A DNA stretch of 60,324 nt, the filler included, from Sluysia triapertura (lineage: Eukaryota), in the NCBI GenBank assembly GCA_046118255.1. It is 5 parts of 5 records of this genome, joined end to end, with 100 filler letters (N's around TTAATTAATTAA, not from the genome) between each part and the next. Parts side by side here need not be neighbours in the genome. Positions count along the whole stretch, not along the records: positions 49,285 to 60,324 come from JBJNIA010189753.1; 4 more parts are not named here. One strand, given 5' to 3'. This document shows positions 1 to 60,324 of this stretch, piece after piece. The notes under the pieces are model-generated. The model saw only the letters and a program-made list of their open reading frames with translations, was not told the DNA's origin and did not search any database. Position numbers and translations under genes: made by a program. Every line of letters begins with the position of its first letter. Within the stretch, counting starts at the first letter, position 1.

Positions 1-112
1 ACGTCTCCAACTTTTGGTGTAAAACGTATATATTAGGCGAACCGACTCTTCAGGTAATTTGTTAGGTATAAGAAAAATACTAGCAAAGTACTTTATATAG
101 AGACTGGCATCG

Positions 113-190
113 TCAACATTTGTCAATGAAGAAGAGAATGAAATTACTTTTCTTGATTGTAAAACTACACATTTTAACAATAATTTTTAA
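113..190 (+). mobile_element. Possible Penelope-like reverse transcriptase remnant
   Basis: Translates STFVNEEENEITFLDCK, resembling the PLE RT motif FTxExExxxxLPFLD. Very short. Confidence 0.3.
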
Positions 191-286
191 AAGAATACAA
201 TCACTTTTTAAATATTACTTGTAAGAATACTTTCCAACAGCTCTCCTCGTCAATTGATGCAATGTGATTGTCCAAATTCTTAATAT

Positions 287-357
287 CTGCTACCTTGGCT
301 GCCAGGAAACTCTTTCCAGACATGAATCCTATAGAAAATCTGTGGGAGATTGTCAAA
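287..357 (+). mobile_element. Tc1-family transposase remnant (catalytic motif), frameshifted
   Basis: LLPWLPGNS / PDMNPIENLWEIVK across a frameshift matches the Tc1 WPxxSPDLNPIENLW signature. Confidence 0.8.
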
Positions 358-2219
358 ATGGGAGTTATCTTTATTAGCTTTTAAAACTTGCATTAATCCA
401 GAATGAAACATATCATATCATTGGCGTGCACTCTATATTTTCTAAGTGCATTTCCACCAATAGCATCCTTGAGAAATACCTTAATGTTATAGTCACCTAA
501 ATCAATGTTATTCAGTGTTTCTTTATCAGTAAAAGATCAACTCTTTGTCTTCGAACTGTTGATCTGAACATTGCCTATCATTTTTTATTTTTCGACTATC
601 AATCATTTTAAATTGATTTATTAATTTTGAATAATTTATTGATCTTACTTCAGCTGTGTCTCCATACAACTTGTCAAACTTAATAATAACTTTCGTTTAT
701 ATACTCATTGCGTGCAGCTAAGTTGATCCGTTCCTGTTTCGTTAATCCTCGCATACTTTAGCCAGATTTTCTGTTAATTTATCTGGCAATAAATTCAAAT
801 CAGAAACATAATTAAATAATGCTTTATAGCAACAAAACGTATATTACAAATTATTATTTTGTTTGAAAGCTGATAGAAGGATTTTATTATCATCATTGTT
901 GCTATCAGAATTAAAGTTATATTACAATTATAATAAAATGTTTTAAAATATTGAGTATAGGAAAGCTGTAGAATGGTTCACGTTGATGGGATTTAAATTT
1001 TCAATTTCGTTTATTGTATTGTAGAAGTCGATTTGTTTATAGGTTTATTTTGTAATAGAATGAGATTTATGGAGTTGTACCAACATATTTTGATCGAAAA
1101 GTGGATTCGAAGGCTCGATCATTTATTACAAATAATTATCTGGATGTGTTACTTTACAAATAAATAGCTGTAATGAGAAAATTTTAAATGTTATCAATGT
1201 TTATAGGAGCTTGAAACGAGTTACTTTAGAATATTAATCATTATGAGGATATTTGTAACTTGATATAGTTCAACAAAGTTAGTTGTGTTAATTGATTAAT
1301 CGATTAATCGAATTAATCTCAGTGAATTCCCCAAAGTTAAATGCAATTAAAAAACCCCTGCACAAATAAATTGATTTTGGTTATAAATGTACAATTATTG
1401 CAATAAGGCTAAGTTAATTATATCTGTTTTTTCTAATATCATGTGTAAAAAGCCTTGATTAAAATTCAATTTTATATTTTAAATATAAATAGATAATATT
1501 TTCTTTCTGTTGCATTATCATTCTACATATATGCAATCTTTGTATTTTCGTGATCTGTAAATTTAATCCATTTGTATTGAACAATTAAATTTTCCTGATA
1601 TTTGGCAATATAAGTGCAATTAAATTTTAATCTAATTTTGTTGTAATTTCTAAATTTAGGCGACTAAATAATTAAGATATCAATAAAAGTTTAAAATTAA
1701 TAAATGCAATACAAGGCTATTTTAAAACTATCTATCATCTAAATATAATTTAGTTTAATAATTTCGTAATATTACGTATGATTAAAATAATAAAATATTT
1801 CGAAATATTGTAAAGGATAATAATGGTATATTCAATAGATCCAATTTGATGGCAGGTAGCAATGATCATTTGGCTGGTGGTTTATTAGTTGCATTACTCG
1901 GTTTTGGTTATGGAATATAATGTAATCATGATAATTTAATTGTAAATAAATTTAGTTTAAACAATTAAAAATATTTATATGTATATTTAAATTTTGTGTA
2001 CATTTTAATTATTTATAAAAAATTAAATAATTGGTGTTTTAATAATTAATTTATTGTTTATTGCATTATCTATTAATTAATTATACAGTTTTAGCAATAT
2101 ATTTAAAAAAAATTATTTTGAATAATTTTTATTTTTGTTAATTTTTAATTGTTTATATTTGTTTTTTAAAGTAATTATCAAAAATATATTTTTATAAATC
2201 AAACTTATTACTATTCGAA

Positions 2220-2718
2220 ATGTGTGAAGTTATCAAATCCGGTAACTTAATGAAATTCTCTGAGTCGGTGTTTACAACAAACTGGCGATATAATTATGTT
2301 GAATTACTTAAAGATTCAACTTTTCGATGGTTTGAATCGAAAACTGAACGTACTCCAAAACGATCAATTTCTCTTAAAGTATGTTAATTTGAAATGCGTA
2401 GTTCGAAAAATATGAATATTTATTTAGAATGTCGCAGCTTTTCTTGCATTTGGTGATATTGTTATGCAATTACCATTTAAACCTGATTTAAAAGGCAATC
2501 AGATTAATCTAATGATTGCAATTCCACACGAAAATAATCGAGAAACTAGGCTCAGCTTTTTTCTATGTGCAAATGAAACGGAATTAAAGTTAGATATTTA
2601 TTATTTTAAGTTACGTAATAATTATTTTGTAAAATTTTGTACTTGAAATTAATGTTATACCTTATATTATATTTCATTTAGGGATTGGGTGAATGCAATT
2701 CTAAGCACGGTTAGTTAA
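2220..2718 (+). CDS. PH-domain protein (PLEKHB/evectin-like), 3 exons: 2220-2378, 2428-2588, 2682-2709 or 2718
   Basis: GT-AG introns at 2379-2427 and 2589-2681 keep frame. Spliced product MCEVIKSGNLMKFSESVFTTNWRYNYVELLKDSTFRWFES...FLCANETELKDWVNAILST has the PH beta1-beta3 pattern and the C-terminal helix Trp. It may continue from a GT donor at 2710. Confidence 0.8.
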
Positions 2719-5398
2719 TTTTGATGCTGTCTTTAACAGAAGTATATTATGTTAAATTTTAGTTTACATTTAATGTAACGTTTATATTGGCGAATTTTAT
2801 TTATTATAATGTTACGTATATCTTGAAAATTTCCTGTTTAACTTTTTAAACTAAATTTAAATTTCCCCATTTAATTTATAATGTGGAATAATTTTTTGTC
2901 ATATACTTCGTTTTATTAAAAATTTTGCATTTATAACTGTAAATAATTAGTATTAGAATTTCTAACTTTCTCCTCGATGGTAGGCTACTTTTTTGCACGA
3001 AATTATTTCATCTTAACTCGGGCATCCTAATTTACGCCGATAACTTTCGAATCTTTGATCTGTTTTTAATTGTGTTTTTATTTGAAACTTATACTTAAAG
3101 TGCTGACGAGGTACTGTAATGTTTCATATATTTCAAAATTTATATTATGTTTTTGTATGTTTTGCAAAAAATGGATTTTTTGATGTATATTTGTTTCGTA
3201 TAAATGATTTAATTTTGAAAAAAACTAACTATTGAAGCGTTTATCTTATATAAAACCTTTAAGTGTCTTTCAGAATTAGTGAATTTACAAAGGTCCAGAA
3301 TTAACTAATGACTGAAATATAAAAACAATTTATCAAAAATAAACGAAAATTTCCTTAAGTAAAAGTAATTGTAAAATGCTCTTGGTTCTTCTGTGCTGAA
3401 GCATTCCAAAGCATCGTTTTCATATGACATAAAAAACTGACTTTTAATTTGAACCTTAATCAAAGCTTATAGTAAATCTACCATCTATTTGTGTTAGTAT
3501 AATGATTTCTAGTTAAAGAATAGCTTCCTACATTTATTTCTTTGTCTTCGTCGGTTTTGAAGATTGATTTTCTGAAAATTTTAATTACTTGAGTTTTAGA
3601 ATAATGATGCTGTTTAAAAACCAAGCAAATGAATAAGCTGCTGGTTCGCTTATAGTAAGTGACTTGTAACTTAAAATTGGCTTCCCTATAGAATTGTATC
3701 AATGTAATTTATGAAGTTAACGTAGTTAGGGTCTAATTTATTTATTTAATAATCTTATCTCTATGAGTTCTTAATTATTTTTTAATTCAAAAATAATGTA
3801 AGGGTACAGTACAAAGCTTAAAAATTAAGCACATTTGAAATCTTAATACAAAACATAATAATAATTCGCATTATGCAGAGGTCTGAAGATAGGAATCGAA
3901 TTATGTCAGGGTATGAAAGAAAATAATAATATACAGATAAGTACAAAAGGCCTCGAGCTTTAAAAAGATTAATACATTAATAAAAATCGTAATAGTACGC
4001 TTCAGTTATATTAATTTTATATTATATTAGTTTCAATTGTGGAAGTACACAACACTGTACGCTTCAATTACAGTTGTTTTAAAAGTACAAGATTAATAAA
4101 TTTAATAATTAAAAAAATTACAAACTAATTATTTAAAGAAATTAATTACAATTGTTGTAGTTTTAATTTGGAAAATACACCTAAAGACGATAAATAAAAT
4201 AATTTTTACCAACTTAATTCATAACAACTTAATTACGAAATTAACATAACAAAAGGTGTAAATTTCGCAGTTCCAAATCTCTACAAATGAGAATTCACTA
4301 TTAACATTACTAATCGATTACAGTTCCATTTCGGCACACAATTGTGATATATTCCAAATTTGCTCGAATCCATTATTCATATAAAAAATTAATTTCACAT
4401 TAGTTTTTAACTACATGGGTTTTGGCACAATTGAAAAAGTGCACAAAATACAGATAAAATTCTAGTTTGTAAAATATATTGTAATTGGAAATTAATATTA
4501 AATTAACAAAATTAATATTAAATTACTTTTTGAATACTTTTGGTAAACAAAAAATTTATTAATAATCAATTTGTTTAATCACCTCCCAAAATTTTGAAGT
4601 TATAGAGTTTGTCTTTGAAAATCCTATCATTTTGTAATTTAATATATTGGTTACGAAAAACCAAGATCGTGTTCGGTTTATATCTATCTGAACAATTATG
4701 AAAACTTAGAAAATAGGGTCCGCCTACGTTAAACGTTTTATCTTAACTAGAAGGATGTCTACGTAGGATTTAGAACACTTAAAGATGAAGGTCAACGATC
4801 AATTTACTATGCTGACAATTTATCTAAAAAATTATTAACTTCAATATCTAAGAACAATCTATTATCCTGAATTAATATGTTTCTTTTTTCAAAACTTTGT
4901 GTTATTATAAATGTAAATTAATTAAACGTAACTCTGATTTTTTAATTACAAAGGAACTCTAAGATGTTAAATTTTTAAACGTAATTTTTAACGTAACTTT
5001 AAAATCTATTCGAAATACTAACAAAAATTTATTCTAAATATTAACGTAAATTCTGACAGAAAACTTTAAATTTTATTCTAAATGCTAATTTTTTATATTC
5101 AAAGACAAAGGAACAATAATGAATTTCTATTACAAAAATATTTCCAAATAGCAATATTTAAATAATATAAGACATGATACAAAAATGATAGATAATTTAT
5201 AAAACAAATTTTTTGTATTTTGAGTATATATTGATCCAGAGATTATCTTTGGGTTGTCTTAAAAAACTTGATTATTAATTTAAGTTGATTTTGAGACCTC
5301 TTTTATTAGGGTCGAAACTTAAAGGAAATAAGCTTACTTAATCTAATACAAGAAATTCGGTAATCGATCATTTTTCCGGCGACTGAGTAATTTATTTC

Positions 5399-5576
5399 TG
5401 AATCCGCTAAATCTGCAACCAATGTTTCAAATTAGTTCAAAAATCTGCTAATTGATTTCCAACAATAGACAATCCAATTGAATAGTTTATTTTAAATCAG
5501 CTAAATCTGCGACCAATGCTTTCTTTAAATTAATTCAAAATCTGTCAATTAGTTTTCCAATAATAGATAATTCCAC
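5399..5576. repeat. Imperfect tandem duplication (about 95-bp period), possibly within a decayed gag on the minus strand
   Basis: GCTAAATCTGC(A/G)ACCAATG...TTCCAA(C/T)AATAGA(C/T)AAT occurs twice. The adjacent minus strand gives SITEF / RLSKL fragments reminiscent of gag. Confidence 0.6.
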
Positions 5577-6067
5577 TTTGAATCGATTCGATTGAATTTA
5601 TTTTTATAACTTCTGTCCAAGTAATACACAATTCTTGATCTCGACTAAAATCTTTCAAATTAATTCTAATTCTTACTTTGAATGACTTACTTTTTATACT
5701 ACTTATTTCCTTTAGATGTTTATTAATTTTTTCAAAATAATATAAATAAATATTGGTAATTTTAAAAATAATATAAATAATTGACTTCCTTTAAAATATT
5801 GGCTTCCTTTAACTAATTTAATTATTAATCATAAAATAAATAATAAACTTCCTTTCCTTTAATCATAATTATAAATAATTTTATAGTTTTAGATTTTTAT
5901 AATTAAACTTTTATTATTTACAATAAATACATTTTATAATTAAACTAAAAAATTTTTTAGAAAACTTTTATTATTTACAGAAATATTTTTTAATTTTTAT
6001 TATTTTACACATTATTTACATATACAAATTATTTACATAAAAATATTTTTAAACTTTTATTTAAAAT

Positions 6068-8150
6068 CGTAACGAGTCAGATTCAAACCCAATCTATTCA
6101 ATAATAAGTTAATAATAAGAAACTTTATTAAGTTTAGCAGATACACTCGTACTGCATAGATATAAGTTGACCTCCATAATTTTTCTATAACAAAATGCCT
6201 TTACAAAAGCCTTTACTTTCGTAAGTCTCGAACCACAGGCGGACTTAACACCACATAACAACTTTGTAAAAGTCTTCGCAACCATTTACAACAATAAAAT
6301 TGGTGTCAGGAATTAAAACGAACCCTGCTGTCTCCTGTATGTTTCACGAAACCACGTCCCACTATTTGTACATCCAAACCCATAAATTCTTTATATTATA
6401 AACATAAAATTATCACAGAAAACTATACAAATAATCATAACCATATTTATAACAATAATTCCAACGATAACAATGTGTATATTTTCTGGATAAATTTATA
6501 AATATAAATAAAATTCTATATAATAATATAAATGTATATAAAAATAATATCGAAAGTATTTTTAAAAATTATTTAAAAACACAAAAACCTTTTAAATATA
6601 ATATCACCACAACATCAATACTTCCATCTACTAGTTCTACTGATCATAGCAATAAATCTCAACAAATTACAACGAATACATCCACAAAACCCCAAGATAA
6701 CCATACATCTCTGAACACAAACATGGGCCAGAACAAAAAAACCCAGCAAACATGTCACCTTTCAACTACAAAAGAACATATTTTACAAGATACCTTCACG
6801 AAACACATCAGACACAAAAGACAAATTGAATAAAACAAAGTTAGATAAAATACAGACAAATATCACGAACTTATGTAATGCCATCAATTCATCATAAATA
6901 CGATCATTAATAAAAACAACGACTCCAATACATATAATAATATCACCCAATCACTAAACAGAACATTGAAATCTTCCCTATTCGAAACAAATAATAAACA
7001 TTTGACATAAGATATTTCATACAATAACATCAAACCTCCACTAAAACAAGGAAACTACAAGAACAGCAATACACAGGCACAAAACACCAATTCTAAACAG
7101 CTAAACGACACAGCAATACAACTTCTACCATTCAACACAAGCAATAAAAAATTTCACAAAACCGTATCACCAACTTACGCAGTAACGTTAAATCTTCACA
7201 AAATTTTTCAACAAATAAAAAGAACAACATATACACATATAATAACAATTCCGAACAATTGAAACACAATACAATACAATTTTCACTATGCAAAACAAAT
7301 GAATCACTTTATAAATACCAAACTCAAAACCACCTCAACAATTCATCTTATAACGATAAACTGTCACAAAACTCTACAAAAACGACAAATATTTACATAT
7401 ACAATAACGTCACCAATCAGTCAACAAACCATATAACAGTAACTTCATCTCTCAAAATAAACAATAAATCTTTTCACGACGATAAAATTCAAAAATCTTT
7501 TAAACCAAACACTATACCTTTTATCAGGACAACCACTACTCAAAACTAATAAAATTTTATGTTACGATATAAATGTAAGTCAAGACAACATTAATGTAAA
7601 AAAGGGCCTATCAAATTATAACCTACCCATCAGTTAAAATACAATTTAACTGATCTACAAAAAAGTATAAAATAAACGGTCAAAAATCCTTCGCACAAGT
7701 CTGTAAAAAAGGTCCCCAAGTTAAACGTGCCATTATGGCTAATTCAAAACAAAGGATTATCAAATCCTACAGTATAACCAATAAATATAATAATAAAGAT
7801 CATAAACAACGAAACATTTCAAACCAACAGACCAATAAAAGTAATTTTAAAGAAGTCAATACACTCAAGGACGTACCGAAACAATTACCTAAAAAAACAA
7901 ATGTCAAAATCAATATATAAGACCAAACGATCAATAAGTCCAACTTCAAACAAGTCAACATTTCTAAGAATATAATCTTAAACAACCAGAAAAGAACCCA
8001 AATAACAAAATCAGCCAACTAAATCAAAAACAAATATACCCAAAACAAACAACCGAAAACGTATTCCACTAATCAAATCCAAATTAAAAAATCTAATATC
8101 AATAATTCTTAAAATAATTTCTATAATAATATCAACATCATTGTTTAAAA
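6068..8150 (+). mobile_element. Putative degenerate LTR element: LTR-like segment, PBS and an A/C-rich decayed internal region
   Basis: TGGTGTCAG at 6301 resembles a tRNA-Leu PBS. It follows an about 220-bp segment (CGTAAC...TTTACA) and precedes about 1.8 kb of strongly A/C-skewed, G-poor sequence with broken frames. Confidence 0.4.
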
Positions 8151-8379
8151 TTTATAATAATTGCGTTATTGTTATTATTCTTTTATCTTTGCCAGATTTA
8201 TGTTTAAATCTGGTTAATTCACTTCTGTCTTAAATTCACCATTCTGATAATTTTTTTATATTATGAGCATAAATAATAAAATTTGTTCATTGAAAACTGA
8301 CCATATAACTCTCAAAGGCTCGTATGACAAAATCGCAAATAATTGTATTGTTAACAATATTATACAATTGAACTTGGTG

Positions 8380-9583
8380 TCAGTAGAAGAAATGGAACAT
8401 TGTAGCTATGTTCTTGAACTTTGGAAGATGGAATTTCAGCTTTTGTGTTCCATAACACGCTACTGATGACTCATTTGATGCAGTTAGATATAGATTGAGT
8501 TGATGTAATTTCTTACACAGCGTATTAGGAATTACTGATACCGCTGCACCTGTGTCAATAAGAAACTCAAGTCGCCGGTATTGAAAATTTTGGAATGTAA
8601 GCAGCATAGTGAACATGGAAAGGGATGCCATTTCGATCGGTTTAGCCGCTGTAACCGATGGCACCGTTAGTTTTTTGTTGGTGCTTTGAAAGTCGCAACC
8701 TTCTATGCACTTGCGAGCCATATTCTTATAATATGCATGGTAGGGAACTTACAACCTAACAAACAGCACTTTGACTTATTTTGGAACCGCTGGTGATAAT
8801 AGCAGATCCCGTTAAATGATCTCTCACGACTTGGAGATCTTGATGATCTGGATGATGATGATGATGATATGTTGTTTCTCGCCTTGTTGGTATGTGAGCT
8901 GTTGATGTTGGTAGCCAGTGTTGCGATGACTTTTCAAAGGGCTTCAGTCTGTGTGATGATAGAATCTAGACGTTTGCTCAAGATTTCATATGAATGGCTA
9001 CTTGACTCTATCACCGAGATTGATTTGTTGCTATTCTCGAATGTGAACTTCGGATGTGCCACAATTATCCTATCTGCGAGGTCTGCCAACTTTTCTCTAT
9101 TCTATCTGAGGTGGTGAGGCATTAAAAAATCGTTTTAGCGCGTATTGATCTTCCTCAGTTACGCATCTTAAATGTTCCAAATCATTTTTAGTTTTCTTCA
9201 GAAATTCTGACGGCTTCAGTGATCCAAGTGACTGGTTTTTGAAATATTCATGGAACAACTGATTCACATTACGACTGAAATGTTTCATGAGGACCTCTTT
9301 CAATTCATCGAAAGGGTTTATTGCCCTCAAACATGTTGAAATTTTCGGGCTTATAACCACCACTAGATCTATAGGTAAAGACGATATTGCCCTGGTGAAT
9401 TTCAAAGTTGAGTTCGTCACATTTTGTGAGTTAAGGTCCGCTTCTAGTAGCAGCTGCCATATGTTTGGGGTCCCATTGCTATCTACTAAGAAATTCACTG
9501 GTGTAACCGGTGTCGCAGCATTTAATTCGGTTGTAGGTGGTGTTGTACTTGTATTTGTACTTACACTTGGTGGATCGTCGTAG
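8380..9583 (-). mobile_element. Ty3/gypsy retrotransposon gag-protease, disrupted and 3'-truncated
   Basis: Gag motifs PNIWQLLLEADL..VTNSTLKFTRAISSLP, LGSLKPSEFL and LADLADRI. Cys/His knuckles CYYHQRFQNKSKCCLLGC and YHAYYKNMARKCIEGC. Aspartic protease FLIDTGAAVSVIP and LTASNESSVACYG. Confidence 0.9.
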
Positions 9584-10337
9584 TTGTGCTGTATCTTTAT
9601 TATAGCTCCATTGGTGATCCCGCGGTGTTTGAAACTGCGATTGGTCCTAAGTGGTTTAGTATTGTAGAGGAACCAGGCTTGCCTGTGATGCGTTATGCGA
9701 TGTAAAATACCTGTGTTCCTATCCAGGGTCCACGTTATTAGTGATATTTAAGCCGCAAGATACACATTTTATATTTATTTGAACCAAATTATAGTTTTAA
9801 TGATAATTCATCGGGTTTTTTATTTTTTATTATTAAAATTATTGAAATTTTTAACTAGAATTAAATAAATTAAAGATACATTAAACTTTGTAATAACAAA
9901 TGAAATAGTTAATGAAATATTCGTAAAATCTATTTTTTATAAAGCTATATTTGTAAATATTTTTTCAGCTACAAATCATCACAAAGTAATAAATGAAAAT
10001 TTTAAAAAGGTATGAATGGCTAATGAAGATATTTTAATTTGGATGATTTTGAATTTTGTAAAATTTGATCTTTTTTGATTTAATCAATAGACTTACGATA
10101 ATAATTGCTATAAATATATTATGATTATAAACCATTATGATTGTGCCTGAATTTTTGGTACCACTGAATATGAATGATTAATCTAAAAATACAAATTATA
10201 TAAAATAATGTAAAAATAAATATTAATTAAATGTTTGGCTAAAAATAAAAATCAATAAATTTGTAAGTATAAATAAAACAAGAAATTCTTACTAAATCCA
10301 TATTGAATCAGAATTAACGTCGAGTTATTAGTGTAAT

Positions 10338-10650
10338 ATGAATAACGATGAAAAAAATGATACTGCATCTAACCGCTCGTCTAATCATCATGTTAGTAAC
10401 AGGATAGCTCATGAAAAGGTTTTGAAGTTTGGATCTCACCAAATTGTTAGTCTTTTTATTCCAGTTTTGTTATGACTGGTCATTGTTGGAGTAGCTGCAA
10501 GACATGAATTGTTATCAGTCAACTAATAAAGATTTGATTTATATGCCATTTCACACAAGGTGCTCGCACCACTACTACAATACGTGAATCAGTTGCAGAT
10601 AAGGACATTTTTATTGTTGTAGTATTACCTGAGAATTTAGTTGTGATAAA
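10338..10650 (+). pseudogene. PSEN: Presenilin N-terminal/TM1-TM2 pseudogene fragment
   Basis: EKVLKFGSHQIVSLFIPVLL*LVIVGVAA then, after a frameshift, NKDLIYMPFH. Compare presenilin [24 protein letters not shown]...LIYTPF. In-frame TGA at 10473. Confidence 0.8.
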
Positions 10651-10814
10651 AGCAAATTTTGTTGTGATGAATGATGTTTTATGATAGATTTATAATTATA
10701 GAAAAACTTAATTATAATTAATTATTAATTAAATGTTTGACTAATTGAAATTGATTTTTAATATTTTGTTAGAACAAAAGGAAAAGAAATTCAAATGAAA
10801 TTTTATTTATAAAA

Positions 10815-11302
10815 ATTTTAAATGTTAAGCTCGATCTTCTGCATATGCCACCGTTTTCATGTTCTGTTCCACTATCTGAAGAAAAAACATTATTTATAAT
10901 ATTATTTCAATGAGCAAGTGAATTCATTACTTTTTGAAATTTCATAATAGATTATTGCCAAAAGGTATCGTCCAAAAACTAAGGCCCTCGACTAATTCGT
11001 TAATTTCTGATTCGCAGGCCGTATGGGTATAACCGACAATTAACTCCATTCTTCATGCACACTCCATAATTATCTGTGGAGAATGGGCAAAAGGCGATCA
11101 TTTTAGCTTTGTAAGCATCTTGTTTACTGACATTAACTTCGTGGTGATGATTATTGTTATGTTTAACTTTATAATCATAATCTTTATGGTGTTTAGCATC
11201 ATTACTGCCATCTTTATGTTCTTCATCTTTATAATCATTGCTACCATCTTTATATTGCTCGATTTTATGGTGCAGTTCAAAACAATACGTAAAATAGTAT
11301 CA
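10815..11302 (-). pseudogene. Disrupted gene with a His/Asp-rich repeat (KDGSND x2) and a Cys-containing segment
   Basis: About 100-codon frame YKDGSNDYKDEEHKDGSNDAKHHKDY...FCPFSTDNYGVCMK, a shifted continuation and a candidate GT-AG intron. No family recognised. Confidence 0.3.
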
Positions 11303-12205
11303 CATCATCGTTTATTGAAATTATTGAAAATTCTGGAAGATATAACCACGACTAGACTAATAGTGACAACTTTAAAATTCCAATCGACATTTCTAGATGT
11401 GTCTATAAGTGCTTTGTTATCTTATATTGTGATCGACACATTTCATCAATAAGCATAGCGAAGAATCCAAACTGTAAACTTGTATCATTACAACCATCTA
11501 GCTCCACTCTTAATCATTTTACATATTTTAAAAATCATTGGTTGAAATTATACATCAGCAGTGATATAGGATATGCATTGATGATGATGATGATGATGAT
11601 AACAATTCTAATTACGACGATGATGACTTTAATTATGATGTAAATTGTAGTAACGAAGATGATAATGATGATATCTTTGATGTTAATAATAATGAAAAAG
11701 TATTAGTAATAATAATGATGATAATAATTAGTAATTACTAATGATATTAATGTCCATGTATCACATATGATTCATTAGACGCGGATACTTTTAGTCATTG
11801 CATTATTTGTGATTAAAATGCAAACTGTCTAAGGTTGTAAATAAATTTACTAACGCGTTAAAGAGCATATTGTGGACTAACTGGGACGTGTGGGAATTTA
11901 TCTTTAATGTTCTTATGGATAGTTTTGAATAAACAATATTTTGCGGATGTTTGTTGCCCTATTGTTCGTATTAACATAGAGAATATATTATTTAATTAAA
12001 AGTGTATAAAATATTAAAATATGTTATAAAGGTAATAAAATATTATCTGTAATACAAAATGAATTTACTTTTTATCACTATTTTTGTAATACGATGAAAT
12101 TTTTCGAAACATGGTATACAAAATGCTTTGCTCTTCTTATTGCCTGTGCTGTTCCTTCTTCCTGTTGAAGTTTTTTGTAACATGCATAGCACCTTTTCCT
12201 TTTGA

Positions 12206-13025
12206 TTATCCATCTCCTTTTCTTGGAATCATTAAAAGGAAATGTTCATCTAAAATAGATTTTTTCTGCTTATTGCTTGATTTTACAACATATAGACTTT
12301 CCATTTCCTTTATAAGTGAAAGAACGGTGTTTTCCGAAAAATCTAGTAAACTTCCTTTCGTCAGCAATATCGTTATATAATATGTAAATATTGATTCAAA
12401 TATTAGTTCGATTGTGACGTATTTTCTTATAGGAGAATAGTAGGTGCTCATTTGAGCCAACATATCAATTTTTTTGCTTTCCCGCATTATAATTCATTAT
12501 TATCTTTGCAGTATTCTTTTCGCAATGTAAAAGAAAGAAATAGTATAATGCAAATAGTTGATAAGTCCTTGGACAGTGAATGTAGTAATTACATTAATAA
12601 TGCAAGTATTTTATGCAATTTTCCTTACAAAATACCTAGAGGTCAAGTTCACCTAACAAGATGGCGTTCTTAGGATTTTAAATTTGATCACATAGTTGTT
12701 TAGAAGTCTGTCACGTAAGATAAATACGCACCAGAATTATACGAAGTAATTAATCTACTAAGTTAAATATATGCTAGTATTTTAAGTTAGCCTCATTACG
12801 GTCTAGCAAATGATCGAAAACGATTAGATTTTAAGTTAGCTTTTTACTGTCTAGCAAATAGTGGAATATTTTAAATGTTACATCAGTAACACAATGTACT
12901 ATATTTTTATACAAAAAAATGTTTAAAACGAATATATAAAGTGTTAAATATAATGAGAAAGAAATACACTAAATTTTTAAATTTTAAATTTACAAATTAA
13001 CTTAGCCTTTAAGGTCTAAGTTAAT
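12206..13025 (-). mobile_element. Unclassified dispersed repeat with TAGACC-n-GGCTA hairpins and a decayed ORF (copy 1)
   Basis: Hairpins at 12788-12805 and 13003-13018. CTTGTTAGGTGAAC at 12647-12660 (minus) matches 16561-16574 and about 32-42. Confidence 0.5.
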
Positions 13026-14177
13026 ATTTATAATATAAGTATATAATTTGTTCTCCTTGTTAGAGTGAGGACGATAAATTTAATAGAAAAGAACTTACTT
13101 TCATGGAATTTGATTGCAAATAATCTTCTTTAGGCGATTAGTTTGTAAATTCTTGTAAATTAGATTGTAAATATGACTACTAAAATTCAGTATTTATGAA
13201 CTAAATTTTAGTCGCCATATTTGTGTATCATTTTCTTTAATTGATTGCAAATTATTTTCTTTTAATGTATTTAAACAAAAATAGAACATTTGTTAATTTG
13301 AATTTATTTTATTTAATTTTATAAAAATTTCATTATAATAATTAATGTATAAATTAAAATAAAATAAATTGAAATAAAACATAACATTAATTTGCACAGT
13401 AAGGTTTTTAATTAAATAAATAATCAAAGTTTAGATACTCAATAATAATAATGATATTAATAACAATAATAATAATAAAAATAAAAGTATTAATAATAGT
13501 ATAAATAATAATAATACTAGTAATAAAGAATATATAATAATAATAGTAATAAGAAATAGTAGTAGCAATAGTTATACTAGTAAGTAAAAGTAGTAATAGT
13601 AGTAAATTTTTTGTGGATTTATTTCTTAAACTGCTTAATACAAGTTTGAATGATTTAACATTTTTGATTGTCTTAATGTCTTTCAGTATTTTAAAATATA
13701 ATGCTAAATTAAATTTGATTTAAAGCCTGCTTAAACCTGGCAAAACATGTTTGCCAATTTTTATTTTAGTGATTAAATTAAAACTAACATTAATAAATAA
13801 CAATAGTCTAACACAATTGTTCATGTAACTCTTGATTTTTTTCATAATTCATCAATTGATTGTACGTTAATGTTGTCATATTATCTATCATTACCATATC
13901 AATCATTTTTTTGATATCTATCTAATTGTTCTTCGGTTAATATTCTTGGGAATAGCTATAATTTATTCATTTCAACATCTTTTATGATAGCCTCTTGATC
14001 GTCTTCATTTGCGGGATGTTAAATTTATTTTGATCTAATTCTACTTCCATATGCACAAAAATCAGTTTAAAATCAAGTTTTTGAGCCATTTTTTAATCAG
14101 AAATATATTGCAGAAATTTTTTTGGGTTATTTGTTGTTTTCTTAATTTATGTGGTGAGTCCCCTACAATCTTAGTCT

Positions 14178-14194
14178 TATGCACTTAAGGGTTA
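14178..14194 (-). mobile_element. piggyBac-like terminus
   Basis: Minus strand reads TTAA-CCCTTAAGTGCAT (TTAA target site plus CCCTT end). Confidence 0.45.
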
Positions 14195-14536
14195 AGTTGT
14201 AAATAGCAGTCCAAAGAAGTAGTAATTGGAGGTAAATAATGATTTTAAATTTTAACTATTTTATGCAAAATAAAGTTTATCCTTCCCTTGAAATTTAATG
14301 AATAAAAATTTGCGTAGAATAATACTACCGTATAGAAAAACGGTGTCTTAAATCGTTTTGAAATATTTGTATTTTATGATCAGGTAACGCTTTTATAAGC
14401 AACTAAATTTCTATTTAAAATTGTAAAAATAAATGATAGGTTAAGTGATATATTATAACCGTATTATAAAAACCGCACCTTATAATTATCAAACTTTCTT
14501 TAATCTTAAGTATAATTTACTACCGTATTAAAAATG

Positions 14537-14636
14537 NNNNNNNNNNNNNNNNNNNNNNNNNNNNNNNNNNNNNNNNNNNNTTAATTAATTAANNNNNNNN
14601 NNNNNNNNNNNNNNNNNNNNNNNNNNNNNNNNNNNN
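14537..14636. other. Artificial contig spacer
   Basis: 44 N + TTAATTAATTAA + 44 N; the 12-mer has stops in all six frames. Confidence 0.97.

Positions 14637-14685
<49 letters not shown>
14637..14685. repeat. (TAA)n microsatellite at contig end
   Basis: Perfect trinucleotide run. Confidence 0.95.
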
Positions 14686-16293
14686 TAAAGTAGGAAAAAT
14701 ACCAAAAACTGTTAATAACAGCAATAATGATAAGAATAAAATGTTTAATGGTATTTAATATTGAATATTGAATTTTAGTGATTAATTTAAATTTATGATT
14801 TTTGTCTAGGGAAAGTTGATGTATGCGTAAAAATAATAGTGTCAATGTGCAAAGGCGAAAATGAAACAGTGAATTATTGAATGTGAATTAATAATTTTAT
14901 TATTATTGTGAAGTCGTGAATTATGATTGTGAATCACCTGAATTTCCTTCATTTGTAATTGATATTTGGTTGTTATATGGATAAAAATTAGTACTGGTAA
15001 AGCAAATGTTAATTAAAGAATCCACTTATTAATTTAAAAATTCAGTTCTAAATTTAAAATTACATGTAATTTACATGAAATTGTAGTATCATTTGCTAGT
15101 GGATTAATAAGTCGTGAATCTTGAAAAATTTATGATAGGAGTTGATCTAGGATTATCTAGTTTACCTAATGTAAATTTCAGTATGAAATTTGATTTTTGC
15201 AAAGATCAAAAAAGAAAAAGGCGATGAAAATATGGCACGATCCAAAAAACCAGTTGGTTATGCAAAAGTAGAAGAGTTAAAAAAAGCAATGAAAAAGAGA
15301 TGGAAACCACAAAGTGGTTGAGAAATCATTTGAGAAAACAATTAACAAACCAAGGAGACGAAGATTTCTGGAACATAAATATAAACATGAGGACCAAATG
15401 GATTATCACAAGCTGATTTAATATAAATGATATCATATTCAAAAATTAAAATGGCTACATATTTATTTCTAATTGTACTAATGTTTTCTCATGTTTGCAC
15501 GAATAGTGGTAAAAAGTGGTAAATTTATGATCCAAGCAGTACCGACATTAATTAAATACATTAATTATTTTAAAATTTCCAAATTGATTTAGATAAAGTA
15601 TAAAAAAAGTACTAGTAATCATTATTCAATATTTAGTAAGTAAAAACCAGCTTTAGTCGAACATCATAACTTAAAAGAGATAGCTTTTAAGTATTTTACA
15701 AAAAAGTAATTGTAATGAACCCAAGATTAAAGCACCATAGTTGTAAACAAAATCGTAAGCAAGCCTCAACACAAAATAACATATTCCTTATTAAATAAGA
15801 TCTTAAACAAACTTCGAAATACTAAAACACAAACATAATTACTACAAATTCATGCACATCAAAATCTCACAGTTCTAGTCTAAACTTAGTGTTGTTATTT
15901 GATATTATTGTAAAAATGTGTTGTATTCATTGTTATTTTAATTACTGTTATTGTCTTTTATTACCATCTTATTATCTTTTTATTATCATCAGTTCTAGTT
16001 TTCTCCCGTACGCATGTACAATAATTTTATGCTGAGGTATCAGAATCTTCTTCTTCATTCAGTTTTTGATGCTTACTTGTGCAAAACGTACCTTATTTCA
16101 CAGTAATTTTAACATTGAATTCATTTTTATGTCTTCTTTATTATTGCTATATTACCATTATATTATCAATTATATTAACGATTAACTATAGTTGATGTTA
16201 TATTTTAAACTTTTTTAATAGTGAATTTTGATATTTAATACGAATTCCTAGGTGTTGACGTTAAGTTAAGATTTAACTCTACTTCCTATTTAT

Positions 16294-16640
16294 TAGACCT
16301 TAAGAAGGCTAGTTCAATTTGTAATTTTAATATACACAAAAATCTATTTCAACTAAACGCTAGACCTTTAAGGCTAGTTCTATATTGTTTAATAAACTAG
16401 TAGTTCAACAATAAACGGGCAGTTCAACAATTTGAATTGATAATTATATTTACATTGTACAGCTTAAATTACTAGATTAGTATAATTCGTCTTTTAACAT
16501 AATATTGTGCATATATAATAAAAATCTAATAAGTCGTCTTCCGAGTTGATATAAATCGTACTTGTTAGGCGAACAAGACTTCCACATATTTTATAAGAAT
16601 AAGTTTCACTCTTTCGTAGTAAAATTCTAGCAGTATCAAG
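16294..16640 (+). mobile_element. Unclassified dispersed repeat with TAGACC-n-GGCTA hairpins (copy 2)
   Basis: TAGACCTTAAGAAGGCTA at 16294-16311, TAGACCTTTAAGGCTA at 16361-16376 and CTTGTTAGGCGAAC at 16561-16574. Confidence 0.5.
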
Positions 16641-17061
16641 TAACTTATAAAGATTAAGTAATTTTTGTTCTTTAAATATTATAAATTAAGACAAAGTATA
16701 TAGAAATATGATTCACGATGAAATTATTACATTTGTAAGACCTTTGCAGATGAAGTATTGAAGTTTTTTCTGTTATTGAGCCACGACGTAATGGTATGTT
16801 TTCTTGAGTAATTTATCAGAATGGACTCAGTAACGTGTACAATCTTAAGCTATTTTATATGAGATTGATTGGCTTTCTGTTGGTTTTGTTTATGTTAAAT
16901 TACATGGTTTGTTGTTTATCATTGATATTTTATTTCATCACATGTTTGACAATCATCTTTCCAGCTTTATATCCTGTTTTTAAGTATATGATCAAAACGA
17001 ATCGGTATCATTTTTGTGTTCGTTTAGTTAATTATACAAAGTGGACATTTTAAATTACGTT

Positions 17062-17753
17062 ACAGATATTGATGATGAACAGGAAGAACCTGATCATATG
17101 GCAGCAGGTAACATTTATAAAGGACTCCAACTTTGCCATGAATTGGAAAGTCATTTTCTTGAAATCGATTCAAATTCTGAAATAACTTAAAAATTCCAAA
17201 AGGAGCTTCAATCTTGTATACCTGGCTACCGAGACATATAAAAGCGTCTAGTCAGACAAAAGTCATCGCAAAAATTCATCACCGACTACATGGTTACTCA
17301 AAAAAGGTAAACTGAAAACCAGTGCAAGGAAGTATCTTCAAGTGACGAAAGTGACTTTGAACCAATTTACCGCAAGAAAGCTGGCGTATTGTCGGACTAC
17401 GAAGGATAGTTGTTATACATTTTGAAAAATTTTGTATGTCTAAAATAAATGTGTAAATAAGATATTTAATAATGTTCGCATGTGTTTTCTAAATCAGGCT
17501 CCAAAAGGTTTTACGAGATTCGAAGTAGCTGCCAAGCCTCGTGTCTTGATTTCGTTTAAAAAAACCATTATTAGATAAGCTTATGAGTTATTTTATAAGT
17601 GAGCTTTTTTATGCGGTCCCTATTCACCGCATAAAAAGTTTTTTAATATTGTTTCGAAAACTATTTTTATAGGTACTCGTGAAGATTTGTGATTTTTTAT
17701 GCGGCTTCTTCTACGCGGTCTCTATCCACTGCACAAAAACAGGTTTGAGTGTA
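17062..17753 (+). mobile_element. pogo/Tigger DNA transposon 3' part (transposase C-terminus and right end)
   Basis: GLQLCHELESHFLEIDSNSEIT*KFQKELQSCIPGYRDI*KRL...QKFITDY resembles Tigger transposase C-termini. Subterminal TTTTTATGCGG repeats; ends ...GAGTG followed by TA. Confidence 0.7.
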
Positions 17754-20321
17754 CATCCAACCAGTATACTACTAATACAATTTTCATTAAAATCTACGAT
17801 ATGAATAGTTGTCTCTAAACTTTTTAATGACACTAATATCAATTTTTGATACAAAGTGCTTATATTAAACCAAGAAAAACGGGACTGTGGAATTGTGTCT
17901 TATTTTATACATGTCTGAAATTGATCCTAAATTTTTATTGCTACAGTTATTACAAATATGTCGTCTTTAATAATTTATTCTTGTATTGTTACTTTATTAA
18001 ATTGATTTTTAAATAAAACGGCTTTAGCAGGTTCTAAAGTCAATTATAAAACTTAGATTAATTTTTACAAAATGATCAGAAGTAATGGTAGGAATAAAAA
18101 TAAAAGGCTAAAAGATTCAAGAACACAAATTTTCACAGTAATAAAATTTATTGATGTATAATAAATCCAATGAGCGTAATTTGAAACAAAAAAATAAACC
18201 CAAATATAAAGTTGGTGACTAATTAAGAATATCAAAAATATAAACAATTCCATTCATAAGAATATTTTTAATAATATTTGGAGTGATGAGGTCTTTCACA
18301 TTCATGTAGTCTATAAAAGACAAAATCCTGTAATATTTGCATTAAAGATAATGATGGTGAGAAAGTACAACGAATGTTTTATCATTAAGATTCATAATTT
18401 ATCTTATTGAACTCATTTTAGAAACTAAAGGTAAAGGAAAAAGAAAAAGTTACTTATTAAATGAGTTCGATATAAGAAACCCGAATGATATAAATGTCAG
18501 CATAATTTATTTATTATTACGAAATAAAAGTTTTCATTTGGTAATTGTCCAATAATAGTAACATGTTCATTGTAGATGCTTCTTTAGTCGAATATATGTA
18601 TGTTACTTTAAGAAACAATTTGACCAATTTGAAACTTCATAAAATGAATATGAAAATTTTGGCTATAATACTAAATTTGATGTAACAATAGTAGAAAATA
18701 TTAAAAATCATAGTCATGATAATGAAGATGGTATTACTGGATACGATTCGGATAAAATTCAAAGTAAAATGGATTGAAAAACCGAAAAGCTGGACAATGT
18801 TGTTCATTATTACTGGATTTTTCAATCAGCTAAAAATTTTCGATTCATATTGCAAATGTTTACTTGGAATTACAAAGAAATAAATCTAGCTTTCACCTTG
18901 TATCTGATTCAGGTACCAGTAAATATAAAGTTGTTTTGACTGATGCTAAAATGTAAGTCGAGTTAAAGTTGAGCTGTAGTGGTTAGAGTGTTCTTAAAAT
19001 TTCACTCTCGCAAATTTATAAATTGTTTTGTGGTAAAATTAAGTTTAACATTTATATGTTTCGATCTGAGATGATACAGTATGATGTTTTTATGATAATA
19101 ATATATTGTCTCAATGATTTTGCATAAGTTTGCCAAGGAGGATTGGTCAAATGGTCTTGATGCTATCTTAAACATTATCAGCCTAGTGTAATTGTATGTA
19201 TCATAACGATGAGGAGAATTAAACTTAACTGATTTTGTTTTATTCATAATAATTACTAGACATTTTAATTTCCAGTTGTCATAATTTAATTATTCAAAAA
19301 ATAATATGATACATCTTATGGATGTTATGGCAATTTAAATTAATTTGACACCTTATTTCTTTCTGAATTAATTCAAACGGGCTTAGTGTGGTGGTACAGC
19401 CTCTTAGATTACATGCACTACACTTACTTTAACCAGAAACCACACAAACTTCATTACAAAACAAAGTCCATTCGTAATCTTTACACTATCACACTTTTCA
19501 TCATTAATAAAACATAAACTCTAACATTTTTTAATATTATGTTTATTGATATATAAGTAACACTTGTCGTCTTGTCATCATCACGTCAACACCACTCTTT
19601 TAGTGTATTTTTTGTACCGCGTGATATTAATTATTAGCAAAACGACTTTCTAATCACTTTAGTTTATTTTATACTTTTATGAATTCCTTTTTGTTGCAAC
19701 AATTTGGGCACTAACATTACTGTTCATAATGTAACGATGTACATCATTTCAAATTGGGAAAATATTCAACAAAAAAATTCAGACTAGTAATAATTATTAA
19801 TCCTAGAAGAAACAAAAGGACTCATAAGCCTGGTAAGTTATCTCAGATCAATAAGAAAGAGAAGGATGCAACAAAATCAATAAAAAAGAGTAAATCATTT
19901 AAAATACCGGAAACTAAAAAGATGAAAGATAGATTGGTAAACGAAAATTCAAAGAAAGTAAGGGAGTTAAAGAAAAGCAAAAACGAAATCATTAATAAAA
20001 TTTTTGAATATGATGAACATGATTATGAATTTCATAAGTGTAGTTTCGTATTTTAATTTTTGTTTTATACTCGGTATGAATATATTTCTAAAAGTGCTGT
20101 ATGTGATCAGAAGATGTTCATAATCTAACAACAACTTAATAACACGAAATCAACTGGAATAATATCATGGCAGAAAAAGCACAGTCGTTCAGTAGCAAGA
20201 ACATATCCATCTAATATCATTGAATGAATTTGTAAAAAGCTTTTAACGGATTTTACTTATTTTCATGTTTTATTTTAGCAAAGTTTATCAATTTTAATGT
20301 AGTGTCTTGCAAATAACTTGT

Positions 20322-20747
20322 ATGACTTCTGAACTAACGTCTGGCAATGAATTACATTCTGATGCCTATCCTATGAAATTAGTTGATGATATTGTATATG
20401 AAATTAAAGACAAACGGATAACCACAGTGAGTCGAATGAGTGACGATATAATTGGAGATAACAAGTCGTCGAAATGTTTGAAGACAGTACTGAATCTGTG
20501 ATGAACACGTAAATTGAAGGAAATCACGTTTACTCTCTTTACTGAGAAGCAATTATCCTGAAAGAGCTAAAAAACCTAACAATTTAGCTCCTGCTAATGT
20601 TAGTACTATTTTAAAATTTTTAATAATTGTCAATTTTATACTGGGAAATTAACAAATGCCGATACAGTGGTCATGTTGCCAAATTATCAAGAAGATCGTG
20701 TTACTCCTTATTTTATTATTTTTAGGCACAGTCTTGAGCATATTAAA
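20322..20747 (+). pseudogene. TPT1: Translationally controlled tumour protein (TCTP) pseudogene, apparently intronless
   Basis: SGNELHSDAYPMKLVDDIVYEI...DDIIGDNKS, KLKEITFT, YPERAK and QFYTG...NYQEDRVTPYFIIFRHSLE, with several frameshifts and deletions. Confidence 0.9.
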
Positions 20748-20773
20748 GACATTAGTATCGAATGCATTACGAC

Positions 20774-20998
20774 ATATTATGTTTATATACATATTAAAGT
20801 TGAAGACTATCATATTAGAAATAAACGTTTCATTGTAGCTTTATTTATGGCCAATGTGCCCAAATACGTCTTTACATTTAAAAACCATTATTTTGAATTA
20901 TATTATGTTTATATACATATTAAAGACTATTATATTAGAAATAAATGTTTCATTGTAGCTTTATGTACGACCACTGTGCCCCAGTATGTTCTTACACT
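20774..20998. repeat. Imperfect tandem duplication (about 126-bp period)
   Basis: ATATTATGTTTATATACATATTAAAG...TTTCATTGTAGCTTTAT...TGTGCCC at 20774 and again at 20900. Confidence 0.9.
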
Positions 20999-22819
20999 GT
21001 TATTCTAAAACTGTTATTTTAGATTATTGCACAATTGTTTGGATAATTTGACTGGAGTAATGGTTGTTGGAGATTATGAAATACATGAATTTGAACTCGA
21101 CAAAATTCCAGTTCTGGTAAACCCGAAGTGTCGGTTTACACAACTTTATCTTTGTAAGAATTTTAAATTAGATGTTGTTTGCCTATTACCATGATCGGTG
21201 TTTTTAATAATATAATTAAATTGTGTTATTTTTGTTTAATTCGCCCTCTGAGGCACATAGTTATTGTTATTAAGTGCCTTAGCATAAAATTGTTAATAAA
21301 AATTTTAAATATAATCAAATTGGTAAATGTAACACTAAATTTTATAAATTTTATAAGACTTTTTTGAATTTCATCCAATATGTTCTAATAAATAAAAATA
21401 ATAAACATTTCTTAACACTTAGTTTACTCACTAAAATAAAAACAATTAAAAAATCGTTTATAAAGGACTAAGATTGTATGTTTATCTAACACTATTTCAA
21501 CCTGGTACACCTATATATATACCAGGTACGTATATTTAGATCTAGGATGAGCTTAGGAAAATTATAGCACTAAATAAATTTAACAATTATTGTACGAAGT
21601 CAAAACATGAATTGAGAAAAAATGGTTCAACTTATAAAATGTGTTAAGATCACATTAATAGTGTTAAGATCGCATATATTGTAACATCCTCGGTAATGTA
21701 TTGAAGATGACTAATTAGAAATAGAATTAAAATTATTATTAGTTTAAATAACGGCCATCTTTAATTGTTGCATAATATAAATTAATTGCATTAGATCAAT
21801 ATCTAATAAGGAGCTTCCGTTAAAATTTCATAACAAATAATTGCAAAAAATATTTTCACTGTTCTTTAATATTTTCAAAAAGATTTAAATAATTTGTTTA
21901 AGGATTATTTATATTAAGGAATATCGTTTATTCCATGATATCATTCCCAAATATTAAACGTCATGAGATTCCAACAAAATATCTTATAATTTTTCCTAAC
22001 TTATCTTTCACAGATTACTATTCTTCTTCAATTTCGGTATTTCGTGCGCTTAACACTTTATGAACGGGTAGCCTAACAGTCCTAACTATAGTGCTTAGCA
22101 GTTACCAGTATAACTTGACCCGCTTTAAAAAATACTTTTAAAATGAAATACTCACTCACTCTTAAGTGACAGTCCAGGTAATAATAACCGTCCTGCTCCT
22201 ATGTGTTAATTCTTCGTTTCGAATGTGATATTTTCAATCTTTTCTTTCAAGCTTTTCTAACATTACTTTCAACACATCAAATAACTCAATTAATTCTTTC
22301 TTTGTAACATTAAGGTTTAGAATGTTTTTAGTGTTAATGTTAATAGTTAGGTGATTGAATTTGTTTGTTAAAATTATATGGTTCTTGAATGTTTAAAATT
22401 AAAATCAGGTAATGAGATTTGTTGAAAAGCTGAATATTTTGAAAAGATTGAATTTTTTCTATGTTTGATAATGAGTTTAATGGAATGGTGAGTGTTTTTT
22501 GTTGATAGATTATTGTGAAGTTTGCATAATAAAATTTTTAATTGTGAGTTGGTTCACCAGAGAACCCTCAGTCTTAATCAATTAGGTTTACCGAAATCAA
22601 ATGCAATTTAACCTATACTAAAATTACGACTTAGATTATACGTACATAGTCTACGTGGCATGGACTTGTTTGAAATATTTATTGTTTATGCACTGTTTCA
22701 TTAAGAGATACATTCCCGCAAGTAAGGGTAGATAAGCAAAATATATTTATTATTAATATTTTGAGATATGTGCCCATGAAGAAAATAAATTTTTTGACTC
22801 AACTTTTGATTTTTGCACC

Positions 22820-22898
22820 TATAGTTCATTTCATTCGGTTACAAGTGCAGCATGATATATCTGCGTACCATCAATTAAATGAAATGAATTGAACTATA
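22820..22898. repeat. Short inverted repeat, MITE-like
   Basis: TATAGTTCATTTCATT pairs with AATGAATTGAACTATA at 15 of 16 positions. Confidence 0.5.
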
Positions 22899-23491
22899 AA
22901 GCTAAAGCAACAAACACGTATATTATGAAACAGTCACATCAATTATTGTGATACAAAGCAAACAAAACTTTTACATATTGCAAACTACAAGAAATCAAAT
23001 TCAAACACTTCATTAAACAGACAGTTATTTATTTATTTGGTATTTAAAAATATTTTAAAAAATTTCAGAATTTGGAATACTTTTATGCAGTGTGATGTAC
23101 AAAATCAAAAGGGTACCAAAAATATAACGTTTTTCGTCATCTTAACTATAATTGTGCGTTTCTAAAGTCTTTGACATTATGCTTACATTATTTCATAAAA
23201 ATAGTGTATATAATTTTTGCAAGTGTTTTAATAAATATTTGTAAATTTAATTTGTCTTAATTATTATCAAAATGTAAGTAGTAAGTATATTAAATTATTT
23301 TTATAAAAATAATTTTTTAAAATTATTTTATTAAAAATCTACTTTTTACAATATTAATTACATTGTTGATAAAAATTAATAACGTATTTGTTTTATGCAT
23401 TTTTATATAAGAATTTGATGTATGTATTTAACAAAGATATCATTCATCATTTTCGCCGTGTTTTTCTTTATAGAGTACTAATTATTTTTAG

Positions 23492-24188
23492 GATGAACAT
23501 CAATACCAGCTATAATTTATGCAAGTTTTAAGTAAAGAAATATTGTACATCCGCAATAATTTGTTTTTATAGTGTGAAATAGCAGAAGAAATTCAAGTAC
23601 CTAAACACGCTGGACACAATTTAATATTTGGAAATATATTCAAGAGATATTTCATACATTAAAATTCTACAAAAGTAACTTTATTAAGTTATATTTTTTT
23701 AGATTATTAAAAAATGACCAATTAAGTCAAAAATATAAAAGCAGAAAATAATTCAGACGGAACAAGTAATTTTAAAGTACACTGATTAATAAATAGGCAT
23801 TTGGTCACTAGTAATATCCATTTAGATATTGAATTAAATAATAATCTTCAAAGTTTAAGTATTCATTTAAGGAATCAAAATATAAAATCTGTACTTTTTC
23901 TAAATGAAATTACAAATCAATTACGGAATAGTAAAATCCAAGCAGGAACTAAAATAAATTTTTATAAAGATGATGGAATTAAAGTATGGCACATAAGTGA
24001 ACCAGACAATATGTACGTAGTGATTTTAAATTTTTTCTAACCGATTCAGTAAAAAAGAAGTTAGTTTTAAACCAAAATTTAGAATTATATTTCATTATAA
24101 CAAAATTTTCAGACTTAACATTTTTAAGTGGTACACACAAAATACCAAGAATTAGAAATTGTAATTGTGGTCTTCATACATTTTTAAA
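23492..24188 (+). CDS. Multi-exon gene or pseudogene of unknown function with about 30-40 nt introns
   Basis: A series of candidate GT..AG micro-introns flanks coding-like blocks such as HLVTSNIHLDIELNNNL...DDGIKVWHISEPDN. I could not build a stop-free model. Confidence 0.35.
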
Positions 24189-25436
24189 AGTAAAAGTAAA
24201 AATATAATATTAATGTTAAGTTTCGAAGGTAAAGTTTTGCTATTTAAACATGTATTATACAAATTATAGGTGAAATTAATGTTTTCGTTGTTTTTAGAAC
24301 TTTGTATTCGATATCCATTTGCTTTCCTCAAGAAAATTATTATAAACTTAGGTTTTATAATTTTTATCTTTTCTTAAATAGTAAAGCGTTATTATGTTTT
24401 TGTTGTCACGATTTCAATACCCGAACAAAATATATTAAAATTGTTGAATTTAAAATTTTATTGACCTAAAGTCAACAAATACCTTAAGTGCCATTCTAAT
24501 AATTTAAATATTATTACTGAACCTTGTATCATAGTGAATTTCAATATTACCATTTGTAATTATAAATTGATTAATAACTTCACTAATTCACTTAATTTAA
24601 AAATTAAAATTATTGTATATTTTATTAACAATTTTATTAATTATTAACAATTAATAAAATTGTTTTAAAATTATTAAACAATTTAATCATCATTTTTACA
24701 ATGTGAGCATATATTATTGAATGTAAAGTGTGATAACCGTATGACCTTCGTAGGAATAATCATGGTAACAGTAAAACCATCATGGATACGTATCATAATA
24801 TTATATATCATATTCTTGTATAAATTATATAAGCTGGATTAGTGATAGCAGATCAGCACGGATATTATAGTGACGCGAGACTCATATTTCTTATTAAAAT
24901 TGATTAAAAGCCATTAAAACCGGCGTGACTACTTAAATTAAATAAAACCTAAGCTCTTTCCGCCAAAAAAATCACCACATCTAATCAAAACTTAATAGGC
25001 AGGAATCATACTGCTCAAAATTTGTGACCGCGCCAAACCACTATCAAACCACAAGGAAACCATATATTCAAGCGAACCTCAGTTTAGTAGTGGTTTCAAG
25101 CTCAGATACATGCATACTAAGCTGATAAATAATAAGTTTCCATTATTTTTAAAATAAATAACGTAAGTTTATTTTAAACCTATAATATAGTGGGATATTT
25201 TCATATCGTGTACATATATTTAGGTATCGAAGGTTAAAAGTGATGTTTTAGTAATACGTTAAGACTAAACATTTGAAAATATATAAATATATTTTGACCT
25301 CTATATTAATAATCAGAAATTAAAAATATAATAAATTTTCGGTAAAATAAAAACTTTCACGTTTCATATGGTTAAATATACTTTTACTTAGGTAACTATC
25401 TTTTTGACATCATATTGGAAAAATTATAAAAAAATC

Positions 25437-25975
25437 AAACCATCCATTTTAGTTTCTTCTTTCTTTTTGTCCATCAAATCTTTGGAAGCTTTCCAATTTC
25501 GAAGAAATTTCCTGGATGTATCTGACACATTTTTCCCATCAATAGTTTCTATAATTATAAAAAAACATAATTATAAATAAATAAATAAAATAATAATAAT
25601 CAATTTATATAGAACTAATATTTATTACGAACTAAGTACTCGAAAACGCTTGAAATTTGTTATTAATTATAATAATTTCATTTTAAATACTTTATGATTT
25701 TCCAAGGATTCGACATTATGTAGAGATTCGCATTTCCACAGTGTATAAATTATATCTTAAAGATATTCATTTTAATTTCTGCATTTTATTATCTTCAACA
25801 GATATCCAAGACTTCTATAACGTAAACGTTTATAGATTACTATCTTGACTTTGAATTTACCTCTTGCTTTTACTGGTGTTAAATAGAGCTTCATTTTTAA
25901 TTGTAAAGTTAGTCTTAACCTTTGATTCAATATTAATTGCAACTTTTGCGCGTTGTATTAGTTCCGAACGAATGA
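25437..25975 (-). CDS. Terminal exons of an unidentified gene, possibly disrupted
   Basis: Last exon after an acceptor reads TIDGKNVSDTSRKFLRNWKASKDLMDKKKEETKMDV*. Upstream blocks are separated by GT-AG candidates. Confidence 0.3.
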
Positions 25976-26049
25976 ATATTTAGCTTTGTCATATTGTCAG
26001 ACTTCAATAAATGGACTGACCAACCATTTGATTTACTTAAAACTTTTAT

Positions 26050-26208
26050 CTACAAAGGATCGGAACATGGTGGTTCATATAAATTAGCAATCGTCGAATA
26101 CATTATTACACATTACCCACTTGATCTTTCTAAAACATTTTTAGCAAGTTCATATATTTCAAGTTCATTAAATAACATATTGCCCATAGGTTCTGAAATA
26201 AGAACATC
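26050..26208 (-). pseudogene. CARM1: Protein arginine methyltransferase CARM1/PRMT4 exon remnant
   Basis: DVLISEPMGNMLFNELEIYELAKNVL..SG*..MYSTIANLYEPPCSD versus CARM1 [43 protein letters not shown]. In-frame stops. Confidence 0.75.
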
Positions 26209-26348
26209 TAAATATTAATGAATGATAAATTGAAGCACACAAATAATCTTGTATCATATTTTATCGTTGACTCATGAAAGAATTGAATTGAAAATAACGA
26301 GAATATCGGTGCCTCAAGTCCATCTTTAGTTGACTGATTTTTGTTTAA

Positions 26349-26420
26349 CACATTATGAGCGGGTATTCTTAAGTGACAGTACATAAAACGGGTACTAATA
26401 CCCGCCCCGCTCATAATGTG
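26349..26420. mobile_element. 72-bp piggyBac-type MITE
   Basis: Perfect 15-bp TIRs CACATTATGAGCGGG / CCCGCTCATAATGTG, preceded by TTAA (26345-26348). The contig ends at the right TIR. Confidence 0.75.
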
Positions 26421-26520
26421 NNNNNNNNNNNNNNNNNNNNNNNNNNNNNNNNNNNNNNNNNNNNTTAATTAATTAANNNNNNNNNNNNNNNNNNNNNNNN
26501 NNNNNNNNNNNNNNNNNNNN
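26421..26520. other. Artificial contig spacer
   Basis: 44 N + TTAATTAATTAA + 44 N. Confidence 0.97.
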
Positions 26521-26690
26521 TATATTTCGTACTATTTGCTTCGCATCTAGTGTCTTGCCACCTACAATTAATTTTGCTTCATTCATTTTGGCATTGTTGC
26601 TATTTTTATTACTGAAGAGTATAAATTCTGACTTTTCTTCATTGATTTTCAAGTATTTATTTCCAAACCATTTTATCAATTAATAATTGA
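26521..26690 (-). mobile_element. LINE (L2/CR1 group) reverse transcriptase fragment
   Basis: IKWFGNKYLKINEEKSEFILFS...LIVGGKTLDAKQIVRNI fits the WxxxNxLKLNxxKTExIxF...VRNLG region. Confidence 0.8.
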
Positions 26691-26900
26691 GTTACCGAAA
26701 TGAGAACAAATATTTAATAAATCATAGTTTATGAGGGATGATGTTAATTCATGTTATTTGAAATTTAAAGCAACAAGATCGTACAAAAACTGCAATTATG
26801 AGTAAATATTGAAATCACCACTTTTAATTTATATAACTTCACCGAAAACAAACTAATTTATTAATTTGATTAATTAATTAATTAGCAATTACTGAAAACG

Positions 26901-27311
26901 TCACAAACCGAATATAATGCCATAAGTAGCCAATTGTATATTTCGAATCCATACATTTTTCGTGGTTCCTTTCAGTATTTTCTCGAAGAATATACCAGCA
27001 AAACCCGACAGAAAACTTGACACCACTACAGCACTAAAACCTAACATAGGGTACTGTATAGGTGTTTTATTTGGTAATTTAGCTAAATTTAGCAGTTTAT
27101 GCTTAGGTGCATGATGAAAAGGCTCATGCTGATTTTCTACTGATAATTGTGAAAGTTGTACTTTATTATGCTGATTCACATGTTCCAATTGAACAATAAC
27201 GATGCCGATAAATAGCATAAATAAACTGCACCACTGCACAGAACTTTGTAACTTTCCGAGCATTATACGGAAAAATAATGCTGTTGTAAGTAATTTTAAT
27301 TGATAGCAAAC
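26901..27311 (-). CDS. Internal exon of an SLC35A-family nucleotide-sugar (UDP-Gal/UDP-GlcNAc) transporter
   Basis: After an AG acceptor: VCYQLKLLTTALF..MLGK..QWCSLFMLFIGIVIVQ...GFSAVVVSSFLSGFAGIFFEKILKG...VWIRNIQL. Other exons not found in this contig. Confidence 0.9.
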   Translation of the reverse strand, partial: VCYQLKLLTTALFFRIMLGKLQSSVQWCSLFMLFIGIVIVQLEHVNQHNKVQLSQLSVENQHEPFHHAPKHKLLNLAKLPNKTPIQYPMLGFSAVVVSSFLSGFAGIFFEKILKGTTKNVWIRNIQLATYGIIFGL

Positions 27312-27363
27312 CTAAATTCCAAAAAAGGTTCATTAACTAACAAGTATAATATTAAATTAATGA

Positions 27364-27411
<48 letters not shown>
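27364..27411. repeat. (AAT)n microsatellite
   Basis: Perfect trinucleotide run. Confidence 0.95.
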
Positions 27412-27412
<1 letters not shown>

Positions 27413-27486
27413 TTTATATATTTATTTAATACTTAATATTCTTCAGACAAGAATCCCATGTAAAATCTGTGAGAGTTTCTATCCAT

Positions 27487-27772
27487 AAACCAACCACCAG
27501 GACAGAATATATTGAAACCATGATAAAAGTATGGCATCACGATGACGAGATCAAAGACTTGTGCCAGAAGTTCATCAGGAAATTATTGGATAACAAAAGA
27601 GGACTAACAAAGTACTGATACAACAGTTTGTACATATTTGATTTGTAGTAAACTGTGTTATCATTCTACGTGAATAAAATTTCTGTATGTTTTGGATCTC
27701 AGTATTTTTATCTATAATTTTTTTTGAAGAAAGTAGTTATTTTCCAACATTTTACATTTTCCGTGACAATGT
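27487..27772 (+). mobile_element. Tc1 transposase C-terminus and probable right end
   Basis: KPTTRTEYIETMIKVWHHDDEIKDLCQKF...NKRGLTKY* has the Tc1 ..KGGxTKY terminus. The right boundary is approximate. Confidence 0.75.
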
Positions 27773-29619
27773 TTTTATAAACTTTTGATTAGTTTCATAG
27801 TATCCTTGAAAATGTTGAATTTTATCATAAAATGGTTGTCTTTAGTTAGAAATCATCTCGATTAAATTAAATTAAAAAATTTTAAATTTCCAAAAATGAA
27901 ACAAATACAAATACAAACCAAGAAAGTAAATCAATATGAATGTATGTGTAAACTGTGACAAAACAAATACCCGAAAATTAATACAAATAATACAAAGAAT
28001 GAAAACAGTTAACTATGAAAAGAAATGGGTTCCATAACATAATTGTAAATGTTTTAAACTTGATTTTTACGTTGATTATTTGGAAAGATTCTACGAATTC
28101 GATTAATATATATTCCATATTGGTCATCTAGTGAAATCAGCATATTGGTTATCTGTCGCGAGATATGTTGATCAGTCTTTTACAGACATTTGTAAGTTTA
28201 TATTTATAAGTTCTGTTTCTGTTAGGAGACACAAAATTTACTTAAATTCTATCCATATAATCTCTAGTTTCCGCTAGAGACAATTTAATTAATAAACTTA
28301 ATCATTAACTTTAGAATTTGGAAAATTCTAATTATATATTATATTTATATATTATTATTTAGTTCTCTGGGAGATATTGATTTTTCATTATTACATTATA
28401 AACTTTATTATTATTAATAAATTTTTTGCTAGAATAATAGAATATAAAAGAAAGTTAAAGTAAAAAGTTTTATAAATTATTCCATAAAGTATTGATAATA
28501 AAAGAAAGAAATATAAAGAAAGTTTTTAAAAAGTTGATCTTTAATTAAAAGAGTATCGATAAAATTATTGTTATAAGATTAATAACCATTGATTTAAATT
28601 AAAGCTAATCATAATTTCAAGTGATATTGAATTATACGAATAACCCATAAATAGTAAAGTTAAATAATCCAAATGCAAGATTATTTAAGATATTCGATAT
28701 TTCTTGCAGACCTTCATTAAACATTGATAAAAACCTACGAGAACGTCGCGCCAAGCATAAACTGTTAGAAAAACTCAGCAGAATAAAATGAATGAAATTT
28801 AGAAATTCATTGGTCATAACGTAAATACAGTAAAAGCCAGTTAATTATACATCGTGTAAAGTCGTATCAAAATAATGGCTTTTATTATTAGTAACATCAA
28901 CTAAAACATAATTAGTCACCTTTGAAGTAGAAAAAATGCACATTTTGTCTGTAACATAAATATTCATTATTAAACATAAGATAAATGTAATTAATCATCC
29001 TGAAAATTTACGTAACGCACGCAATCAGTCTAGTATTAAAACATATTATATTAACTTGTAATAAAGTAGACACATGCAGACAAATTTAAAAAATGACTAA
29101 TTGTTCATTAATTATGTTGAGTTCAGCACTACTTGTGAAGATTCAACAGCCGATATAAATGGCTCATTTAAACTTCAGTTTTTGTTAATTACTTTGGCAG
29201 GTGGCATTTAATTAATTAATTGACGGGAAAGTATCAAACACAAAAGTGGGTAACATGTAATACAAAGATTACTTAACTTTGTTCGTGATTTTATTGTAAA
29301 TATGCACTTAAATTTTTGTATTATGTAAATAGAAATAAAAAAAGGGGTTTAAGAGCCATAATAAAAATAAGTGCTAGCTTAGGATTATGATCTAAGAGAC
29401 ATTTTATTACTTTAATAGTTTAATTTTAAATGTTTAGTACAGGGGTTGAGGATTCTTTCAACATCAGTACCCGATAGCCGAAATGACCAGGAATTTCTTT
29501 TAATTCTCATAGTCGTTCGTACATGATAATAATTGAGTAATTTCTATGTTTGCATTAGTAATTTGATATATTTTTTAAAAATTTTCACCTGCCACTTAAT
29601 TAAGATACATAAAATTCGT

Positions 29620-30142
29620 AACATGAAGAGATAAGCAATATCTCTCATTAACACAGAACTTGAATTTCGAATGATACTTATTTCGACTTTAATACATGCT
29701 TGAATTTCACCGCATATGACTTGGTTTCGTTTACTTTTAACGATTTCTTCACATCTTTTTGATCTTTAATATGTTGTAACAACACGTCAATATTGTCGAA
29801 AGAGTAATTCAACAATAGAACATTTTACTTTCGGTTTTGAGTATAACTTCTTCATTTCTTAAAATGAATTCATATAATATCAATTTTTTTCTAAGCAGCG
29901 TTGAATAACAGCTTTATTTTTGATCGATCAACATCAATGGTCATTTGTAATTCTCTAAACTGATCATTCTTAAATTGACAACATGGCAAACAACAAAATT
30001 GTTTGTAGGATTCTGTTATAACAGATATAATACAAGAACTTCGAGGATAAACAACGAATTCATCTATATCTACAATCAATGCTAATTTTAACGACATATC
30101 ATTTTTAGGTGGTGGGTCAAAACTTACAATTTTATTATACAA
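29620..30142 (-). pseudogene. Decayed intronless ORF of unknown origin
   Basis: 83-aa frame (FDPPPKND...DIDEFVVYPR...FCCLPCC) continuing in broken frames. No family recognised. Confidence 0.25.
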
Positions 30143-32569
30143 GTAAATATTAAATACTCGAAATCACACAATTTAAAGTCTCATTTCATTTCATATAATG
30201 CTATGTTCTTCTTAGTGTTATGTTGCTATTGTTATTATATTAAATCATATCATGTTATTATGAATAATGATGATCAAATAATTTAAATTTTATTAAAACT
30301 TTAATTCATAATATAAAAATAAAAGTACTTTACAAATTGATAATAGTTCTGAATCACACTAATTGAGTGTATGAATCATCTAGATCGATTAAGGTCAAAC
30401 CTAAAAGTTAGTATATAAAGAAACTAAAATAACATCTTCATTTAACCAAAAATTTATTTAACTATTTTTCGATTGTCTCACACCTATTTTATAAGTTTAC
30501 TTTTTCGACTTTTGCTGTACTACTCGTTGGTCAAATAATTCGTTTTCGACGATAATTTCAGATTTTGAAATTTATTACAACTTGCAAACTTAAAAATCGT
30601 TAGTTTTATTGTTTTTAAGTTATTCATGAATTTAAAAGTTGTGACGAAAAACTATGCTTAAAACTTTCTGTCAGAATATTTGAGGAGTTAGTAGAAATTG
30701 GAATTAAAAATTTTTTATTCTTGCAATAATGCGGATAAAATTCAGTATATTAAATTAAAATATATTAAATTATTGTGATAATCATTACTAATATTAAATC
30801 ATTATATATGTGCCAAATTTGTATTAATATAACTTAATAATAAGGTATTAATAACTTAATGAACCAATAACCGATTGATTAAACTTTTTATAAAATGATT
30901 TTAAAATGGATAAAGGATAAAAATTATAATAACTTATGTATTTACAACCTTTCGTTAAAATTGTAGTCAAATTTTATTCGGTGTATAATACCGAGTTCTA
31001 AAAATATCTGCTTCCTTAAGTTTTGTTTAAAAAGAACCTCAGTAAATTTAGAATTTTAACTAATCTCGCTATTACGCGGAAAGTGTATTAATAAAGATAA
31101 GGTCCAAATTTAATTAATCTCCACTCAGATGATTGCTAATTTAATTAATTCACACTTGTATCCCCAAGACCTTAGATAAATCTTATTATTTTTCAATCAA
31201 ATTCATGGGCTAATGAGGAGCAGAGCCAGACTTCGAATAATTTCCAAAAATCGTACGGACTAGCCGTAACTCTAGTCTAAGATCGTAGGCAAACTCCTTT
31301 TATAGTATTTATTAGTAGGTAATACTTCCAAGTAAGCCTATATTTTCATTAAATAAATACCAAACTAAACACCATCATCAGCATATCTTAAAACACTACT
31401 AATGTAAACCTTATTTACTAATTATAATGAGTCTAAACTTATTTTGTACAATCTATTTGTAATGCTTTTATTAATGACAATTTTCAAAACTTCACATTCA
31501 AGTTGTGACTTCAGGCAAACCAATAAAGTTTGAATTAGTTACAATAGTTGCCGATTCCAATTTCAGTGATAAAACACAATAGCTTTATAGCTTTTTAAAT
31601 TTTATATATCATAAAAATACTTTAAAAAATTTTGTTACACAATGAGTAAGACATTAGAATGGATACTAGTATGTGTGTGTTTGCGATATTAGTTTGTCAT
31701 TGGTATTTTTGCCTCAATTTCAGCAGTTATGGTTTTATAGAACATTTTTCATGTTAAATGATTATCCTATAGTTATAAGTGAATAAAGAGATAAAGCATT
31801 TTATGGGTATATTATTTTAATATAAGATAAGATAGACGGAAAACCATCCGTAGAACAAATAAAGGCATTCATGTAAAGCGGATTAGCCTTAAATATGACC
31901 ATATTTATAGCAACACTCAAGAATAGTTTCTGATATAACTCACAAGAAAACATAAAGATATAAAAACTAGTTCTAAATATCACGAATTGTTTAATATAAT
32001 TCGTTTTCAGGATGTGTTTGGATCTTGACATGACAAAATTCAGAGAATTTGTGGAGAATAAAAGCTTCTTCAAAATCAAGAATACTGTAAACATTTGCTT
32101 GTAAATTATAAGCTAGTTTAATTAAATACCTTACTGAAAAGATCATTTTTTAGTGGAATTTGATTAAATTTATCCCGAAGTTTAGTTTGCAATCGTTTAT
32201 TTCATTCATATCTGTTCAGATAGATTTTAGGTTCGATATTAGAGTGAATGTATTAAGGTTAGTTTATTCATTAACAAAATTTCAATGAATTATTTTAACA
32301 ATTGATTACATTATCAAAATATTAATGGACTATTTTAACTGATATTTTTATGGATTTTATAATAACGCAAATGAATATAAATAGAGCAAAAATTTACTAC
32401 ACGAAATGCTGTTAATTTAATTAAAAGTATTATATTAAGATCGTTTTAATAAAAAGATATACTGCTTATTATTATATTCAATAGGATGTTTATTTACTTT
32501 TAAATGGTAAAATTTTTATTTGATTTAAGAATAAATAAAGTAATATCATCGACTGTTTTATTTCTTATA

Positions 32570-33290
32570 GAAAATATGTTGATTCTGAAATATAACTTGT
32601 ATCACTTAGTAGTTGAATAGATATAATGGAATTTTCTCGATTACATGATATTTGTGCTGCATGCTTATGAGTAGTCTATATTGAATAGTTTTTAATGATT
32701 TAGTATTTTTAAGAAATAAAATTATGACTGATCAAGTGAAAGGATATTTGAATGGTCACTGTTATTCCAATTTTGCAGGTAATTCAAATATTTACATTTA
32801 AGTTTTCTCGAAGCCATCTCAGGAGCAACACGCAAAAAATTATCATCATATAAAATGTTTTTATTAGTCGGATATTTTGTCATAAAAATTTTTCTTGTAG
32901 GTTTCGGGAAATTTATTTTAGTATATACACAACTTTAGTATAATTTTGGTACAATTTTACTGAGATTCTAGTTTGACAATAATTTCGATTTTGCTCTACA
33001 ACAATTTTCAGCACAAATCTTGAAAGATAAAAGCCATTTTTTTGTTTTCATCAATCACTGTATATATTATCTACGATAATTAATTTTATAAAAACTTCCA
33101 TTCATTTAGGTAAAATTCAAAATAGAGGTAAACTTCTGTCAAATAAACCACTGCGTTACCACAATCTCAAATTCTATTCTAAGATTTATTTATTTAATAT
33201 TAGAGTCACCATCTCCAATATTTCAACGTTTTAATTTCGAATTGTTACCTTTTCGATCATACGAATTTGATATTATCGATAACATATTCA
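32570..33290 (+). pseudogene. Unidentified micro-intron gene or gene remnant
   Basis: Blocks such as DIMEFSRLHDICAACL and NKIMTDQVKGYLNGHCYSNFA are bounded by AG/GT sites. No clean model. Confidence 0.25.
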
Positions 33291-33573
33291 TATAATTTAT
33301 TTTGATATTTGTTACATGCTTTAGTTAATACATCTTAGTGGCTTTCTTGTAATATCAAGCTTGTCCTCGAGTGTACGTCGTAGATTGTAAACGGACCCGC
33401 AAGAATCTAAATTATTTTGCTTAGGTAGGAAACAAAAAAAACCGAGCAGGAAGTTTACTTAAATTAGATTGTTTCACATCCAAACAAAATCTTAGGGATC
33501 AGCTACAAACTGTCGGTGTTACGAATGATGCAGTCTTCGGACCATTTTCTGTTTAGGCTCACTCAATACATTT

Positions 33574-33600
33574 TCCATAGGCAGAAGAGTCAGTGAAAAG
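33574..33600 (-). mobile_element. Possible Ty3/gypsy RNase H motif remnant
   Basis: LFTDSSAYG resembles the TDASxYG motif. Very short. Confidence 0.25.
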
Positions 33601-34710
33601 TTATGTTTATTTATAAAATAAATTTGTTTTGTAAATAAAATGTTATTTACAATATTTGCGGACAAAATGTGTATTACCAATGAAATTTAAATTGGCAATT
33701 GTTGCAACCAATTGGTTTACAGTTTGAGTCATCATTATAATAATAATCTGCAAATAACAGTAACCTAGAAACCTAACAATAGTAATATTGTGAAATAAAG
33801 TTAACAATTGTGGTACATGTCGAAAAATGATAACGACGGAAATTATGTTAATATAAATTGTGATAGTATTATGTATAGTAGCAATGCACGGATAAGTATT
33901 GGGTAAAAATTATGATAATAATAATAATAATTTAATGTAAATTGCGGATAAACATTACAGTAGACAGAATGAAATTAGGCATTAAGACAAAATTAGACAG
34001 AAAATTGAAATTAATATAAATTACATGCAAATAAACTAGCTGTAATTTGGTACTAGCAAAAAACCACTATATAAGGAAATACTTTTTCATTACGTATAAC
34101 AACTAATAATTAAACAAATGGATACATAAGGTAACTAGATAACTTGCATTATTTTACAGTGCAACACATTTAACTTCAAAAAATAAGTACATTTTATATT
34201 TTGCTATCATTTTATTCTCATTTGTTTAATATACTTTGGTTATATTTGTGTGTTTTTAATTTTTGAGACTTAGAAGAATTTAAATTTCGATTAAGCATGT
34301 CAATCCCTTGCATGAACAACGGGTAGAACTCCGATTTTCAGATAAAAACTATTAATTTTGAAAGGTATTGAACTAAATCGAAATAATCTTAGATAAATTC
34401 GAAGAATAACTAAAATTTATTAATTATAAAATTGTTTTAAAGTTAATAATTAAAATTTTATTCGTTAATAAATACTTTTTATATTACTATATAAAGTATC
34501 AAGAGAATTAAAAATAAATTGAATTAAAAGTAAAAGTTCTACTACAAATAATTTGAAAAGAAATAAGAGTCATTACACCTGTGTTTTAGAAGTTTAAATT
34601 AAGAATAGATAAATAGTTTAAGGTTTTTATAAAACATAAATTTATTGTTCATTCATTGATAACAATGATTTATTGTACTCAATTTCATATAGAAAAAATT
34701 ACAATTAATA

Positions 34711-35080
34711 ATTAATCAAGCAGCAAGACTAATTCTCCAAGATGGAAGATCTCATGTAACGCCTTACCATAAGGAATTACATTGGTTACCAATAAAAGCA
34801 ATAATAGAATTCAAAATCATGACAATAATTTACAAAAAAACTTGGAAACCAAAATGAATATTTCATTGAGGCATGATAATCTATAGAGAATCCACAGTGA
34901 TAATAAGTATAAGTTGTATACAATTTATGTTTCAAAAATATACAACCAGAGAATGTCAAATTAGTGGAAGATTATGAAATATTTAAGTAAAAGGCAAAGT
35001 TCTTTCTGTTTCAAAAAAATAGTAAATGATTTATTTTAAGCGCTTACACAGTACATTTGATCGCAATATAAATTAATATA
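34711..35080 (+). mobile_element. L2-like LINE 3' end
   Basis: INQAARLIL...HVTPYHKELHWLPIKAIIEFKI..IYK, then FK*KAKFFLF, then an AAGCGCTTACACAGT...TATAAAT tail typical of L2 3' ends. Confidence 0.85.
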
Positions 35081-36195
35081 TTATTTATTAATATATTTCT
35101 TTGTTTTTAATTCCTTTTATGCTAATTTATTTATAACTTAAAATTGATCGACTATTAAAATATAATTTGAGAAGCAAATAAAGACATTTTCTGATTTCTA
35201 TTTTCATAAAACTATATTAATGGAAAAAATTCTTTCACAAGAAATATTTTATTGTATTTTTATTGAGATAAAATGTTGTGTTTCTAGTTTATTTTCAAAA
35301 GTAATATCAACAATCTTACATAAAATAATATATCTTAGTAATTTTACAATAAATTTAAAAGAAACATTCTAAAAGTTCTGAAATCTATAATTTAACAAAA
35401 GAATATCACAAATCTTAATTAGCAGGTAAGGTTCATAGTAACGGTGATATGTGAAAATGTTTGCTCACAGGTCTCCTAAAATGCCTAATGTTTCATGTTG
35501 GGCTGTACCCAATGGGTCTTAGGTTTATAATGAGTTGGTGATATTAATTTAATGTTATTGTAAATTTAAGACTTGGAAAGTATTTTACACACAGCTACAC
35601 TACAAAAATTATTCATTGTTTAAGTTGATTTTAAGCTTTCGTAAGCAAGAGAAAGCTTATAAAGTAAACTTACGAATTATGCAGAAATCAAAAATATATT
35701 CTTATGTCGATTGAAATCTAGTCATGTCTAAATAAGATAAGTCGATTATTTACATTGCTATCTTATCCCGACTGTTGTCGTAAGTCACAATACTTTATTA
35801 AAGTTATTAATCCAAAACTATTCGTTCAACTCTTACGCGAATAAATTCGTTTTTCTTACTCAAAATTTCAAATATCAAGGAAGTAGTATTAGAATAGTGA
35901 TAAAAAGCACCATCAGCTTAAAATTAAAAGTAAGAATTATTTATAGAGTATAGTAATGATGAATATTATTATTATTTTTAAACAAAATATGAATATTGTA
36001 ACAAAGATTTTTTTGAAATAATCTTAAATTGTTTTTGTATTTTAATACAATTTTTATTGAATACAAAATAATACAAACTTGAGAAATAAAAATGAACAAA
36101 TGATATATTAAATCTACTAATTAAAATGATGTATTTTAATACCAAAAGGATGTATATAGAGCTTCAAGAACTAATTTTAAAACACATAAAATGAA

Positions 36196-37235
36196 CTAGA
36201 AAACTTTTAGTAAAATATTTCTTACTATTGTTATCAAAAAGGTTGTTCGAACAACATGTAACATCATCTTTACTTTAATTAATTGGAAGAATCTTAACCA
36301 GAAATTTCGCCAAACATATTCAAGGTTTGCCATATTAGACATTACTTGGCATTGATGCACTCTTACTATTGCCACCACTTATAATTATACTTTCGAGAAA
36401 AACAGAATGATACTTCATGTTCGGACATATAACGAACTAATTTCCAATAATCATTATGCATACGTATACGTGAATTCTTATAATAAATTCATATAACGGT
36501 TCTCTATTGATACATCATTTAATTAAATCATTACTAAAAATTGTGTTATTAAGAAGTGTTGCTAATTTAAGTCACATAAATCATATCATACCATATATTT
36601 GTTATAACAAAATCGAATACTTAACGAATAAATTTACTACGCAATTCTCAGTGTCTTTGATAAATGCCAATTCTTTAACATTGTGTTATATTCGGTAATA
36701 AATGCATCATTTTGTTGTAATAAATAATAAAGTCTCACATCTTTTTTTCATCGATATCCTTATGCATCTATGGCCATTAATCGACGCACTATTTTTCTTT
36801 TCAAGCAAATTAACTCGATATATTTTTACACCAATTTATGAAATTTTCGAATTCCTTGTCCTAATGTTCTTCTACTTGTTCTAAATCATCGAAACCAATT
36901 CCACAAAATACACAAATAATTTGAGGTTCTTGAATGGAAATGTTTCAAAACTGATTTATTTGCTTTGTTATATTTTGGTTAGCATTATTCAGCGGTTAGG
37001 AAGAAATTTAATAAATTGCAAACTATGTTCATGATGCCATCAATTTGTAATCGGTAATGGTAAATAATGAGATAAAGTTAAGAGACGAACGACATATTAT
37101 CTGAAATATCATCCTGTGGTGGAAATGAATCAACTTTCTTTGCAATTTATTTTCTAGATGTTTTAGTTTTAGTCGTTTTTGTTGCTTCAGCGATTTTTTT
37201 GACGTATTTGAATTTGTTTCGAATATGTTTCATTT
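36196..37235 (-). pseudogene. Heavily decayed ORF with a zinc-finger-like motif
   Basis: ICVFCGIGFDDLEQVEEH* at about 36864-36917 (CxxC-x3-F-x8-H), surrounded by stop-riddled frames. Confidence 0.3.
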
Positions 37236-37703
37236 ATCTATTCGGTTTTTTCTTCAAAATATGAATCAATTATGAATCATTTATAAATATTTATTTGCTC
37301 TTTCTAGATTTTTCTATATGAACACTTTACTTAGTTTTCTTAATTAAAATCTTTTGAAACTTTTGTTGCTACAACTTGATAAAGAATTTTGTAATTGTTT
37401 ACGACAGTTTGAAGATGAGCAATATGAATTTGGTGGTAAATTAATGCCAGATTTAGTACAATATTTCCTGATGTAACTAAAACTTGAAATGGTGTTGTAG
37501 ATTGAGTATAAAATAAAAAAATGTAAACGTTGAGAAAAGGTAAGAGTGTTTGAAGAATTAAAATGCTAGTTAGAAGGAAAAGAAATAAAAAAATTATATA
37601 AAATAGAAGATTAAGGAAATTTTAAGGAAGTTGATGTAGAAATTTTATTGTTGTGAAACTTTTTATTTATAAATGTTACATTTTAATTTTTATTTTGATT
37701 TTA

Positions 37704-37720
37704 ATTAACCCCTTAACGTT
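37704..37720 (+). mobile_element. piggyBac-like terminus
   Basis: TTAA-CCCCTTAACG. Confidence 0.35.
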
Positions 37721-37830
37721 CAATTTTTTTTCAAAAAAACTCATTTTTTATTGCCGCATTATTTACTAAACTATATTTTAGTGTAAGCGTCTTATAACTA
37801 GTAGTTGGCACCTCTGTAACTAACGCAAGT

Positions 37831-37930
37831 NNNNNNNNNNNNNNNNNNNNNNNNNNNNNNNNNNNNNNNNNNNNTTAATTAATTAANNNNNNNNNNNNNN
37901 NNNNNNNNNNNNNNNNNNNNNNNNNNNNNN
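37831..37930. other. Artificial contig spacer
   Basis: 44 N + TTAATTAATTAA + 44 N. Confidence 0.97.
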
Positions 37931-38113
37931 TTTCATTACAAATATTCATATTCCAGTATCGAAATCAGGTTTTTGAGTTGTTATAGATTTTAATTAATTT
38001 ATAATACTGTCTATCGGATCACATTCGCATCCCATTTAATAGCAATGTTCTCTAATGACATCAATGCAGATCCTATAAATTCATTACCCACCACATTATA
38101 TTAAATATATTCT

Positions 38114-38150
38114 TTAACCCTTTACATGGCGATAGTGACGGGTCAATGCA
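38114..38150 (+). mobile_element. piggyBac-like terminus
   Basis: TTAA-CCCTTTACATGGCG followed by a GC-richer subterminal tract. Confidence 0.45.
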
Positions 38151-39149
38151 AATAAAAATACGAAATGTTGACTACCTTTGATATAACAAATTACATAAAC
38201 GTTTCAATGTTCATCCATTTTTCAATATTTAAAACATTTTTCAAAGTCTAAATTTCATAACATGCATCCGCTTTTTTCTATATTAAATTTATTTAAAATA
38301 AAATTATTTTAAACTAAAATTAAAATCATTACCATTAAGTTTATAATGCTTTGTATCAATTTAAAATGAGATTTAATAGAATTGGTATAAATTCAAAATT
38401 TTAATAACTAGCTTTAATTAAAATTAAACAAATTGTTATTTTAAAATGAGATTCTATAAAGACAATATATCATTAAATTTTAAGAACATGAAGATCATTC
38501 TAATATAAGAGTAAAAAGTATATTAAATTGAGCTTTAATAAAATCAGCATATAATTACAATTAATATAATATGATTGATTAAATCAACTTAATTTAAGTT
38601 TGGGCAGAACAGAAAGATTCATGTAATATCAAAACTATTTCAAAATTAAAAGTATATTAATCACGAAAAACCATATTAAAAATGAGATTGAATATAAATT
38701 ATATGTAATCAAAATTTAATAAAACATGAATATTTTGCTGAAGACAATATTTATCATTATTAAAAAAATTTATTACTGACAAAACTTAATCTATTCTACT
38801 ACAATTATTATTAACAAATTTATTACTATTACTATTATTTAGTATCACTACTACTAACAAACATTATCAACAAAAATTTATGTTACATTACTATCATTAT
38901 TAAAAAAATTTCTTAATAACGAATCTTTAACTACTACACATTTACTATTATTCAGTTATTATTACATTATGAAATTACATAAAACTATTACTATTATTTA
39001 TTATCACTGGCAAAACTATTATTATTTATTAAATTTATTATTATGAAAATTATTATCTGTATTAAGTAACATTACTATTTGTAAAATTTAAATACTATTA
39101 CTATAAATAATTAGTATTATCTATATTAAATAAAATTATTATTTGACTA

Positions 39150-39510
39150 GAAAAGATTGCTGAGAAGTTAAATCAAATATTGAAATGACAAACTGTTATT
39201 GGATTCTAAATTTTGAAGACTTCGTCCAGTATTAATTATATTTAGAAGCTTAAGATACAAAAGGCAATCAATGAAAAGAGTTTTGATTTCAAGAATATAA
39301 TTTATAATGCTCCTGATTCGATTATATAAGTGATATTTATTGGACTTCCAGCCTAATATATTAAAATATTTTTCTAATTCATTTATAATTGAAAATATTT
39401 TCTTTACTATTATTGTTGCCTTTTTTTATAAAATACTTACAATAAATACGAATTTATTTATAATTGAAGGATATTTTCGTTCATTATTACGGTCATATTT
39501 TATATAAAGC
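39150..39510 (+). mobile_element. Highly degenerate pogo/CENP-B-like transposase remnant
   Basis: KIAEKLNQ..YWILNF and IQKAINEKSFDFKNIIYNAPD resemble the CENP-B HTH and IYNADE motifs. Confidence 0.3.
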
Positions 39511-40083
39511 GTTTCATTAATATATCTTTTGAATTTATCTTCGTTATTGGAAATAGTGCCCCGAAGAAAAGATCATCACAATTAAAAACATTCATTTTAA
39601 TAAAATAGAATTGGAGTTAAAATTAAACTACAGATTACATTATAATTGACGATAATATTTATTTGAATAAAGTTGAATCTGAGTAATTAACATAAAATTC
39701 CATCTAAAATTAAAATAAAAACCTATAGCCGATCATCGGAACGAGTATCCGAGTATCCAAAACATAAATTTATTATTCATAAAGTGAGACGATAAAGAGT
39801 CTATAATATAAAATAATCATTAAGACTTGAAACTATTGCTAACGAGTAATAATTTATATAATCGAAGAAGTTTAAACTATTGTTGAATAGTGAGAATGCA
39901 TATTGTTAAATAATTTGATTAAGTTTATATCAAAAGTTAATTGTTGATATTCAACGTAAGATCATATAAAATGCGTCAGTATATACAAATTCGTACAAGA
40001 AAGTATCCGGAATTAAATTAAGTTTCGTAGAGAACCATTACAAAGTTAGAATATTTAAATATGAGAAATTTTAGATCTAACAT

Positions 40084-40563
40084 TGGTGCCCAGAGTGATA
40101 CTTGACACACATATTTAAGTTATAAAATATAAAGTTTTAATAAGAGTACTAAAAGTTTTAACGTGAAGTTTTATATTTTGAAATGTTTGTACACAAGGTG
40201 AATCTCAAAAGTCATATAGATTAAAGTACAGATAAGGAAAATAAATCTATATTTGAGAACAAAAAACGAAAGAAACCAAAAAACAAAGATAAAAATAACC
40301 AGTGATAAGTAAAGAGAATAGAGAATAAACCCATAGAAACCACACATAAGAAGAAAGTGGCTAATGATAATATTACCAGAGAACAAGTTGCAGAACTTAT
40401 AAACTCAATGAACAGACCCTTATTAAACCAGAATTTGAAAATAGAGAAATTTTCAGGAAATGAAAGTAAATTATTAGATTTTTTGGCTGAATATAATGAA
40501 GAAGCAGAAATTTTAGGTTGGATCACGAGAAATATGTTTAAAATTTGCATCATGTTTAACTGA
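40084..40563 (+). mobile_element. LTR retrotransposon PBS and gag N-terminus (Ty3/gypsy-like), truncated
   Basis: AACA-T-TGGTGCCCAG (LTR end plus PBS-like site), then ORF 40357-40563 with LKIEKFSGNESKLLDFLAEYNEEAEILGW, a gag N-terminal pattern. Confidence 0.7.
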
Positions 40564-41800
40564 AATGCTTCTTAAATACAGTTAAATGCAGAAAGTGACT
40601 GTAACATACATAAATACAAATCTGATGTTAAATATATCCTGGCTACTAAATGCGCAAATACTATAGCATGTGCGTGACGTAAAAATTGTTAAACCTTTAG
40701 CAGGCAACATCTATATTATACCGACATGTTTTATTATTGTTATTATATACTATTAGATATATGTTCCATTGACGTTAATTATTTTATTTATCTTTATTTT
40801 ATTTTCGTTTAATTTCGAGACTATGCAGTTACAAAAAAAGCGTTATTGAAACAGGGAATTGAATTAAAAAATAAAATAAAATAATATTCCACGCCTTTCG
40901 AAAGGAGTAGAATATTTTAAGAATATTTTTAAAATATTTGAAGAAAAATTAAATCATTAACTCAAATGAATTCAAATATTTTCACACCGAAATTTGAAAA
41001 AGTTAATGATGATTAAGTATTGTCAGAAATACCCTTTAATTGAAAATTATCGATATTTCATTACATAATCTACAATTTTCGTCAGATGAAAAAGTAGCAG
41101 TAGTAATCCGTGTAATCCTTTACTTTTAAACAATTATATAGATTGATTAAAAAGAAACACTTACAATTGAATTGTCAAACTTTTTAGACGAAAATAAACT
41201 GCTAATAATTTATCATAACAGCTAACTTAAAAAAACAAATTTATTTTATCCATAATAAATGTGTTTTAACTGTGTTGTTAGATATGTCTATTGATTTTGA
41301 TTTTTAAAGAATGTAACTCACATTTAAATCAATAAAATAGTTCGAATTTTATTAAGTAATCTGAATTCAAATGAAACGTAAAGAACTTGTTGAGATCTCC
41401 ATGGATCAGTAATTCGTCTATGTTAATGTGTAACTACTTAAAGAATTTAAAATATAGAAAATAGTAATGAAAGATCAGAAAGGTTAATAAAAAGTTAATA
41501 TATGGTATAATAAATTTAAGTGTAAAATTAGTCAATATATTAAGTTTCACAAATAAAACTACCCTTTCAAATATTACAAAATTCAATAATAAATGTTATT
41601 AAAATAAATAAAATTTTTAATTTCAAAACGTATATTAAACAGTTAAAATACAGAACACATTATTAAATGATTAATGCTGTAAAAAAAGTGCTTAAAAATG
41701 GAAAAATATCTTAAATAATTCACATTATTCATTACACCATAGAGAATTAAAAAAAAATTTCAATAAAAATTTGTTTGAGAACAAAAAATTTATTGATTAA

Positions 41801-42199
41801 ATGTATAATCCAAGTCAAAATTATTATATCGATCGAAACTACAACTATGTATTTATGCCTGTTGTGCCACAAAGTATACCTTCAAATACACTCTTGGTAC
41901 AACCTATTCATCAGCCATTATCGTGGATAAATAATCCCCAAATTATCAATGTCTCAGCAGAAACTTCAGAAAGTACGAAAAAACATCGATCGAGGGAAAA
42001 TTTTCGAAAAGAGCAAGTAGATAAATTAATGGAATTATATAATCAAAAGAAACATCCATCCCCAGAAGAACGTGAAAATATAGCGAATGAAATCAATGTA
42101 ACATATGAAAGAGTCTCTCAGTGGTTTAAAAATAAGCGTGCCAGAGATAAAAAGAATACTAATGATAGCGGTTCCAGTGCTAACACTAACGTAAATTAA
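41801..42199 (+). CDS. Single-exon homeobox transcription factor, divergent PRD-like K50 homeodomain, 132 aa
   Basis: HRSRENFRKEQVDKLMELYNQKKHPSPEERENIANEINVTYERVSQWFKNKRARDKK has R5, F8, L16, W48, F49, K50, N51 and R53. Intact ATG to TAA; AATAAA near 42325. Confidence 0.93.
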   Translation: MYNPSQNYYIDRNYNYVFMPVVPQSIPSNTLLVQPIHQPLSWINNPQIINVSAETSESTKKHRSRENFRKEQVDKLMELYNQKKHPSPEERENIANEINVTYERVSQWFKNKRARDKKNTNDSGSSANTNVN

Positions 42200-42896
42200 T
42201 GTATTATTGTAACATTTAATAACATTTAGACTAATAATTCCCAGAACCAATCAGATAAAAGCGCGAATAGCATTGATCAATTTTTCGATTAATGTAATAT
42301 TTATTATCAAAACTGAGTTTTTCAATAAAATCAATACCATATTTCTGCATATAAATATATTAATTTATTTGGATTTTGATGTCTTTTAGCTAAATTATGA
42401 TATATATTATAAGTATGTTTTATAAGTATTTTAACTTATCATTTGTCTAACACACATCAAAGTGTGATTTAAGATATGAATTCAATTTTAATACCTTTCT
42501 AGTTTTCCAAGGAAACAAACTACAGTCAAATCTGTTTTTGTGCGATATTTTTTTTGATTGCTTTGCAAAACAAAATATTTTCGAAGTCTCGGCACATTTT
42601 TTATGCCTATTCTCCGCATGAAACAGATTTGGCTTCATAATTAATGAAGATTTGTGAATAATGTTTTTAATTTTCAAAATAAATACATCATTCAGTAATC
42701 AAATTTCGTAATACTTGAATTGACCAATTAGTAATCACTTAATTAAACAATCATTAATTAAAAACGTCCTACAATATTCGAAAAAATTAATTTGTTCAAT
42801 CATGTAATTATTGGTAGAATTTCAACAAATGCTAAATTTTCCTGTTCACAATTTATCTGCAATGCCTACTCAATTTCCATCAAGCAACGGTTTCAC

Positions 42897-42898
<2 letters not shown>

Positions 42899-42974
<76 letters not shown>
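42899..42974. repeat. (TAA)n microsatellite
   Basis: Perfect trinucleotide run; it explains the poly-Asn ORF. Confidence 0.95.
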
Positions 42975-45900
42975 CTAGTTATTTAATTCAAGTATTACTG
43001 ATTAACCTATTTGAACTCTATAATAATGTGTATGCATTATAATTATGCTATCGTTCTAGTGCCAATTTTCTGTACTTTTTGTTATTTTTACATAATATTA
43101 TTTTAAAATTGTTATTTAAAATTAAAATCATTTGATTGAAGTTCTTAAACTTAAACTGTTAATTAATGTAACATCTAATTTTAGTTTGAGATAATTTAAT
43201 CGCAAAATTTAATAAAATTTTTATAAAAATTTCATAAATATTCATTTATATTTGTTTCAGTTATTTTTGTACAGTTACGTATACCATTTTATTATTTTAT
43301 TTTGTGTATAATACACCTTCGAGACTTCCAAATTTTGTTCTTGTATTGGTAAAATTGAATTTAAAAAAAATTTAGAGAATAATTGAATAAAAAGAAAATA
43401 TTAACTAAGATAAAGTAACAAAAAGTATAGTATAGGAAATTTCTATCATTTAAAACCGAATAAGAATACAAAATCTTTAATAAAAGTTAATAAGAAAATT
43501 TATTTTACGATCATTAATTTTGGTAAATGATATTAATTGGTTTATTAGGAAAAATATAAATTTCTTCGATAAGAAAAGAAATATTTTGATGAAAAAGAAG
43601 AATTAAAGATAATACGAAATCTCTCAGAAAACAAAAGTTGTACTAAAAGTATTCTGTGTTTTATTAAGAATAGATAATTATTGTGACACGTGAAGAATAT
43701 AAAATAAATAAGAAAACTACTAAGCAATTATTAGGGTTGTTTGATTAATAATAAAAGCCTTTATAATACTAACCACGTTAATTGAATAATTTTATAGTAA
43801 CGAATTAACAAGTTATTAGGAGATTTAAGACAGATCGACACATTAATTTTTTAAGAAACGCGAGGAGTTTAAAGTACTTGTAAAATCATGCGAAACGTCA
43901 CACTGAGCATAAACCGTTAACCGTAGGCAAACTTTAAGAAAAAACATTCGCAATATTTATTACTATTACTCATTTTCCACAAAGAATGTGTTAAATTATA
44001 TATTTGATATTAAACTACACATTTACCGTTAATTATGAAAATGTAATACTTTTGATTATTAATTACAAAAGATCCTACCAAGTATTAAGTTTATGCACGC
44101 AAGATTTAAGAAACGGTAAGATTTATTTATAAAATTTTAAAATTTATGAACAAAAGTAGAATTCATTTATAATGGAAATTATTTAAAAATTTAATAAAAA
44201 TGGATATGAAGAACAGAGTAACTCGGTATCCTCTTGGTTTTGTTGAAACTCATAATTGTATTGTTATTCTATTTATAATATTAATTTTTATATTTCCAAT
44301 TAATTAATTTTCACTATAACCGCAATTCAATAATTTACCAATTAACCAATTTGAATTTTATAACAATGTGTATGTATCGGATCTTAAGATATTGTATATA
44401 ATTTAGTACACATTACTGTATTCACCATATTTTAGAATTTAATTTTATCTTTATAATTTATAAAATTAAGAATTACTAAATTATGAACGTTAAATTTAAT
44501 TTTACAAAATTAAAATTTTTAGCCTCAAGGGCTTCTACAAAACTGATAAGAACTGTTCCGAACAATAAGAACAAATTAAATAGTGAACCTACATTAATGA
44601 AATAGGAAACAAAACTAAAAAGATTAAAAACAAACGTATACAAGTAATATAAAATAGATTAAAAGCTTCATTAAAAACGATCGTAATACAAATTTTTTGC
44701 ACTGTCGAACATTTAAAAGGTGAACCAATACAGGACTCTTGAAAAAACATTCCTTCTATACCCATGTGAACAAAGACTCAAATATTCATTATATTTGATT
44801 ACGTTGGAATGATATTGATATAATAAATGCTAATATAGTCATTAAAAATATGAAACTTTTGTATCAAACATTTTTATGGAATTAATGATATTGATTTTTT
44901 AGGTTGCCTTTAACATTATTTATTATTATTGATTTTTAAATATTTTTGTTTACTTTATAATTTCAAGTTATACAGATAATAATTTTGATTATTGTAACAT
45001 TGAAGAACGAATCCCTTATTCAGCATTTCTTCTTACACACATGCATTCAATTTAACAACATTATTTTCAGTTGAATACAACCAATGTTTTGGATAATTTT
45101 CTGTAATTTGATCGCTCCAATGAATTTTTGAATGGGGATGATTCATTATATTTTGCAATAATGTACATCAGATAAATTTTTATATATTATTTAATCGATA
45201 TATATATATTAAATACGAGGAATAAAAATACGTGCATAAGTACGAAAAGGAAAGTAATTTTGATAACAGATAATTATAAAATTATCGTACATAATTATAA
45301 TTTATATATTTTAATCGAATGCCTAAATGATAAATAAATATTCGTATGAATAAAATAAACGAATTGAATACCTTAATAACTTCGAATGTTTGAGTGACAA
45401 TGGATAAAAATAAAATAGTGAGCCAATCTTAATGAGTGTTGAATAAATGGTGAGCCACTAGATCAATGAAAAATGTACTGAAAAATAATTTCTAATGTAG
45501 TAACAGTATATGAATTACAATGAATAATTTAAATATAACTATATGCTAAATAATTTTGTAAATCTTGGTTTAGTAACAAAATAAATTTCACGTACATTAA
45601 TTAATAATTTTATTTAGTACTATCAATTTAAATTTTGTAAATATAAATTTAGTAATACAAAATATATTTTACTTAAATGTAAATTTTGTGCAGGAAATTG
45701 ATATAAATTTTAATGTATATAATTATTATCATTATTTTGAACAATCATCTTACAATAATCAAACAATCATTGTGGACAATAACTCTATTATAAATATTGA
45801 ATGATTATTTTCGACAATAATTTTATTTCAAATGACTTTGTATGGCAGTTATATTGGACGTCATCTTAACATAATATCTTGGGCGATAGACAATCTCATT

Positions 45901-47216
45901 GACCAGTTGTGCACGATAATTGATTAAAGTAAGAATATAAGATTATATAAAATATTTAAAAATTTTTTTGATTTTATACCATATTTATTTTTATTATTGT
46001 TATTATTGAAGAAAGAGATTGAAAAAAATATTTTACAAATTAAAATAATTAGAACAGAGGCGATTATTGAAGTTAATCTCCAAAATTAAAAAAGATGCTG
46101 AATAAATTAAGTAAACGTTATTTCGAATAGTTAATAAAAGTCACAAAGATTAAGTATTAAATAATTCGTAAGAACAGGAGAATACTTGTAGTAATTTGTA
46201 GCAATTATAAGCAATCAAAATATCATTATAGGAGAGGATACAAAGCCACGAATTTTAGAATTTTGTACTATAATAATAAGTTGTGAAGTTTTATCAGTAT
46301 GTGAACTATAACGAATAAATTTTGAGAAGCATGAATATTAAAATGTTCAATAACTATAGACAATTAAATTATTACCAAAGTTTTAATTTTTATGATAGAG
46401 TTTAAAGCTACGAATCTTAGAATTTTAAAGGTTTATCAATGAGATAACGGTAAAGAATATATCTTAAAAGATTAAATATAACAAACGATAGCAACAAAAG
46501 AATTTTTAAAATTGTTACATTTTATCAAAATAAGTTAACCATTATAAGTTCTCTCGAACTTATTTTTAATTACAGTATTTATTTAAAATTTTAAAAATAA
46601 AAAATAAATGAGAAAAAGATAAGCAAAATGTATAAGTATGTCAGGAAATATACGTGTATTAACAGGGCAAATAAAAAATTATTATGTAGCACAGGACATA
46701 AGCACGAGAGTAATTACTATAAAGAAGAAAATTGGAAGTCCTAGATCAATAAAGAAATAAAAACTTATAACCCCAATTCAGGAAATTGATGATGACATCT
46801 ACATCATTTTTTTAATTTTAAAATTACTTAATTTAATAATATAAATTGGACTTCTTCTTCAATGAAAGGTGTTATCTATTCGAGTTATTCATTTCGAGCC
46901 TGTTCGATAATAACGAACAAAACAGAATTCACGATAGCGATAAAATTGCCTAACTGATCAGGTAAATTAAATATTATGTACTATTTATTAATAAAATTTG
47001 ATAGCAGTACACGCTTAAATTTTACTGATAAATTTTTGATAATAGAATAAATCCGGGAAAGTAGATTTAAATCTAAGATTCTAAAATTGTGTCTAAGAAA
47101 ACAAAAGCATCTTATTATAAATTACGTAATAAAGCACTTGTTATTTAAATCGTATAAGAATAATTCACAATGTATTTTGAATCTACTTTTATCACATTGT
47201 AATTAATATATCAGTA

Positions 47217-47697
47217 ATGTGTATAGTGAAAAAAGTTATTAAAGTTACATTTTTGATGCTATCTTTAATATATATGGTAAGTTATTTCATTGCTTAATAC
47301 ATATTTAGACTGTAGGTTGTGGATTAGTTTATATTGGTATCACTTTAAAAACGTCAGATTTTGAGATATTAAAAGCACTACGAAACTTTAATACATTATT
47401 AATTGAACCTATATGTGTAACATTAATTGTTTTTGGTTGCGCGTGTATCCTAGCCAGTATTCTTGGTCAAATTGGCTATTGTTTGGACAGTAGAGTTTTA
47501 TTTATTATGGTTAGTTATTATTTGCTGATAACAAAAATTCATTATTATATAAATAAATTTATTGAAATATAGAATTGTTATCATTTCACATTTAGAGTGC
47601 AGTATTAAAAGCACTAATTGTTATCGGAATAATTGGTTTAGGGGTATTTATCAAGAAAAAGAGTAAAAAAATCCAAGATGAATTTCAGTGGATGTAA
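47217..47697 (+). CDS. Tetraspanin-like protein (TM1-TM3 only), exons 47217-47276, 47309-47509, 47596-47697
   Basis: Phase-0 GT-AG introns of 32 and 86 nt. IKVTFLMLSLIYM/TVGCGLVYIG...LIVFGCACILASILGQIGYCLDSRVLFIM fits tetraspanin TM1-TM2-loop-TM3. No CCG loop or TM4 seen. Confidence 0.75.
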
Positions 47698-47900
47698 TTT
47701 TTTTGTAAATAAATGTACATTTTGTTTTTGTAAAAAAATTAATTGCATAATTTATTTTATGTTTTGGATATTAGTTTTTAATGTGTAACATTGTCAAATA
47801 TAATTTCAAAACATCAATTGCATAAGTAAAATATTATTATAAGTATTATTATCAAGATTATTAAACATAATAATAATTATTTAATAAAAATAAAACATAC

Positions 47901-48064
47901 TCGATTTCTGCAGTTTTGGTTTTTTCTTTTTCAGTTAAACTTGATATCCAATCTGAACAATTTGGTTTGATGGCACTCTGAATCATGACGTCTGCCAAAC
48001 TGCACAAAGTCGATCCAACGTCGCCAACGACAGTGATATTAGGCTTCCAAAACATGGGTGAATT
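47901..48064 (-). CDS. ILVBL: Internal exon of acetolactate synthase-like protein (2-hydroxyacyl-CoA lyase 2)
   Basis: AG|NSPMFWKPNITVVGDVGSTL...DWISSLTEKE|GT versus ILVBL NSDMFWKPQEAVQGDVGSF...DWVEELRE. Confidence 0.8.
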
Positions 48065-49184
48065 CTAAATTGAAATTTTACTGTTCATAAAATAGAAAAT
48101 TAAATTTGTATTTAAGAAACATGGAAACAGAGCCATGAAAAAAGATATCAAGTGAAATTTTCATTGTGCAGTTATTTAATCAGTACAATTTTTACAGGTT
48201 ATAAAAATATATTTAACAGTGACAAGCAGAAATATTTGTAAGTGAAAGAGTGCACACCAAACCAAAATATCTAATATTAAATTAAATGAATACAAAAGAA
48301 TATATTATAATTCATAACATAATAGAAATTGTTTATCTTTGTATGAGTTTGAATAATTTGTTCTTAATAATTATTTACTTTTAAAAATTCTTTAATTAGA
48401 ATATAATAACAATTTTTTCTATTTATAGAAATATTACTTCTACAAGAATAATTTAATTAAATCTGTATGAAAATAAATAGTATTCCCAGTTGATTGTAGG
48501 AGTGAGTTTAGAAACGATAAAATAAAAATACATCGCACTTTGTAAATAATGGAAAACGAATATAGGATGAAAATAAAAAATTAACAATAAATTCACATTT
48601 CTGGAATACAGCTATTTTTTTCAAAATACGCATAAAATTGCTAGGCAAAAGAAACCTTTGTAATTTTATAGTTATATAAATTATCAATAAAAATTACTAT
48701 CTAAATTATATTATTTTTTGCATCTTCCGAAATATATAGATAAAAATTATAAAAAATAGGTTAAGATCAAATTGACTATTTAATATAATTAAATGTAGAA
48801 TGATCATCAATTATTACTGTAGCAAAATTATTCAGTAAAACTATTCAATCAAACAAAACTGCACTTCCATCTCTTACACCGCAGACGAGTGACAGTAACC
48901 TCCAGATATTATTATCAGTGTTAGAATAATCATCTTAAACTCAAGTCACAATCTTAGCATCTACAAGTAAAGTAGAAGCCATTATCAAAGACATAAGGTC
49001 CTAAATTCATTAATATTTGTATATTACTATGTATTATTTATTATTAGTAAATTTCTACTATACTACTTATTTGCTTGTAAACTATTACTAATTTTTACTT
49101 ATAAATTACTTATAAATAATTACTTAAATTATGATTATTAATTCAATAACTTTATATACAAAATAATTATAACTAATATATTAC

Positions 49185-49284
49185 NNNNNNNNNNNNNNNN
49201 NNNNNNNNNNNNNNNNNNNNNNNNNNNNTTAATTAATTAANNNNNNNNNNNNNNNNNNNNNNNNNNNNNNNNNNNNNNNNNNNN
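49185..49284. other. Artificial contig spacer
   Basis: 44 N + TTAATTAATTAA + 44 N. Confidence 0.97.
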
Positions 49285-49320
49285 CATCTTAGTACATTAA
49301 TTTATTTTATTACCTTAATA

Positions 49321-49392
49321 CAGTGGTGTCAAAGTGGCGGCCCGCGGAGGCAAATCATGCAGCCCGTAAAGCAAAAAGGTTTGACACCACTG
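49321..49392. mobile_element. 72-bp hAT (Charlie/Buster-type) MITE
   Basis: Perfect 13-bp TIRs CAGTGGTGTCAAA / TTTGACACCACTG with a GCGGCCCGCGG subterminal motif. The 8-bp flanks match at only 4 of 8 positions. Confidence 0.85.
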
Positions 49393-50391
49393 ATCTAAAA
49401 TATATTTTGGCTATCTAATTTTTAATGTCTATATTTGTTTTGCACTAATTTTTTATTTTTAACTCTGCATTTAATTGGCCCATTTTCAAATTATCAAACT
49501 TTTACACCAATTACATTTCTCAACATCTTTCTGATTATTTGACAACGTTCGCAGTAACTATTGGTTACGAAATTACCTAATTTTACAAAAATTATGTAAC
49601 CAATAGATATCATTCAACTTAGTTAAAATTATTACTATTACTATTATCATTATCATTATTATTATTAGTAGTATTAGTATTAGTATTATTATTATTATAA
49701 TTATTACCATTGTGTCTTCATTAAATTATTTTTCGCATAAATTACATATAAATTAAAGTCTAGAGGTGAAGTGTAGAGTATAGAATGTGTAAAATTTATG
49801 TTAATAAAATACTTTTGTTGCCTATAAGTTTTAGTTTAATTTAATCGTTGGCTTTATGACTAATAATTCTTTTAAATTAGGTTACTCAAACGTATTTCCT
49901 TATAAAACATTACGTTTGATTTATAATTATTTTTCAACTCTTTTTACTCCTACTAATCCTCTTTAAATTAGTTAAAGTTTATTCTTTATAGTACTCCTAT
50001 TGGCTTAGTTCAAAAATATTATTTAAGTCTTGATCAAATAATTTCTAGTTCACTTATTCTCTTATTTACTTAGTATTAAATTCTTTTTGATAATTCTAAT
50101 ATGGAAGTTTAGTTCAATACTCGTCTCTGTTCTTAAAGGTGGAAGTGCCAGTTAAAGTTTTAAAATTATTGATTTTAAGTACTTAAAATCTCACTTATCG
50201 ATTGTAGTGGCCCGGCCCACACCTATCTACATATCATTTACCATTTCTATTATTATTAATACTGTTGTTATTATTATCATCATCATTATTGCTATTGTTA
50301 TTATTATCATTATTACTTTTGTTATTATTATTATCATTGTTACTAATATTCCTAAATATAAAATAAATTAAAATTTGAACAACGTTGATTA

Positions 50392-50624
50392 AACTGGTTG
50401 CTGCCATCACCAGTGCTGACAGTCTGTGTCATATTTACATTAGGCTGTCAGCCTTGATGATGGTCGGCCATCAGTTGTTAATTTTCATCAAAATAAATAA
50501 CTTACCAAATATCACCCAATCAGAGCACAGCTCATTTGAAAATACTAAATACTAATACCAACACTCTGATTGGGTAGATAAAAATAATTCTAATAAAATT
50601 AACGTGTCTAGAAAATATAGACAC
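50392..50624 (+). promoter_or_regulatory. Structured leader A (three inverted repeats) upstream of the 494-aa ORF
   Basis: Arms at 50404-50425/50442-50463, 50514-50525/50564-50575 (perfect 12 bp, inverted CCAAT boxes) and 50604-50610/50618-50624. Confidence 0.75.
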
Positions 50625-50737
50625 AAAACAAATTGCAGACAATAAAAATACCATCTATAACAATAAATTCTTGTTTTTATTACTGAAAATTACTGTCAAC
50701 ATATTTTTCAACGAAATTTTGTCTTTTTGCTTATTAC

Positions 50738-52222
50738 ATGATGAAAATTTGTATGGAACAAAGGGATAAAGTATTCTCTTCGATATTAAGAGTTATCAAC
50801 AGTTTTACTATCATTTTAAAAAGCAACTATCTTGAAGTGTACAAATTGGATTTATCAAAACAGTTATCTGAAGAATTAAACGATAGATGGTTATTCTTTA
50901 TCGAGATTATTAATGATGATAAAACAGATGATCTATATCCAAATTTAATTGAACCAAATCTCAAGATTAATGTAAACATTTGGAATTTTTTTGAACCAAA
51001 ATGTAAATTGTTAAAATCACTGATGTCATGCAAGTGGGCCCACTTTCCAAAGTCTATATGGTGTAGTGATTACAATTATGATGAATACGTTATTATTCGT
51101 TTTCGTGTTAGACATGACATATATTGTCATGGAGGAAATGAGTTTATTCTCGGGTTATTTAGTTTAGATATAAATTTGATAGTAAAAATAATTTCAATCT
51201 ATCTGCTATTTAAAGTAATGCAACAGCACCATGAATTCGGTGGTTTGGAGAGTAGATCAGATTTAGTTGAAGTTCGAATATTGCGAGACAAGCTGCTTAA
51301 GAATGATAATTTAATATTTGATATAATGAGAAATACACCTACAGACCTTTACAAGTTAATCGAAATAAAATATGACATTCACCACATCATATTAATTAAT
51401 GACTATGTGAAACTGTATCTATTACAAAGCCGCTTCAGTATAACTTTTGCAACTATAGACGAAATGGCATGTAATTGTGAGCTAATTTGGCTAAGTACTG
51501 CTCGACTTATTTTGCTGTTACAATCTATCATTATGCTGGGAGTTAATCATGGTTTCTTGGTGTTGATCAAAGAAATAAATACTTCAGCGAACAATTTTTA
51601 CGAAATTTTATATGACAATGATGTTAGTTTTGATTTTATTCCCTCTTTTAATTATCTTTTAGTCAACTCGAACAATCTTAGGATCTCGAAGTGTCGGCGA
51701 ACCAAGGATGATGGTAAACATGACTCAGGTGACCTGTCTATAGATATTGACAAAAATTTTAAAAATAAAATATATGTATATAATTGTAATCTCATAATAT
51801 TAATTCTTAATAATAAATTTTTAGTGTTATTTATTCAATTATCTACGAAAATTTGTTTCATAGACTCGAATTTCATATATACAATAAAATTTCACACAAT
51901 ACTAAGATTTAAGACTTATTGTCACGTTAGTATCTCTGAGAATTACAATGAACCTTTAAAGATACAAATAAATATTACAATCAATAAGATTAATAAAATA
52001 ATAAATACACCCTTCTGTCAATTATTAAATTATAGTCCAATTGATCATATAAAAGACTCCTCATGCACATTGATAGACTTCCAAGTATTGCTTAATCTCG
52101 TCTTTAGTAATGGAATTTATAAGCCGCCCTCAAATTCAATTTATCTTTTTAAAATAAACATTAAAATTAAAAATGTTGTTGTAAAACTAAATTCTACAAA
52201 TAAATACACCATAAGTTTATAA
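50738..52222 (+). CDS. Intronless 494-aa protein of unknown function
   Basis: By far the longest ORF in the window; 494 stop-free codons are very unlikely by chance in DNA this AT-rich. No motif recognised. Confidence 0.8.
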   Translation: MMKICMEQRDKVFSSILRVINSFTIILKSNYLEVYKLDLSKQLSEELNDRWLFFIEIINDDKTDDLYPNLIEPNLKINVNIWNFFEPKCKLLKSLMSCKWAHFPKSIWCSDYNYDEYVIIRFRVRHDIYCHGGNEFILGLFSLDINLIVKIISIYLLFKVMQQHHEFGGLESRSDLVEVRILRDKLLKNDNLIFDIMRNTPTDLYKLIEIKYDIHHIILINDYVKLYLLQSRFSITFATIDEMACNCELIWLSTARLILLLQSIIMLGVNHGFLVLIKEINTSANNFYEILYDNDVSFDFIPSFNYLLVNSNNLRISKCRRTKDDGKHDSGDLSIDIDKNFKNKIYVYNCNLIILILNNKFLVLFIQLSTKICFIDSNFIYTIKFHTILRFKTYCHVSISENYNEPLKIQINITINKINKIINTPFCQLLNYSPIDHIKDSSCTLIDFQVLLNLVFSNGIYKPPSNSIYLFKINIKIKNVVVKLNSTNKYTISL

Positions 52223-52837
52223 AAACATAACACCTAATTCAATCGCATTCCATAATATCGAATTACATTAACCGATTAATCATAAACAATATTCCACATT
52301 TATAAGATTTCAACAACATATACTCCTCAAACAATTCGTCTAATAGTTCCAAATTTTCACCTCACACTATATTTTGATAATTAATACCGAATAATCTATA
52401 ACATTCACTCAATAACTATTCTTTCAAACCAAATCACAGCCACCAAAAATAATATTAAAGTTACAAATACATTAACACCATTCAACAATAGTAACAAATA
52501 CCCGAAACATAGAAAACAGTTACGTTACAACCTTGAATCAGCTATACTTATTCAAACCCACTTCAGCTACACATAACAATTATCAACACTCTACAATAAT
52601 ATTGTAAATATGCTAAGATTTATTTAGTAATTGTCTTTTAAATCAAATAAACTATAACCTTCTAACAAGCCTTTTAAATCCATTACAGTTAATGCATAAA
52701 TCGTACTTTCAATTATAAAGCATAAATAAACCTCAAGAATTTACTCCAATATCTTTCATTTCACTTACAATATAAATCATTTCTTTTTGCTTAAAAAATT
52801 AATTTAAAACAGCTTTAAAGAATTCATTTCCTTGTGA

Positions 52838-52891
52838 TGAAGCAACGGCGATAACTGAAGCATAATATACCACGTTACCGTCGTTCCTTCA
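52838..52891. other. GC-richer hairpin downstream of the 494-aa ORF
   Basis: TGAAGCAACGGCGATAAC (52838-52855) pairs with GTTACCGTCGTTCCTTCA (52874-52891): 15 of 18 Watson-Crick plus one G-T. Confidence 0.6.
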
Positions 52892-53109
52892 CATAATACC
52901 AATCTCTTCTATTTACCTTTTTCTATGTTATATGTTAGAAGGACTAAAGAATTCGATAAAAAGTTCGTGTAAATTTTAAAAGAGGGATTTATGCGAATTG
53001 TTTTCGTATGATAATAATAATAATAACAATATTATTGTTGTTATTATTATTGTTGCTATCAATCGTTAAACTAATTTTGCAAACCTAAATTAAATTATAC
53101 TTGTTGTCG

Positions 53110-53352
53110 CCATCATCAATGTTGACATACTGTTCACTATTCTATTGATATGTCAATATTGATCATGGTAGGTCGTCGAAAAATCAGTTGTTGTACAATT
53201 TTTGGATACATCCAATCACGACTGTAGTATGCAAATAATAATTTTTGAAGTCGTGATTGGATAACCAATCGTAAGCTGCTCAATACAATTTTGTTAACAA
53301 AATTTTACACAAAATTAATAAAACCAGAAATTCTGGCACAATAAAAGTTACC
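53110..53352 (+). promoter_or_regulatory. Structured leader B, paralogous to leader A
   Basis: Arms at 53110-53129/53149-53168 and 53210-53223/53249-53262 (perfect 14 bp), ATGCAAAT in the loop, and CCAGAAATTCTGG at 53324-53336. Confidence 0.75.
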
Positions 53353-53454
53353 AAAAAATTTCTTATCATAGATAACCGAATAAAGTCAAAAATTTTTTTA
53401 GTAGTCTCGACAAAAATCACATCAATTTTTCTCAATCAATAACAAATATTGGTT

Positions 53455-55090
53455 ATGTAATCGATAAAGAATGCAATATTAATCGTATCAAATGACTCCG
53501 ACGAAAATTTCCAAGGTAAAAGGCGAGAAACCGAACAAGTTTCAAATGTTTACACCATATCATCCTTTTGTAATAATAAGAAAACTAACATTCAAATAAC
53601 TACTCTTTTCGATGTTTTCGGATATAATCTATATAATTTTCGCAGTACTTTACAGAATCAGAATAGCTATAATGAAAATTCACGTAGCGTAGACGAAGAT
53701 AGTTTTTATTGTGTGACACGTAGAATGAATGTTCATAAAGAAGATAAAACTGGAAATTATAGTGAAACACCGGTAATGAATAATAAGGAAAGCAATAGAT
53801 TTTATCGATTTAGTTAATAGTCGAAATCTAACAAAATTAACTAGTCCGATTGCCACATCTATGATATTATTTTCAAAACATTCTTTACTTCTTATCAAAC
53901 TACAAAAAAAATTAACGATTGAACTAGTTCAACAAAAAGCTGATCAAATGTCCCAAATCATGAACGAACAATTTTTCAGTGAAAGTATACTCAAAGTCGA
54001 ATTAGTTAACCATCAAGACACAAATTTAGACAGAAGTAAACAGATCATATACAATCGACATGACGTGTTAAGAAACTATAAAATTAAACTATTTCATCAC
54101 TGTCTGTCAAGGCGACCAAAGGCTAGCACCATGATACAAAGAAATGTAATCAATTTATCTCCAGATAGAGCGATGCCTTATTTTAGATTAGTATTAAAAA
54201 TTAACGAAGCAGATAATGTCATGATCTAACTCTATAAGCTCACTATAAACAAAATTTGGTATACAATCAATCATAATTTAGAAACGTGTTTCAAATCATC
54301 AAAAAGGATAGACATGCTAATCTGTCTTATCATATTACAAATTAATGGGATCAACTTGATACTACAACGTCAACAATCTACGATGTCATCAACAGTCAAT
54401 CAAGAGTACAACTTAATCATGAAGATAATAAATCTATGCGAATTTAAGGATGAGACTTTTTGCAATAAGTTGTCGGTTGTAAGTCCTTATTACATATTTT
54501 TATCGATTTATATTTTAGATAATGAATTTAACGAATGGATTACTGGAAGTCAACAAGAAGTAGTAATGCAAAAAAAATCAAGGAAGAGAAAACTTATCTA
54601 TAAAATTTCAAAATATTTTTTCTTGTAATAAATTTGTTGTGTTAAAAAATTTTATATTTATTTTAAATAACTTAAACTTATTGTCTCGAAAAGAAAGAAT
54701 TTTATGTTAATACTTAGTATGTCCGAAAAGAACGAGTTCGAAACATAAGTCGTTAACATTTAATGATTTCAAGGAGGAAACTAAATTTAGACATAAATTC
54801 ATGCATAACATTCATAATGATGTTTGACCCTGTGATCCTTCACAAACTTTTATCAAATTATATTATTATCATTATTAAATTAACTGTAACACAACTTGAG
54901 ATTCTGAAACCAAGCATTAAGTCTTTATTTAATTTTAATTTATTAAAAACGTCATTAATTAAGAATTCAGAAATCTCAACATAAAACAACACCCACTCCA
55001 AAATACCGGCCAACAAACTTACATTTTTAATAAGTAACAAATCAAGTAACGAACTTTATGAACAAACAATACAAAATTGGAAAACGAATG
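53455..55090 (+). pseudogene. Decayed long ORF downstream of leader B
   Basis: ATG-TAA at 53455, then 118 open codons (53461-53814), then same-strand fragments 53861-54229, 54314-54628 and 54763-54984. Confidence 0.55.
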
Positions 55091-55400
55091 AGATTCTTTT
55101 TAATTAGTTTTACCATTTTCGTTTACAGTTACTACAGTTATTAATGTCTTAATGTGCCTTACGAAACTAAACATAGAAAATTATTGTGAAATAAGAATAA
55201 CGCAAAATTCCATTTATAAAATTCTCAGGTGAAATAATACTAAAAATACCTGGAAAGTTAAATACATAAGTACATAATAAATACATACAATTTTTAGATA
55301 GGATCAACATTTCGAATGGCCTGTAATTGGTTCCTATTTATAGGTTATCCATTTCAATATTGGTCCAATAAGTAGATTAAACAAATGATTCCTTTTATAA

Positions 55401-55885
55401 TTAACACGCTGAATAATTTGTAAAAACAGCGATTGACGTTTTTCGATTCATTTCATTATCTTCTTCAATACAAACCATCAAATTAAAAATAATTTTAGAG
55501 TAGCAAACGAAACGGCAATGATAATTAACATACATCAGATACTTCGAAGAATTTTTCAAAAAATACGTCTTTATTTCTTCTTTATACAAATTCCAAAATT
55601 TTAGTTGTACATTCAGGACCTTCAGATATTTCCCCATCATAAAGCAATTCAAGATTTTCAATCTGTTTTCACAGATTTTTTCTTTTAAGATGACTTTCGA
55701 TAAGTTGGAACTCATAATTCAAAGCGTTTTCCATTCGTTCTCTGTGATATGTTCATTTAAATTTTCCAAAATGCTAACAGTACGCGGAATTAAATTTTCG
55801 AATACTATCAAACGTCCAAATTCTACATCTTCTCTCATTTCGGTAATCGCTTGCATAATTTGACTTCCGCATACACTATTTGTTC
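55401..55885 (-). pseudogene. Frameshifted unknown ORF
   Basis: MQAITEMREDVEFGRLIVFENLIPRTVSILENLNEH... continuing in shifted frames. No family recognised. Confidence 0.25.
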
Positions 55886-56709
55886 ATATTTGTAAGTTAA
55901 ATAAAGATCTCTTGTGATATTTTAACTGAAAAGTATCATTTAAGATTAACAGTGAAAATAAATCAGAAAATAAAATTACACGAAATAACGCGAAAATCAC
56001 CAGGCTAAGAATGACAATGTCCGAAAACAGTAGAATTAATTATTATAATTAGTATAATTAGTTATTATAACTTTAATATAGAGTAAATTTTATTATGAAT
56101 TTTTATAATTTGTAATTTTATGATTTGTAATGAATGAATGGTATAATGATATATGAATGATAATAAAATTTACTGTTTGTAATTTGGATGTAGTATATTA
56201 TAAGGCTTGTAGTTTATATTGAGTGGAATAAGATGGCGATGTTAAGTATAACTTTAGGTATGAATTTATGTGTGAGAGGAGTAACAAAACTATCGTGTGT
56301 GGTTGGGACACTGTAGCAATGACACTAAACCCAAGTTATTTGATAAATTTGATTTAATTTAAAAAGGTATGGTTCAAATAAAATATGTAAACTTACTGAT
56401 TGGTTATTTATTACTTATTTATAGTTTATCTTTTATCTGGTAATTTAATTTATTTTTACTAAAAATATCTACCTTTGAAAATTATTTATTCTTTATTACG
56501 AAAATTAAATCGATCAAATTAAACTATTAATTATTAAATAAATTATTTAATTATTATCAAATTAAATCATTAGAACGATGTCATCCGAAAATCAAATGAT
56601 ATAATCATATAGAAAATGATTAAACAAGAAATTAATATAACAATTATTAATGAAATTAACAATATATTTTATTTAAATTTAAACTTTTACATGTTGTATT
56701 CATAATGAT

Positions 56710-56876
56710 TCAAAATCCATTCAATAGTAAATTCGATAAGATAACTCAGTTCAAATTCGTTCAATAACAAATTCCATACAATTCACATTCAAATATAATA
56801 TGATAAACCAGTTCAAAATCCGTTCAATAATAAATTCAATATAGTAAACTAATCGATACATGATAATCCATTCTAA
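56710..56876 (+). repeat. Degenerate tandem repeat TCAAAATCC(A/G)TTCAATA
   Basis: Three to four imperfect units; some translate as QNPFNxKF. Confidence 0.55.
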
Positions 56877-57699
56877 AGTATAATAAAATGGTTTCATCGT
56901 TTAAAAAATTTTGTATGTTTACATATTATCGACAACACTGTTTTATATAGTGTATTCTACCAATATTATATTATGGCCAATTAATTTTTCAATTACATTC
57001 TATAATAACTATTCTGCAGTTAAATTTAATTATTTTCTACAGTTAAATAATTTAAGTCTTAAAATATTCTCGTTTAACTTTGTATTAACTTTACATTCAA
57101 ACAATCAAAGTTGTTATTTTATAAACATTAAATTCTTCAACCTGAAAAACCTGATCAAACTTGCGCAGTCATTCACCATGATAAAACGTGAAGATAATCT
57201 AATATTCAGTTCGTATCTGAACTATATATAACTTAGTAACGTCTCGATAAATTCGAATAAGATTCGACTATCACAATTCGAAATACAATTTGCATATAAT
57301 TTTTATTTATTTATGATTTAACAATAAATAGTTCGTCGAGTTCATAAAAGTGACATTTATCAATTAACAGTAGTTGAAAAATACACAATTGTTAATTTTA
57401 TCTTGATAATTCGTAAAAGCAAACATAATTGTAATATAAAATATTATTTCAAGTTCAAACATCATTAAAATTCAATAGCATCGTTAAATGATAATTTAAC
57501 ATGAATAAAAAGTGTTACATTCACTTTCTAAAATATAGAGTGCATGATAATTTATACTATTTATCATCTATTTAAATCCGGATTGATTACCGAAGTAAAT
57601 CTTTACAACAATAAAATAGCAGGCGAGCATAAAGGGACAGTCTATATCGATTAATTCCACTTGTGAGTTTGAATTTAGATATCAAATGTAGCTTCATTA

Positions 57700-57910
57700 C
57701 TTCCTTTATTTTGGAAATTTGATAAATCCTATGACAGTAAGCAGACATTCTCTTCTTCAGTACAACCAGCCAAATATGCTTCCATTTTTGAAATTTTGAA
57801 TCTTATATCATTTGATATTCTAATGTCATCAATAGTTGTAGTTACAATGCGATCTTTATCAACAATATAAACAATGAGTTTACTACTTTCAAAATCATTT
57901 ATCGATTTTA
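57700..57910 (-). pseudogene. Possible Tudor-domain remnant
   Basis: KLIVYIVDKDRIVTTTIDDIRISNDIRFKISKMEAYLAGC loosely follows the extended-Tudor VxFVDYG...LR...F...A pattern, then stops. Confidence 0.25.
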
Positions 57911-58769
57911 AAAAAATTATATCATTATAAAAAATGATTTATTTTTTGATAATTCTTATTAATTTTTTATTAATTAAAATAATGAAAATAATTAGTAATT
58001 AGTAATTGTGGAAAATCATTAATTAGTACTGATAAAATTGTTAAAATAAATATAATTTTATTGTAGGTGTTAGCGCTAATAAAAGTGATGATAATGATAG
58101 TTGAAGAATGATAAAATGAAAGAATAACAAAGATATAAAAAGAATTTAGAAAAATGTAAATATCGGAATGCTAAAACCAAATTTCTAAAAAATAAAAGCA
58201 TGTCAGAATTAACGTCTAACAGAAATAATAATAATCAATTAAGAAGTTTACTACCTAGATACTTATTTCTTCATTTGTTTGACAAATTTTCAGTTAATTA
58301 AAAGTCAAATAGGAAGGGATAATTTTACTGTTCAAAAGATATTACAAAGCTGAAATATCTAAGATGTTTGTTTTGGTTATTTAAGTTTTTCTGTATTTAA
58401 TACCGACTTAAAATCTGCGTAATTTCACATTGACATTCTTTGGACATTTTAAAATATCCGTAAAATTATACTAAAATTATAATTTAGATTAATTTAAAGA
58501 ATAAATTTAAATTATAAACTTTGTGCAACAATCAAATAATTATCTCTGATCACTTATTTATTAACCTGATTAATTGTTATGCAGTATTCCATAAAGAAAT
58601 TATTTAATTTTGTTAAATTCCCAAACGATTAAAATAAACGCGTAAACGAGAATAAATTTTATAGCTTTATTTTCATAGAAGCTATCTATTTTGTAAAGTT
58701 TTTTCACGTCGGTTTAAGTACGACAATAAAATCTTATTTTTCGTCCTAGTTTAATAAAGGACTGAAATA

Positions 58770-59262
58770 CCGGGTGGTCGCTAGAAAAGCGTAACAGCTG
58801 AGATCATGAATAAAATGCATACTTACTCATTTCTATTTTCATTTGTTTTAGGTTCTATTTGATATCCATATCATGGAAGGAAACCGGAAACAGCTTTCAG
58901 ACTTTCAAAGGCAAGAGATTATTCGTTTCAAAAGTGAAAATCCGACTTGGGTTCTGACAAAATGTCTAACTGTTCACCAACTTTTTTTTCAACGATTACA
59001 AGGCATCAGTTTAATAATGTTGCAACTTTGAAATAAGAAGGTCCTAAAGCAGCTGGAACAGGCCTAAAGAAACTACAGTGAAAGATTTGGTTGTTTCACC
59101 TTGCGACACGGTGCAATGAATAGACGTCATTTCAGTCAACGAGAAATCGCTTGACATCTCAATATATCGAAAAAATCACTGTTTGAAATTCTCAAAGAAA
59201 GTGAACCGAAATGTAATCCCCTTAGTGAGTGACATCAGGAAATGCGAAAAAACTAGCCGAAG
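58770..59262 (+). mobile_element. Tc1/mariner-superfamily element: left TIR and disrupted transposase N-terminus
   Basis: TA|CCGGGTGG terminus. MEGNRKQLSDFQRQEIIRFKSENPTW (ATG 58873), RPKETT, FSQREIA*HLNISKKSLFEILKE and PLSE*HQEMR. Confidence 0.75.
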
Positions 59263-59958
59263 CTAGAAAAGCAACACTAACGAGATAACAAAACTCAATC
59301 AGAACCTATATTACTTTGATAAGGCCGTAAGATTAGTGCTTCTTAAGTATTCGACCTTTTAAATTATTAAAAACAATTGTAACTGTAGGTTTTCATTGGG
59401 AAACCACATCATAATAGTCGACTTTACATCATAATATGACTTTACAACTATTGCATATATTCATTTTTCTTTTATTCTGATTATTTTATAATTATTCTTC
59501 TGTAATTATTATTACTCTTAATATATTATTTATATTAGATCTGGTGGCATGTATGATATAAAACTCAAAAAGGTTTCACAAGTTTAAAGATGTACAATCA
59601 TGTGCAAGAAGAGGTTATTGAAATGTAAGGTTACGAGGTATTTGATTAAAGGGAAAGTTTTAAGAAATGATAAATCAATATAAACTTGCATGTAAAATTA
59701 AAACGTAAAAAAATTCAGATAATTTATCATAATTAATTAAAACTAAATTTATTGCTTGTTTCACGACAAAATATATCATCGTATTTATTTTCATAGAATA
59801 CTTTTAGTACTGTTTGATTAAGAGGAGGTTAAACAGAAGTTATAGTACACCAATACCTCGATTTGCATTTTTTCGAAATTGCGCCGCTGCTTAATTAGTT
59901 ATAATTTTCACTATGCGTCGTTAGATTTTCGAGATTGCGTTTTTTTGGGTTCGACTCT

Positions 59959-60255
59959 TTAATATTGTGGGATTTTAATGTTTATTATTTTTTTCATGTT
60001 GTTGTTAAAATCAGGATTAAATTTTAATTTGTATTTATCTTTACAAATTATATGATTAAGTTTTATTAAAATCTTTTGATTTAAAATTTGTACATTTAAT
60101 CCAATTATTGCATTTTCTTTATAGAAGAAAAGCAAAGACAAAATTTTATTTGAGAAATTTTGATTTTGATACTTCGCTCTTATGTATGATTCTTCTTGTT
60201 TCACCTTCCAATAAAAAATAATAATAAAAATAATAGATAACACTAAGGATATCAA
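59959..60255 (-). CDS. Possible exon of a membrane protein
   Basis: Hydrophobic stretch VLSIIFIIIFYW after a candidate 29-nt GT-AG intron. The upstream frame contains stops. Confidence 0.2.
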   Translation of the reverse strand: MISLVLSIIFIIIFYWKVKQEESYIRAKYQNQNFSNKILSLLFFYKENAIIGLNVQILNQKILIKLNHIICKDKYKLKFNPDFNNNMKKIINIKIPQY

Positions 60256-60324
60256 AGTTAAAATTATTTACCTTGATGTTGTGGTCCATTAGAATATTAT
60301 CAGACGAAGTATTAGAGATAACTA

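Follow-up and report, generated by a model that had tools for sequence, protein, structure and literature searches.

Paired hairpin-bearing leaders in front of an intact and a broken orphan coding region in a flatworm-like contig of Sluysia triapertura

Organization of the two units

The window, that is the whole stretch of 60,324 nucleotides that was analysed, consists of several contigs joined by N-linkers. Both leaders described here are located in the last contig, which runs from position 49285 onward and belongs to a flatworm-like genome. Leaders A and B measure about 340-350 nt each, lie 2.7 kb apart and have an ordered motif chain and hairpins in common beyond chance; each is followed on its own strand by a coding-like frame (Table 1). 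The shared elements are, successively: (i) a (TAT)n period-3 array, stopping 52 nt (A) or 57 nt (B) before stem 1; (ii) GCCATCA at 50403 (A) and 53109 (B); (iii) ATCAGTTGTT at 50470 and 53183, a motif with only three matches across both strands of the 60 kb, whose internal TCAGTT we take to be initiator-like; (iv) the pair CCAATCA/TGATTGG of stem 2 at 50516/50567 and 53212/53254; (v) ACAATAAAA at 50639 and 53338, after which TACCA follows in both; and (vi) an ATG placed 162 nt (A, 50738) or 192 nt (B, 53455) past stem 2. This common layout, including an ATG 160-195 nt after stem 2, had been proposed in the first-pass annotation, and it is confirmed by the matching motif positions and by a local alignment score of 108 between the leaders, the best of 746 other windows reaching 76 (A) and 83 (B). 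The leader islands are 67-79% identical. The Sm-site-like AATTTTTGG, just before stem 2, is present in B only. Period-3 arrays are common, 16 of them lying within the window.

Table 1. Features of the two units, numbered along the whole window
Feature	Positions	Strand	Description
Array upstream of leader A	50248..50350	+	degenerate (TAT)n; TRF 34 units, 73% match
Stem 1 of A	50392..50476	+	core 50403-50426 / 50441-50464, extends to ~35 bp; pre-miRNA-like size
ATCAGTTGTT of A	50470..50479	+	conserved; contains TCAGTT
Stem 2 of A	50510..50580	+	perfect 12-bp core 50514-50525/50564-50575, inverted CCAAT boxes, 38-nt loop
Stem 3 of A	50604..50624	+	7 bp, 7-nt loop, z -4.2
ACAATAAAA..TACCA of A	50639..50653	+	conserved
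ORF A	50738..52222	+	intact single-exon orphan ORF, 494 aa
Array upstream of leader B	53011..53051	unassigned	(AAT)n then (TAT)n (53030-53051), self-complementary
Stem 1 of B	53109..53169	+	53109-53132 / 53146-53169, register identical to A
ATCAGTTGTT and AATTTTTGG of B	53183..53205	+	conserved ATCAGTTGTT 53183-53192; Sm-site-like AATTTTTGG 53197-53205
Stem 2 of B	53210..53262	+	perfect 14 bp, inverted CCAAT boxes, 25-nt loop
Small stems and ACAATAAAA..TACCA of B	53287..53353	+	two weak small stems; conserved ACAATAAAA..TACCA
Coding region B	53455..54628	+	broken, ~390 codons in total

Coding regions and their relationship

Long ORFs had been annotated after both leaders, which holds for A and fails for B. 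ORF A remains open over its full length, a state reached by none of 2000 shuffles for either of its parts, and its GC3 is 0.28, compared with 0.26-0.28 in host exons. In B, a TAA stands straight after the ATG, the frame changes near 53780-53817 and an internal stop is located at 54227-54229, so that three coding pieces are left (53461-53817, 53780-54229 and 54230-54628). Between 53780 and 54625 there is a single stop, the minimum in shuffles being eight. A is coding, and B was formerly coding. An AATAAA overlaps or adjoins the stop in both. Under the alternative codes 4, 6 and 9, B stays broken and the skewed stretch 51830-52900 stays closed. Further broken ORFs are clustered nearby, at 55400-55890 and 57560-57950.

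No homologue of ORF A was found by a word-index protein search (8000 candidates scored) or by HMMER against 1.84 billion representatives, and none of the 282-codon part of B, read with X, by the word-index search (351 candidates). Exact look-up of eight ORFs, the ESM Atlas (ORF A whole and residues 1-340), PDB sequences and phage tblastn returned no match. Pfam (17 and 21 sequences), PHROGs and NCBIfam (7 sequences each) gave sub-cutoff noise only for this contig; the first piece of B was searched against these profile libraries only. The profile searches yielded no match to a Rep, helicase, capsid, RT or transposase, in agreement with the earlier remark that no transposase, RT or Rep is visible. 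The AlphaFold pLDDT values are 29.5 and 33.2. Judged by their sequences, the A and B proteins are orphans in every search made.

The two proteins are identical at 44 of 203 and 46 of 245 positions (19-22%), values equalled by 24 and 7 of 1500 shuffles (p ~0.01), and their alignment follows a near-constant diagonal, with an offset of 11-13 aa over most of the length. Score combined with small offset was matched in 0-4 of 600 shuffles, the offset test having been picked after the alignment was seen. With BLOSUM62 the signal is weak (10-37 of 400 shuffles as high), in global mode it is mostly absent (10-254 of 400), and 7-36 of the 564 control frames taken from the genome do as well against A. 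BLASTP gives a best E of 0.44, which is not significant, and no coding similarity is detected by tblastn or blastn. Paralogy of the proteins is thus weakly shown by sequence comparison, and the weak colinear similarity suggests that A and B may simply be ancient paralogues. A candidate 3' motif, AATAAA with a GT-rich stretch, is common to A (51790-51830) and B (54605-54645) with a score of 42, the top values among 1968 other windows being 36 and 44; lying inside ORF A and clashing with the protein register, it was dropped as evidence.

Pairing and conservation of the leader hairpins

Stem 1 shows an ungapped 24-bp register without indels, in which each copy keeps 22 of 24 pairs despite 13 substitutions. 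Fourteen pairs are invariant, three have changed on both sides, three show one-sided changes between Watson-Crick and G.U, and four are broken in one copy. Such retention has a P of ~0.0005-0.0006 in a neutral simulation with independently mutating arms; two copies do not permit a real covariation test, and the shuffle control of the covariation tool (74 of 500) is uninformative for two sequences. Four G.U pairs and isolated mismatches are kept per copy. The 5' arm is better conserved (19/24, GCCATCA intact) than the 3' arm (16/24). Stem 1 of A is the strongest hairpin among 3967 windows, and in both copies none of 200 shuffles folds as well as stem 1 or stem 2 (z -3.5 to -6.6). The stem had been recognized earlier but drawn too short, its wobble-containing register being longer in both copies and longest in A.

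Stem 2 is perfect in both copies. Of 150 perfect inverted repeats whose arms reach at least 9 nt, only four have arms of at least 12 nt with at least 6 G/C, and two of these four are the stems 2. The inner arms are rewritten in mirror fashion between the copies, with mirrored indels; wobble pairs are absent and the minus-strand fold is equal or better, as in DNA-level inverted repeats. The small stem 3 that had been assigned to both leaders is strong in A. B has two weak candidates for it, at ~53287-53317 (-2.8 kcal/mol) and 53324-53336 (11 of 200 shuffles as good), and the homology of this stem is therefore not secure. Taken as a whole, the observation that led to this analysis is confirmed in part: the layout stands, the intact long ORF in B does not, and stem 3 is common to both leaders only insecurely.

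The compensatory and consistent changes of stem 1 (P ~0.0005) and the mirrored arms of stem 2 support the earlier view that pairing in the hairpins is actively maintained. A preference of leader folding for the plus strand is weakly shown: RNA minimum free energies on plus versus minus are -45.7/-36.3 (A) and -23.2/-20.6 (B), and RNA energies favour plus for stem 1, whereas DNA energies have no strand preference. Wobble-type departures at independent positions number six on plus and two on minus (p 0.14, not significant), which mildly favours the structured RNA leader of the two options offered by the first-pass annotation.

An ATG-GT on the 3' arm of stem 1 (50460 in A, 53165 in B) opens an upstream ORF of 31 codons in A and 20 in B. 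Both begin with Met-Val-Gly, and in these codons only third positions have changed. Since pairing with CCAT entails ATGG, the ATG-GT is not independent of the stem sequence.

A stem-1 covariance model, run on the window, gave 39 matches up to E 10 and recovered A and B alone as copies, which does not bear out an element family. Apart from A, B and their reverse strands, the model scored best at 13163 (E 0.017), where an AT-rich hairpin unrelated to the leaders lies among debris. A degenerate stem-1 pattern met nine matches in prokaryotic genomes, none with the 3' arm end TGAT.ATGG; four fall within an antisense frame free of stops, eight are without the CCAAT/ATTGG pair, and they were taken as chance. 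Rfam returned nothing at gathering score in the window, the tRNA scan was empty, leader A had no match among plasmids, and word searches of the open-access literature found no description of such an element. The identity of the islands and the compensated pairing, while the proteins are only ~20% identical, indicate strong constraint on the leader and mark it as a real cis-acting element absent from Rfam.

Origin and possible function of the leader

Tentatively, and at somewhat less than even confidence, the locus is interpreted as a tandem pair of single-exon genes, ancient in origin, with a structured 5' leader conserved at the RNA level, B being a recent pseudogene. The unit would comprise the (TAT)n tract, the leader, the ORF and an AATAAA at or near the stop, and both genes would be lineage-restricted members of the flatworm genome, of putative host origin. 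The leader may have been retained because it folds in the plus-strand transcript. Pol II would start just 5' of stem 1, and the long imperfect stem 1 with the perfect stem 2 would gate ORF expression post-transcriptionally. One route would be pre-miRNA-like cropping of stem 1, presumably by Drosha, which would free a small RNA and leave the mRNA uncapped; in the other, the upstream ATG conserved within stem 1 would act with the stems to slow scanning towards the main ATG. The pre-miRNA dimensions of stem 1 and its sub-threshold Rfam matches, detailed below, speak for this reading too, and the processing motifs not common to both copies speak against it. A is still intact, and B would have become a pseudogene only recently. 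In both leaders TCAGTT is downstream of stem 1, and a transcript starting there would not include stem 1. Pre-miRNA-like hairpins do occur in mRNA leaders, for example the Microprocessor-cleaved hairpins of the DGCR8 mRNA. In C. elegans, a trans-splicing animal, the 5' terminal hairpins of non-trans-spliced mRNAs offer a likeness, but in the cited part of that work they mimic the short SL hairpin, whereas stem 1 is far longer and has a sequence common to paralogues (PMC9984361). A minus-strand retroposon tail was rejected on account of the position of the ORFs and stem-1 wobble pairs on the plus strand. Intronless orphan ORFs clustered with broken ones would fit an integrated element, too.

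Such an element is an unlikely alternative but the first to be weighed; A and B would be integrated cassettes or segments, derived either from a flatworm DNA virus or from a rolling-circle-like mobile element of flatworms, in each case an unclassified one. The leader would be the common region, with origin or packaging hairpins and a promoter, as in multipartite ssDNA viruses with one ORF per segment. Several features would agree with this: the units are similar in size and hold a single ORF each, their non-coding region is much more conserved than the protein, AATAAA is at the stop, orphan and broken ORFs are clustered, and stem 2 is perfect, carries mirrored indels and lacks strand preference as DNA. 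Nanovirus-like CR-SL regions also have one ORF per unit and covarying stems in a common stem-loop better conserved than the ORFs. However, their stem measures 9-11 bp, its loop bears TAGTATTAC, and they belong to circular plant DNAs of ~1 kb, whereas leaders A and B have stems of 14-35 bp, no nonamer and no Rep and are chromosomal in an animal host. No exact NANTATTAC occurs in either leader, one-mismatch versions are not at a common loop position, and no Rep or capsid gene was detected within the window, beyond which a Rep could still lie. At four assumed boundary pairs there is no TSD of at least 9 nt and no TIR of at least 10 nt, nor any MITE, TIR-transposon or LTR terminal repeat, (TAT)n matches excepted. 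Moreover, A and B resemble paralogues rather than different segments, and their codon GC is host-like.

Segmented virus-like DNA is known from flatworms as the planarian elements PEVE/PIVE, which, in the part of the description cited, encode parvovirus NS1-like proteins; none is found here at the protein level (PMC3198968). Terminons and Penelope-like elements likewise carry repeated structured motifs among the ORFs of a larger element, but of the hallmarks in the cited portion of their description (PMC6431247), A and B have no hammerhead core, Rfam ribozyme, RT, GIY-YIG or telomeric repeat. A layout of several ORFs is typical of Terminons. Helitrons and Helentrons have a 3' hairpin with CTRR after it, or inverted repeats in subterminal position; in A and B no CTRR stands at a common position beside a stem. 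The ssDNA origin or terminus suggested earlier gains no positive support, and the earlier interpretation is upheld in part, through the maintained pairing and, mildly, the RNA leader. Rather improbable is the more specific proposal of an undescribed segmented or modular flatworm DNA element built of one-gene units. All of them would share one double-hairpin common region, at once transcript leader and signal for replication or packaging, and a protein resembling neither Rep, RT nor any known transposase would replicate them in trans.

A further, rather doubtful reading makes stem 1 an independent lineage-specific microRNA gene that was copied together with the gene beside it, stem 2 and the subsequent motifs forming an ORF promoter unrelated to stem 1. 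With two 22-nt arms, a 16-20-nt loop and 19-22 pairs including G.U and single mismatches, stem 1 lies within the pre-miRNA size criteria of two ~22-nt arms, a loop of at least 8 nt and ~19 base pairs; the MirGeneDB medians, in the cited part, are 22-nt arms, a 16-nt loop and 19 bp (PMC11701709). The better conserved 5' arm, a third miRNA-sized hairpin at 52830-52895 and the top sub-threshold Rfam matches, all of them miRNA models, point the same way. Yet no Rfam family comes near threshold (best 27.3 bits, gathering 70), and the processing motifs are not common to both copies: of UGUG at the apex and a lower stem of ~11 bp, A alone has either, the lower stem of B being weak, no basal UG or CNNC is at a common position, and the seed is common for one cut position only. 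In contrast to animal pre-miRNAs, stem 1 has no known family and is tied to two more hairpins and an ORF, its spacing to stem 2 and the ATG being conserved as a single unit.

Distinctly improbable is a region acting as DNA, namely a Pol II promoter with inverted sites that we take to be YY1-like (CCATCA) and NF-Y (CCAAT) and a presumed initiator, the arms being homogenised by template switching or arm-to-arm conversion and possibly extruding as cruciforms. An inverted core resembling a transcription-factor site underlies each stem, both leaders contain TCAGTT, and stem 2 is Watson-Crick throughout. However, binding sites need no paired flanks, and conversion predicts perfect arms, contrary to the G.U pairs and mismatches of stem 1.

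A spliced-leader RNA gene, or something derived from one, is a very improbable identity for the 5' part; it would have a leader ending in AUG, a GU donor, an Sm site and a downstream hairpin. As far as described in the cited part of PMC12582326, flatworm SL RNAs have AUG-GU on the first hairpin, an Sm-like UVUUUGG and a downstream hairpin, with a leader of 31-36 nt in an RNA of 78-103 nt; ATG-GT on stem 1 in both copies and AATTTTTGG before the second hairpin of B are alike. Nevertheless, the leader would measure ~60 nt from stem start to AUG, the Sm motif occurs in canonical form in B and not in A, UVUUUGG is on the plus strand of neither copy, the ATGG is imposed by pairing, A and B differ whereas SL genes evolve in concert, and both precede an ORF. 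Equally remote, and largely refuted, are chance or independent MITE-like inverted repeats before ORFs: other 50-70-nt inverted-repeat elements (49321-49392, 26349-26420, 49558-49606) and many (TAT)n arrays exist, but an ordered chain of five motif islands aligning above all 746 control windows, an ungapped stem-1 register and the absence of TSD at the tested boundaries speak against them.

With two copies, one of them broken, the present value of the locus is that of a well-defined lead. If the double hairpin is the common region of a modular element, it would represent a new class of such elements in animals. If it is an RNA leader, A and B would allow a direct test of whether hairpins gate orphan-gene expression in flatworms, through miRNA cropping or upstream-ATG control.

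Layout of the leaders and conservation of the hairpins

Each of the motifs that the first-pass annotation had placed in a common layout was found, in the same order, in both leaders, the regions of about 350 nt preceding the coding regions of units A and B. The alignment score of the two leaders is 108, against 76 and 83 for the best of 746 other windows each. Stems 1 and 2 of both units fold better than 200/200 shuffles, and stem 1 of A is the top-ranked hairpin of 3967 windows. The small stem 3 is clear in A but not in B. The (TAT)n-like tract does precede each leader, its end lying 52 nt (A) and 57 nt (B) from stem 1, but period-3 arrays are common, with 16 across the window.

The proposal that both arms change together was supported in both stems. 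The ungapped stem 1 register comprises 24 pairs: 14 invariant, 3 with two-sided changes, 3 with one-sided exchange between Watson-Crick and G.U, and 4 broken in one copy. In the true register 92% of cells are paired, in shifted registers 19-56%. The built-in shuffle control (74/500 at least as good) is non-discriminating with two rows. When 5 + 8 substitutions were placed neutrally, with the arms independent, at least 22 pairs were retained in 0.05-0.06% of 20000 runs. Stem 2 is perfectly paired in A and B, while its inner arms diverge in sequence and length.

Coding regions and their setting

ORF A is a genuine coding sequence now, or was until recently, because in none of 2000 shuffles were the first 358 codons stop-free, nor were the last 136; shuffled windows reach 140 aa at most. 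Long ORFs had been claimed behind both leaders, which holds for A, whereas B is a relic with three breaks: (i) a stop directly after the ATG at 53455; (ii) a frame change near 53780-53817; (iii) a stop at 54227. From 53780 to 54625 there is one stop, the shuffle minimum being 8. With just three breaks, B appears only slightly decayed, and its intact stems therefore need not be under present-day selection. The compensated differences between the A and B stems predate the breakage of B and arose under selection.

Homologues of the A and B proteins were found in none of the sequence and profile libraries searched, and both predicted folds were unusable. Compared with each other (X at the breaks of B), the proteins give a long, almost gap-free local alignment with 19-22% identity, offset from the respective ATGs mostly by 11-13 residues. 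Across 36 settings with 400 shuffles each, equal or higher scores occurred in 0-6 shuffles for 12 local settings (BLOSUM45 or PAM250), 10-37 for 6 local BLOSUM62 settings and 10-254 for 18 global settings. Score and small offset together, a criterion picked after the alignment had been seen, were equalled in 0-4/600 shuffles; genomic control frames equalled the match in 7-36/564 cases against A and 0-6/564 against B. The similarity was not significant by BLASTP. A and B are probably, though not provenly, ancient paralogues.

The window (GC about 25%) consists of five contigs with N-linkers at 14537, 26421, 37831 and 49185; A and B lie in the last, from 49285. A nucleotide-sugar transporter exon, for which Schmidtea mediterranea Slc35a-4 is the top identity among the named matches listed (49%), clusters with that protein with support 99/94 in a 22-row tree (the exon and 21 of 120 matches listed). 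This grouping, of one exon on a contig other than that of A and B, suggests that the host is probably a flatworm.

Features of the A/B units and of the remaining window
Feature	Position	Strand	Description
ORF A	50738-52222	+	494 aa
Composition change	51812-52900		turns A/C-rich within ORF A, at about codon 358; frame open 136 codons further
AATAAA + GT-rich motif	51790-51830; 54605-54645		alike; at the stop of B, but within ORF A; borderline significance
Palindrome	50171-50190		20 nt, perfect or near-perfect, upstream of (TAT)n tract of A
Stem 2-like piece	6880-6953		GCCATCA, then 15 nt identical to part of the stem 2 5' arm region in A (E 0.06); lacks partner arm, probably chance
Inverted repeat	49321-49392		short, arms 13 bp
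Inverted repeat	26349-26420		short, arms 15 bp
Inverted repeat	49558-49606		short, arms 11 bp, ATTGG/CCAAT, polarity opposite to stem 2; another (TAT)n array follows
Third miRNA-sized hairpin	52830-52895	-	sequence unrelated to stem 1; lies behind a self-complementary array of (AAT)n/(TAT)n, in head-to-head orientation to leader B; on minus, T/G-rich stretch without open frame follows
Skewed region	5900-8130		strong strand skew, T/G-rich on minus; no match in Pfam (code 9) or Rfam; probably an inserted piece of mitochondrial DNA, degraded and very divergent
Motif	~6330-6350		SSU-rRNA-like; in the skewed region
Orphan ORFs	55400-55890; 57560-57950	-	further broken intronless ORFs on the A/B contig, unlike A and B
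Retrotransposon-like fragments	8383-9747	-	gag (DUF7041) and aspartyl protease
Homeodomain ORF	41801-42199	+	single-exon, 132 aa; no entry on exact look-up in protein collection
Degraded piece	58852-59200		by eye like a Tc1-like transposase start; no Pfam match
Transporter exon	26904-27311		nucleotide-sugar transporter

Possible role of the leader

The unit runs from tract through leader and single-exon ORF to an AATAAA near the stop; this last part is weak, since as many as 31 copies of AATAAA occur within 7.7 kb here. Stem 1 behaves RNA-like, since on the plus strand it contains 4 G.U pairs per copy, its independent wobble-type positions favour that strand 6 to 2 (p 0.14) and its folding energy is better there. 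Its size matches the pre-miRNA medians (PMC11701709). Its ATG, kept in A and B, opens short upstream ORFs starting Met-Val-Gly. Stem 2, organised around inverted CCAAT boxes, is strand-neutral. The reading we favour, tentatively, is that the structured 5' leader would gate ORF expression post-transcriptionally, either through Microprocessor-like cropping of stem 1 or because it blocks scanning to the ORF. The main objection is TCAGTT directly after stem 1, which we take to be initiator-like; a start there would leave stem 1 outside the transcript.

It is unlikely that leader and ORF form a cassette of a mobile or virus-like element that is so far unknown, and their reading as cassettes of an undescribed element is somewhat less likely still. 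The proposed mobile element family was not shown: there is one pair in the window, a scan of four A/B boundary pairs found neither TSD nor TIR, and a covariance model of stem 1 detected no third copy across these 60 kb. Rfam gave no family at threshold in the window; its sub-threshold matches to stem 1 are miRNA models. The motif scan found no CRESS nonamer at a common loop position in the leaders, and no hammerhead core or telomere repeat. Prokaryotic, plasmid and phage collections gave no matches, or matches taken as chance, and word searches of open-access literature found no description of this element.

Equally doubtful as the undescribed-element cassette is stem 1 as a stand-alone miRNA with a separate promoter. 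Slightly less probable still is a DNA-level promoter with arms maintained by arm conversion. An SL-RNA derivative is very improbable: compared by layout with the flatworm SL RNAs of PMC12582326, hairpin 1 of A and B shares AUG-GU and B alone an Sm-like site, whereas the length of the leader, the Sm-like motif of flatworms and the homogeneity of the copies do not fit. Chance or a MITE is just as improbable.

Our verdict is that the leader is a real, constrained and undescribed multi-hairpin element, carried by two probable paralogues, of which A is intact and B is broken.

Follow-up and report, generated by a model that had tools for sequence, protein, structure and literature searches.

An orphan 494-codon frame behind a two-hairpin leader in Sluysia triapertura, possibly the gene of a Crypton-like repeated element

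A long, uninterrupted frame in the genome of Sluysia triapertura (assembly GCA_046118255.1) raises the question of what kind of gene it is, and by what it is carried. The original prediction, made from the sequence alone, left three options side by side: cargo of a hairpin-led element, an endogenous viral gene, or a lineage-specific gene. The window, by which we mean the whole analysed stretch of 60,324 nucleotides, consists of five contigs (14536, 11784, 11310, 11254 and 11040 nt, the last four in falling size order) joined by four identical 100-nt N/TTAATTAATTAA/N linkers at 14537-14636, 26421-26520, 37831-37930 and 49185-49284, so that genes on the two sides of a linker are not neighbours. 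The frame lies on the last contig, and the features around it are collected in Table 1.

Table 1. Features of the frame, its leader and the adjoining unit (positions in the window)
Feature	Position	Strand	Evidence
Artificial 100-nt linker; the contig of the frame is 49285-60324	49185..49284		four identical linkers
Degenerate (ATT)n microsatellite, directly left of unit 1	50236..50350		sequence
Hairpin A (unit 1), arms of 22 nt with 82% complementarity; very high repetition	50404..50463		z -4.2, 0/200 shuffles; 60 contigs at 50426 (X1)
Hairpin B of unit 1, 12-bp perfect arms with CCAATC	50514..50575		base pairing of the arms
494-codon open frame	50738..52222	+	ORF scan, shuffles; homology searches without relative
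Codons 1-340, coding-like part	50738..51757	+	D+E 45 vs 22 expected
Codons 341-494, stop-free, without codon-position signature	51758..52222	+	GC1/2/3 = 0.22/0.21/0.21; G-poor
Very highly repeated, G-poor segment following the stop; either a repeat of its own or the right end of unit 1	52240..52900		11-81 contigs at each site listed
(AAT)n/(ATT)n microsatellite between units	53000..53060		sequence
Hairpin A (unit 2), homologue of the unit 1 hairpin A	53110..53168		nhmmer E=1.6e-5
Hairpin B of unit 2, 14-bp perfect arms with CCAATC	53210..53262		z -3.8
Unit 2 long frame, ~390 codons, one frame change near 53780-53817, one stop at 54227	53461..54628	+	weak Crypton tyrosine-recombinase signal

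The frame is genuine and open far beyond chance. It comprises 494 codons from its ATG, or 511 from stop to stop, and is the sole ATG frame of at least 150 aa in the whole window; the longest frame in 300 base shuffles reached 130 aa, and given how often stop triplets occur in the window, 494 codons free of stops would arise by chance with a probability of about 1.7e-19. The uninterrupted 1485-nt frame of the original prediction is therefore borne out. Scanning for hidden introns returned two AT-rich GT-AG candidates, one of which is 39 nt long and in frame at 51786; neither gained further support. The amino-acid make-up of the protein is unusual for a gene and near-random (A 1%, G 2%), and the codon-use log-ratio of the whole frame is -0.110, against -0.109 in shuffled stop-free DNA. 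The codon-use model behind this comparison is weak, with a training set of 753 codons, of which two of the eight pieces scored equally low or lower when left out.

As far as sequence similarity goes, the 494-aa protein is an orphan in all collections searched. Pfam matched no family (best E 0.074), PHROGs was blank at E<0.1, NCBIfam and PDB sequences were also blank, and no RT, DDE, HUH, helicase or capsid family was matched in any of these four collections, in keeping with the earlier statement that no such motif can be recognised. A phmmer search against 1.84 billion cluster representatives gave 0 matches at E<=0.001, and a 5.8-billion-protein search was blank for the ORF at near lengths and for aa 340-494 at longer lengths. 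The exact look-up of the sequence, the self-search within the window, and the searches of metagenome contigs, viral contigs (IMG/VR) and phage records yielded no relative of the ORF; motif scans of viral contigs returned nothing, and the only Rfam match was at chance level and elsewhere in the window. The ESM Atlas was blank for both the whole ORF and aa 1-345, with a recognition value of 1706, below the 2300 typical of known families. No clear match to a conserved family, of the kind that would remove the novelty, thus came from the protein, family, PDB and contig searches.

The frame is composed of two sections of different character. Codons 1-340 hold an excess of Asp and Glu, and the observed count (Table 1) was reached by 0 of 2000 shuffles, while codons 341-494 carry no coding sign by codon-position or composition measures and are part of a G-poor stretch that runs past the stop to ~52900. 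Each section is separately open, with a probability of no stop of 1.2e-13 for codons 1-340 and of 6.9e-7 for codons 341-494. The last 154 codons would probably derive from a second, G-poor coding source fused in frame. A charged linker between two domains had been proposed at this place. The charged stretch KCRRTKDDGKHDSGD is present (aa 318-332 of the ORF) and the composition of the ORF shifts near aa 340, so that the supposed linker sits near a shift in DNA composition; a protein domain boundary there is unconfirmed, because both AlphaFold2 folds, predicted without an alignment, are uninformative (pLDDT 29.5 for the whole ORF and 31.8 for aa 40-330).

The frame had also been set against neighbouring genes described as split by micro-introns or broken. 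Such genes do occur in the window, as a tetraspanin gene has one confirmed 32-nt GT-AG intron (47277-47308), and a TCTP copy at 20300-21030 is split into two pieces that do not lie in the same frame, with a ~125-nt tandem duplication behind it. Both are located, however, on contigs other than that of the ORF, and the argument from an intron-rich neighbourhood fails for this reason; neighbourhood arguments are unsafe in windows built from concatenated contigs. Nor does the frame differ from the rest by being intact, since a homeobox gene of 132 aa at 41801-42199 (+), also on another contig, is likewise intact and intronless; its exact sequence is absent from the protein collection. Contigs other than that of the ORF further hold a sugar transporter gene and a broken Gypsy-like gag/protease remnant at 8380-9750 (-), with matches to DUF7041 (E=1.4e-7) and an aspartyl protease (E=4e-4). 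Judged by these genes, the host would be an animal of high AT content whose introns are small. Within the contig of the ORF (49285-60324), none of the Pfam families attained its curated cut-off in the stretches scanned; one scan of stop-free stretches took 138 of the 222 in the window, chosen by composition.

The frame is preceded by two hairpins, and the same leader recurs in front of a second long frame to the right; the two copies with the DNA that follows them are here called units 1 and 2, the second of which occupies 53060-54628. In both units the order is an ATT-type microsatellite, a long hairpin (hairpin A) and a shorter palindrome with CCAATC arms (hairpin B), and the distance from the first hairpin to the start of the long frame is 334 nt in unit 1 and 351 nt in unit 2. 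When the window was searched with the long hairpin using nhmmer, the unit 2 copy (E=1.6e-5) was the only other match. Judged by comparison of the paired positions, the two-hairpin leader is common to both units with its base pairing kept: between the two sequences compared, 4 of 12 pairs of hairpin B are changed on both sides and none is broken, and 2 of 20 pairs of hairpin A are changed on both sides and 6 are broken. Hairpin B of unit 1 was not the MFE fold in the fold test, because its right arm was cut off in the stretch folded. Beyond the leader, the two units have no DNA similarity and their frames no protein similarity. At the presumed ends of unit 1, a scan of 50330-53010 found neither TIR nor LTR, and the unit has no match to a DDE, integrase or RT family. 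Further hairpins or short inverted-repeat elements are found at 49557-49605 and 26349-26420, one of them directly before an ATT microsatellite.

Repeat status was assessed in the contigs of one public run (X1), possibly the source sample, which carries 0.51 of the words of 50000-53500; contigs were aligned at 80% likeness. No RNA data set was listed as containing the stretch, which speaks neither for nor against expression. Repetition in this run is far heavier in both flanks than in the body: the ORF has a summed depth of 291-986, the left flank (leader) 10,891 and the right flank 15,154-15,550, and long contigs with 0-3 differences elsewhere on the ORF's contig have a depth of 8-19. These values are not copy numbers, and several plain intergenic bins also reach 200-600; a linkage of the commoner ends to the coding body is presumed. 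The G-poor segment at 52240-52900, which adjoins the frame on the right, has no match in Pfam. By alignment, diverged relatives of the frame exist in the run. Among the pieces listed (8 of ~15,390), a 269-nt contig is 88% identical to 50755-51021, covering codons 6-95, with 31 differences and 0 gaps over 267 nt. Among the variant sites listed (40 of 858), three fall in the ORF, namely 50779, 51923 and 51951, with a different base in 11, 4 and 3 contigs, respectively; one of these changes is silent, two alter a residue and none touches a stop, and three sites are too few for dN/dS. On the same contig, a 72-nt element with 13-bp terminal inverted repeats at 49321-49392, which we take to resemble a hAT-type MITE, is extremely abundant in X1, and a moderately repeated segment at 58760-59250 shows many deletion joints in this run; by eye, the latter is presumably like a decayed Tc1/mariner N-terminus.

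The arrangement of unit 1 is reminiscent of animal Cryptons (CryptonA, CryptonI and CryptonV), which are DNA transposons with a tyrosine recombinase. These elements, like unit 1, contain one long frame, and of similar size, 14 of the 20 fetched frames being 421-579 aa from stop to stop, and are described as free of terminal repeats (PMC3212892); a long hairpin upstream of the gene occurs on both sides of the comparison, and ends that seem commoner than the body, judged for unit 1 from the contigs of one run, may be another common trait. Non-autonomous derivatives are reported to outnumber the animal elements (PMC3212892), some CryptonV families are reported to insert into microsatellites, the setting in which unit 1 also lies (PMC8869645), and terminal repeats of DUF3504 elements are described as variable (PMC13465315). 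The likeness does not extend to the protein. According to PMC3212892, the Crypton recombinase has an R-H-R-Y catalytic tetrad, and its similarity to the DUF3504 sequence reaches E<=8e-12. The 494-aa ORF, in contrast, has no DUF3504 match in Pfam, lacks the H-x-x-R core of the tetrad throughout its length, and stays at shuffle level in every test against two Crypton profiles (20 and 71 sequences; local, frameshift-aware and glocal). As recombinase similarity and the H-x-x-R core were both looked for and neither was found, the ORF is not filed as a Crypton recombinase: unit 1 is arranged like a Crypton, and nothing beyond arrangement is claimed. A stretch near 50970-51090 that resembles the catalytic part, but lies off frame, reached z 3.0 in just 1 of 66 cells and was rejected after a repeat gave 27 of 600 shuffles.

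The references for these tests came from 121 loci fetched by a short motif, since certain motifs had suggested Crypton tyrosine recombinases. The first profile retained 20 of 24 long frames after four bacterial-integrase look-alikes were dropped, and the second 71 of 79, with eight dropped likewise. Of 80 fetched motif loci, 26 have a long hairpin, which in 13 cases stands 1.18-1.43 kb ahead of the catalytic motif; such hairpins are not Crypton-specific, being present in 8 of 44 control loci as well. Domesticated DUF3504 genes (KCTD1, ZMYM2-4, QRICH1, KIAA1958 and WOC) offer a further comparison, as they are described as Crypton-derived with catalytic residues absent, and the DUF3504 domain of KCTD1 as confined to one exon (PMC3212892). 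Their conservation as genes of the host sets them apart from the ORF, which is multi-copy and matches nothing.

Unit 2 carries a weak Crypton signal behind the leader that it has in common with unit 1. Its main frame is blank in Pfam and in the protein search, and the standard local Crypton-profile tests are null. The glocal test returned z=4.2 (1 of 1000 shuffles) for a segment that immediately precedes the catalytic motif, this being one of 24 cells and the segment having first been picked by eye, and the segment ranked first of 846 window chunks. With two disjoint half-profiles the same segment reached z=3.1 and 4.8, against -0.1 for the reversed sequence and at most 2.4 in 22 LINE-profile windows. 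The N-terminal and middle segments gave nothing with the Crypton profile, and the catalytic part gave z=2.4 in one of three frames. On profile similarity, Crypton descent of unit 2 is probable, not proven. Over 54070-54329, an X1 contig differs from unit 2 by 8 letters and 8 gap positions.

Among the three options of the original prediction, carriage by a hairpin-led element fits best, as the frame lies in repeated DNA and 334 nt behind a leader common to unit 2. We give about an even chance to the reading that the frame is the internal gene of a repeated, Crypton-like, hairpin-led element, probably moved by the recombinase of another element. The frame would be the single long gene of a moderately repeated unit of ~2.6 kb (~50350-52990) that opens with two palindromes, is bordered by an ATT microsatellite on either side and shows no terminal repeats. 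A single microsatellite could have received both units as Crypton-like elements, their abundant ends could be non-autonomous deletion derivatives, and the palindromes are putative recombinase binding sites. Unit 1 itself is most likely unable to move, because its protein has neither H-x-x-R nor a recombinase signal, and would be moved in trans by the tyrosine recombinase of a sister element. The frame might then encode a DNA-binding remnant, catalytically inactive and too diverged to be detected, or a passenger that was captured. Several points count against a Crypton-like element: the ORF is at shuffle level in every Crypton test, the units are alike only in their leader, and the hairpins may be a small independent repeat that merely stands in front of a host gene; in addition, the repeat evidence comes from a single run that is possibly the source sample, and the unit boundaries are presumed.

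A fast-evolving, intronless, lineage-specific host gene family, beside which the hairpins and the G-poor segment landed as unrelated repeats, is a less likely source, at roughly one chance in a handful. The frame is intact even with a relative that is 12% different and has no gaps over 267 nt, its first 340 codons have the D/E excess, its protein has no mobile-element motif, and intronless host genes occur in this genome, as exemplified by the homeobox gene. Nevertheless, codon use that equals stop-free random DNA under the 753-codon training set speaks against such a family, as does the occurrence of the same two-hairpin leader, at a similar distance, before an unrelated, broken, Crypton-like frame. 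Slightly less probable again is a functionless relic, in which an old element gene (codons 1-340) was joined, with the frame kept, to a G-poor piece of coding sequence from another repeat and no stop has yet been acquired. Such a relic would suit the near-random amino-acid composition, the tail without codon-position signal, the composition that continues unchanged past the stop, the broken state of neighbouring unit 2, and the fact that two of the three visible differences, among the variant sites listed, are residue-changing. On the other hand, with a relative 12% different, neutral decay would be expected to leave several stops and indels in 494 codons, and both sections are separately open beyond chance.

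A further reading, improbable and with a slim chance in our estimate, is that the product of the frame is a mobilising or end-binding protein of a new kind, without sequence relationship to tyrosine recombinases or DDE enzymes, which would replace the recombinase in a Crypton-type chassis and act on the same palindromic leader. If it were true, unit 1 would be the founding member of an unclassified family of DNA transposons that target microsatellites and have non-autonomous ends in very large numbers. Selection on the frame across copies would indicate a new transposon protein or else a Crypton-like element in which the gene is a passenger or a replacement, and the portions of the literature retrieved in a non-exhaustive search, Repbase Reports excluded, contained no case of either kind. 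In the ordinary case, the locus would add one more unclassified repeat-borne frame, from an AT-rich animal genome of a little-sampled group, and would chiefly be of use in annotating repeats; where sampling is so poor, it is no great surprise that an unclassified repeat contains an orphan frame.

The two weakest explanations are both very unlikely. An endogenous viral gene would account for an intronless, AT-rich orphan, but it gains no support from PHROGs (E<0.1), IMG/VR contigs, phage records or the 1.84 billion representatives, libraries that are thin for small-invertebrate viruses, and no viral gene was recognised in the scanned stretches of the contig. An assembly or processing artefact, a mosaic or altered sequence carried by no individual, would agree with the fraction of 0.51 of words in X1, with the window's base being in no contig at the three listed ORF sites and with no long clean piece over the ORF among the pieces listed, but no stop codon is affected by any of the three differences, rare variants are lost from contigs, which also break within repeats, and unit 2 likewise has long open stretches.

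Other mobile-element identities were also considered. Non-autonomous Helitrons and Helentrons with captured cargo combine hairpins, an adjacent microsatellite, the absence of a TIR and unrelated internal frames, as in unit 1. In unit 1, by contrast, there is no Rep or helicase match in Pfam, and the hairpins lie 5' of the frame. A suggestion, made by eye, of an integrase on the minus strand at 52640-52990 received no Pfam support. Codons 341-494 and the downstream DNA have in common with the endonuclease of CR1/L2-type LINEs a G-poor sense strand and one YKPP stretch, and this YKPP in the ORF tail presumably resembles the YRPP motif of that endonuclease. As a candidate, the CR1/L2 endonuclease was rejected: its E=0.0037 depends on the single YKPP motif, which also served to fetch the LINE references, and all controlled tests were null. 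Under the controlled profile tests, the ORF has no APE endonuclease or RT similarity. A strongly G-poor region with an A/C-rich plus strand and several long stop-free stretches is also present at 6000-8150, where no Pfam, LINE or Crypton signal was obtained; kinship with the G-poor segment 51760-53000 was considered and dropped, as no similarity was found. The LINE profile, built from 22 CR1/L2-type ORF2 sequences (23 found in 44 loci, one dropped), did find scraps of CR1/L2-type ORF2 in the window, at 34693-34854 (+) with E 3e-4 and at ~26570-26680 (-) with E 2e-3. About half of the 44 LINE motif loci, which lie in bacterial MAGs, encode an intact-looking CR1/L2-type ORF2, pointing to eukaryotic contigs binned into GTDB genomes.
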